Positions 1 to 64,000 of a stretch of DNA of 64,000 nt are shown here, piece by piece. The stretch covers positions 66,154,001 to 66,218,000 of the forward strand of contig OZ260661.1 in NCBI GenBank assembly GCA_965285935.1, in the 5' to 3' direction. Positions within the stretch are counted from its first letter, which is position 1; each line of letters opens with the position of its first letter. The translations under genes were made by a program, and so were the position numbers. The notes under the pieces were generated by a model. The model saw nothing but the letters and a program-made list of their open reading frames with translations, searched no databases and was not told the origin of the DNA. This DNA is from Ophelia neglecta (taxonomy: Eukaryota).

Positions 1-111
1 TAACAAAACGCGTTTTTCTATAATCACATTATATTCAGTATCAGGTCGAGTACACTCGCTCCTTAACATTAAGTCTCTGCTTCTAATAAAATTTAGCAAA
101 CTACGGCAAGA

Positions 112-774
112 TTGGTTTATCTCCATTGCAGTTCATTATTTATTAAGGATTTTCTGGCCCCGTATCTAACTGAAACAAAAAGATCTGAAGACGAGTATAT
201 TTGGTTGAAATACAACACACCGGGCAAAGATAAAGATGGGGCAATGCATAAATGGTTCTTCTGTTGTACGTACATACCACCAGAAAATAGTACAAACAAA
301 ACACAAGCCATGGAAATTTTTGATAAATTATCAGACGACATCGTGAGGTTTGAATCAGATAACCATGGCTCGAAAAACCATTATGTAATACTTGGCGATC
401 TCAATGCAAGAATGGGTCGCCTACCTGACTTCATAGAAGGTGATGATGATGAGGGTGTAAATGACATGCTTGACTACACCCCTGACACCTTCATGCCCCG
501 TAACTGCAAGGATATTGTACACAATAATTATGGCAAGAAACTCCAAGAACTATGTATTAAGACAGGTCTGAGAATATTAAATGGCAGAGCAGGTGATGAT
601 GGTGATGGGAAATTCACCTACCATAGCTCACTAGGCAAGTCCGTTGTTGATTACTGTTTAATGTTTGAATCAGACTTTCACCGCATAAAAGAGTTTGAGG
701 TGAAGGACCTTACAGTGTTCTCTGACCACTGCCCTATAAAGGTCTCTATAAACGTTGGCTTGACTGGGGTTTGA
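112..774 (+). pseudogene. LINE apurinic/apyrimidinic-type endonuclease domain (fragment, no true start)
   Basis: YIPPENS, LGDLNARMG, LRILNGR..GD..GKFT, SVVDYC and SDHCPI motifs; frameshifted from the downstream RT. Confidence 0.9.
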
Positions 775-1522
775 AATGGGACCAAAACAAGGCTAATGAC
801 TTAAGAACAGCCATCACTAAAAACCTGTACAAATACCATCTCATTTCTGAAATGAGCGAAAAAGGCGTGAATTGGCAGGTAGATGAATTTACAAAACTAC
901 TACAGGAAGACTGCAGAAAGCATATTGGGGTCGAAAAGCAAATCTCTGTAAATGGAAGACTACCCTGGGAGTCTACCGAGTCATCGGTGCTTATGAAAAA
1001 CTTCCTCAAATGGAGGAATGTGTAGAGTGGCGCGTTAGACTCCGACCGCCAAAACAAAGAAGCCGCACACGACATGATGATGTTCTACAAAAAGGAACAT
1101 CGCAAAAGGGACAAATTCGATAGATATTTGTACCGACAAAAATCAACACGCAAACTCCTCGAATTACAAGCAAAGGATTTGCGTAAATACTGGTCAAAAA
1201 TAAACACTATAGGTAGAAAGGAATGCAACACGCCATCAGTAATCATAGGTGCGTTGACAGACCAGTTTGAGGCAGTACCCAACCCCGCAGACGCTGAAAA
1301 TTATAAACCATCAACTATTACCTAGGCCTATGTCAACAGCGAAGAGGCAAAAGAACCTAAATACCCTGAACTTGACAAGGACATCACTCTGAATGAATTG
1401 ATAAAAGCTATAGGCCTAAACCATGCCAAGAATGGTAAAGCTCGTGCCTGCTTAAATTATTCAATGGTATACTAAGCTCCGGTAGTTTCCCCAAAACCTG
1501 GACCACGGGAGAAATCTCAGCA

Positions 1523-3705
1523 TTGCATAAAAAAGGCTCTTTGACTGACCCATCGAATTACAGGCCAATCACTCTGTTAAGTACCGTGAGTAAACTATTT
1601 ACCGGAATCTTAACACGTATGTCAGACTGGGCCAAAGGCAATGATGTGCTCCTGAAGGAACAGGCGGGTTTTCGGCCAGGCTATAGCACCCTGGACAACC
1701 TATTTATTTTGAGAACACTCGGGGATAGGTGGCGGAGAAAACATAGACCCCTGTACACCTGCATGGTAGATTTTTCGCGCGCCTTCGACCGAGTAGTGCA
1801 CGAAAATGCCTGGTTCAAGATGATAAGACTTGGTATTAGAGGCAAGTTGATGGATACACTAAGATCTATGTACAAATCTGTTAAATCGGTGGTTAAAGAC
1901 TCTTTGGGTAACAGAGGCAACTCATTCAGGTGTCAACTGGGAGTTAGACAGGGGGAAAGGGCTTCCCCGATTATCTTTGCCTTTCTACTAAATGACATTG
2001 ACACCTACCTGCGTGAGAACGCTCCAGATGGGGGAGTAACATGGGAATTACTCAACACCATGATGCTCCTCTATGCTGATGACATGGTCCTTATATCCGA
2101 GTCCCCTGATGGGCTACAAGACCAGCTTAATGCGTTGGCCGACTACTGTGACACATGGTCTCTCCGCGTCAATATTTTGAAGACGAAAGTGTTCGTCTTT
2201 AAGGAGAATAAGGTGCACAGTGAGACCGATTTTTACTTTAAAGGTGACCCACTGGAAGTGGTTCACAGTTTCACATACCTAGGTACAGTCTTAGCTCCCA
2301 ATGCCTGCAGGAAAGCAACAAAGGAATATAACCTACTCAAAGCAAAAAAAAAAGCACAATATCTTCTAGATAAAAAAGTGTACTACCTTGATCTGCCAAT
2401 AAGAGATAGACTAAGGTTGTATGAATCCTGTGTTGAGTCAGTCATGCTTTATGGTTCCGAGCTATGGGGCCACGAAAGGTGTCCACAGCTCGAGGTCTTA
2501 CAGTTAGCATACATAAAAAAGCATCTACAACTCCGCACTAGTACACCGACTGACTGGCTTGTTCTTGAGATAGGTTTCATTCCCATAGAACTCAAGCGTA
2601 AACAACGCATCATTAACTTCTGGTCATCTCTATGCGACCCACGCTCGCATAAAAAACTGTCACATCTCTACTACCGGAATGCAAAACAAACAAACACAAA
2701 TGACTGGTGCAAAGGGGTGAAACAAATTCTGACTGAATACAACATGAGCGAATATTACACTCATGAAAACATTCGGTCTAAAGAATGGTTTTCTGAACAC
2801 TCCAAAACAGAGTCCACCTTGTCTTATGTACTTAAATGTTATGAAAATGTCTGTAACAGTGGTAAAGTGTCTATGTTTAAAGATGTTGTACAATACATAG
2901 GGTACCAGTATGGTGCTCATCACTTGTACTACTTGAGCAATAGTAACGCTCGTGAACTTACAAAATTCAGAATGAATAACCACTACCTAGCCACTGAAAC
3001 AAGCAAATGGTCAAGCGGCTTTAACGTGGATTGTGCCAACTGTGAGACATGTGGGGTAGAGGACAATGCTAAACACTTCATCTTAGAGTGTAACCAGTTT
3101 GAACATCTAAGGTTAAAGTATATCAATGTTTATTACAGGACGAACGCAAACGACAGAAAACTGAATGAGCTGTTTATGACGTCCGACACCCCAACACTAA
3201 GGGAGCGTTCATTATTTATGGCCGGGGGGGGGGGGTACATTTGGGGGGGGGACAGTTTTTTTTCAACCCATTTCCATGGGGGGGGGCAGTTTTTTTTCAA
3301 CCCATTTCCATGGGGGGACAGTTTTTTTTTAGTCTATTCACAGGGTGCGCAATTTTATTTAGAAATATATATTGTACAAAAGTGTGTAGTGAAACTGATA
3401 AAACTTAGCCAAATTCTGTCTTTGATGGGGGGGGGGGGCAATTTTTTTTCACCTATTTCTGAGGGGGGGGGGCAATTTTTTCCCACCTATTTCCAGGGGG
3501 GGGGGCAATTTTTTTTTGACGTACTCATTTCAAAAATTTACCACCACCCCCCCCCCCCCCCCCGGCCATAAATAATGAACGCTCCCTAAACGGCCTGGCA
3601 ATGTACTTGAAAAAAACAGGGAAAATAAAAAAAGAAACTTACAAATGTTATCAAACAATGCACGTCGAAAGCGCACATAACATAGCAAACACTTTCATTA
3701 ATTGA
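1523..3705 (+). pseudogene. LINE reverse transcriptase plus C-terminal Cys/His domain, interrupted by a MITE at 3201-3586
   Basis: The RT core has LLYADD. Removing the MITE and one TAA restores ...SDTPTL-NGLAMYLKKTGKIKKETYKCYQTMHVESAHNIANTFIN*. The end coordinate is approximate. Confidence 0.9.
3201..3586. mobile_element. PIF/Harbinger (Tourist-like) MITE, copy 1
   Basis: Perfect TIRs GGGAGCGTTCATTATTTATGGCCGGGGG...CCCCGGCCATAAATAATGAACGCTCCC; TAA duplicated at 3198-3200 and 3587-3589; internal G-run/T-run subrepeats; near-identical inverted copy at 43803-44180. Confidence 0.93.
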
Positions 3706-6173
3706 CTATTTATACCTGAATCTGACGCTTTATTCCACCATGCGCATTGCATGTGCCATGTAGTTTTGAATGTATTAATGTAAAACAGGATGTATAATGT
3801 AAACCCGAATGTATGAAGTTACCATCTATGGGATATCAGAATGGTACAACATGTTTATTCTAGTAGGCGGGAGATTTCCTTTGTACTAAAATGTTATATT
3901 TTTCATTATAATGACAACTACTGTATATATCATTATTATAGTGTGTCATTGACGGTCATGTATTATTGTATTGTATACCACTGCGAAGTTTAAAATTTTT
4001 CTGTTCACAAAAGGCGTGAAGCAGGTTGAGATTTTAACTTTTCACATATTTCTCACACTCATTCACTGTTCTTCTCTATTGGTACAAATGCAAATGTGTT
4101 AACCGTTTGTAGCTTGTAAAACCAGCTGAGGTTGAAACACAATAAAGATGATTTGATGATTTGATTATTCAGCTGAGCTCCCACTTCAAGAGTTTATTAT
4201 GTGACAACGCTGCATATTCCAGGCATGATATGGAGAACCGACCTTGGGTTTAATTCGAATCCGAATATGTTTCAATGCCACTTGGAAGAGTTAAATGATC
4301 TGTGACTATGAAGGAACCTATAATTATGTATTGTCTATAGAGCATATGTATTAAAGATATACCTTAGGTCGTAGTTAATTCACATATGCTAATTTGTAGG
4401 CTTATCTATACATGTATATATATCACTAGAAATTACCCCTGACGAAATGATTATATGGGTGACTAGGAATTAAGCAATTTAATGTAGGTTTTCCTATGCA
4501 CATATATTGCGCCCATAGCGTGGCATGGCTTTAACGGATTTCGAAGCAGGTAAGATAGTGTTTTATATAGATTTACAAAGACTCAATATTCGATTTTTTA
4601 GCGTCCTATACCCAATGTCCTTAATTTGATCAGTTCGCTGGAAAGGGATTTGAACAAATATAACGAAAGTAATAATAATAATTGTCGATGGCTATATTTT
4701 CTGGCGTAAAGGCGTAATTCCATCGCCTTGTTCAAAGCTGTTAGCATATTGAAATAATTTTCGTCGCGAAAACACTATTTGATGAAAACCATAGACTTGG
4801 CATGCACCACCCAAGCCAATGGAATCAAAGGAACCAGAACGGTTACGATGGTTCTGCAATTTGAGGGAAATATTGGTAAATTGCCGGATTAATGGTAAAT
4901 TCTTGTAGTGATTGATTGATCGCACTGTGAATCCACGATTTTAGTAAGTTATTATGTCGATACCTAGGAGAAATTGATTATTCAGGTCAATGAATTAAAA
5001 ACATTTTTTTATTCAATTTCTACCAGCACTTTTAGCCATTGTAGTCCTCCTGATACTGGCTGTAATAATCGTTTTTACTTACCTTTGGCTCCACCCACAA
5101 CCAGGACAATGCTGTGATTGCAGGTTAGCTTAGATTCATATAATCATTATCTGAATAATTTGATCTTTCTGTATTTTACATTAGTATTTTAAATTCCAAC
5201 TTGTTTTATTATTTTGCGATTTGCCTCTACATTATAGCTTTGGTGGTTTTAGTTACATGTATGCAGATTTAGTCTTATAAGAGTGCCTGCCTATTGTACC
5301 AGATTTAAAAAAAACTTTCTCGCATGCTCAAAAATTTAAATGAAATTAAGGTTTAGCATTGGTCTAAATCTTTTTATTTAGGACCAAGAAATTCATACGT
5401 GCTACCCCATTTATATACGACGACGATACCCTGAGTTTGAGCGGCATTCCTTACACAATAGCTAACCCTTACCAAAGTGGAAAATCCTCAAAATGTATAG
5501 TGCATCCGAAATATGGTGCAGGTATATGAAACTTGTTTAAAATATGAAATTAAGTAATCTGTTAATTTAATATTTGATATTTCAAAAGACTCGTCTCTTT
5601 TGTAAATGAATAGACATAGTTAGCATTCAACTTGGAAAATAATACGTTTTCGTTAATTATTTTGCTACTGAATATAGAGTAACCTTCCGGTTTTATTCTT
5701 TCTTAAAGATGGTAATATTTGGACAAGTAGAACTGCTCCTCGAGAGAATATATCCGAGCAATACTTGAAGTCAGAAAACAAAATTGATAATCACCTGATT
5801 GGAACTGTTTTAGAAGAACAACCGATCCCGTTAATCAAGAACTAGCTAGGTACATTCATATAATTATCCAAAAAGCACATAGTTTACCTAAAATTATATA
5901 GTTGTCATTTTTGTGTTTTAATGTGTCTATCTAATGAACCGTTTATTAAGTCCGTTCAACTGTGAAGCTTCGTACACTGAAACATGATTATCTTTAAGTT
6001 TTAAGCTGAAAAACGCACACCTACCAATAAAAATCCAAGACAGTGGTAAATTCTTGTTTGTCAATGTTAATTATGTGTCATACCATGTCTGGAGTAGCTT
6101 GTTGATAACATTGCTTTTATTGCAGGTCGTTTTCACAAAAGTTTCTTTATTTAAGGCCGAAAGGATCAAACAA

Positions 6174-8094
6174 ATGGCAAGAGACAAAGGCATGAACGTG
6201 TTCTCTGTTATAGCGACTGTCCTTCTGACGTACATTCTAGAAGTGAACACCTGTCCAGCAGGCTGCCAGTGTTCTCAACTAGATCCGTATTACGTGACTG
6301 TCAAATGTCTCAATGTGCAGAGATTTCCCTCCGTGAGCGATTATCCAAATTTTACCAAAGAAATACAAATTTCGTTGGTAGGTAATCCAGGGGTTCCACC
6401 GAGGGCGTTTGCCGGCTTGGGAGACATTGTATCCATTCACCTTTCTGGTGACATTGGAACCGTCAATGGAGAAGCTTTCGTCGCTATAACCACAAGTTCT
6501 TCTCGCACAGCTAGTATAACATTGTCTGGGAGAATTAACTCGATTAATACCGCAGCCTTCAGACAAAATACAGAATTCGACATTCTCAAATTTGAAGATG
6601 TGATCATAAACACAATTGAACAATTCGCGTTTGACAATTCACATTTTGTGAAAATCGAATTCATGGAAGCAACCATCAATAGAATATCGGGATTTGCATT
6701 TAGAAACACGGATCTCAGTCAAAATTTTGTGATAAAGAATTCTAGAATTAACCAAGTACAGACGTGTGCCTTCAGTGGTATCAAAAATCCGTCTATTTTT
6801 GAGATAAGATTAACCACTTTAGAAGACGTCCAAGAGTATGCTTTTGCAGATGTTACGATGAGAGTATATAGAACTGGATCAAAGACGTACGTCAGGATAA
6901 ACAATTGTACTTTTTTGTCCGTGGCTGCGACAGCGTTCATCAATATGAGGGCTGTGAGTTCCTACGAGTTTAAATCTAACATAATCCCGATACATCTACA
7001 GCTGTCCCCGGAAGGCAGCACGCCAGATTTAGTGTGTCACCAAGAGTCGTTACAACGTAAGTCCTATATATTTGCCTACTTTAATTAATAATGTCACCTA
7101 TCAAAATAAATTGACATTTTGTCCAATTTTTGATTAACCAATGAAATAATTATCAATAATAAAACAAAAAGTGATCAACAATTCAGATATTTGAAATATA
7201 GTCGTTTAACGACATTTTATTTTCTATTCAACATATAAGAATATATCAAATAATTAGGCAGCTTATTTTCCATTCTATTATTTCAGCGACTTCCATCCAA
7301 ACAACAGCTGCATTAAAGATTGAAAAGACGCCATCCTGGGAGAATACCCGTGAAACTTTGTCTGCCGGAGCGAAAACCCATGTGAACCTAGTGAGAAATT
7401 ACTCTCTTAAGTTATGCGGTTTTAAACAGGCGTCAATATTACTATTCATCGTTTTGTGTACAAATATATTTCATAAGGACCATTTCAATTGACAAAGGTC
7501 ACAACCGTATCCTTTTTGGAGAATATGACTGATATGACATCTGATGTGGGTCTAACAGCTTCTGGACAACCACCGGAAGTGACATCATCATACAATTCAG
7601 AAGAGGGCAATGCCGGAAAGTCAACTTCAGAGTCGTCGAAATTATCAACGCTATCCATAAGTAAACAACGTCAAGTAACACGTACCATTTCTTTGTATAT
7701 GTGATAATTAATCTTATCTTAGTGTCTTATTTCTTTTGTCCTTTTTAACCTTTCCCAAATGTTTTTTTTTCCAGTTCTGATAATTATGATGGTAGTCTTG
7801 CTGTTAATACTCGTCATATTAATAATAGCCGTCTTCGTGAGAAAGCAAAACATTGAGTGAGTATTTAACAAAACATAACAAACATTATTGACAATTATTA
7901 TTACGCCAAAATTAGTTTGTTTCTAACGTTAGTCTTATACGATACCCACATTATTATTTAATAATAAAAATAGTAATGATGTTTTATAGGGTACCACATT
8001 TGTGATTACTTATAAGTTTGTTTGAAATTTCAGAAGAGGAAAAATTAAACCAGAGAATCCAACTCATTATTACGTAGAAGACCCAGCTTATTGA
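6174..8094 (+). CDS. LRR-mucin type I membrane protein, paralog A (about 430 aa)
   Basis: Exons 6174-7056, 7287-7390, 7498-7660, 7775-7856, 8034-8094 (GT-AG, phases 1,0,1,2; the exon 2/3 boundaries are least certain). Signal peptide, CPAGCQC..C cap, IxxIxxxAF repeats, S/T stalk, TM IILIIMMVVLLLILVILIIAVFV, tail RKQNIERGKIKPENPTHYYVEDPAY*. An acceptor at 6125 suggests an upstream non-coding exon. AATAAA at 8194. Confidence 0.85.
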
Positions 8095-9143
8095 TAACTA
8101 TTTTAAAGTTTACTTTCATTGGTATGTAAACAAGTGGTAATTATCACAGGCGTATATTTTGACAATTTCTTTATTAGTTTAATGTTAATGACCAATAAAG
8201 GCCAATTGGCTTCTTAACTCATCTGTTTTTCTTCTTTGTTCAATCTTTTTCCAATCGATTTTGGTTAAGACAAAACTCCAAATGGTTATCTTCAAACTGT
8301 ATTTACAATAGCGTACCGAGAGGTAGGCCTATGTCTACGTTTAATACTAACTTGTCAGTTAGAGAAAGAAAAGTGTGATGTCAGTTTTAATCATTTCAGG
8401 GAAACAATGACTTATATACATCTTCTAATAAAAATGCCTCAATTAGCAAACTTTCTGCTGTTTGCATGACAAGGCAACCATTACTAAAAAAGCAAACACG
8501 GCTTATTTGTATGCCTAACGTAACCTCAACAAGTACCTAGGCCTTCTATCTCCCGTCTTACCAACGCACGTTTTAAACAAATAATAATAATTATGGTCAA
8601 CAGAATTTAATATGGAATACTATTACAATTAAGAGAAGGTCTTCTTCATACAACAATTTACAGGACATAAATGGTGGCCATTTAGGATTAATGCAAATTA
8701 CATTCAGTCGAGGACATTTGAAATCATTTCCCCGGGCCATCAGCAATACAATTAATGGGGCGAAACAGTTGAAACATAGTTGGTTTCTTATCGATATGGG
8801 ACATATGTCAAATTAGCTATGTTTGTCTTTGATAGGGTAGATCACAGCATGCACAAACCGTTTAGCAGCCTACGCTAGATTTAGCTACCTACCGGCCCAA
8901 AAGCAACTCTTCCATTGCTAAAGTTTACACGTCTAAACAAGCACTAAAAGAAGGTCACGTGGTACTTTTTACATTCAACCAGGCAAAAAAAGCTGCCAAG
9001 CGGTTGTCAAACTGTATTAAAATAATGGCCCAGTCGAGTCACGATCCCAATCATACACCATGAACTGCTCGGTTCCGGATGGTGTTCTTAATGAATTCTC
9101 CTTAACGACCAGCAATATTATTAAGAGATCAGATATAATGAAT

Positions 9144-9214
9144 CACGTGCTAATAACTTGGTCTAACGAATATCTAATAAACAGAAATCAACATGGTTTG
9201 CAGGATTATATAAG
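9144..9214 (+). promoter_or_regulatory. Candidate promoter of paralog B (E-box CACGTG + TATA)
   Basis: CACGTG at 9144-9149 and TATATAAG at 9207-9214, about 100 nt upstream of ATG 9316. Motif match only. Confidence 0.35.
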
Positions 9215-9315
9215 TGTAAATACCAATGACTATGAGGCTCTTGATGCGCTTAGAACATAAACGAGAAATTGAAGGCTCAATCTATTAGAAATTCGAAAGT
9301 CGAACAAGATTGAAA

Positions 9316-11718
9316 ATGGAGCACTTTGCTGCCTTATTGTTTATATTTTGTTTAGGTTTACATTGTTTTTCTGGTAGCAGTGCGTGTAATGAGGGTTGTG
9401 TGTGCGAGCTTGACCCTGCTGGTTACATCTCAATGTCGTGTGTCGGAGAAACTATCCCTTCTCCAATACAGAACGATGTGAAATTTCTAGTGCTTGAATT
9501 CACTAATATGAAAACCCTGCCGAGGAATGCCATCCAAGGTCTGCGCAATATGGTATACATCCAGATCGGGGGAAATATTGGAAACATCCAAAGTGGAGCC
9601 ATCACCGATATCACCGGAACAGGAAATAGCCCTAGTGAATTTCGATTGACCGGTACCATTGACAAAGTCGAGGACGAGGCTTTCGATAAAATTTCCTACT
9701 TTTCGATTTTCAAATTTGACGGCATTCTTATCCAAACCATAGAAACGTTCGGTTTTCAAAACCTGGTGATTGATTCTATGTTATTTGAGAGTTCAATTAT
9801 TCACCATATTGAGCCGTATGCATTTGAAAACGTACAAATCACAGGTGAATTCCAGATGTCGCGTACATCTATGGATACTGTACAACCATGTGCTTTCGGA
9901 GGGGTTCGAGATGCCAAGAAGTTCTTCCTAAAGTTCAGCAGCATCAGCTTCGTGCAAGAATATGCATTTGGAGGAATTACAAACATTCAAACATTCTCTC
10001 TCGAGCAGGTAATTGTTAACGGAGGCCACGAGAAGGCTCTCCAAGGTATGTCTGGAGTAAATCTCCTAAACATCTACGGTTATGGTAATACCCTGCCCGC
10101 CAGTCTGATCCATCCCGGTCTCTCCGTCACCAACATCCGGCAGATCTGTCTCGGATACAGTCCCAGCCTCAAGTTCCTTGGTAAGACCGCTGTGTGCTTT
10201 GATATGATAGTGATTCAGCTTGTTAGATCACTATTTTCTTATCTATATCAGGCCAATAAAAATCCATACATTTGTGATAACAGTTTAGGTGGATTGCCCT
10301 AGCCGTACCTATCTTACATAAATATCACATGTAGAACTCGTAAAAGCAAAACTTACATTTCCGTTTTGAACATCGTTTACAACTTCATTGCAGCTACAGG
10401 GGCACTTCCCAATTCGACTACAGGTGTTTCAGGGTTATCACTAACGACCCAGGCTGTCAGTGTTCTGCCTGTCGATTCCAATATCACAGTTTCGCCAGCA
10501 GTCAGCAGTGGTGCATCATCGGTGTGATTGCTCTTTTGTATTTTTAAAGCTATTTAGTACACACATCGGGTCTATTTTGTATTAATGTCATGGGAACAAT
10601 TGATCTTAGTAATAATAAAATGATTGTCAATAACTATAAAGATAAATTACAGTGTACTTTGAAGATTCTTTTATTAATAAATCAAAAATCACAAATTCTA
10701 AAACTCATGTATAAAGAATGAAATTAGCATTGTGAAATTTTTGTTTCGCACAAATGTCAGTCCAGTGTTTCCTAATTGATAAATTATTTAAACTTTTTAT
10801 TCAGATTTGTTCATAGGGAACATTTAAATGGGAAATGGATGTGAGGAATAACCTTTCATGTTAAATTTTCTTCAAGAAAGACCCAACACAATCTGACAAT
10901 GGGGTTGTACCAGCGGTCACACCGAAGCCATCGTTCAGCCAGACGACACCCAATCCTTCCGCCGATTATGGTACAAATGGATCCGGACAGGGGAATGGAA
11001 GTAACCCAAGTTCTAGTGCCTCAAATACAACGACAGATTTCTTCAATCATCTCGGAATTTCAGAAATCAGTAAGTCTTGGTACATTTATTTCCATTGCAC
11101 TATATACATGTAGGTTATGAATAAAATACGTATTATTTGAATATTGAGCTTTCTGGGTGATTCAATGATAGTTATTATCTGTTACCGTCTGTTTCAATGC
11201 ACGTTCAATTTCAGAGAATGTCCTTATTTGACAAACGTTCTCATAAAGCCCGTTTTAATGTTTGTTATTTTTGCCCACAGTTCTGATCATCATTTTGATA
11301 CTACTCGTTCTGATTATCATCTTGATGATTGTCCTGGTTGTGTTATATTGGAGAAAACGGTAATACAGATAACAACGTTATATGAAAATTGTTTGGATCT
11401 AAAGAAATGCAATAACTTCAGAATTTGTTGTGTTGCGTCGACTCTTTATGCTCTACTGATCCTTTTATCTCCTCAGAAGAAACAAAGTTTATCCCGAAGA
11501 AGTTCAGACGGATAAATGTAGAAATTCACCCCCAGAGCCTATCACGACAGGGGATAACCACTTTGATGCTAGAGAACCGTTTCATAGCGACACAGAAGGC
11601 AAGTTGTTCTTCATAGTCACAACTACGTAATATTTTTATTAACGATAAGAAATTCTCTGGGACTGTGAACTGTCTTCTTCTACAGGTTTTTTTTTGCATG
11701 ACAGTGCATCCTTATTAA
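9316..11718 (+). CDS. LRR-mucin type I membrane protein, paralog B (about 466 aa)
   Basis: Exons 9316-10180, 10394-10521, 10877-11069, 11281-11359, 11477-11598, 11705-11718 (phases 1,0,1,2,1). The last donor is AG|GCAAGT; without that splice the stop is at 11630. Signal peptide, CNEGCVC..C cap, LRRs, PCAFGG, NIRQIC, S/T/G stalk, TM IILIIILILLVLIIILMIVLVVLYW, tail RKRRNKVYPEE... Confidence 0.87.
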
Positions 11719-11888
11719 GTGTCTATTTCAAGTTTCGTCTATTCACTGTTTTGAAAATTAATTACAAGAAGGACATATCATTACAGAACATCTCGTTCCA
11801 AGAAAAAAGAAAAAAAGAAAATCCAAATACAAGGGAAACGGTTTTCCCGAAAATATCGATGTCAACAGTCATCATCGTGACGTCACTG

Positions 11889-12066
11889 AGCAACGGTACT
11901 AAACCAGGGTCGAGTGAAAGCAGATTAATGACAAGTAACTGATATAAAATTGCTTATAATTATCCTTAAGCCATTTTTATAGCAACGGTACTAAACCTTG
12001 GTTGAGAGTAAAAACGGACTGATGACTTTTGCTGATACAAAATCGCCTATAATCATCTTTAAGCCA
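11889..12066. repeat. Two-copy 92-bp diverged tandem duplication downstream of paralog B
   Basis: AGCAACGGTACTAAACC...TAAGCCA starts at 11889 and again at 11981. Confidence 0.8.
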
Positions 12067-13158
12067 ATTATGGGTTAAAAGTAGTCCATCATGCTTTTAT
12101 GAAATATAGGCAACAGTTTAGAATGGGTAGACAGAATTTACTGGAAATTTCTTTGTGAAATTAGTGCTAGTTTTTAACCTCAAAGGGCGTTTTTCTGAAT
12201 CAGGACCGCTAATATGATTTTAGCTCCTATGTGTTAGTTACATTTTTGTGAAATGATTTTTATCGGCAAAATTGTGTTTATAATTTTTGTGTGTGTGTGG
12301 ATATACACACACAATATGTGTGTATAGGACAATATATTTGCACGGATAAAGATTAACTTGCTACAAATATTGGGACGCCCGAGTCCATCATCAACAGCTT
12401 TCATTATTATGTCAAAAGGTTCTTATAGTGTGCAATCTATTATATAATAGTAATAATAATAATAAATCAATGAATCTCATATATGGTTTTAAAAGCACTG
12501 CATGGAAGTTTGTCATAATCTAGACCTATCTGTTATCTCAACAACAATATTGTAAAGAACACATAAATACGTTCTGAAATATAATAAATATTCAGTTATA
12601 CCTTTTAAATGACTATCTAGAACAAGTATAAAACTCCATTGCTTAACAGATAATAACATTTCACATGAATTGAAATTAAAGTAATCTCCAAGATAAAGTG
12701 TGCCTTTTGTAGAGCCTTGAAGTAATCAAGTCAGTCAGAGAATCAATAAAATTATTATTCATATCAGTTTTCTTTCGATGCCAATTTCAATCACAAGCAC
12801 TTGGTTTCTTTAAGACTGAAATCTGCAGATATGCCACTTTTCTAGCCAGTCGATCAAGGTAAATAAGCCATAGCTACCATGCGTTAGTGTTGAAGTGCCT
12901 GATCAAGGGCACGTGACTTTTATGTTCCTAACGTTCTATATGTAGTCAGCGATGACACTGTGCAACTAACTACAGTTTGTGTTGGCGGAGTAAACACTCT
13001 GCCTTTAGATCGCCAAGAATGATATATCCACATAGTTCTCATATCATGGTAGCGGACTAAGAAATAGTCAAATATTCCACTTGCTGTATGTTTTGGGGTA
13101 CTTGTTACACTGTCAGAAGAAAACACTGCGTTCTTCATTCAACACGACACCCCACAAT

Positions 13159-16100
13159 ATGAGAATCAAAATGGATTTGGACTGGTGTTTATCTAGTATT
13201 GTGTTTGCCTGCCTTTTAAAATTATCTGTCCAGCAAAGTTGCCCACAGTCCTGTGTCTGTGCTAACAATGGATATACAACGATAACATGTACTTCTTTGG
13301 ACACAATTCCTCAAATTTTGAGTGAATATAAGGGCTTATTTCTTGATTTCGCAAATAGTGTTGACATTCCAAGTGGATCATTCAAGGATTTGACAGAGAT
13401 TCGCACAATACAGTTGACCGGAACTATCGGTAAAATCGCCAAGGGAGCATTTGACAATATCAGAGCAACCGGAAGTAGTGAACTTAGAATTGCGGCAACC
13501 GTAGATATAATAGAATCTGAGGCTTTCAAAGATATTACAGGATTTCAAGACTTAAGTTTTAATTACTGTCAAATAAAAACGGTCAACTCCTTTTCATTCA
13601 AAGATGTAGCCCTGTCCAACATCGATATGACAGGCGCGATAATCACGACTTTGAACTCGTTCGCATTTGACAATGTCGAGGTGACTGTCAAATTCGAGTC
13701 CAGTACAACCTCGTTTGGTACAATTATGCCATGCGCTTTTGGCGGAATAACTGGTCCAACTGAATTTAGAGTAAGATACTCTTCCATTAACGCAACAACA
13801 AATTATGCTTTTGGAGGCATGCAGCACATTGTTTTCTTCACCTTGGAAGGTGTCATCATCAACTACGCTACCGAAAACACCCTGAAAGGAATGTTTAACG
13901 TCCACATAGACCCAGACATCCAGAATAATGGAAACACCGTCCCTGGCGACTTCAATTACGACGGAACAACTACAGCTAATGTATTGTCGAATATTAGACA
14001 GATATGTCTGAATGGTGCCCCTTCGACCACATCGACAACCACAACTACCACAGCGAAGCCAGCCACAGTGAGTACCACGACCAGCCGAACAACAACATCA
14101 AGAGCTCCCAGTACACCATCAACCACCACCTCGTCCACTGCATCCCCCATCCCATCAATAGGTAAGACCACTGTTTTTATCTAAACACTTGATGATTACA
14201 CTTTCAAAGTACCTAACATACTCAGTGTATGTGGCAGCGGTGTACAAATGCTTTTCTCGATATAAAATTTAAGTTTCTTTTCATATACCTCTACAAGCTT
14301 TTTTTCCAGTTCCTACCGGAAGTACAATAAAAAATAGCATTGTTCCAAGCAGTCAAGTTGTTGTAAGTATCAATGGTTGGTATTTTAAATAATGTTACTT
14401 GTTAGATAATCAGTTGCTTGAAAAATGTATGTTTGGTTAGTATTTAAAATCAGGAATGGACGTTTATATATAAATATATTCTTCAGGTTACAACTACAAA
14501 AACAACCACTACTAAAATACCGACCAAACCGATAGGAACCGACCCCACCATTTCCGCCTCCAAGATAGCAAAGACTACTCCGGTGACAGCGTCTCAGTCG
14601 TCGACCACAGCCAGCACAACTACCGGAAACGGAACTACCACGACAGTCAGCGGAGCAACACCCAGCTCCGGGGCATCCCTCAATAGTGAAAACAATTACT
14701 CGGTTGGATTAGCTGAAATAAGTAAGGGAAGAATTTGAATGTTTGTCGTTCGGGTAAAATTGGACATGAAGTGTTACCCAATGGAAAACTGCGATTAAGA
14801 TTAGCTATATATTGTTTTAACTGCCCTTTTAAATGCCGATGATTTTTTTATCCAAAGCAGGCTTGATACTGAGTCACTTACAAAAGCCACATTGACCTAG
14901 TTTCTGGTCAAGTCGAATCCTTTATGGAATCATCGTTAATCACACCAATGTCGGTGTCACGAAAGGTGACGGAATTACTTTGAATCAATTCAGGGCATGT
15001 TGATGTCATGTTGGAGTCATAGTGACTCACAAATGAGAGTAACAATGGGTGTCACACTAGAGTAAAAATGACCCATTTAAGTCAAAATGGCGATGTGAAA
15101 CAGTCAAAACGGGTCAGTTGAACTAAGATTCATTGAACTCAATATAGATAGGCTTGTCCCTCAACCTAAAGTCGGTTTATGCTGCATGAGAGTCTTTGCT
15201 TAAAAGTACCTCATTTTGAGTCACTCTGCTCTGGAGTAAATCATTGCAGACATATCGGATTCTTTCTTTGGATCCTGGATTTCCGATATATGAGTGTTGA
15301 AATTGACCCAAACAGTTCAGATGGGTTGCTGGGCAGGGGCAGAAGCAGGAGGAAAGGGGGGGGGGTCTATGTGCAAAAAAATGGTTTAATTTTTTAAATG
15401 GTGCAGGGAGTGTTGAAACCGGAGGGGTCAGGGGTAAGAGAAAAAGGAGAGGGGGGGGGGGGAGGTCGGGGAGGGTCAGTATTATGGGCATGCAAATAAT
15501 TGTTTTAAACTATTTTCATTACCTTTGTTGACATATAAATTTGTTTTAGGGTGAGATAAGGATGGAGCGGCAGGAAGTCATATAATCATTTTCACATTTC
15601 TGATTTCAGTGTTGATCATCATCCTGATCGTTTTACTCATTATCATAATTTTGCTGGTAGTAGTTATCATCGCACAGAAAAAGAGAAAGAGGTAGGGGTT
15701 ATGCCACAGTTATAAGCCCTAGACAACTTACCAAACGTACTTATGTCTAAATCATTTAAGGCCTTAAATATTATCCATATATCATCATAATATATAATAT
15801 TCATATGAAGACATTTCCGTGTATTATACTCAAGTATATAGTTCTTTATTTCATTTTTGTGTTTCAATGAAAGGAATTACAGAGTTACACCTACACCTGA
15901 TGGAGAAGAACCAGACTATAGCACCGGATATGACGCACGCGGTAAAGCCACTAAGCCAATCCCCGAGTCCAATGACGGACAGGCTTACTATATCAGTAAT
16001 GCTAGGGGTAGTCAAGGTAACGGCGTATTGTTTAGTTGTCACTCATTCCTTTATAAAATTGTTTATAATTAAATACAGTTGCCATATTTCTAGTTACAAT

Positions 16101-16257
16101 TTTAAGCAAGATGAGTGATTTCGTTTACTTTATTTCAGAGCACCTAGTTTCGAATAAACCTAGAAGAAAGAAAACTCGGTCAAATACGCATAAGGAAGAA
16201 CTAAGCGAGAATGGGGAAATATGGTACACTGAAACAGCCATAAACGATGACAAGTAA
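13159..16257 (+). CDS. LRR-mucin type I membrane protein, paralog C (about 544 aa)
   Basis: Exons 13159-14161, 14310-14362, 14487-14721, 15610-15691, 15874-16016, 16139-16257 (all GT-AG, phases 1,0,1,2,1, continuous frame; alternative ATG at 13171). CPQSCVC..C cap, PCAFGG, NIRQIC, Thr-rich stalk, TM MLIIILIVLLIIIILLVVVIIA, tail QKKRKRNYRVTP..EEPDYSTGYD..QAYYISN..EIWYTETAINDDK*. Confidence 0.9.
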
Positions 16258-19215
16258 AATGGAAACCACTGTATGGTGTATACAAATTATATTTAGCATA
16301 TAATATTTCTGGCTTTGATCGATTTGAACCAAACCCACATAGCATATAGGGCATATTTAAATGTATAGTGTATAAGACATTGTACAGAGAACAAATCATA
16401 AATTATTAATGGTTATATTCTATTAAAATTTTGAATCAGAGGCGAGAAGACCAAGTTGGATGAGATTGACATTAATATCAGATCTAAAATTTAGTGAGAA
16501 ATTGTAAACGCACTTATTATTCTTGATCATATGGTCTTAGAATTCGATCAGGCTCTTTGCCATTCCGTGTAGACTGAAAATAGAAACCATCAGAGCATAC
16601 ACCTGAAGAGTGGTTAGAGCTGTCTAGATGGATTTTAATCAGAGTATAATTATTCTTACCTAACCTAACTGGTGGAACACTGTAGCAAACTAGTCATTAA
16701 AAATCGCCATTATAAAATTTGGCCAAAATATATAAATATAAATATCTTTACAGTAATTTACATTTTATTGAACAAATTTCGATTTAGTAGAGGAATACAC
16801 TTGTGTGAATGTTCGGTAAAATTAATAGTCATAATTGAAGGGGTTCAAGAGCACTGTGACACGGGGACCCTAATGAGCTGCTGCCCAAAACCATGCATAA
16901 AGATTACTCGATATTATTATGGCACATATATACTTATTTGACAATGATTTCAAAGCGAGACAGTAAGCACTTCAATGCGGTTAAGAAGTGTTTCCCAGTA
17001 CGACCATCTAAAAAAGTTGATTAGGGAAAATTGGGCTCGAGTATATGCCTTGGGCCTAAAAAAATATTTTGCAACAACAAAATAGAGTACACGTCTAGGT
17101 GATCTCTTCATCGTAGGTAATGGCTGACATGAAGAACACATCGGTTTATCCATTTACAGCCGCATCTCTCTAGATTTGAAAGCAACCAGCAGTTAAGGGA
17201 TGACACAGATATATAATTTAATTAGTAATAATTTAACAATCAATATTTTGGGGGCGAATATTAATATGACCTATAGTCCTATAGAGTAGGATTGAAATAA
17301 GAAATTCCGATTGGTACCGGTGGGTATGTTTATTATCAGACATAAGGTAGTATTCAATGTGCTTGGATATCAACCTGACTTATAAGTAGGCTCAGTGAAT
17401 AGAGTCAATGAATGATGCATTCAATGCCACATTCCAGCTTTTTACAAAATTATATTTACCAAATAGCCATTTTAACTCGTGCTTCTTTTTTAAACCAAGT
17501 GCGTATATATAATTATTTATGTAATTAAAAGCTTTCGAAAATACTGAGTTTGGTTTTCCTTTTGTATCATTTCCTGGGCAGAAACATAAACACTCTTTGT
17601 TTTAATATTTGTGAACACGTTCTAGGTACATTACAAGCCGTTTCAAAAATAAAGTATCTTAAGGCAGGAAATTGATAAAATTAATGCCTTTCACTTAGGT
17701 CTAGGCATCGTCGTTGTCGTGTCAGCACAACTTATTGGCAGACATTATTGGGCTTTTACAGAATTTAGAACAGTTTTTGAATAAAATGATTTCTTCTAAC
17801 CAGCCAATAAGTGAACGCTAGATTTTGCCAATTCAGTATTTGCAATATTAATTGCAGGACATCCCACATGTGTATCGTATTTGCATGTTTCAAAACATAT
17901 CTTACACGCCTCTTTTAAATGGTGCCCAGACTATTTCCTGGTGTGCACATGGGATATTTTTTGAACAGCAGAGCACGTTAGAATGTTATAATAAGCGCAA
18001 AAACGATTGCATTTTTTTTCATTTATATTGTAAATACTCTTGAGATCACGAAATATATGCTTCGGACTTTGTGCCTAAGATGCCATAAACTGCCAAACAA
18101 GGCAGAGATTTGTCCCAAAGACCTGCAGAAAACGATCTAACCTATATATCAATATTGTGTACTTTTCTGTTAGCCCAAAACCTCTATTACACATACTTCT
18201 GGCAGGTTACAACCCTCAGTGTGTGCTCAGAAATTATAAATTTTCTCTAATTCTGTTATTGTTTATAGGTTTTAGCCGACAGATTAATATTAAAAACAAT
18301 GTGTCAATCTTAGATGCATCACTATACAGTGAAAAGACCGCCTCTATATGTATATTCAGACCTCCTGTATATGCAAATCACTTATTAATATGGAGACCAT
18401 TCTATACATTATCAATAACAAATTACCTATAAACAACCACCTTTATAACCAGACCAGCTTTTTCCAATCCTTGGGTTGAGTGCTGAAATTTCTCTCAGAA
18501 TATTAAACATACACAAAGAAGATTTCGACATGGAAACGACGATAAAAACTAAAGCATTTTTAACCTATGAATAGACTAATTGGTTAAATGATCCCCCCAC
18601 CACCTCTATCCCCCATCGCACGATCAAACCAACCCCCACCCACCAACCCCTACCCAACCCCCACACCCACCGCGTCCACCGTGTTATGAATCGGGTATAG
18701 GTATAAAATAGGAAGATTGCATCGCAAATAAGTTGTCATGCGCGCTAAGCGGCTTGCCATGCACCAGTGCCTTGCTATCCCCTTGTAGGCCCTTCTAGTA
18801 CGCAGACGGCAAACGTTCAAATATTCAAATACTGTGTAGCAGAAAGGCAAACATATCGAACGGTACTGAAAATGTCCCAGAAGACAGGTCCCAACACGTC
18901 AAACCGAGGACACGCTGATTTATTGATCTCCAGCAGGTAACTCTGTGGCAAAACAACTGTCATACCAACCATGAATGTCAATGGTGATCGGTGATCCATC
19001 CATTGTAACGTTAAGATATGAATCTTGTGAAGACAGACTCCGATCAAATTTGACTACTATATGGAATCAGTTATAATCATATTCTGAATATCAATTCGTG
19101 ATTTCAAATAATAGAAAAGGCACCTCAGGAAAGATCGATATATTGCTTAACGGCAATGGAGGAGTGGCAGTCTGGTAAAACCCACACTTTAATAATCTAT
19201 AGCGGCTTACTTCGG

Positions 19216-19258
19216 TGACTCACCTGACGAGAATGCTCCCATTAGGATCATTTATATA
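19216..19258 (+). promoter_or_regulatory. Candidate promoter of paralog D (AP-1 TGACTCA overlapping E-box CACCTG + TATA-like)
   Basis: TGACTCA at 19216-19222, CACCTG at 19221-19226 and TTTATATA at 19251-19258, about 50 nt upstream of ATG 19307. Motif match only. Confidence 0.35.
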
Positions 19259-19306
19259 CCTCCTGTTACTCATTGGATATTAAAACTCGACGGTACCTGC
19301 CAAAAA

Positions 19307-22300
19307 ATGGCACCAAGTAACATCATCCGGAATTTAATGTTTTACTGTGTATTTTTTGCTGTGTTATTTGGCCGGACTTTCTCCCAGCAGGGTTGTCATT
19401 CCTCTTGTTCTTGTGAGTATGTTAATAACAATAGTATCATGTACGTGACTTGTACAGATGTGAGAACTTTCCCCAACACGTTTCCTAGCAATACTCAAGG
19501 AATCACCATCTCCTGCATAGAGAATCCCGGGATTCCTGCAGGAGCAATGAAAGGACTCCGTAACCTCATTATCGCTCACATATCTGGAGATATCGGCGAT
19601 ATTCATGAGGGAGCTTTTGAAGACCTGACTGGTGATTTGCAAAATAACAATGGAGAGTTGGTGATTTCGGGCAATATCAAAACAATTCGGAGAGGAGCTT
19701 TTTACAACCTTAGAGATTTCACATTGGTGTCCTTTTTGTATTCCACAGTAGAAGACATCGAGAAATATGCCTTTTCATATATTCATATTAGAAAATTTCA
19801 GTTCTATAGTTCTGTTGTGAAAAATATTGCCACTTACGCATTTGATAGGATAGAAAACTTGTCTTATTTTCATATTTGGACATCTACTGTTAATGTAGTT
19901 CACCCGTGTGCCTTTGGAGGAGTAAAAAACACCGATGAATTTCGAATGTATTACTCAACTATTGACGATGTGAAAAAATATGCACTTGGGGGCATGGAAA
20001 ACATAGACACCGTGAAGATCCACGGATGTTTTGTTAAGGAGTTCGATAAATATGGATTCGCAGGATCTCATTTTATTGGAGATTACGATACTCGTGAAAA
20101 CAACATGCCAACGGCTCCGAAATTTAATGACCCGGCCGTGAATGTAAATAACATTAGGGAGAACTGTCTGGCTCTCTTCAACGGGGTGACTGCTAGAACA
20201 TCCACGCTCAGAATAGGTTCCACCGTTAGAACCTCCACCTTCAGAGCACCCTCCACCACCACGACAAGTAAGTGTTACTTTGTTTCTATAGTAACGCAAT
20301 GAGTCTGACTCAAACCCTATTGTCGTCTATGAATTAATCATTATCTACAGGCCTGTTGACCTCACACTAGACGAATGCATGCATGAATGCGTTCATTGAT
20401 TTGTTCTAAACGTTTCCATGGTTCTGCATGTCAACAGGTCACACAACTGAAAAGAAAAGGGAAATAAATGGATGCATTAACATGCCATCGTGTAATTTAA
20501 CCACCTGTAGATTAAAAATAAATGTATCTCGTATGCCGAAATTTGATATTACTGATTTTAAATTCAATGGACACAGGTTATTTGAAATTTCCGAGACCTA
20601 ATTACTACGACCTATAATTTCTCAATTATAACCTGTATGCAATTTTATATAGCAACAGTAAGACCATCTACATTAAGAGTAACTACCCCAACCAACCCTG
20701 TGGTCATCAAAACAACTACTACAACTACTCGAACACCACCTACGACAACCACTACCTCTACAACGCCAAGAACCACAACCACAACAAGGTTGACACCTAC
20801 TACAACTAAGGTAAGGTCGACTAGTACCACAACCACCACCACTACTTCCACAACGACTACTACTCCCACGCCAAGGACAACCACCACCCGTAGACCTGCA
20901 TCTACTACTACTACAACTATTGCAAGGACCAATGTACATGCCGTTGCTTCTAGTACAACATCAAGCACTACTAAAAAGACCTCTACCACCTCACAGACTC
21001 ATCCTGCTTCTGGTGGTTGGCCGGTAGGTAGCGCTGTATTTATTGCTTGGCATTTAAGGTGGCCTCCTTGTTGTGAACCTAAACCTTTCAAAGTCATGTC
21101 GATATTCTGAAATACCACGAGATGGTTCCTTGTTACTTTCTAATTTGAGAAATAAAATAAAATTAGAAGGTCCCTCATTCCGTTTCGAATAATAAGGTAG
21201 GCAATGGCAACAATAAAAGTTATATTACCAAGTCATACTAAAGCATGGGATCACCTAAAAGTCCCTTGTGCATTTTTTGTCTCCCTTATTGCTTGGAATC
21301 ATTGGACAAACAAATCGACATGGCTTCATCCGTAACAAAGTGGCTACCTATTACAAGTCAGTCTTTGCTTTGCTTTACATATATAGGCAACTCTTTCTAG
21401 AGCACATTTACTTTCAACAGTAGGGTGTCTACTTTGATACATTGCCACGCCTGCTTTTAGTTCGTCTTTTCGCAAACCTTCCGATCCAAAAGCCAGCAGA
21501 GGGCAGTTTCATCAGTGCTGGCCGGCTGTGACGCAAGCCATTTTCAATAATTGCTGCTAGACCTAGGTTTCCAAGACAGCGTCATGATGCTTGGTAGGAA
21601 GTACATGTTGGTAAAGTACATTCTGCCGAAACTAAATAGCTATAGTTATTTTCATTATTAATACCAAGAAACGCATTTTCATTACATGTAAAAGGGCCCA
21701 GGCATCGGTCATCCAGAAATAGAAGATGGAATTTGGAACGGGAATGACCCACCAACCCAAGTTACTCTCACCACCACCTCCTCTAGCAGCCAGGAAGAGC
21801 CCAACGTGGGGGCAGCGTCAGATTCCGGGGAGGACACATACACGATAGGATTCTTTGAAATAAGTAAGTCCCCTAAGCAACACTACCCTGAATAGCAGCT
21901 CTAGATTGTCCCTACACTAGCAAAATCCAATGTAAGAAAGGGAAAGCAATAGCGTGCCTATTCAGGTTAATGCAAAACTCATTGTTTACTTGAATGAAAA
22001 CTATGCATGAATAAAATGCATTTATTATGTATAGTAGAGTTGGTATGGCCGTCACATTTAAACATTAATTCATAGATCCAGTTAAGCACTAGACTTTTGA
22101 TCACATTATTTTCACTTAATTTGTAATGTGAATTAAGCAAAAGCTTACCAAAGCTTGTATGACGTGCAAGTTATCAATATTTGTCTTTATTTTTTCGATT
22201 ACTTAAACATGATAAATATTTGGCTAGAAAATAATATTCATGTTTTCGAATGCCAATACTAATGTATATTGATTCTACGGTATTTTTCAGTATTATTCGT

Positions 22301-23124
22301 CGTCATTGCCGTTATGTTCCTCATTATAATCAGCCTGATAGTGGCTGTCTTTCTGTGTCGACGGAAAAAATCAGAGTAGGTCAAAGTCACTACATTACTT
22401 TTAGTAAAATAAACCTGAAATGTGTTTACAATTGATTACATCGGGCTTAGAATGTGTTGGACTACGTAGACTTGAGTTTATAAGATATACATTAATGCTG
22501 TTAAAGAGAGAACAAGATTGATCCTGAGGTGAATGGCTTGTCCTACCACCGTCCCGTGTCCGCCATTCACGTACAGCCAGTCCAGCCCGTCTCCAGACCA
22601 AGGACGGTGAATAACTCCTACGACTATTACGGGAATACCAGTGAAGGTGAGCACTCTTACTGACCTTGTTTCGGGGGGACCTTTCTTTGGTGGTTTGGGG
22701 TTGTAAACCAGGTCAAAGTAGTATAAAAACTTACCCCAATGACCACTTACCTTAAATCTAAGCCTATAACCCATTGACTAATATTCAACTCAACCTAAAC
22801 CATCAATTAAGCCCTACCCAAACAAAATTTAAGCGTCATACTAGCGCTAAGGGGGAAAAACCATACAAATGGAGCGCCAACGGCATATTCATGTTAATAA
22901 CCGCCCCCCCCCCCCCCCCCCCAAGGCTATTGTAAGCTAAGTTAGCTTCCAATATAATGGCGAAGTGAAAAGCGGATAAGCAATATATTTCACCGAACTT
23001 ATGTTAAGTTCGTATATTTTCAATTGTAGAAGAAATAATGGATCGAAAAGCCAAGATACATCGGCAGAAAATGATCAACCTCGGGAAACCGCCCAGTGGA
23101 AAAAGAGGGGCTTCAAACTGCTGA
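19307..23124 (+). CDS. LRR-mucin type I membrane protein, paralog D (about 606 aa)
   Basis: Exons 19307-20267, 20653-21023, 21695-21863, 22291-22375, 22507-22646, 23030-23124 (phases 1,0,1,2,1, continuous frame). CHSSCSC..C cap, PCAFGG, NIRENC, very Thr-rich exon 2, TM IILFVVIAVMFLIIISLIVAVFLC, tail RRKKSEENKIDPE..SYH..NSYDYYGN..KRGASNC*. Confidence 0.9.
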
Positions 23125-24834
23125 GTCGACTTAATAGTTCAACCCATAAATTGTTTTATGTACAGCCTGTTTTCAAACAAATTGTGCACGAATTCTTAAA
23201 GAAATATAGCGGTTAGAACTGCGGTTGCACACTATTGTCATTAAAAAATATGGTAGGCTATTGTGTGACTATAAAATATTGAGTGTTGACCAATATCTAG
23301 GCCTATGGTTACATGCCTATGAGCTTGTAAGCCCTGGGTCATGATAGGTAAATATTCACTACTAATAATGTCACGTGCAGGCTGAAGAAAAGTTTTAATT
23401 TAATTCAAAACGATTAGATTTGAGTTGTAGGTACAATGTGTGCGCACTCTTTCTTGGAGACGTCACAACTCCAGGATAACTTTAGATACTTGTTTGTTCC
23501 ATTGATAAACCATTTTATTGTTAGTTTGTTGTTTTGTAAGAGGTATTTATTTCGTCGTTTTCTTAAATAGGTGCTATTAGAAACTTGCCGGGAAATGAAT
23601 TTGGTCATGTATTTGTATACTGTGTATATTAATTGTAAAAAGTCTATAGTATATCTGCGTCTTGTCTTAAATCAATATATTCCTATATATGTATATGTAT
23701 ATCAACATTGTGAATATTCAATAGAGGAGTGTGACCCTCTGTCGGTTTTTGTGGCATGAAGTTTCTTGAGTTTCGTTTGACCGGTTGTAAAACAACTGTC
23801 TATCGGAAATAATAGTGGCAAAATGCCCTTTTGTGTGTCATAACCCCACAACAGGTATAGAAGTATATTAACCCCTAATAAGGATGTCCACATATAGGCA
23901 TACCTTAGGGTAAAGGATTTACATACATGTATATATAAATATATTCAAATTAGAAGCTTTATATGTTGGGCTGAAATTAAAGTTCCATTACAGAAAGAAA
24001 ATATACAAACCCTTTTAGCCTTACCCAATATTAAATAGGGTTTCAGTAACTGTTATGACATTTTATTAAAGAAAGAGATGCTGAGTACATAACATTATGA
24101 TCGTAGTCACTAGCACGTCTGATTTAATAGTAATAGAATGACAGAACAAGAGGTAAACTAAAGAAAATTGCAGGTATATTTTATTGCTACTTTTAAACCA
24201 ATTTAATTACAACACTGTAAGTAGTCATTTTGTAAATTACACGGATACAGAAGTTGGAGTGAAATATATTGCACATTGCTCTCTCAGAAAGCTCGCTACT
24301 CCCATACAAATATTAGCCATATAATGTAGTTTTGACAGGATTTATGTATAAAGACATACTCTAAACAAAGAGTAAAGACCATTTCGTGTAATAAAGACAA
24401 TAGTAAAAAATATACGATTATTATAATCGAATATCACGAGGTACGTTTGCCAAGACTAAGATTACAGATACGAGACCAATCCCCGTGATCATATACAAAG
24501 TATAGAGAAATTAATAAACACTTAAACTATAATAACAGTATTTTTTATTTCCATAAGCCTGAAAGCTCCTCATGTAAATCTAGTTCCTTAAGCAAGAACA
24601 CCTTGCTTTACATTTTTCTTGATATATTGCTGTCTAAAATACATTGAGTACAATAGCAGCAATATTCAACTACACTTCAACTGTTGTTTTTGCAATTAGT
24701 CAGCTGTCAAGAATAAGAAGGAGCCTTACATTTTCGTTGAACACCCTTTCCATTGCATATATAAATAGTAACTCGAACAGAACAGTCTTACTGCGAAAAT
24801 TTAGGCTTCTTAAACTATAACACGTTGGTTCTAG

Positions 24835-27800
24835 TTACTTCCTCTTTCTAATACATGTTGAGATTGGCGTAATGGGGTCGCACATGCGCGCTACGCCGCT
24901 TCGTCCTTTGTGTATAGTCTGACAACACAACTTCTGTTTTCCGTCGGCAGTGCGTGCTCTGCAGTCGTCATCAGACTCACAGTGGCTGCCTGAAAAATCC
25001 AAAAAAGTGCCCAAATATATTTAAAAAGCCCACTAGGCAAATAGCCATCGAACCAACAGAGGAAATAGTTGAGCATTTAAAATCTCTAGCAAATCGATCC
25101 AAATGGATTCTTACCGATTCCCCCCTTTTCATAGGGACGTCTTCTTTTGCCGCCTTCCTCCTCGGCCTCGTCGTCTGGCCTGGGAATACAGTATTTCTCT
25201 CCACCACGTCCCAGGGAAGCACATTTGTTGCTACCGTCACAATCGGCTCCAGTGGAACAGGGCTGAAGATCCTTCTCCTTTACACAGAAACCGGGTATTG
25301 CAGGATTCTCTCCTGCAAACAAAATTAGGAGTGGATTTATTTTAAAAAGCTCAGTTTATTTACATGGATTGATCAAACACGTCATGCGTGTGGTAGATAA
25401 AGAACCCAACAAACATGGTGTTATACCATCATGGAGGTTTATCCTGTTCAACTCAATTATCGCCCTCAAACTACAAAATCCATCTTCCTAATCGTTATCG
25501 AATTTACACACTCAACTTGCTTGGACTATTTTGTGCAACTGGGCAGAATCGCTCTAGATATCAGCCACAACGATAAAGTCATGTGTTGGATAAAAAGTGA
25601 CTCGACGTTTGAGCGATTAGACCCAATAGTATAGTATACTAGATTCTCGGCGCCGATCTTTGAGACAAAAGATAAAATAGGAAGTCTATCTATGGGGAGT
25701 TAAAAGAAAGATTATTGTATATTTATTCCTGAGAATGATCGTATGAAAAGAAATTAAACTAACCGAAAGATTCAATGAAGTATAGGTGCAAAAAATGTTA
25801 AAATTGTTTTAATAAAAGGGTGATGAAAGGTAAAGAAATGGGTGGTATGCATTAAAGTGGTGCGTAAGGTGATAGTAACAATGGAAAATAAAGTATTGCA
25901 ATGGTGCCTTCAAAGAACTAAAGCCTTAGAAACGAAAACAAACCACCGGCTTGAGCAGAAACACGATGGATGGCAAGTGCTGAAAGAGACATTCCGCAAT
26001 CAGATGGATGCATTGATCTATACGGCGTTCTTAATGAACACAATTAGATCAACCAAGCGAGAAGAACATGATAAAGGTTTGACCGTTTCTATGGGGATTA
26101 AGGAAACTAGGGGCTATGGTAACTGTCAAGTGTAGATATAAATTCAGCACCACGTGATCAAGCCTAAAAAATTCTACCCTATAATATAAAAAGACGATCA
26201 TCGTAAGAATCATGAAGACACACAGGCATGGTTATATGCTACGATTCTATATTTTGAAGCTATACCAAAGAGTGACAATATAATTACTAAGTTCTATTGA
26301 CAATGACTGACCTGGCGGAGTCCCCTTGCGCACTGTGAAATGGAAAAGAAACCTTTGCAGTCCGCAATAGAACAAGCACTTATGATGAAAAATGTGCTGA
26401 AGGGACGGCTCAGTCACAATTAAATTGTTGAAATGTATAATTACGAAGCTTGTAAATAAAGAACTGCAACATGCACCATGCCGCAAGGGTATCGTAGCAA
26501 AAGCATACATTGATATGGTTGTGACACTTGCAAGAGCATGACAATTGATAATGTTGGCATTGTCCGAATTAAGCATGAATTTTCAAAAGGAAAGTCAAAA
26601 AGTGACGATGCACCTAGACCTAAAACCCAACCCAGTTTTATTGTACCTACTTTCGTCTACTTCTTTATTGGTAAATGAGGCACCTGAAGTAATTGGTTCA
26701 TATTATACTTTCGAGTTTGATTTCTAAAATATTCATTAGACTTCTAGAGCTGATGTGGATAATATGTATTCATTATTGACCCCTGCTTCATTAAACTTCA
26801 AGTTCATATTAGCGAAATTTATTAAACGCAATCATGAAGACATCATCCATGAATTTTTCCCGGTATCAACTTCTATCCAGGCCTAATTTATATTCATGTT
26901 AGTCCCTCTTGTGTAAACAATGAAGATAGAAGTCCCACGGATTTCGACGAAATGGCGATTTCAAAATCATCCGAGGAGAATCTTTCTCCATCTTGTCGAA
27001 ATAGAAGTCATATTATCGGGGTCATATTGCTAGCAAAGAATGAAGAAAATCCCTATTTCAATTATCAATTCAAAATATTTGCCATTAGAGATTCCGATCT
27101 GCTGTCTCTTGGACGGATTATACCATCATTCCCCGAGGGACACGTACTGAATAACTACACAACATCATGCGAGATGCAGAGAAATAGAACCTACCGAAGT
27201 AGTCGTCGAACGCAGCGCACACAAATCCTTTACAGCATTGTCCCGTACTGAAGCATTTGCCACCAGATCCCGTACACTGTAAAAATAATTGAACATATAT
27301 ACATAACCGCCAGTGAATAATTCATACGGACTATAGGAAAATACATAAAACTATATAGCGCTAGAATTTTCAAGGTTTATTCATAGTTTACGGTCTGTTT
27401 TACAAAAGGAGTTTAGGAGTAACTAATGCACAGATCAAGCCGGGATGAATGCATGCACTTCAAAATGGTGGTTTGTGCACCAAGACATAGGCCTATACAA
27501 TTCAAGACACATAAAAGCCATTGCCATTCAGAAAGTTCACTTGAAATTAGCCTATTTTATGAAATATGAAGGATGTTGATCGTTAAATCGTACATCGCCT
27601 GCGAGGCGTAATGAAAATGACTATATTCACGTAGACCGGGTGGATTTAATGACTTTATGGGTTTATTTGTTCATTACATGTATGTAACATAGGGAGTAGA
27701 ATCTAAAATATCAGATTATATGACCTAAAAAGATCACTCCCCCCGGACAAGCTAATTTATCGGTGAAGATCTGATAGATACGAAGGAACACAATCAGCTC

Positions 27801-30800
27801 TCAAATATTGATTTCATCGATTACAGGGCTTCATTGCACAGAGCTACTGCGGGAGCTCTGCGGAGAGAAGTCGCCGAAGAGTGCGGCTATTCCCTCGCAC
27901 AATTATGCAGTGAGGGCAATCGTCCTATTGAACTGGTCAGGGACAAAACGGCCACATTTAGTGATAACCTAAAGATGGCAGCCGAACTATATGGGTTGTC
28001 GTCTTTCTATGCAGTCTTGACTTTATTTACATTGACCTCCCATTTGTCCTGTTGATGAATTTCAAGCGTTCCCAAATATGTGCTCGCTAGATTGTAGCCC
28101 TTCGAGCACTTTCCTTTGAGCAGACGACAATTGGTAAACTCAATTTGCCCGACACGATATCACGGGAATATTCGGTGTGGGAATACCAAGGCCCATTAGC
28201 TTTCCAACAGCTGATCATTTGGAGGAGCGGATTGCGATAGATCACTTAGAATACGAGTCATCCTTGAGATGAATACAGCCAGCATCCAATTAAGTATTTG
28301 AATTCATCCTCGATCAATACACCTTGCAGGCACCAAAACGATAGATCCGGAGATATTTTCAGATATCTTGGGGAAGAAAGTCCAAATAAGTTTTTCTAAT
28401 CAACCTTAGACACGAAGAGGCGTCGAGTGTTGTTTTTTGCGGACAAGGAAAAAAAGAGGGACAGCTATGGCGAGATCGAAAATTCTGATACAGGCTTTCC
28501 TAAAATGAATAATGACTAACTCGGGAATTGAATCTTTTGCAAAGCACGCAAAGGGTTCTTTTTATATAAACAAGTGTATGCAATGGAGACATAAATACCA
28601 TGCAAAACTTCAGAATCGATCATTTTTACACAAAAGTGCAAACATAATATATATTATACAATTTTGGGTTTTTTATTATTGTCACAATTGAACAAAGGAA
28701 AGTCAAAAGCTATTTGAAGTTGAATCTATCATCCAGAGCAGCTGATCACATCAGTACCGTTATGGGACTATTAGAGGCGAGACTGTCGTTTGTCAGACAT
28801 CTGCTCTGACGTCACATGACCAATTTGGGCGCCTTCAAGGATTGCCGGATGCCATTCGAGGATGATAATGTTCAATGAAACTTATCTATCGAAGGAATCT
28901 GCTGATATTTCCTCCGAACACAAATGTTAATCTAAGATGCTCTGTGAGAGAAGTGTCCTAGTTATGAGCTCCGTTAGAAGGGTCTATGTCATGGGATCGA
29001 CCAGAAAGTGATCTCTTGAGAATGTGTTATGTTGAGTCAAGAAGGGGCCTAGCCAGACGACACCAGAACATTAGATGGCTGGCTGATTTTGGCTTCATAT
29101 ATATATAAGGCCTATCCCAGTTCGGGATTGAGCATCGGATGGAAATGCAGAGTCCACGGCCTGGCCATCCGTAATGTTGAAACCACTCACGCACGAACTA
29201 TACCCGTGTCGTTTCCGCCAATTTTGTAAATTCGTCACTGATTCGTATATTGATGATTGCGCGCGTTGTAAAGTCAATAAATTATCTCTTAAAGTTGACG
29301 TGTAGAACGTCAGCAATGGTGACTAGATAGTCCATTCGGCCGCTGAATACTACAACGCTCTCACTACAGTTAAGAGTATAGATATATAGCAGAAATTTTA
29401 AAACAATAAACGCAGGGTCAAATCGACTTAAATATTACCTATAGTTAATAAACCTCATTTAGGGCCTACCTTGGATCAGAGATTAACAATTACACAATTA
29501 TCAATCATATCAAAGCTGGCCATTAAATATACTTAATGAATGATTAATACAGTTATTTGGGATGTTGTGTGGAAATATCAAGGAGATAATAGATATGTTT
29601 AATTCAGGTTAATATTGATCACGTATAGGATCATGCGGGAGCTCCTTTGACAAATAGATAAGTACGGTCTTCTGCCTTGACAAGCCGATTCACGAGGACC
29701 TACCATTTGTTTCGATTTTCACCACGGCTCATGTGTGGCAGGGAAACCAAGTGACGCTAAGTTTTGCCCATTTATAAGTCAACCGTTAAAATAGTTATAG
29801 ATTTATTCACGAATAAGGGAGTACACCTTTTTTTCGTGCCCTGACGACCAAATGTCAAAATAGTGATAAACGTTTAAATGGTAGCTCGCTTCGTTTTCGT
29901 TCACTAACATATCGGGGAGATTTAAGGGGAAGACAATACCAATCGTAGGACTATTAAACAGTTCACTTTAAGGCTATCTGTCCATTTCACACGTCTTGAT
30001 TGACAGGTACAACAGTCTGTCCACCTTTCTTGTATACTGCCCGAACCCAATACTGAGTGATTGGTGACAAACAGCTATAAAGAACCCGGATTGTCTTAGG
30101 GCAGGTCGTTTGATGGTTAGGCTGAGGTATGGAGACGTCTGTCTAGGGTTAAATCGTAGGAACGGACGGCCATACTCCCTGTGTCAGCAAAGACCGGAAG
30201 ATGACTTTGATATTTTACTGAGATGCTTTGTTCTTGAACAGTACAGATATTTGTAAGGCAACACCTTAAAGACTTATATTCTATATTTTTGGGCCTCACC
30301 TGATTTAGACTCTTTAACTAGCTATCAGAGCAACCATGGTGGTAGGCCGGAAGGTGCTACGATTGCATGTTCTGTACAAACCTTATTGCGCAAAAATATC
30401 AAGTTTTAAACTTGTTTTACTAGACACTAAACGGCTGGAACGAGCGATTTGGGGGAAAATACATTCCCGGCCTTAGACATTGCCCGAGGAAACAATTCTC
30501 GGAGAAAATTATTCCGGAAGGGAACATATTTCTTAAAAGATGCGACTCATAATATCGACTGTCAAGACTTGAAAGAAGCCATCTTTGAAGAAAGCGTTAT
30601 GTGGAGGAATTAAGGCATTCTGCAATGAACAAATTCCTGGGGGGGGGCTCCTTTAGAAAACTATTCCGTCATGGAATGGAAAGATTCACGAAAATAACCG
30701 TTCCCGAAATGAGTGATTCCAAGCGGACGTGATTCCTGGAGGACGTGTCTCTTCCAGGAAGTGATTCCTGGAGGAAGCGATTGTTTGGGCAAGGAATTAT

Positions 30801-33800
30801 TTGGTAAATAATGTGCTTGCACGATATAGCAAAGTACCACTCCCACCCCCACCTCTCGCCCTTTTCTTTTGAATCCCCCGACCCTCAGGAGATTACCCCT
30901 CATTTCATCTGTCAACTAACCCCACCCCTACCCCCAGCCCTTGTGTTACTTTCTCACCGGCCAGCCATTTATTAGAAATGCACGGCAACAGGTTGAATTA
31001 AAGTGATGGAGGTAAATGTATTTTTTCTCTCCAGTATAGGCACATTTAGAGACTTGATACTGCCAGAACTGGAACGTCTGCATTTGTACTAATAGGGTCT
31101 TCATATAATGGCCCTTGTGACCTTAAAGGGCCCTGTTGTTGTCATGTTGAAGGCGATGACAGGGTCATAAATGGAAATTCGAGGACATCGCTGATGTGTA
31201 TCGATTATTAGAATAACAGTACCAAGAAAAGAATAAGAGTCTACACTACTAGCAGACGCATCCATGGCCAATAAACGATGTAACAATTGGAATAGACAAA
31301 CTCGTTACTTGCTGAAGTAGACCTATGTTGCCATATAAAACTTGTCAATAAACAGATATATATTTATACGCCTGTCATTTATGGTTTAATATTAAAACCT
31401 ATTTGGGTGCTCTGGTTTTTTGTCAAATAAGTTCCTTATTTGATGTTTCATTGGCTAGTATTGCCTTATATAAAAGCCCGAGTATTTAATTATGATAGTA
31501 AACTCGCATAGAGCGAGGAAGGGAAACACTGCATGTTTATTCACACACCAAGGTCATGTATGCTGAACAAAATAAATGAATTCTCATGAAAAAAACTGCC
31601 AACCTTACCCTTGAATATTGTCATTGGTCCTAAGATGGATGGCACTAACTAGCAATTTTAACACTTGTCCGACAAGGCCGTGATTGATTAACATAACTAG
31701 AGCCAATTTGTGCGGACCAGTCGTCCGTTGAGTGTAAACTGAGCACGTGACAAGCCCGCCTCTCATCGCCGATCCGATTCATCGTCCGACACTCCTGTCC
31801 TTCCCTTCACGCTGATGGTCGCCTAGCCCAGACAACTTGTTAGCTACCCTGTTATATCGGGTAATTTTTAGCTATTGAAATTCAAAGGGCCGAGTAAATG
31901 GAGAAGCAAATTGCATGGCTTCCGGGCTAATGAGGTAAGAGATTCCAACGCGGAAAGATTTCATTATTGTAGTTGGGATTGGGTTGGCCATGCCAGTATC
32001 GATCCAGGCAGTAACAAACAGGAAGTTGGCGTGCACACACAACGCTAACCCCACTCGTAGAACTGGAGTATTCGTGTAATTTTCGGAAGTGTCTTTTTTA
32101 CGTAAATCCGATATTATCACATCCGACTGAAGGAGGTAATATGCCCTACTACGCAAATGCCGGTCTGAGATTCGCGGCGAATTTGACAACTTTCTGACGT
32201 ATTTCATCAGCGTCCTGCTTTCAGAGCACGTCTGCTAGGTTGAGCATAGGCCTAGTACAAATCATTGAGTGATCGGCTAATTTGTCTCCGTCGGTGAGAT
32301 GAAGAGCGAATTGTCCTTAGAATATATTGAGGGAAAAAAATCATAATTGCCTTTCATACTTGTAAGGCAATTATCAATAGTCCACATGAAATTAACGTAC
32401 TTTTGGTAAATTACAACAGAGAGCTTTAATGATCGGAAAGTCAACTTCATTCAGGGCACACATAGGCACAAGTCGCAATTTCCTCTGATTTATAGGTTCG
32501 TAAACTCCACAATATATAAAATATTTTATATATATAAAGATAAGTTACTGCATATTGAATCACGATATTCGTGTACAAGCTCAATTATGTGTCCTTACTT
32601 AATACATCCGGGAAATGATTACATTATATAATAATACAGCCTCCCCTCATTTTCATCCTACAAGGCCAGATGAATTCAAGTCCCAACAGAAAATTGTATC
32701 GCTTTATAGTGATCTTAACGAGGCAAGACCACCGATTGGTATACCGAATATATGTGTGTGTGTCTGCTGTTATGACAAAAATTGCTGTGGCTTTATGCTT
32801 GACACGAATCCCAATAATTGTAAAAATAACCCTGGTATGTTGAACTGTCCTTGATAACAGTGTTCATGTTTAACACAATACTTCTATCATAGTCACCTTA
32901 GTTTCCTTGTAATGTTTTCCCAATCAAGGGTCAACCATTCAGGCTTAGAAAACACAATAAATTTTCAAAAATTTAAAAGGAATATTTCCCAATGGAATTT
33001 AAGCTTTTACTATTTATTCTTCAACACATATAAACGATTCGCTGATCATTTTTCTAGTAAATAATAATATTTAGACATCTAGATGCCTTTCTTGGCGACG
33101 CAGTGGTAGTATATAATATTAGATAAACTCGGTCCAGCAAGAAACCAGACAAAGCAAGTTTAAATACAAACTATGACACTGCACTGATGACATCGCTGAT
33201 GTTATAATTTTCATATTTTAGTTCACGTTGTTTTATTCCCCTGTTTCCCAATTTTTAAACCATTGCAACTATTAAATATTGGGTCTACTCCTCATCAGTC
33301 CTGTAACAGAGGAAATGTTCAACAGGAAATGTTCAACAGGAAATTTGCTATTACAGGTTTCAAAATGTTAAATGCTAATATTTTCCTACTCGCGATCATT
33401 CCTGAGTTAGAGATTTGTTTTCAGCCTTTTCCCAGCTGACACAAGTGATTTCTCACGACTTTTAAACTAACTAAGGCAGATTTCAGACGAAGCAACTCAT
33501 ATTGTTAGCGCGCGGAAATGTCACGAGCCGTCTTTATAGGTAATCTACAGCCTGTAAAATATGTCTTATTTTCTTTTCTACATATAATAACTCCTTAAGT
33601 TCGAAAAAATAGGTTTACCATATGCATTAACATTGCGTTTGTTCTTAAAATCAATCTGTGTTACAATCATATGCCAAGATGGCCAGGCCTTGGGGAGTGG
33701 GAGCAGCACTTGTAACTCCTAATAAGGAGATGCTCGAGACAGGGCAAAATTGCAATGAGAGTGGAGAAATAACGCTATAAAGATAACCATAACAGTTTAA

Positions 33801-36800
33801 CTCCCAAATTACTGAGATTATCTTACTTTTAGAAGAGCAATGCAAGAAATAATCTTTTATAACAAGAAAAAATGAGCTTTCAATTCTTGTTAGATTAAAA
33901 AAAAAAAATTTGGACAAGAATATTTTCTTACTCCTACTCTACTATATACAAAATTAGGGGAACAGATTAAAAAAATCTTAAATATTTCGCTTCTTAATAG
34001 TTTTTTTTCCTATAAATCTTGTTACAAGAATTTTCGCCGCAATGCTCTCCTAGAAAAGATTTCTTGACGTACAAAAAAAACTTGAGACGACTTTTTCTTG
34101 CATCAAGAGGAAAAAAATCTGTCTTCCTTTTTTTCACCAGAAACATTTTCTTAACTGCTTTTCTAGAATGAATTAATGCTTTAAGGAGTGTACTGAATAC
34201 TTATGGACGAAGACTAATTGTCATTTCACTTCACTAGCTGAAGTATCCGATTCATATTATGCATCAATAAAAAAATTACACAGATGTTAGCCTAAACCAC
34301 AATAAGGATTTGTACTTCAATGGGACAAGGTTTACTTCGGAAAGACGATTTGTGAACTTCTTTGAAGGTATGTGTATATGTTGGAGCTGTGGTAGGCCTA
34401 TTAGCCAGATAAATTGCATGTTGTCAAAAATCGACCGAGAACCATTCATTAATGGTCTTTTACTTAGCGAAGACCTAGATGTATATATAAGTCTATATAT
34501 TTACGAAACTAATTCCATCGATCAAGTTGAAATGTATTGTTGTGACGCAAAGTGCCAACGATCGTTCTATTGACAAGGCCCGAAGCCAGGGCAGTTCCTG
34601 AGTCGAATTTGCCCAATACCCAGTAAATGTATTTATATAACTCAATCTTTGTGGCCAATGATAAGAGTAAATGTTTATCGAATTATTGTGGTGTTATCCG
34701 AAGGCAAAATATTTATACATCCAAGAAACTGCCAATGCCCTTTGTCGCAGGATTAAATGATTTCCTTTAGGCAATTACTTTCAAATGGTGTCAAAGAAAT
34801 GTCGAACCCAAGGATTAATGTCCACGTGACCTCAAGTCATCTGCAAAATTACTGAAACCTATATATATATTAAGGACATATTACTCATTGTGCACATATA
34901 AGCTACCATTAGTACACAATGTGTCTATCGATGCAGAAACGCTATTCCTGGCCAAAGTTATAATTTTGCCTCGAAGACCCGCCCCGAGAAGAAGCCCCAG
35001 GACCAAAGGGCGGAATTATCTGGCAGGTTAGAGTCGTTCATCTTACAAGCAATGTCTAAATTCTCTTCAACTCCTACCAAATTGCCAATCTCGGTGTAAA
35101 GGCAATCACCTAAATTCAATAAACCATGGGTACTTTTTATTACTATCCCGAAAAGAAGCCGTTGGATTACTCTGACATTTTTAAATTGACACTTCAATAC
35201 GGGCACCAAATGGGAACAAAATAGAACCAAGTCCATATATTCCAAGTCTCCAAATTACTTTTCACAACACTGATAAAAAATCTATACAACATCTGATTTA
35301 TGCTAAGAAAGATTATTTAAAATTATTAAGAAAGGTGGTACAAACCACCAACCACCCCTGGAAACGGTTTGTGATACCTTCGTTTTTTATGAAGTCCCAA
35401 GCCCTGCCTGTAGATTATTGCTACGGTTTTTAAGGGGGAGTATTGGGGAAGCTTACCCTGCTCCCATACCCTTATCTACTACGCAACAAGGGGGAATAAT
35501 TGGCACTAGGCAATGTCAACAGTGTGGGGAATGCTTTGATTAAAAGAAAAACCTTTAATCGCCTCGCGGAATTCGCTAAACTACATTTTAGCTGCAGACG
35601 TCGGCAGTTGTGTGATTATTAGAACTAGACCATCACCTAAATATCAAGGTATGATGGTAACGCGCAGATCGCGTGGCTTGATTATGTGTTCCGCGTTACC
35701 AACATAGCCTAATATTTTTGGTGACCCACGGCGGCTTTAAGTGCATATCTCTTTTATTGAAACCGGTATGTTGTTCCAGGAATGCCATACCTAACATTTG
35801 CGGAAAATTGCACGTTTCGTAGCTGGCTATAAACATCTGAATTCAGATGGCATTTCGGAGCATCATTTATGCGACGGCCATTTTGCCTGTTGGTAATGGG
35901 CGTTACCCACCGCCGATGAAGCAGTGTGTTATTGATATAGCCATAATTTCCATTTGGTACTTTGGAATTGCTCCAGGATTATTAATGAAGCTGGAAGCAT
36001 GGGGGAATAATGATCATCAAGTTTTCCAATAAAAAAAAGAGTCTCAAATATTTGTTATAATATCAAATATGTAACAGGTAGCATTAGTGCGGTAAAATAT
36101 GTAAATAACAAATGTGGATTTCCCGCAGTAACGTAGCTATCAGTATAATCGCTGTCGATTTACACTTTATAAGAAAGGCTGCTACTCAACTATATTGGGG
36201 AGTTCCATTAGGGAATTTAATCCACACTCCAAGTTTTGTTAGTAGGAAACTCAACCCCCTCCGGTAAACGTGTGAAATAATGAACTCGATTGCCCAGGAT
36301 ATAACCGCTCAGTGGCGTAGGAAGCGGGGGGGCCATCATATGTTTTGCCCCCCCCCCCCACTTTTTAATAATGACCTTTTCACTTTTTGCCCTCTCAAAA
36401 TGTGCATGTAATGCAGCAGTGGTCAGAAGCGTCTTTCCTCAGTTGACTTAACCATAATCATATTGTTACCTGTGGACAGGATATTAACAAACCCATTACA
36501 CAGCCAATAATTGAATTTATTCAATGTTTTTTGACATGAAAAGATCAAGGTACAGTGGCTTAGGAAGCGGGGGTGGGGGGTGGGGGGTGGGGGGCTCATA
36601 ATATGTTTTGGCCCCCCACTGTTTATGCCGCCGATGTAAAGTTGGCCCCTTCACTTTGATTTTCCTTCCTACGCCTCTGCCGCTCCATGGAATTGTTATC
36701 TCGAAGGGGTAAAAATCGCTCCTTTTAGAATGTTATTTTGCTTGACTCATTTCATGTTTACCAGTTTGTAATAATAGAATGTTATTTTGCCTGACTTATT

Positions 36801-39800
36801 TCATGTTTACCAGTAGGAAATTCTGGTATTTTATATTGTCCGACTCATATCATGGTTACTAGAAGGTAATTCTAGAGTGTTATTTTGCCTGACTAATTTT
36901 AAGGTTACAAGTACGCAATTCTCGAATGTTATTTCCTCTTTACCATGCAGTACGTAAATCTGTAGACTTTTCCCTGCCTGAAGAAAAAAGTAGTCCAAAA
37001 TCCTTATGAATCAGTAAACACACATGTGTAGCATTTTAAAATCATGGATAAACCCTCGCAGCTATTTCTCTGGGAAGGACTCTCGTCTATATTCATATGT
37101 TTTTTTTTGATGTATTAAGGTTTCAGGATGCATTACAGCAAAACTTTGTGACAATAAGTGACAATTGTGGTTAGGTGGATTATCCAGTCTTAGACTGCAA
37201 TATCGGGTCACTCTTATTCACGAACGAAAATATATGTGGCATCGCAAAATATTAGTCTAGAGATTCATACTGGCACTTTGGTCTATATCAAACTACGTAT
37301 GCATTTGTTCGAGATATAGGTTCATATCGATGTATGAACAGGATATCCATCTTACTAGTATCAATTATTAAAATTCTAGTTGCAAGTCTCACGACAGTTT
37401 CGACGATGTAGTTTTTTGCTCTTTTAAACACGCAATAATATCATGGTTTTTTTGCAAAATGATGTTGAACAAAACATATAAAAAATCAACCTTGCGTTTT
37501 GAGCTAATCGAGTTTGATAGTTCACATGACCACGGGCAATTTGAATACGTAATGTGATTCGCAACCAATTGTCTATGGAAACCTATGGTACAATGGTAAT
37601 AGACATGTGGCTTCTCTCCACTTGGGCTCAATCCCCACAGAATATTGGCACAATTCACACAAGTTGGTGAGGGACCACCTGAAATGTCTTACTGGAAAGG
37701 AATCGATATAAACGCACGATTGTTCAAAAGAAATTATGGAAATGTGTCATTATCGTGGGATGGCGAATCTGCAAGATTGTGTGAAAGGACCATTGCAGGT
37801 GCGGATTAAGGGGGGAGCCCCCCCCCCCCCCCCCGTTTTGCCAAAAGTGGGCCCGGAGCAGTGCCTATTTCTGGACCCACGCAAGATGGTTTAAGAGTGT
37901 TGGTGACAAGGACAATCCAGTTTTTTTTGCCTTGCCAGCCTTGGAACATTTGCCCCCCCCCCCCCTTCCTGAAATCTTGGATCCGCCACTGACTTTTCAG
38001 AACAAAACATATCTACCACATAACGTTTCTTGTCTAGTCATGAATGGCTCATTCCCCGTTTTGTTTCCAACATGCAAAAACAGCTAGAAAGGGAGGCGCG
38101 GAAATATGAATCTACTATCTAATGCCAAGGGTAAACCCCATTATCTACATTTATCCGCGTGAAATATCTGGAGGCAAATATGGTTGAAGCGGAAACCAGT
38201 GCAATTATTTTCCGTGCCTGCTTCGTGGGTGTGTTCGGCAAGCTTCCTTTGTTTTACAAATGATAACACGATTCGATATGGGCTTTCGTCGACGTGCGGG
38301 CGTATTATAGCCTAGAGCCACATTTACCTAAGAGAGTATGTTGCTTCGCTCTATGCCAAAAATATTGCTAAGATTTATAGGCCTTATCTTGGATGTATAT
38401 GAATGCACGGAGTATACAGCCAGTGTTAAAATCCATGGCAGTGATTCATGATAAATGACTTTTTTCATTGTCAGTCGTCTATCTAATCTCGTCTCTTTTA
38501 CCTCGGTATATGACACTCCCAGTCCTTAGACCCGCACTATTTTCCTTCTTTTTTAGCAATAATATTTCTATCTTTTAAAACTTCTTTCCTTTTTCATATT
38601 TAATCTTTTCTCTAACCCTGACAGCTGAAGAAACTAAGTTTCTTGCCGAAGAAGAGTTTTCCTCTACTTTGGCGAGAAAATTAGTTTTTTCAGCCATCGC
38701 TCTAAGATCACCTTCAATAAATGATGTCCCCACACTACAAAGTTTGAGGCGAGTTTAATAAGACTTAGATATGGATGGAAGCTATATATGAGGTATCAGT
38801 ATTTGATGCTAAATAACAACGTGAGCGTTTGGGTTTTAAATTATCTTAAGGAAAGCAAAGTGTTGGTCTATACATATTGAACTACATGATATAACATCAT
38901 TTCGGACCTAACCATCGAGGCTGCCACACCCCAAGCTTCGATAGGTCGACACAGTCAAGCTTTTCAAGTCAATATGGATACAAACATTAACAGTGGAATA
39001 TCCAAAGGAGAATTACTACAGTCTATAGAGACAGCAAAAAGGGCCCGTCGAGTTACCGGCAAAATTAGAGCACGCCAAGATACATGTAGTTCAAATAGAT
39101 CTCAACTGTGAGGAAAACTGACCAATTTTAATTCCATTCAACATGTACAACCAAGAAACCGTCTAATATCTCTCCAACCCATGGGCCCCAACCATCCAAG
39201 CGAGTCAGATGTCTGGATCTCCTGCGGCGCCAGGGGTCACTGGTCCAGACGCTGTTCGGCAGCCCCGATGCGGTCAAAGCGGAAGGGTTTAGTTACATAT
39301 TTAATATATAAGACCATTATACTTGAAAAGTTATTGGTGGAACCTATGTGAAGTATCAGCATTTGATGCCAAATATCAACGTGAGCAGTTGCCTTTTAAA
39401 CTACCGTCAGGTAAGCCAAGTTATGATATATATACAACAGTATTTTCATTAAAGTTCACGCCATAACCTAAAATGTGAAAATCAACATACATGTAGTTCA
39501 TGTTCAACTTTAAAAACGGTACAAATGGCACCTTACCTCGACTCACCTGTTATACTTATCTCAAATTTTACAGTAACTACAAAAAGAAAAATATTGCTCA
39601 AAACCACAGAAAAAGGAAAATACTGGGAGCCATCTTGGATTTATTCAAATAAGGCTTTTGCTGTTACATTTATTGTTCAAACATTATTAATGGTTCATCA
39701 TTCTGCGCCAAAAACAACTCTTCTTGACAAAAAAGGGAGGTAAAGGCATTTGTATATATTACAATTTGATTTGAAGAATATTTAGTGTCCAACGCAACTG

Positions 39801-42800
39801 GGTTTTATTTCAATTATATTGAATTGCGCCTTGGAAACCCTGTCAGCGCAGTTGTTTTTCCCAGAATGGCGGGGAAAAAATTCTTAGGAATCAAAACTAG
39901 TCGACGAGAAAAAATGGATCCAATGTAAATTCTGAGCAAGGAAGTTCTATTTGTGCGAAAAAAACATCCTTCGGCCCCTTGAGCATAAAAAAAATGCAAG
40001 TATATAAAAAGCTACACAACGGCCCAGAATAACAGTTCACTCTTCCTTGAGGGGACATTTATAGCAAATGCTACTTGGATATTCAAGCCACAAACAGTGC
40101 AAGGGAATATATGGGCCCTGCTGCGATTTTACAGAAAGCCCTGATGACTCGATCGATCAGGAATGGCCTAATGGGGGTATAATCTGACAAAAATATTTCA
40201 AGGTCAAGGTGTAATCTGAGTCTGCAACTTCTAACAAAGAGGCTGTGAAGGACAAGCTGCCAAAAGGCTTTATATAATAAGTCCTTTTGAAAAATGTATT
40301 GGCCAGAAATCAAACTAAATTAATTTTCAATCTTAAGATCCGTCATGACGTAACATAATTAGGAGTTAGTAATAACAAATTAGATATTGAAGCTTAGCGG
40401 CATCTTCGACAACAAATGCCATACTGCCGAAACACTCTGACGGCTTTGTATTCAAGATTTGGGGGCGGGAAGGATTTCATATTTCTTTAAGTCCAAAGCT
40501 AAACGATTTTGTCTTTAGAAAACTGATCTGGCAACATACATGTAGGCATATCTGGGTGTGTAACCTCAATGACAATGCCAGTAGTATTGGGCAATGTTTT
40601 TTGCAGCGAAATGTACAGTTTATGTTGAAAGTCGATGATATATTACACTAAGCCTTGCAAGTCTGCATTTGAATCATTGTTTTATTTTTCTCAAATCAAA
40701 TGAGAGCATTACAATAGAGAAATTCAAACTATGTAAACAATCATAATTATGTACAAAGTGTACTATAAAACTACCACACTATTGTGATACATCGTTGATT
40801 GCCGGAAAGTATCTTCAATCTACTTACTACATGTCATTAAGTTACTCCAATCGGTTTACATAATAATATTTGAAAATAGATATACAGAATGGCCCATTAA
40901 ATACACACACGTGTTTCTATATTACATTTAAATCCGATTTTTATCCATAGCTATGCAACATCTACTGCCTAAAAGTTTAAAATCCGATCTGTAACAACCA
41001 CGTGGTCTAGCTTTACGAAAGTATCAACAGATTTATACAGAGCACATGGCTGTTTTATACCTTTAAGGTTTGAATTCTAGATTCTGTCTAGAAAACTGGT
41101 GTAGAAAAGGTGGATAACTAAAGCGTTACTTTTCACAAGACATTTGGGGGTCCATTGAACCAACCCATTCATACCTTTAGAAATTATGGATTTTCTAAGG
41201 TACAATCCATTGCCCTCGGATTTTGATGAAAATCTACCACCATGACGATATACATGTAGGTAATCAGACAATTCATATTTCAAACATACACTCAATATAT
41301 TAAGGACAAATCCGTTGGCTTTTAAACCTTTACGAGACCTATCGCAATCTAAGGTCAAATACATCTCTGCCAAATGATACTTCGATAAGTTACATAAAAA
41401 CATAAATTTCCTATTCTCAATTATACTTCCTTGCAATAGACATCCACCCAAGCATACACCTCGCTATCTCATCATGCATTCTCATTGACAAGCCTTGTAT
41501 GGTTTTTGCTATGAACTTTTGAGATCGTTCCAACTCTACCAGTACCTGTGGACTGAGATCATTGCACAGTTCGACTCCATGGAAAAAAGGAGGGATACGA
41601 ATCCACAACCCGGACGATGTCATTGGGTGAGGCACGTTGGTTTTTTGCCCACTGCGGCCATACCTGCCATTTTCCTCCTCGCTTTCTAACCAGCTGCTGT
41701 TTTTCTCAGAGCAGACGATAAATACGAGCGTAGGGTGACACCAGCGGGCGTCAGGGGTGTAACTTCTTTTCAGAGTTGCCACTCTCGCAGTTCCATGTTT
41801 TAGCCATTCTTATCTTCATTTCATCAAAATCTAATATCTTGCTATGTAGCTATGGCGAAACGTAGGCGCCAATATCTTTGAATATAAAACAGTTAAAGTC
41901 TAGCATTCGCTGTAAGCCAGAGACGGTTGGGGACATCGAGCAGTTTCGTCGGTTAAGGTATAGGAGATACCACATCTATGTCTTTCACGATAAGCCCATC
42001 TCTGTTATTACCAAGTTATCGTGTATGCCAATATACGAGTCAGAACATATGAACATGGAGAGCATGCCTCCCTGTTTTATACTAAGAGATATGGGAACTT
42101 GTTTGACATGGAACAACTGAACAGGACAGCCATTTTAGATCCGACTAGCGACATTCGAATCAGGTGCCAATGTTCACCACGTATACCCAAACAGAAGAGC
42201 TCCAGAGCTACTCTAGAAATGAAAAAATAGCGTGAAAAGGACAAATGGCCGTCTTCATCTTGGTCGCTTTGCTGAAGCTTAAACCACTTAGTTGATTGAA
42301 CGCATACAGCGTCCTTTCTCGGAAACCTAATTTATCTCTAGCGGGAACAATAAAAATCTAGGTGTTGACAGAATTTGACTTTATAGTTCCTCGAGGCCCG
42401 ATGTAGAATATCAAAACCCGGTCGAACACGAGGGGCTCCGAAGAACTGCAGAATTATTCAGGAGATTGTGGACATGGCTGTTTGCTCTGGAAAAAGAACT
42501 ATAGTGATAGGCAACTGCTCGTCTATCAGATGAAACTCTTCTCAGCGTTCTAAAGAGATTTTCTTATGTCCAATTCGTACAGTACTCAGGCACTCGAAAC
42601 TGACCGCAAGACACTCCCTGCAGCAGATATAACAAGTGCTTGTCATTCCACAGAATCATTGCATTTCATGTCATTTGCTGTTCTGGAGTATTTTCCAATT
42701 TACTTTCGAAAAATCGATGGCTTCTCCCAGAACATCTTCCTTGAGAGCCCGATCTGCCATTGAATTGGGCAACGATCGAAGCAAATATTTTATAACAGAT

Positions 42801-45800
42801 TTGCCGCTGAAGGTTTTGAATAGCGATAACAAACGATATAAGAAAGGACATATATAGTCCTAGCAAAGTTTGACCGCTGGCTTACGGGCGGGTTCCTACT
42901 GTGTGTTGAGCTATGCACCTCAGGTCTTGTTCTGGAACATTCCATTTTCTTTCGACTGATATCTTTGAAATGGCTGCAACTTTTGGCGAGCTTACGCAAG
43001 TCACCTTTGCTACTCACGTGTTGAAATAATTAGACCCGAGAGGACGATTGTCTCCCAACATAAATGAGTTCTTCAAAACCTACAGCCTATCTCTCAAAGT
43101 TCGCAACTCCCCGAAATGTTTAAATAATTTTGTTAACTAAGCACGTTTCAAATCAGATCTCTGAAATGATGTAATTCACATTTTTGTGTATTCAGGTTTT
43201 GGTATTGAATTTCATATTTAATGTCTAGTGTGATTTGTAGACTGGGTGCTAGAAGAAACAGTTTATAGTCGAATTGCATACGAAAATAGGAGTGTAAGAA
43301 CAGTTTTTAGTCGAACTGCAAACGAAAATGGGAACGTTAGAATGGTTCATAGTCGAAATGCATACGAAAATGTAGAAACTTGCTGACAGCTTTTTTTTTG
43401 TTGACGCTAATCTTGTTAGCAGTTTTGGTGAAATTACATACTATAAATGGTGTATAGGCCCTCAACGTGTATATACACATGGGTTTTCTGGGGTTTATTA
43501 TGCCGTTTTTAAGACCAACTGCGCCGGATGATAAAGTGCCCAGATGCGTCCTTTAATGGTGGGCTAAATCTGACAGTGACTCCGGAGAATCATCTCCAGC
43601 CATTGTTTCAGCATTGGCTTTTCTCAACTACAAATATGGCGGGGACAAATCATCAGCAATATCGATTGAAATTCATCCGCCAATGTCGTCTGCCGAGGGC
43701 CTCCCGGGACGGTCACGGTCCCAAATCATGCTTCTCCAAATTGATACTTTGGTAAAAAAATCAAATATGTCCAGTAATATAGGAACTCCTTACATAAGCT
43801 AAGGGAGCGTTCATTATTTATGGCCGGGGGGGGGGGGGTAAATTTTTGAAATGAGTACGTCAAAAAAAAATTGCCCCCCCCCCCTGGAAATAGGTGGGAA
43901 AAAAATTGCCCCCCCCCCTCAGAAATAGGTGGAAAAAAATTGCCCCCCCCCCATCAAAGACAGAATTTGGCTATGTTTTATCAGTTTCAATACACACTTT
44001 TGTACAATATATATTTCTAAATAAAATTGCGCACCCTGTGAATAGACTAAAAAAAAACTGTCCCCCCCATGGAAATGGGTTGAAAAAAAACTGTCCCCCC
44101 CATGGAAATGGGTTGAAAAAAAACTGTCCCCCCCCAAATTTACCACCCCCCCCCCCCGGCCATAAATAATGAACGCTCCCTAAGCAGGTTGATCAATGAT
44201 TAAAGGGCTCAGCAAGGCGTTAAGAGCCTACAGTTATTAGGTGAATATATATTGTATACAATATGGGCAATCTTCGTAACATATAAACATTAATTATTGC
44301 TACATGTGAAACGACATGTGAGCCGAAAATATAACAACGAAAATCTGCGATGACAAGCACTAATCTATACGTGGGTTATTCTTAGGAACATTTGTCGGTA
44401 AACCAAGCTAAATTAATGTCTCTGCTGCTCATGCTCTCATCCACCAGGTGCGGTTTCTGAGATATATATCGCTTTTTCCACAACCGTTCTTATGTGATTA
44501 TGGAACACAGTATATTTGGTATGTGAATCAATTCGTAACTACATCTGATTCACTAAGTTTGGAAGTTTCCCCGGTCACCTGTATTCGTCGCGCAGCTAAA
44601 AAAAGGGTAGGCCTTTATTATAATTCTTGCCAGAAACATATTTAATTGATCGAAGATCGGCTTGCCCTCTCAGCTGCATTTATATTTTCAATTTTTCGCG
44701 CCTTTGTCAAAATGACTTTGGATAAACAAAGCGTTTTGACGATAATCAACATTTCGGACGATTATGCACATATAAGTTTCTGCAGTTTTCCATAGCAAAC
44801 GTTAACATTTCGATAAAGGGTTCTCAGTTTTAAAAGTAAGCTTTATGAAAGTTAATAATGTCAGTTTTTATCATCGATGTTCAATGATTGACCAAAGAAG
44901 TTTAGTCATTTTACTTAAGCATTCGGGCGTTGCACTGAACATAACGCCATCAAATCTGAACACACTTGTCAACATAATTATATCAGGTAAGTGTTTCCTG
45001 GGCAAATGCAAGGATGCAAATTTAAACTGGATATCAATATAATACCAATTTCATGCACTATATATTTTCTAACTGTTTGCATTGGCAACGCCTGACTGGA
45101 GGAACGAATGACAATAAAAGAATTAGTGGTAATCGTGCATGAGTGTTCTCCGGATACCGAATTGTAATCGCGCTGGATCAAATGTTTACAATTCAATCCT
45201 TATTTACATTTACCTTTAATTTTTTGCTAAGGCCTACAGGTATATACATTCTCCGGAGCCGTTCGTATGTGTAATATAAACGAGTTCTATGATTTGTGAT
45301 TTACTTTCCACTGGCTCTGCTGAGATGGGGTTCATAAATCTACACATTGTGTTATATCGATTGAAACAATCGACTGCTTCCGCTCGGAAAAGAAATACTT
45401 CCCCCGAGAATGCTTCACTGGTGCTCGGTAACAGCTACGAGAAAACAGGCGATAATAGGGGAAACGATTAGTAGGCCTACCAGGGCACAGTGAGTAAACA
45501 TCAAGATTGTTGAAGGAATTCATGTGGGACTTGCAAGATCAATTTATCAGCCAAAAAACTATCTGTGTGAGTTGAATGAAGACAAGTAAAGTTAATGACT
45601 ATTGACTGTTACCTTGTTTATATCCGGAAGACAAAACTTAAGACCACTCAATGTCCTTTGTGCAAAATGCAAAAAATTATCGTTAATTAGTAGGGGACTT
45701 AATAAGCTGCAATGGGCCATTTGGCTTTGAGAAGATCACTGATATGGAAGGGGTAAGAGGTGCATTAATCAAGACCAAAGGTGGAATAAAAACATGTTCA

Positions 45801-48800
45801 CAATAAACAAGTTGCCGTAAGAAGAATTCCCTGTCACATGCAGTGTGTGGGATATTGTCGGCCTTCCCAGAATATTAATTGTGGCAAGCAAATGACATTT
45901 TGGCACATTTGGAGGCACCGGAAGAAACTAGGTCAACTGTCAGCAATTTGCCCTTTAGGAAGAGATCCACACTATAATCATATATGATAAAGGGTAATCA
46001 AGCATTAGTGCTATCCTATATTGTGAAATACTTTGTCATTCCCTTTGGGAAATTGAATCACTTGTCTCCACGCGTGTTCCATCGACTGGCCATGAAGCAT
46101 GTTTCAAAGAACGAACCCTACCAACTGGCAACGTTCCTTGCGATACAGGATATTGTGTCGGCAATCTATATACGCCTCCTAAGTGTGAAGTATATTATCA
46201 TATGTCGTGCGCATGTCGTATCAAAGGCTCTTGACATCATAAAATATAAAGAGATCTTCTAGTAAATCAAGAACTGATAATCAGGCAATTACAGAGAGAA
46301 CAGGAATCGACATAACATATGCTGACTATACGGGCCTCACGTGCAATTTCCTATAGATAATCAAGTTACCTTATAGATCTATCTTTGTATCTTCTACTGC
46401 GGAGTCTGAGTAAAGGCTTAGCCAAACGACATCATCAAATAACTCTTACTCCAGCTATTAATAAGGGTGAAACATGAATAAACGACTTAACGATTGCGAG
46501 TCCTTCCATCAAGACGTCATTAAGATATTAGTTATCAATCCATCACCAGAAAGTTCGCACTTAAACTGTTTTTGTCGGATGAAACATAGAATAAACGACA
46601 TTTAGATCGCGAGTACTCCCTTTAAAATGTATAGATTAAAGACTACTTGGTAAGTTTTTAAACTGCAATGCATGGCTGTATGTAGGAGATCGCATCTTCC
46701 TCAGATGTCTATTAAATGTCGTATGCATACATCGGGAAAACTATCCTAACGTAATTAATTGAACCTTTCTTAGTTCCGTTTTTATTTTCTAGTAATGGCG
46801 CCTTCTTTAGGCTTTAACTATAACTTAGTTAATGCTCAGGTGTGGGTCATCAAACAGGAAGTCGGGTCAAACTAGGTCATGTCTTTGTGTTTGATATACG
46901 CTAGAGCAATACTGGCTTTAGATAGTATTTCGCTTAGGGCAACCAGGCGAGTTCATCAATTCCTTCTACCAAATGATTGCAATCGATTCTCTAAATATTT
47001 CGCAAACGGACCAAATGAATTATATCAACAAAATTCCATTTCGCTCTCCTCTTTTGCTCTTATATGGAGTGAAGCGCCTAGAGCATATCAGCATGTTCTA
47101 TCTGAGCCTTACCAGATAGCCTTCTGTGTACATCAAAGAATGTTCGGCAATCGATACGGACACGCGTTCCTATTGGCTGATAATCGTTTGTCAAACACGT
47201 CTTAACCAGACCTCACTGCTGCATGCTATTAAAACTCAATATCACGGGAGTTTTGTCACCATATCACGTATGAAAACATTCACATGAAAATAATTCATGA
47301 ATGTTAAGTACATTATTATCCTTTTCAATCTGATAAGACTAACCAATTGCATAGTTTTTCTTAGCTAGCAGGAGGAAAACTCTAACCCCGATACAAAACG
47401 TATTTAATGAATAGCTGATGTTTTTGCAAGTCCAACGTTATTGCACGCCAGCCCGTGATCTGGTTTTGATCGCAGACAGTGAGCCTGGTTTTGATATATC
47501 AACTCATGACTTGAGAAGAGGTAAGGATGCAAGTAGATTGGGCATTGGCTCTTGTGATTTAAAAGCGCCCATATTTAGTGTGATTGAATCTGGCCTTGCG
47601 TCGGTGAGCAAAACATTCACCGTCAGAAGCTTCAGTGTTGATGAATCCTAAAACTAGCGCTAGTGGCTTCTGGAGAAATGTAAAGGGGTGCTCAATCATT
47701 TCAAAGGGTTGATAGGTTTCATCCAAATGGCCCTGATGGCAAATGTTTCACTCAATGGGCATAGCAACCCTTGACAACAGTACGTATCCTGCCGCCGGAA
47801 GCTTTAAGACCTCTGAGACATATACCCTTGGGGTAGCGCCCATCGCCTGACAAAGAGAACAAGGCAGACGATAAATCAGACCTAAGTGAACATAAAACAG
47901 AGAAAGCCAAACTGCTGCCGAACATTAAAAGCCTTTGTAGCAATTTGGATTCCGTAAATTGTGTGACGAAATGTCCATAGCGAAATTACAAATTTTTCGG
48001 TAGCCCCGCCAGTTCATAGTGCTCTGTATGGGTCTAAAACATAATTTAAAAAGACGCAAATAAATTTGATTGATTGTGAAGTTATCTGTCCGCGTTATTT
48101 ACAATTAAAGCCTTGATAGTTATCAGGTTAGAAGTTACCTTTTGCATTTTTAAAGGCAAACGACTAGAAACTAGAGTTGCGACTTGCCTGTTGGTAGAGG
48201 AGTTAGGCCACGTCGCGGTATATTCCGATAGTCGCCTATCACGTTCGGCCTAGTGGTAAAGGCAAGTGCTTTTACCAAAGCAGAACAATTATTGCCCAAT
48301 TGGCATGGACTTGTTGATTTCTACTCTTGTTTCTCCATTGACATCAAAATGCATGCTAGTTCCGAAAAAAATCCGTATAGGCCTAATGCTTAATATATTT
48401 TATGTGGGTTATGCAAGTATTCAGCCCAGTGTGAAAATTTGTGACGCATTCAGGACATACAGATCTATAACCAGCGAGATTAAGCCGATACATATGTTAC
48501 ACATATAACACTTCCTCGAACAGCAACCTCGGGCTATGAACCCTACGTGAATTCGTGAACTTACATGCTCATGTATGTTTACCTCTGAGATTGATCAAAT
48601 GTGAATTATTCTGGTAATATATATTGTAATTTTGTGTCGATATGGCGCTGTACCCACAAATCGGCTGTCGAAAAAAAACCGTCTAGGCTTATGATATATA
48701 GTTTTGGAGTCGTTTCTATAGCGCCGCATATCATGGTTTGTTTTAATTCTATCGACAACCCTTTCTAGGTTTACGGTTTAAAGTTTGCAAATGACCATCC

Positions 48801-51800
48801 ATCAGGCATGTCTTATTGGCCACATTGTGGGGAACATCCAGAATTTTTTGCATAATTCTCTCGAACCTTTGGCTACGTTCTTGTCTGTTTACCCGAGAAA
48901 TATCATATTTTGCGACAATCTAAAATGTACAAACCGTGCTTCTTCTAACGTTCTTACGATTAAGAAAGGTTTTAAGTTTCCCTTTTCTGCCATTATTGAT
49001 GCCATGCTGGAGTTCGCATTCATTTTAAAAAACTTCACGTAAAAGTTGATTGGACTTCCGAAAAACGACCTATATAGTGGAATTGGTGAGGGACGTTGTA
49101 GGAATTGTTTTTCGACAGTGCATAGACTAGGGCTTTACTGGAGACACAGGTGTTATGAATTTGTTGTGATCAATATATCTATAATAAGAACCTGAGTTTG
49201 AACGAGACTACCTTCATAATGCACTCAATAATTTCCTATTAGTTGTACCCCACTATATAAGTGGGTCAGCGCTCAAAGGCCATCGATCTGAGAGGAAATT
49301 GCTAATATAACATAAATGGGAAGAGGAAAAAGTTACTAGAAAGGGCCTCTCTCAAACAATTATCAACTCATTCTGTCTTCAAAAATTTATAGGACATCAG
49401 CAAGCAGCCAAATGGATCGGTACCATTGAAATGGTTGTCTTGGTGAACTCCCTAATCAAATTCTCTCTTGGAAGAGTGTCCCACGGGCCCTCCAGGAGCG
49501 AGGCGTAACAGCGGAATAGGGGGATTGGGAGGAGTTCGTAGACCAGGAGGTACCAGACCCAGACCTGGTTATTGTCTGCCATCAAACCGGATGCAGATGG
49601 CTACGAAAACATGAAAATCGACTTGCTCGCAAGTCGTCTGTGTACAAAGTGGGACTCGTGCAAACAAGACACGTGATGCTGATTGATCTGGCTACATCGA
49701 CGTTTCGACAATTGAGCGATGAGCAGGAAGTCTACCATGAAAAGAATGGAATATCATTAAAATGTGATTTTCCTTCTGAATTCCTGAGTTCTTATAGCCA
49801 CATGAACCCTTTGTCATGTAAAAAGTTGTCAGAATGAACCTGGGGATTGATGTTTGTCGGCCTGCAGTTTACGGTGCCTAGTGACAATTTTAATATGCTA
49901 TTCTTGATTAACGGCTTTGCTTGTCTACCGGGTGTCCAATGCCGTTTTTCTGCCTAGATATCGATATGCCTCTGAACTAGATATTATGTTTTTGTCAACG
50001 TCCATTGGTGACGGAGATCTATAATCATGCTGGTATTTCTCCACCATGGTATGATTTGTATCAGGAAGATTGATTTGGTAAAGGCCTATACATTTGAACT
50101 TTGACATATCGAATTGGCTTGATATTATTTGAAGTCGTGCGCCCACGAATATAGTGCAAGAGGTGCAGCTCGGCCCAATGTTTACTAATTATACTGTGGT
50201 GCATGCGTTAAGAGACTAATTATCTGATAATAGTGCATAGCAGAACCTGATTCGTAAATGCTAAATGGATAGGAGAGTGATAATCCTTTTTTCCCCGATA
50301 ATCTTAGATCCAGTCACCGAAATTTACGAATTCCTTTGATGTAGTTGATGAACAATGTGAATGTATGATCGAGCAAACACATCACGTCTCGAGCGCATTG
50401 AAATGTAGATCACCAAATTTCCCGATATTTTCCATTTGAATTCGGAATATTTTTGTTTATCCACCGTCACATACCAATGCCTAAGCTCGAAGGAAAGACA
50501 CACGTGTGGTTGAATACTAATAATTTGATACAATTGCTATTATTGGTACGTGGAGCCTTCTTGTGGTTCTTGCCTCTGTCTAAAGGGGAAACTTTATCTA
50601 AAGCGCAGAATGTTTAATTCCGGCTATAGAATATATGTCTGGCTACAATACTCGATTTTTTATTAAACTTAATTGTTCGAGTCTTTTATCGAATGAATTA
50701 ACAATGATTTGCATTATCTCATTTTATTTGGGCAGAATGAATGAATGTTGCCATCTTTTTACTGGGGGCAAATTAAGGTCTCTGTAATATAGAATAAATT
50801 TAGTAAAAAAATGTTTACCGGCTGATAAACGGAAAAAGATTATTTGATAGAAACCTCTATCTCGTAGAAAGAAGTCTATAAAATTGAGAAACATTGTCCA
50901 TTTAAATATATGTGATAACGCAAAATAATTTAAACAGTCTTATTTGACTGGCTCCTCAAATAATCTTATTTATTCTTACATGCGGTTGATCAAGATACAT
51001 TTCCCAGTGTATTGAACTCTCTTGACCTAATATTCGGGCTCACTGTAAAATTATATTCATGTAAAACATGATTTGTATTTTACATCTATCCAAAAAAAAT
51101 GCAAATCATGTGAAATCGAACAATATTGCGATATCTGAGAATCTATACATAATGTGTGTTACACAGTGTATATATAGTATATATGATAACATGCTAATAA
51201 AGACTGAAGCCTGTGAATTTGCGATTCCATTACTATCTGCACCGTGTCATTACTGGTATATATGCCATATAATTATGTTCATTGATTCCTCGTTGATTTG
51301 GGAGGCGTTGGTTGCGCTAACACATGTTCTCATTTCCGACTTGTTATTTGGTACAATATACAACATAATGTGATTATTGGTTTCCTTCCGGAAGCTTTGT
51401 AACGTTCTGTATGTCTTAGTGTAGAACAGTTCTCTTAAGTCAAATCGCCATGTTTTTGCATTATATGTTACGTTCTGAAACTTTGAAGGAATAAACATCT
51501 TATTTTTCTTACTTTAAAACTGCCATTAAAATGGTAAACTATATGTTAAAGTTCATCCCTATCACTTGCATGTGCAAGTCAATTATCACAGTGTGCCTAT
51601 TACATACCAGTTGCCACATTGAAGAAATCACACCTCACTAAAAAGGCTGGTTCCCCCGCTAATTTCAATTTGCCTTAATTTTGTTGTACAAAGTAGACTG
51701 ACACAGTAAAGTAAAAAGAACCTAGCTCTTTTGACTTAAGAGTAATCTTTTACCTTCACAGCAAAATTTGGCCAGTTCCTCCTATAGGTATTACATCAAA

Positions 51801-52485
51801 TAGACGGTTTATAACGTCACCAATAACAATCAAAGTTCTGCAATCGATTACTTTTGGCTTTAGATGAACTTATATTGGTTTACGAGAGAACGCTTTACAT
51901 AAACGAGGCCTTATAGCGAATGTTCCAATGGGAAACATTGGTTTATTTCAAGTTGTTATATCTGCTTAAAATAAATATCGCCATCGGAGCAAAACATTCC
52001 CTCAAACTATTAGACTAGGGGACTTACAACGTTCCTGGAAAACTCTTGAATATTGCTCACTAAAAAACACACTTGGGCAAATCAAATTGATGATTTATAT
52101 TTTGAACTTCTGTCCTACGGTATTTATGCAGTTGCTGTACTTATGTCACATACAAATACCCAGGGTAGGCAGTTGTAGTAAAATATTCTTAACCGATACT
52201 AGAATTAATCATTCTAATGCCATACAACTTCTAATTGTTTGGGTAATATTGCTGTGTCCAGTTTCAGAGCTTATAAAAACGCCTGCAAATACTCTTCCCA
52301 TGCATAGATCGATTGAGAAATCTGATATGGATGTCTAAGAGAAAATATAGAGAAAGCATACTCACGAAACTACGTCTTGTGAGTCTCCACTGATTGAAAT
52401 CGTCATCGTAGCCGTTCGGCCATGCTTCTACGTACGCAACGATGGCCGCTAACAGACCAAAGCCGATCACAGAGCGCATGCTCAT
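24835..52485 (-). CDS. Secreted 16-Cys ITG-like peptide / prohormone-3-type precursor (184 aa), 4 coding exons
   Basis: Exons 52485-52366, 27276-27195, 25312-25115 and 24989-24835 (all GT-AG, phases 0,1,1) join to MSMRSVIGFGLLAAIVAYVEA-WPNGYDDDFNQWRLTRRSF-CTGSGGKCFSTGQCCKGFVCAAFDDYF-GENPAIPGFCVKEKDLQPCSTGADCDGSNKCASLGRGGEKYCIPRPDDEAEEEGGKRRRPYEKGGI-GSHCESDDDCRARTADGKQKLCCQTIHKGRSGVARMCDPITPISTCIRKRK*. It has a signal peptide, 16 Cys in the C-C-CC-C-C / C-C-C-C / C-C-CC-C-C order and an LCCQ motif like insect ITG/prohormone-3. The family call is less certain than the gene model. Confidence 0.85.
30460..30800. repeat. Degenerate short-period repeat (ATTCCYGGA-like cores), probably a transposon relic
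   Basis: Recurring attcccgg, attctcgga, attccgga, attcctgg, ttcccga, attcctgga, ttccagga and attcctgga. Confidence 0.5.
36310..36679. mobile_element. hAT-like non-autonomous element (CAG..CTG termini, 5-bp TSD), copy 1
   Basis: TIRs CAGTGGCGTAGGA / TCCTACGCCTCTG; CCGCT on both flanks (36305-36309, 36680-36684); related inverted copy at 55737-56052. Confidence 0.8.
36726..36934. repeat. 49-bp minisatellite, about 4.3 copies
   Basis: Units TAGAATGTTATTTTGCYTGACT..ACCAGT start at 36726, 36775, 36824, 36873 and 36922. Confidence 0.85.
37796..37991. mobile_element. Short hAT-like MITE (CAGG.GCGGAT / ATCCGCCACTG termini, C-runs)
   Basis: Imperfect TIRs and subterminal poly-C/G; no clear TSD. Confidence 0.55.
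38777..39434. repeat. Local dispersed duplication of about 95 bp (38777-38872 and 39339-39434)
   Basis: TATxTGAxGTATCAGxATTTGATGCxAAATAxCAACGTGAGC...TTTTAAA occurs twice, about 560 bp apart. Confidence 0.7.
41040..41600 (-). mobile_element. Degraded 3' fragment of a LINE ORF2
   Basis: LERSQKFIAKTIQGL..RMHDEIARCMLGWMSI and (frameshifted) IENRKFMFLCNL resemble the post-RT region of RTE-X/CR1-group LINEs. Boundaries are approximate. Confidence 0.6.
43255..43372. repeat. 42-bp minisatellite, about 3 copies
   Basis: TAGTCGAAxTGCAxACGAAAAT at 43266, 43308 and 43350. Confidence 0.85.
43803..44180. mobile_element. PIF/Harbinger (Tourist-like) MITE, copy 2 (inverted relative to copy 1)
   Basis: Same TIRs as 3201-3586; TAA TSD at 43800-43802 and 44181-44183. 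Confidence 0.93.
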
Positions 52486-54889
52486 CTCACTCAGTACCTG
52501 ATACTCTTCTGACTAACCCGATCAGTGCAACTTCAACTGCTTTTATTCAAAGGAGTTTCAGATTTTTTGCTGAAAAATAAAATGTAAAAGGTCGGTGTAA
52601 AAAAAAGCGTGTCCTCATACTCTTCTTGACGTAGATGTGACATAGTGAAGGCCCACGAGCAGTAAGACGAAACCACTCATTATAATACCACTGTGAAAAT
52701 GCACCGGTAGAATTCAAATAATAGATCAAATTATCTATACTGTGTTTACATACAAAGAAGTTGGGATCACTGTTCCAATATGATAAATACCTTTCATTTA
52801 TCTGTCTTCCGCCTGTACAAGAAGGCATTAAACACATATACATGTTTAAATTCTAATAAAGCTGGACAAATACTAAGGTAAAGGTTAAAGTCGCGATATT
52901 TAGCCTACTCTATGCCTATGACTTCCTGGTAAATATCAATACTGTGTAACAGTCCTAACTCGCCCCAGATCGGCCATTTTACATAGCCCCGATTAACGTC
53001 AACATTCAGTATTGTGTGTCAGTGAGAAGAGTGACTGCACAATTTTTTCATAATTGGCCGAAAAAAATGTATAGTGATTATGTCTTCTTTTTAACATTGT
53101 TAATGCATTTGACGATAAAATCCTTGGGACTCACTTTCAGTACTCAAATGACATTTCTGAGTTCCTTTTTCTGCCGCCAACTCGTCCACCTGTCCGCCCC
53201 CAAGGCCATTAAAATGCCCTCTGGTGCCTACGGCTTATATGTCTGCCAGGAGAAGAGCTTTCAATAATGGATAACAAGCCACTATCACAACAATCCATGT
53301 CAGCAAACATTTTGCATAGTTCCAAAGCACAAAAATCAAGCATGAGTTTTGTGTTACGGTTTATTCAGCCTAAATACACGCATATCAGTTGTAGCTTTTT
53401 GCTGGAATTTCAGTAACGGGATTTTTCAGCTTCCCGCCTAACTTAGGTTATTTTATTCGCCGGCATTTTCTAAACAGTAGTTTCATAGGGCTAGACTTCG
53501 AATTATTCTAATTATGAAAGGTTTAAATACATCAAGTTCACAAGCTCTCCTAGCCAAGCCAAATATAAATGGCAAATGCAAAATTGGCTTTAAGCGGATT
53601 CTGCGCATACTCTCAATTTTTATTCCCTGAAAAGTCATGAGGACAATCATTCTTCCTCCTTCCCTTGGTACGTGGTCAATTATCAATATATTCTAGAAGG
53701 AAGAAGAGTCCATTGCAAAAATGCGGAGCCATGAGTTAAAATGGAAAAGTTGTCATTTGAATATGTTTGGTTGGACAGCTATCGGAAGTGCCTTTCATGT
53801 TTCATATGACGTAAGTGTTAACCTCGCCCCATCTCTAGCCTCACGAGGACAAAATAGACTCGAGGAAAACTCATTTTTTACGCCACAATCAATATAAACT
53901 ATCTTTAAAAAAGAATGAATCAAGCATTTAACTATTCTTCTCAGTTTTTCAAGTAAACAATGAATAGAAAAGGGATATTTTTTATGTGATTAGATTCCAA
54001 TTTGTTTTAACTTTTTAGTCATTTAAAGCTACAGTGTAATTGATTTTGATCGATCGACAATGATATTGTCCAAGAACCGACATTCACAACGTCACGTGTC
54101 CAGGTTTTCACCTGGTATATATACACATACTCGATATCTGCTCATTAATAAAGAAATGATGAATACACCAGATGTATCTTATACAATAGGCACCTCCGAA
54201 CAAAGTTAGCGAGTAAGAAGCGCAGCCTGAGCTATTCCCCTATTTCCAAACAACGATATGTTAATCTCAGCTAATTTCAGATATCACTGAGACATCCGTT
54301 CTCATATACACCATTTGTTTCTCGAGTTCTGATGTCAACTAACACATCTTATTTTTTCAAAAAAATCCAAACTTGCCTAAGGCCGCTTCGTGTCTTGAGA
54401 CCTTGGTTACCACATGGAGCAATTGTTCTGGCCGCCCAAAAAAGAAAAAAGTCCTAAATCACCCAAATTAGAAATATCAGCATCTCGAAACGTCTTCATT
54501 TAACATCAGGACCCTAAGCATGTATTAGGGATGAAACCTGAATACTCTCCAGGTTTTTAAGAACGATACACCAGCCCGAATCATTTAGATGGAAACTCGC
54601 CGCATGTTTTATTTTACAAAGAATCAATGATCAATGCTGGTTTGTTAAGCACCCCACTAATTGTACAAATCAAATTTTACTTGACAAATGACTCCCTTGC
54701 GGCGTCTCCTGTGGCAAGACAATAAGAGTTCAATCATCCTCTACAATAGTTTCTTATAGCGACGGGTTGAAAGATTCTGGATCCTAGGGTTGTCCAGGGA
54801 AATAGAAATCTGAGTGGAAATGTTCGTGAAATGAAGAACACAATTTCCATTGTGATTTCAAACAAATAGAAAAGGGAAGAAAGGCTTAC

Positions 54890-54992
54890 CAAAAGGAAAA
54901 TCTATTCTCCGGCCTCAATCCTCCGACCCGAACATTCAATATTCGACGGTTCTATTCCTATGCCAGATAAGGTGGAACGCGCAGTGTATATA
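54890..54992 (-). promoter_or_regulatory. Candidate TATA box and non-coding first exon of the ITG-like gene
   Basis: TATATA at 54992-54987 (minus) is followed about 100 nt later by the donor G|GTAAGC at 54890/54889. A strong acceptor TTTTACATTTTATTTTTCAG| ends at 52570, just upstream of the ATG exon. Confidence 0.45.
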
Positions 54993-55454
54993 CCCCTTCC
55001 TGGATCAATAGTGGCTCAGCTTAGAAGGATTGAGCAATGTCATTTATTGAGCTTATTAGGCATGGACGAGTCTATTTGCACCCCCGGGAGGACAGGCTTG
55101 GCTGATCTCAAATCTGATACGGTGTGTCTAGCGAGGCGCAAAATGGCGGTAAGACGAGGGTATGACGCTGGTGAATACGTCACGTGTCCCAGAAGCTGAT
55201 TGGCACTGGAAGCGTTCCATCCGCCATATACAGCTGAAAGCATCGGAACAACAAATAGTCCATCTCAAAAAAGTATCAAATATTTATGACATGTGTGACA
55301 GGAAAAAGTCGAGGCCTAACGCTGATAAATACACTGTTGATGAAAAATTAGGTAAAGCTTGGAGAACAAACACACTTCACTGAATTCTCCACTCAGATTA
55401 TCAGCACCAACTGGCAAATTATGGGTGCTGACGGACACCATCATGGTAATATTA

Positions 55455-55700
55455 TTGACCTTAAAGAGGGTCCCTAAGAGGCGTGGTCCCCAACAGCCTT
55501 CGAGTCCCTAATGGAAACGGTTCCTAAATGCATTTGGGTCTCTAAGTGTAATGATCCCCAAAAGCCTTCGAGCCCCAAAGAGAAATTGCCCCCAATAGCC
55601 ATCCGGCCCCTAAGGGGAATGGGGCCCCTAGGCATCAGGATCCATGGGTGGAATGGTCCCCCAAGCCTCAGGGTTCCTAAGATGAAGCCTACTGGCGGGC
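55455..55700. repeat. Degenerate GC-rich tandem repeat (CCCTAAG / GGTCCCC / AGCCTTCGAG motifs)
   Basis: Recurring ccctaag, ggtcccc and agccttcgag elements. Confidence 0.5.
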
Positions 55701-55736
55701 CTACTGGTCTCCTAATTTGAGATCCCTCTAGAATGG

Positions 55737-56052
55737 CAGAGGCGTGGAAAGGAAAATCAAAGTGAGGGGGCCAACTTTACATCAGCGGCATAAAAAGTGT
55801 GTGTGTGGGTGGGCCAAAACATATGATGCCCCCCCCCCCCCCCCGCCACTCTTCATTGATCTTTACATGCCAAAAAGCATTGAATAAATGGAATAATTGG
55901 CTGTGTAATGGTTTTGTAAATAACCTGCGTGAGAGGGTCATCATTAAAAAGTTGGGGGGGGGGCATAACATATATATCCCCCCCCCCACTTTTTTAAATG
56001 GGGGGCCTAGCCCCCCGCCCCCCCCCCCCCCCCCCAGCTTCCTACGCCACTG
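55737..56052. mobile_element. hAT-like non-autonomous element, copy 2 (inverted relative to 36310-36679)
   Basis: Termini CAGAGGCGTGGA / TCCTACGCCACTG; shares GGAAAATCAAAGTGAxGGGGCCAACTTTACATCxGCGGCATAAA with copy 1; flanks AATGG/AATTG. Confidence 0.8.
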
Positions 56053-57679
56053 AATTGTTAAGTGGGCAGAGCCAAGAAATGCACGTGACCATGTTTAAGG
56101 CATGTTTAGACATGTAAACAAAGCAATAAGTTTTTGTTTTATTTATCTGTTATCTAACACGGCATTGGTCCTTCATTGTCTGCTGCTATCAATATGGTCT
56201 CATGAGATCGGCAGGCCAAGATCTTTAAACTAAATAATTTCGATCATCATTTGGGAACAAGTTGAAGTTAAAAACAAGACTTAAACTGTTCATGTTTCGT
56301 ACATGTGCATATTACGCTGCGGAAAAGCAATTACGCCACTCTTTTCAATAGATTTTCTGTCGTCCCCTTCTACAATATATGGTTTGCAATTCAATAAGAC
56401 GAATTTGCCTTCGAAAAAGTTCAATGCACCGAACAGAGGGAATATTTATATGTATTTCAACCTTCACATTCCAACCACAACTTATGGGGGCGGTTTAGCA
56501 GAATAGCTTGAAGAAGGGACAGAGTAATTCAGACTGAGCGGGTTTCATTTAAATCCTCAATGACGTCATCATATCTAGATAGCTCGTAGGCAGTAATCAA
56601 ATCAAATTTATAACGATTTGACGAACTGCTTGACTTTGAGATTCGGTTCAGTCAGGAGACTTCATTATTAAAATCATTTGCATAAGTAGCTGCATACAGG
56701 AAGCACCCATCGATATATTAAACCATTAAACCGGAATTCGTTTGGGACATCACACGTCCATTTGGGTTATAATACGTCGCACGGAAAACGATAATTGTTT
56801 CACTCATGGGCCCACACGTACTGCTGATGAAGGCAACTTCGCTGACACTGGTTTTGATAGTGTATAATTTGCTCTATGACACAATATGGCGTAGAATGAT
56901 ATATGGACAGGAAGGTGGAAGCCTACATCAGAAGGAATATAATGCAGAATAATACATCCCACTGTTAAAAAGCCATTTCCTTTGTGGTGGCAAAGATTGA
57001 TGACACTCTATCTTTTAAAGAAACGCTATAAAGGGAGCGGCATGGAAAACGCAGGGATTAAAAACTCATTTTCACCCCAACGAGTACTTTTTGCCTATCC
57101 TAATAAGTATTCAGGATAGCTTTATTAGTTTTCAATATTATAACAGAAATTCATAGATAACATTGTTTCTTGTAAAACGAAACATAATTGTCTTTGTTAT
57201 ACATTGCCACAGTGAGTGTTTGCCTCTTTGACTGCTACAAATTATTAAATTTTATTCGGATATCATAGTATTATATGCATAAGGTCATAGACTTGTACTC
57301 AATCATAGGCCAAGGTTAAACCACCGCTGCTAAAATGTTCAGATGATATCTTCAGAATTTAGAATTTCCAACTCGCAGCTTTAAAGCAACAGTGTTAATC
57401 GTTAGTGATTACAATTTGCTCTAAAGGATTAAGGTTATCTTCACTTCGCCTACCTCAGGCTAACCACATATAGGCCTGCCTCAGACAGATGACAAAAGAA
57501 AATGTTCCGCTCAGTTTGTTAGCGAGTAGCTTATTATCATAATAATTACTACATGCATGCCACTACGTCCATTATTAGATAGGCCAAAACACAAACGCTT
57601 TTGTTGGAAGGACCGCCTACTCAATGCCGATCCTTATGCTTAAAAAAGCACATGAACTTCTCTGTGGGCGATGCTGGCT

Positions 57680-59870
57680 GACTTATTATGAGATTTTTCA
57701 TTTGGCTATGAGGTTCTCCCACTCCCGGTGGTTACTGGACTTTGATTGGCGACTGATTGGCCGTTTGTTTCCACATTGTCCCTCCTTTTGTTAGCCGCAC
57801 GCAGGGAAATTAGTGTGTGCGTAGGTTGAGGACCAACTCGGTCCCGTTATGGTGGGGGGGGGGGGCTTTTTTTCTGGTTCCTTTGAGATAAGATATGGCT
57901 TGGTGAAAAGTAGATATCTCCTGTTTCTCACGTAGACTTTTTCGTCCCCCATTACAACATATGATTTGGGATTCTCTGATTGTTGTTTTACTATAGCAAG
58001 CTGGTCGTGGACCTTATTTTCTCTGCATCCTTACCACCTGACTAGGCCGGAGTTGGATTCAAGGCTTTGATCTGTCGTTATTTTTCTCCTGTTCTTCGCT
58101 TTTCCAGGTATTTCTATACTTGTTTAGGAGACTTTACTTAGGGCCCGTTTAGAATCTTTGAGACAGGAAGTAAAGTACGCGTCCTCCGTGTTAGGAGGCG
58201 TTTGGTGACTCTTTTTTTGTTTCTTGCGAAGATTGAGAAGCCCCAGAAAGAGGTCTGATCCATCCCTATTTGTCTTTTCAAGCAAGTCCTTTGCTTGTTT
58301 GACCGCATTCTCAAGTGCAATCAAGTGCTTTCCATTATGCATAGGATGCACTGCTTGTAGTCAGTGAAAGCCCAAAAACTGTTTGAACTCGTTGCTGTTG
58401 CACTAACCAGCGTTGTTAAATATCAAAGTGCTCGGAAGGCCGTGAGCAGCAAAGTCTATTTTCGGGTTTTTATGACACGTTTTGAGCTTTGGCCATTAAA
58501 GTTGTTGTTCTCAAACCAGCCTGCCTAGGAAACTATTCACCATATATTGGATGTTTTCCATTAATTGACACGTAGATAGGTGTTTATTTAGGATTATGGT
58601 AACTAAGAAACGGTGTGACTACCATTGGTTCTTTCTGCTGGTGATATTTAAGGTTGTTGCAAGGGGAACAATATGATAGGGCTTCTTCTATTTCAGGGTT
58701 CATGTTGTCAAACATACTTCATTTCTTGCCCTTTTTTGGTTCTTTCTAGCCCTGGCTGGCCCTTGTGTACTTGGTCTATCTATGTGTGTTGGTTTTTGAG
58801 TTTTAGGTGCTATATGTCTCTCTGTCCTTTCATAATGAAGTCTTCATCTATTATGAGTTCACTTCTGATGTTGAAATATGGCCGTGCGAACTTAGCTACA
58901 TGTTGGTAGTTTTCTGACCATTATTCTTTTTGAACAGCGTGCTTTTGTGCTTAAACGTGCGTGCATTTGGCATTATGGAGGCCACTTCTACGACTGTTGT
59001 CATAGTGTGGACGCAAGAAGACTTTGTTCAAACCCTGCTGGTGGTCGAGGACTTCAACATTCGCCTTTTTGGAGTCTACCATTTGTGCTACCCACTCTGT
59101 AGGCTCTGATACTGGTGTGATTACGCCCATGCTGTCATTCTTTCTAGTTTTTGTTGACAGGTTCTTCCATTGCCAATGCTATTCTCCTTGGTTGCTTTAT
59201 AACAGGAAAGATGTTGGGGTCTAATAGCATTCTGTAGATAACTGGGAAATTAACATTATGTACATCTTCTTTCTTGTGACTACTGAGCTCTAAATTTTCT
59301 TCTTCAAACATTTCATTTAGTTGACAGATTGGTATGGCCTTATCGAGTGATATTAAGTCTCTTTCCTTCCCCATTTGTTTCCTCACTAGGTCTGATAAGA
59401 TATAAACAGACTAGTTAATCTGTGGTTAGTTCATATCTCAGTTGACCATATACATACTCACACGAGCCAGGACTTTCATGTAGGCCACATATGTGAGTAT
59501 GTGCTCAACCTTCTGGATCCATGATGTTAAACTTATATCTCTGTGTGATAATTTGGCTTTGGAGATTACACATTTCTTTCAATTTCATTTTCCGTTTAGA
59601 TTCCTGTTATATTTTCCTACATTCGACTGGCCTTGTCTATATGCACCATCATTCTTTTTTTCAGATAAATAGCTGAATTATATTCATTTTCTATTGTTTC
59701 ACGATCAGCGACATCTCAAAGAATATAACACCTTCATCGTCCTTCTCAGCGTGAGTGAATGGATAAGAAAATGTCACAGTCCTTGTAGATCCTCCAATTC
59801 TCTACAACACTTCCTTCGAATATTAGTGGATCTGGCTTTCTAAAGCAAGATTGACTTATGGCAAAAGGTG
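57680..59870 (-). mobile_element. Heavily decayed, internally deleted Ty3/Gypsy LTR retrotransposon remnant
   Basis: On minus, in gag-pol order: FRKPDPLIFEGSVVENWRIY (gag N-terminus), DPNIFPVIKQPRRIALAMEEPV (RT start), HKGQPGLERTKK (integrase zinc-finger region), ENAVKQAKDLLEK..DLFLGLLNLR (integrase core end), YVRNRR and VTTGSGR (integrase C-terminus). LTRs not identified. Confidence 0.8.
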
Positions 59871-60776
59871 CGAGAATATTAGCGATAATAAGACAGTTCT
59901 TACGCAGAGGAAGTGTTTGTCAGGTGAGTGAAAACTTCCAGTGATTACTTATAAAGATAATGTGTTCAAGATGACGTCGTTTCCGGTGGAAGTGGCGGGA
60001 AGTCCTTCGACGCTTCCGGAGCTGAGCACACTAAATTATTCTCAAAAATGGAATATCACCAAAGTGGGTATAAACAGCGAGCAACAGTGTTAAAATGGTT
60101 CCTTGAGATGCGCTGTCCTTTTTTTTCTAGCTGCATAGATTCAGATGTATTTATTCGACCATAGTAAACTGAACATGTACAATGATTGATGGTAAGTTGA
60201 AATTATAATTATGGTCATGGAGACCCTCACTAAGATTAAGGTAATCGCTAGCGTGAGAGCCACCATAATAAAACACTGAATGTATATATTGGTACTGGAA
60301 ATAACAAAATACGTACAAAATATTTGTTTCATAATAAGTCGTGGACAATAATTTAAATAAATTCGAATGCACGCATCACACCAACCTATATATAAAATTT
60401 ATAATAATATACCGCACAAGTAGACATAAGACTATCTCAACTGTTACATGCAAGGCTTCCTGCCCTTAAATTCGCAAGAGGAAGAACACACTCTTTTCAT
60501 CCGTTACTTCTGACCCCATGTAGACATTGACGACGCATGCAGTATCGTATATTTATATCTTATCAAATATTTATTTTCCATGTCAGATACAACATGTGTG
60601 ATAGCCAATCCTGGTACCGAGAGCTGAAAGGAAGTAAGGAGTCTAGAGAATATGAACTTCCACAAATACAGGTGTGTCGTAAAAGGTTTATACAATGTAA
60701 ACATTCTACAGACAAATAGCAATAATTTGAGGTGAAATAACCGTAAGACACGTCCTTTTCCGGCAGCGGGAAATTT

Positions 60777-61096
60777 GTTCAAAACACGAAATAAAATAAA
60801 ATGCTGTTCCGGAATTTTTAGCGATGCGGGCGACAGCTTTATATTTATAATTACATGCTTTATATTTATAATTACATGCTTTACTAGTATGATTTGAGGT
60901 TCGTTCAAAACACGAAATAAAATCCGGATTTTTTAGCGATGCAGGCGACAGCTTTATAAATTATATATATATATTATAAATATAAAGCTGTCGGCCGCAT
61001 CGCTAAAAATTCCGGAACAGCATTTTACATTTTATTTCGTGTTTTGAACGAACCTCAAACCATACTAGACGTGTATTCGTACTAGCAAATACACGT
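60777..61096. repeat. Foldback palindrome (60884-61068) with an extra direct copy of one arm and a flanking hairpin
   Basis: The arm CTAGTATG.TTTGAGGTTCGTTCAAAACACGAAATAAAA...TTTTTAGCGATGC.G.CGACAGCTTTATA is inverted around an (AT)n centre. A direct copy lies at 60777-60851, and a hairpin ACGTGTATT..AATACACGT at 61069-61096. Confidence 0.85.
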
Positions 61097-64000
61097 TGAT
61101 ACTTCACGGATTGAATCAGTTCATAAATAGTAACACTGAATGTGCTATCAATTATTAAAGTACTGGACCTCGTCCTCGTTCTCTTGCGTACACCACTTAT
61201 CGTTCTCGATACTTGGTGGACGCAAAATAAAGCGCTTTAGGGCCCATAACTGCAATATTGTTTTTTTTCCGAAGGCTGCTAAAAAATAATCCCTGACTAG
61301 ATAATCGCGTGACAAAGGAATCCGTATGCCAGAATTGATATCTTAGCCGTAATTCAATTTAAAAGGCTGTTTTAATCGAATTAGGCATAGATTGCTTTTG
61401 CCCATATATTATCATGGCAGGTACCCTATCAGTTAGTTTTAGTAGCCTGTGTGTACACTGGGCGGTGGCAAGTGCAATTACGGCAACCTGCAAACTACTG
61501 GCGAACAGTGCTGTGAGTAGTATCTGGAAATAGTGGCTGTTTCATATTAAGCTGTTCAGGATGCTTTCCTGAGTTAACTCAATTTTGATAAAAGACGTAA
61601 TTTTAAATCATAGGTAAAACTCCGCAACTGCTTCTTTACAGTAAGTAATTTATTTGTAGTTAGTACGTTTAATCTAGATAAATTATTGTACCATAACCTA
61701 TCTACGTAGCATTATGCTAAAAAAAATTGAATAAGTGGTCTTGAACTTTGATGATATGTGATGAACTCGCACGTGTAGTAGTCTAGGGTACAAGTTTTTC
61801 TATTCTTGTCACCTAGAATGTTGCTACTTATAAACTTTATTCAACCTACTCTTTGTGATTCCGTGCAAGTTATGCCTTTGTCTACTCCAACTGGTGACAT
61901 CCGTTTTAAGTAGTTTCCATTTCCGGTCAAGAATTTATCTCATACATTAATCCCAATCGATGACGAATGGTCATTACAACATGTATCAAGGTTACTGATG
62001 TTAAATCCCTAGACTGGCATGTTCCATATTTAATGAAACAACGTAAATGGTGTACATCAATCGCCTTACTTGGGCAAAGATTGCCATTATCTACCGATTA
62101 AATAGACATTTCCTCACTACACTACCAGAATAGTGTGAAGACAATTCAAAATAAAATCATTTTTTATTTAGCAATAAATATTGTTTTTCTTTAAATGGTA
62201 CATTTCCCCTTATGACAGAGAGGCATATGCTACATATAAAGTTATTTAAATATTTACCTCCATTTATATGTATTATCATTACTCGATATATTGACCCCCA
62301 GCTAAATTAATTAGTTTGCTATTAGCAAGCATATACTTATTAAAAATTCCGAAGTTCTTAAACCATGAAAAGGTTTGGAAAGGAATCACTTAACAGTTCT
62401 CAAATATTATATACATAACTAACGTATTGATCAATGTCATTCGACTCTAAAAGTCTACATAACCAGCCACAACAGTGAAATTCTTTCATGGATTGAAATT
62501 ATTTGGCCTTGACCTTTACAGGATAATCTTTTTTTGATAATCAACATTTCTTTAGAGACTGTTTATCGTGTGTTTGAAATTTTAGTTTTAATTTATTGCA
62601 TTTCTGTGCGGAACTGCTTTGTTTTGCGAGACTGCCATTGCGTAAGAAAGTGCTGCTTGTTTTTAAAATTTCATTAACTAAAAGTTAGTAGTGTAAATAA
62701 TCAAGAACATCCCAGTATCTGAAAAATCCATGAGCTGTTATAAGGTACACGAGTCGTTTCCGCTTTAAAGAAGTGTCCATTGCACTTAATATGCTTTAAC
62801 AGAACATATTAATTCGATTTGTTTTTGAGTCTTAGGGTGATAACTAGATTGGCAGGTTCATCTTACGGGAATTCTCGAACGTGATAAGAAGAAGCAATAA
62901 CTTTATTTATGAAATAGTCGATGAGTAGTCTGTCAATTATAATATGTCATATAGTATAAAGTACTTATATAATATTGTTCCTATTATATTATTATAACAT
63001 TATTATTATATATCTATGTAGTCAGTATTAGTCCAGTATACTTACCCAGTGCTGGACCAGTAAATTGGTACTGGGCCAAATGATCGCTACTGTGCAGCAA
63101 TAAAATTTGGTATCGGCCCAGTAAACTGTGCGTTTTTTACAGAGCCAGTTAAGTCGCGATATTAGGACCCCCACCCCCTCACCCATAGAGATGATCATTA
63201 TTTTTAAAATGATGCTGGTATTGAGAGTTTTAAGTGTTAAAAGTGTAGAAAGTTGTGGGGGGGGGGGGGGGGGGTTATAGGTGAACGGACTTTTCATGCA
63301 GCCTGCCTGCCGTATGAATTGCCAGCTAGTAGTACTGACTGGGCTGCCCCGATTCCGCAGTAAGAATTGTTTCACTGATCAATTATACTATTCTACTCAA
63401 ATTATGAAGTACAGTGACGCAGTATACTTTCCACCTCTTTCAACATACGTAATGCAAATGGCCACCCATTCTTTTAATAACCTCTCTGCAGGACAGTTTA
63501 GAATTCCATTTATAGATTTGATGGCCAATTATATAACACATGCATTAAATATGCTAGATGTTATAAGGCGATCGGGAAGGGTGACTAGCATTTACATCAT
63601 ATGATGGGACCTGCAATTCAAGGCAGTTACACAATAAGAATGCTTAGCACTATGAATAATTTTAATATGAACATAAATCTGAAGGTATGTTATTCATTTC
63701 CTTGTAACCAAGATCTCGGATTAATCTATGTTTAAATCAGCACAACGCATTGACCATATAGTCTTGATTATATATAATCAACATATCTCTACCAGCCAAC
63801 TCTTAACAAAAAAAAGACAATGTTCCGATTGTTAAATTGTTTATTTCATATATAAATCTGATACAAAATACCACTTTAAATGGTCAATATTAACTAATGA
63901 CAAAGGACCAGCTGGTACCTATACAATTATTTATAAATTTGCACCCATTCACCAATTATATCTTTACTGAGCAACCCACTCGATAATGATACATATATAT

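Follow-up and report, generated by a model that had tools for sequence, protein, structure and literature searches.

What kind of surface protein does the tandem array of LRR genes described here encode, and how old is it? Animal genomes contain many uncharacterised LRR surface proteins. A preliminary description, made from the sequence alone, took this array for a lineage-expanded set of recognition or adhesion receptors of the general design of lamprey VLRs and GPIb-alpha. We followed up this proposal with gene models, fold and sequence searches, a comparison with a second species and polymorphism data.

Cluster layout and gene models

The window, that is, the whole stretch of 64,000 nucleotides of Ophelia neglecta contig OZ260661.1 that was analysed, contains no N. 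It holds four complete genes, g1-g4, all on the + strand, together with the 3' end of a further gene, g0. The four-gene array of the preliminary description is thus right for complete genes in the window, but the cluster has five genes and extends upstream. The head exons of g1-g4 are long, open exons, and downstream of each lie, in order, S/T-rich open stretches, one very hydrophobic exon (79-85 nt) and short tail exons. GT-AG models give unbroken reading frames of 375, 450, 540 and 606 aa for g1-g4, respectively, and every predicted intron is GT-AG. We infer from the sequence how the exons are joined, where g2 and g3 end on the 3' side and that the genes are expressed. The spliced joins were made only for frame checks, and the sequence searches were run on single exons. 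The exons are listed below with window positions unless stated otherwise; P numbers and contig L015 refer to orthologues in a distant species (ENA ERZ25069296).

G000:C1:66146787-66147575, outside the window and 7.2 kb upstream: head exon of g0, the fifth paralogue, found by own-genome search
5027-5123, +: predicted TM exon of g0; hydrophobic open stretch, acceptor and donor in the family phases (1, then 2)
5382-5529, +: predicted last (tail) exon of g0; acceptor in phase, stop at 5527-5529, contains DDDTLSLSGIPYT
6174-7056, +: g1 exon 1, signal peptide, N-cap, eight LRRs and C-cap Cys; LRR_5 E 1e-16; donor AAC/GTAAGT (slash at the junction), phase 1
7559-7660, +: g1 exon 2, short S/T-rich stalk; 50% identity over 26 aa to L015 2581-2658
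7775-7856, +: g1 exon 3, TM helix; 54% identity to the orthologue TM exon; common acceptor context CAG/TTCTGA
8034-8094, +: g1 exon 4, tail of 25 aa, the last codons of exon 3 included, with KPENPTHYYVEDPAY before the stop
9316-10180, +: g2 exon 1, head, with ATG at 9316; 40% identity to orthologue P0035
10394-10455, +: g2 exon 2, small stalk exon, phase 1 to 0
10877-11069, +: g2 exon 3, stalk, with the juxtamembrane motif GISEI at its end
11281-11359, +: g2 exon 4, TM helix; conserved relative to the L015 TM exon
11477-11630, +: g2 exon 5, most of a 55-aa tail, with FDAREP, then stop; 3' end less certain
13171-14161, +: g3 exon 1, head and beginning of a T-rich stalk; 44% identity to orthologue P0040
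14310-14362, +: g3 exon 2, small stalk exon
14487-14721, +: g3 exon 3, stalk, GLAEI at its end; conserved relative to L015 11321-11455
15610-15691, +: g3 exon 4, TM helix, 82 nt as in g1; acceptor TTTCAG gives an open frame
15874-16016, +: g3 exon 5, tail with GYDARGKATKP...YY; 39% identity over 33 aa to L015 11797-11895
16139-16257, +: g3 exon 6, tentative last exon; best in-phase acceptor, no support from the related species
19307-20267, +: g4 exon 1, head; LRR_5 E 3e-22
20653-21023, +: g4 exon 2, long T-rich stalk
21695-21863, +: g4 exon 3, stalk, GFFEI at its end; weak acceptor
22291-22375, +: g4 exon 4, TM helix
22507-22646, +: g4 exon 5, tail with ...NSYDYYGNTSE
23030-23124, +: g4 exon 6, end of the tail, then the stop, which is also where the preliminary description ends the array

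The intron phases 1,0,1,2(,1) given earlier for all four genes apply to g2 (1,0,1,2) and to g3 and g4 (1,0,1,2,1), but g1 has four exons and phases 1,1,2. Two boundaries were revised. A bacterial-code TTG start at 9310 in g2 was dropped in favour of the ATG, and a g3 TM-exon acceptor at 15550, which brings in an in-frame stop, was replaced by that at 15610. Tentatively, exon 5 of g3 may instead read through to a stop near 16070. The predicted tail exon of g0 has 59% identity over 17 aa to a stretch of the related species that lies at the corresponding place upstream of its g1 orthologue, and the KP(E/D)N stretch of the g1 tail is kept in L015. Protocadherin-like alternative first exons joined to common constant exons were considered and rejected, as in both species each head has stalk, TM and tail exons of its own.

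The four same-strand genes share a head, stalk, TM and tail architecture with the whole head in one exon, as first proposed; the reading frames, the head alignment, the LRR_5 matches and the GT-AG models all agree on this. The layout is far beyond chance, as head, stalk and TM exons recur in identical gene order in another species.

The stalks are 34-212 aa long with 31-49% Ser+Thr and are presumably O-glycosylated. They end in a conserved G-h-x-E-I motif; an apparent 'EISK' motif is in part the splice donor, 'SK' being encoded by GTAAG. The TM segment is a single Ile/Leu/Val helix without charged residues. The predicted tails are 25-92 aa and carry a conserved Tyr-containing motif, [YF]DAR.K..KP...YY. 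A Pfam search of the stalk and tail exons at E up to 1 gave no domain, including TIR, kinase, 7TM, death and Ig domains, which supports the original view of type I LRR-stalk-TM proteins that have neither TIR nor kinase.

Repeat type and fold of the head

The heads of g1-g4 align over their full length at 23-27% identity, with no conserved stretch of 7-10 columns; overall, identity between paralogues is 23-30%. Invariant in the alignment are the cap cysteines, C-x3-C-x-C-x9-12-C in the N-cap and the Cys of the C-cap. The repeat register gives eight repeats per head plus caps; the repeat number falls within the 8-9 suggested before, but the lengths are 21-24 aa rather than 23-24 aa. The repeat consensus is h-x-x-F-x-F-x-x-(G/S/A/T)-x-I-x-x-I-x-x-x-A-F-x-(G/N/D)-h, in which position 9 is G/S/A/T, not Asn, and positions 18-19 are A-F. 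Pfam LRR_5 (PF13306) scores the heads of g1-g4 at 61.3, 46.9, 42.1 and 79.5 bits against a curated cut-off of 27.7, whereas the LRR_8 cut-off of 27 bits is reached by g2 only (29.8), the other heads scoring 16-23. The Pfam LRRNT and LRRCT models gave no match in the heads at E up to 1, although the Cys pattern of the N-cap is evident by alignment. After the repeats, the C-cap forms a helix in which one Cys is conserved, and this Cys probably bonds to that of xCAFGG. The latter, part of the architecture as first outlined, is found in g0-g4 and their orthologues but is missing from two paralogues on chromosome 2.

The head repeats thus belong to the TpLRR/BspA class without Asn (Pfam LRR_5) and are not of the VLR/GPIb type. 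TpLRR/LRR_5 repeats are most familiar from surface proteins of bacteria and protists and from vertebrate hormone receptors; here they build an invertebrate family of single-pass, mucin-stalked proteins.

An AlphaFold model of the g3 head exon had a mean pLDDT of 83, and above 90 over residues 30-240. Among 48,161 chains compared, its best fold matches were TSHR (3g04_C, Z 17.8, rmsd 3.5 over 217 aa) and FSHR (1xwd_F, Z 17.3), and the top four were all TSHR/FSHR (Z 16.4-17.8). Nogo receptor-2 (Z 15.3), a VLR (Z 13.1), Bacteroides BACOVA_01565 (Z 13.1) and TpLRR 6mlx (Z 12.2) followed, so that the lead of TSHR/FSHR over other LRR folds is small, about 2.5 Z units. In the model, the predicted solenoid is weakly curved, and its shape comes closest to that of the domain with which the TSH and FSH receptors bind hormone, a resemblance of fold only.

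A profile search of the PDB gave LGR5/LGR4 as best matches (E 7e-27); these and generic LRR proteins outscored TSHR. The ESM Atlas feature search returned 'Thyrotropin receptor isoform X3' at 0.92, and the shape search placed thyrotropin-receptor clusters (TM 0.52-0.60) behind arthropod LRR_5 clusters (0.62-0.64); the thyrotropin-receptor clusters also carry Pfam LRR_5. With the classical LRR families left aside, the ESM Atlas search gave only weak, unrelated matches.

The genes might accordingly be read as membrane-tethered kin of the glycoprotein-hormone/LGR ectodomain that bind cystine-knot-type ligands as decoys or co-receptors. The fold, PDB profile and ESM Atlas rankings above all speak for such kinship. 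We nevertheless consider it improbable, as identity is 17-20% only, the Z margin over the Nogo receptor, chondroadherin and NGL is small, many unrelated LRR proteins are similar by profile score, and the genes have neither hinge region nor 7TM. The likeness may just result from the low curvature that short repeats without Asn produce.

An exhaustive HMMER protein search found relatives. The matches listed, ranked by summed repeat score and reaching down to about 178 bits, were mostly giant multi-repeat LRR_5 proteins. Word-indexed protein searches (5-residue words, length-limited) gave no relatives, in one of them probably owing to S/T-rich words; this blank does not mean absence, because the HMMER search recovered relatives. 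The literature search found no description of such an LRR-stalk-TM family, and neither the HMMER, fold and ESM Atlas searches nor the literature gave a named family for g1-g4, in agreement with the preliminary description.

Orthology, polymorphism and proposed function

The distant species has 1:1 orthologues at 40-47% identity (41% for the g1 head and P0066), paired at 97-100% ultrafast bootstrap in a maximum likelihood tree. Contig L015 carries three of the orthologue heads, arranged as their counterparts are in Ophelia neglecta and each with a TM exon of its own downstream; beside the TM exons, the stalk-end and tail motifs are conserved. No gains or losses among g0-g3 were seen between the two species. 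A profile search of the own genome found seven genes of this subfamily at 335-400 bits, the next match scoring at most 144; it should be noted that the profile was built from those same seven genes. The subfamily comprises g0-g4, the two chromosome-2 genes and the orthologues P0020, P0035, P0040, P0060 and P0066. Its members have a CPxxCxC cap, a second repeat of the form (S/T)GxIGxIxxGAF, 8-9 Asn-less repeats and a Cys after the capping helix. One exon, with its end in phase 1, encodes the head; the stalk, a TM exon that runs from phase 1 to phase 2 and the tail follow.

Polymorphism was studied in g4, using DNA contigs of three runs from one sample and the 40 best-supported of 63 differences. 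In the head there were 10 synonymous and 2 non-synonymous changes, a pN/pS of about 0.05 (p = 8e-6), compared with 0.62 in the stalk, TM and tail, and no indels were found in the coding exons of g4 among the other haplotypes. Within the population, purifying selection acts strongly on the g4 head.

The duplications are older than the split from the species that bears the orthologues, and the lineage expansion that had been supposed is not supported. Nor does the g4 head support fast diversification. Because of the 1:1 orthologues, the kept gene order and the mostly synonymous polymorphism of the g4 head, we regard the genes as old, constrained paralogues. The earlier picture of strongly diverged recognition heads stands as far as the low identity between paralogues and the variable concave face are concerned, but it describes an old, conserved set. 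The x positions of the concave face are the most variable class, with 26% identity between orthologues and 14% between paralogues; the convex side has 45% and 26%, respectively, and the core 59% and 45%. As this variability is found even between orthologues, it agrees equally well with a ligand that shifts and with one that is fixed.

We suggest that g0-g4 are probably old, conserved paralogues encoding single-pass type I glycoproteins, each of which binds its own conserved partner in adhesion or as a co-receptor. In brief, after a cleavable signal peptide, the head consists of an N-cap, an eight-repeat solenoid and a closing helix and is mounted, in the gene models, on the S/T-rich stalk. Each paralogue would raise its head, as a rigid paddle for binding, to a particular height over the membrane. 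The partner, a different conserved one for each paralogue, would be bound via the variable concave face, and the protein may act as an adhesion molecule or a ligand-binding co-receptor. A signal, if any, might pass via the tail tyrosines or an associated protein. A more far-reaching version, an undescribed, conserved invertebrate family with LGR-related heads on graded mucin stalks and a single TM helix, a different secreted (for example cystine-knot) or cell-surface ligand for each of the five paralogues and signalling via the tail tyrosines, seems to us a long shot.

The genes could also encode innate immune receptors, for pattern recognition or for telling self from non-self, whose LRR faces evolve fast under pathogen pressure, like those of VLRs or of other clustered LRR genes of invertebrates. 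The tandem clustering, the low identity between paralogues and the variable concave face would all suit this, but the 1:1 orthology with a distant species in kept order, without gain or loss among g0-g3, the mere seven subfamily genes in the genome and the strong synonymous excess in the g4 head do not. TIR, death and Ig domains are also absent, as is a charged residue in the TM helix for pairing with an adaptor, and overall we find an immune role unlikely. Clustered LRR genes are often called immune by default, and the g0-g4 cluster shows how that can mislead: one genome suggests a divergent expansion, whereas a second species reveals old, ordered and constrained paralogues.

Stalks of up to 212 aa that are rich in Ser and Thr and under relaxed constraint would be expected of structural surface mucins, in which the stalk and its glycans are functional (glycocalyx, lubrication, barrier) and the head is a ligand-free cap. 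However, within g4 constraint is strongest on the head, and the heads stay 1:1 orthologous while stalk length and sequence drift freely, which makes this quite improbable.

Least probable, and to our minds hardly credible, is that the genes are silent or decaying copies, an ORF artefact in repeat-rich DNA or, as a variant, a horizontally acquired bacterial or protist BspA-like gene. The giant LRR_5 proteins that top the summed-score profile matches come mostly from metagenome or raw-read assemblies and are of uncertain origin, which could hint at transfer. Yet none of the four multi-exon models has an interrupted frame and their splice sites are canonical, the g4 coding exons are free of indels, the g4 head is under purifying selection and the orthologues are conserved. 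We reject pseudogenes on account of the open frames and the constrained g4 head. Recent bacterial transfer is likewise rejected, given the introns, the metazoan-type N-cap and the best single-domain matches, which are animal receptors and score above TpLRR 6mlx and BACOVA_01565.

If ligands are found for g0-g4, as our preferred reading of conserved binding proteins would predict, the heads would be a compact binding scaffold with the shape of a TSH/FSH-receptor head, and the cluster a test case for surface recognition tuned by stalk length.

Comparison with known systems

With LGRs, TSHR and FSHR the proteins share a cluster of Cys in the N-cap, about 9-10 short, irregular repeats that match LRR_5, and low curvature. 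In the receptors the hinge and a rhodopsin-type 7TM domain follow, whereas in g1-g4 a single hydrophobic exon is followed by a short tail. The genes of the window differ further in their mucin stalk, single TM helix and one-exon head.

The analogies with GPIb-alpha and VLRs drawn in the preliminary description apply to the overall design but not to the repeats, which are of the Asn-less LRR_5 type without LRRCT and have TSHR/FSHR as best fold match. GPIb-alpha likewise carries its LRR head on a stalk with heavy O-glycosylation, crosses the membrane once and has a short tail that is not catalytic, and GPIb-IX-V, like the cluster, is a set of several paralogous LRR type I proteins. GPIb-alpha has Asn-ladder repeats and an LRRCT disulphide loop, whereas the genes of the window have neither and only a two-Cys cap; g1-g4 also do not have the LRRCT loop with the anionic sulphated-Tyr region that precedes the macroglycopeptide of GPIb-alpha. 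GPIb chains were absent among the PDB matches listed, and no sequence relationship beyond generic LRR was found.

Lamprey and hagfish VLRs have a small LRR head with LRRNT on a Thr/Pro-rich stalk and were among the weaker matches (E 1e-5 by sequence, besides the fold match given above). Their germline gene is incomplete and is completed somatically from flanking LRR cassettes, and they have an LRRCT and a GPI anchor, whereas each head studied here is encoded in full by a single germline exon, anchored by a TM helix and stable in evolution; VLR-like cassette assembly is therefore rejected.

The BspA-like/TpLRR proteins (Tannerella BspA, Treponema TpLRR, Trichomonas TvBspA) have the same LRR_5 repeat class, ...I..I...AF.... 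Many TvBspA proteins combine a linker rich in Pro/Ser with a TM domain and a short tail on the cytoplasmic side, like the genes of the window (PMC2843621). In contrast, the latter have a metazoan four-Cys N-cap, phase-conserved introns and animal receptors as best single-domain matches.

LRRC15, NGL/LRRC4, the Nogo receptor, chondroadherin and LRRTM share an LRRNT-capped extracellular solenoid and gave significant HMMER and Foldseek matches, but they have 24-aa Asn-ladder repeats and an LRRCT and no such mucin stalk. Among these generic animal LRR membrane and matrix proteins no orthologue was found, the best identity being about 15-20%. No tail exon encodes the cytoplasmic TIR of a Toll-like receptor, and the classical LRR features (LRR_8, Asn at position 9, a four-Cys LRRCT) do not occur as a set. 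The family, as yet unnamed, is a variant within the known designs of LRR surface proteins.

The repeat heads and the predicted gene models

The four plus-strand genes g1-g4 each begin with a head, in which a signal peptide, an N-cap, the LRRs and a C-cap are encoded by one long open exon:

6174-7056, +, g1 head
9316-10180, +, g2 head
13171-14161, +, g3 head
19307-20267, +, g4 head

The translated heads align end to end with 23-27% identity. Invariant in all of them are four N-terminal cysteines (C-x3-C-x-C-x9-12-C), a G-x-I-G-x-I-x-x-G-A-F motif in the second repeat, recurring A-F pairs and a single C-terminal cysteine. All four heads score above the curated cut-off of Pfam LRR_5, the BspA/TpLRR repeat type (42-79 bits vs 27.7), and the LRR_8 cut-off is barely reached, by the g2 head only. 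With the register anchored on the A-F pair, each head holds eight repeats of 21-24 residues with the consensus h-x-x-F-x-F-x-x-(G/S/A/T)-x-I-x-x-I-x-x-x-A-F-x-(G/N/D)-h. In this register the asparagine at position 9, the defining residue of the classical LRR ladder, was not found.

Each head is followed, in order, by open stretches rich in Ser and Thr, a single exon of 79-85 nt that is extremely hydrophobic, and short tail exons. Gene models were limited to GT-AG splice sites, and exons were searched singly. The predicted models have an open frame throughout and encode 375 (g1), 450 (g2, start ATG at 9316), 540 (g3) and 606 aa (g4). Predicted intron phases are 1,1,2 in g1, 1,0,1,2 in g2 and 1,0,1,2,1 in g3 and g4; the pattern 1,0,1,2(,1), earlier ascribed to all four genes, thus holds for g2-g4 and not for g1, which is without the small second exon. 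The predicted stalks have 34, 94, 146 and 212 residues (g1-g4; Ser+Thr 31-49%), the TM helices consist solely of Ile, Leu, Val, Met, Phe and Ala with zero charged residues, and the predicted tails comprise 25-92 residues. A Pfam search of every stalk and tail exon, with E up to 1, matched no family, and the term non-catalytic therefore stands as far as domain libraries tell. The models are least certain at the 3' end of g2, at that of g3 and at the acceptor of g4 exon 3, which is weak. The public runs covering the locus are DNA contigs from one sample, in which introns are covered continuously and splice joints are absent.

In the predicted intron 2 of g4, at 21478-21611, contig depth in each of the three DNA runs leaps from ~25 to 1,500-6,100; this marks a short, SINE- or MITE-like repeat of very high copy number.

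The five-gene cluster and its relatives

In the 762-Mb assembly to which the window belongs, a search gave a fifth head, g0, at G000:C1:66146787-66147575 (locus L005), 7.2 kb upstream of the window. Its remaining predicted exons lie inside the window:

5027-5123, predicted g0 TM exon
5382-5529, predicted g0 tail exon

The preliminary description counted the four genes within the window; with g0, split across its edge, the array therefore comprises five. Between the g0 head and these two exons lies a frameshifted non-LTR retrotransposon (LINE, 97-3568, +), with an Exo_endo_phos_2 endonuclease piece at 97-771 and an RVT_1 reverse transcriptase in a 710-aa open stretch at 1439-3568; it probably inflates a g0 intron to >11 kb. 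Open stretches rich in GGG(Q/N)FF and PPPPP recur at 43729-44179 and 55766-56094 (both strands) and at 3169-3568, the LINE 3' end, and are probably a dispersed repeat family.

Two related heads are found on contig 2, and the tight subfamily comprises seven genes in this genome. The same assembly encodes longer single-exon LRR_5 ectodomains, a set of 430-720 aa and one of 2,239 aa (G000:C9:43936150-43937811), and several of them share the cap and the G-x-I-G-x-I second repeat of the heads.

The chromosome-2 branch, consisting of L006 (G000:C2:19.67 Mb), L008 (26.80 Mb) and P0060, has one additional 24-aa repeat. Its xCAFGG cysteine is replaced by cysteines elsewhere (INCLGG, SCHV), a sign that the cap may be closed by another disulphide. 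The L006/L008 duplication is later than the split from the related species.

An exhaustive HMMER search returned mainly giant multi-repeat LRR_5 proteins, which crowd the list; five short relatives in it are P0020, P0035, P0040, P0060 and P0066. Four of the five were traced to ENA assembly ERZ25069296, and P0060 is also an ENA protein. A 45-kb contig of that assembly (L015/L017) bears P0066, P0035 and P0040, in that order.

Orthologue pairs between the two species (BLASTP identity)
g0 / P0020: 47%
g1 / P0066: 41%
g2 / P0035: 40%
g3 / P0040: 44%

Cross-pairs among these proteins reach 22-34% only. In a maximum-likelihood tree every orthologue pair has 97-100% ultrafast bootstrap, and g2 and g3 are sisters (99%). 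No DNA-level similarity between the two species was found, exons included, which argues for a large distance between them.

In the second species each head is likewise followed by its own TM exon, and a reading of the heads as alternative first exons was rejected on this ground. In the g1 orthologue, the sole one checked, the acceptor context of the TM exon and the phases are identical to those of g1. Stalk ends (ESSKLSTLSI vs ESSGLSTLAI; GLAEI vs GISEI) and tail motifs (GYDARGKATKP vs GYDARNKATKP; KPEN vs KPDN) are conserved across species. We take this conservation of the downstream exons as the best available stand-in for RNA support of the predicted models, and it shows that the origin of the paralogues is older than the split between the two species.

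The same ENA assembly holds P0001 (L016:4586-12574, contig ctg18318), a single uninterrupted ORF of 2,662 aa, to which the 2,239-aa ORF is comparable. Its first 250 residues match the entire head profile, signal peptide and cap included, and 17 more LRR_5 stretches follow. P0001 belongs to the wider family of the heads, of which it is a giant member.

Predicted fold and constraint of the head

An AlphaFold2 model was made for the g3 head, with a 12-sequence alignment as input. The model (mean pLDDT 83; residues 30-240 above 90) shows a regular solenoid; the helix that closes it, at 269-280, bears the conserved cysteine. Foldseek gave generic LRR matches only, with modest TM-scores: Nogo receptor, NGL-3, LGR5 and chondroadherin came first, and the top TM-score in the list was that of the TSHR ectodomain (0.58 by target, rank 49). 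In VIA-align, run against the full set of 48,161 chains, TSHR came first (3g04_C, Z 17.8, rmsd 3.5 over 217 residues) and FSHR second to fourth (1xwd_F, Z 17.3; 4mqw, Z 16.4; 7t9i, Z 16.4), followed by Nogo receptor-2 (15.3) and a C. elegans LGR (14.6); bacterial-type repeats scored 12.2 (TpLRR) and 13.1 (a Bacteroides LRR_5 protein). In the ESM Atlas, thyrotropin-receptor clusters reach 0.92 by language-model features, and by shape TM 0.52-0.60, below arthropod LRR_5 clusters (0.62-0.64). The sequence profile ranks LGR5/LGR4 (E 7e-27), ALS, LRRC15, TLR13 and NGLs above TSHR (2e-13). We read the TSHR/FSHR likeness of the modelled head as real in shape, in its low curvature and in short repeats that lack the Asn; descent of the head and the LGR ectodomain from a common ancestor is possible but unproven.

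Heterozygosity is high at 19200-23200, with 63 differences in 4 kb (~1.5%) between the assembly and same-sample contigs; such a level is typical of broadcast-spawning marine invertebrates. The 40 best-supported of these differences, which represent a second haplotype in the one-sample DNA contigs, were classified on the g4 model. In the g4 head, 10 differences are synonymous and 2 non-synonymous (pN/pS ~0.05; binomial p = 8e-6 against neutrality); in stalk, TM and tail together the counts are 4 and 7 (pN/pS 0.62, not significant). No indels were found among the haplotype differences in g4 coding exons. Constraint in g4 thus lies on the head, whereas the stalk is free to drift. A pseudogene reading was rejected, since frames are open and the g4 head is constrained. 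A horizontal-transfer reading was also considered and then rejected, in view of the introns, the metazoan type of cap and best matches that are animal proteins.

The least conserved class of head positions is the one exposed on the concave face (2, 3, 5, 7 and 8 of the repeat).

Identity by position class (orthologues; paralogues)
Concave-face x: 26%; 14%
Convex x: 45%; 26%
Core: 59%; 45%

Over long times, change is thus fastest in the putative binding face. The g4 population data gave no sign of ongoing diversifying selection.

Interpretation and comparison with known systems

We conclude that g1-g4 are real, old and constrained genes encoding single-pass surface glycoproteins, whose mucin stalk holds up a rigid LRR paddle. 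TIR, kinase, death and 7TM domains are absent from g1-g4, as is any charged TM residue suggestive of an ITAM-adaptor partner. Most economically, each paralogue would bind its own specific partner, either in adhesion or as a ligand-binding co-receptor, and the conserved tail tyrosines could recruit adaptors. The earlier idea of a lineage-expanded set of recognition receptors under immune diversification is weakened, because orthology is 1:1, gene order is stable, the family is small and selection is purifying.

A source name is lacking for every protein that was traced as a relative of this subfamily; apart from the repeat models, Pfam has no family that applies to it. No description of an LRR_5-mucin-TM family in invertebrates was found in the literature; annotated 'uncharacterized LOC' orthologues may exist.

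The comparison with lamprey VLRs and GPIb-alpha holds only at the level of overall design. The defining features of VLRs (LRRCT, cassette assembly, GPI anchor) and of GPIb-alpha (LRRCT, disulphide loop) were looked for in g1-g4 and not found. Nearer to the VLR design than g1-g4 are L009, L011 and P0045, which together with L010 (L009-L011 at G000:C1:67.54 Mb and C5:101.5 Mb) are longer one-exon paralogues of 640-720 aa with ~25 repeats; in these three, a Thr/Pro-rich stretch precedes a short hydrophobic C-terminal end that resembles a GPI-anchor signal, not a TM helix with a tail. Overall, the cluster belongs to the well-known extracellular LRR type I membrane proteins, as an unnamed variant and not as a new kind of system; its points of interest are the repeat type, the TSHR/FSHR-like shape and the conserved cluster of five genes.
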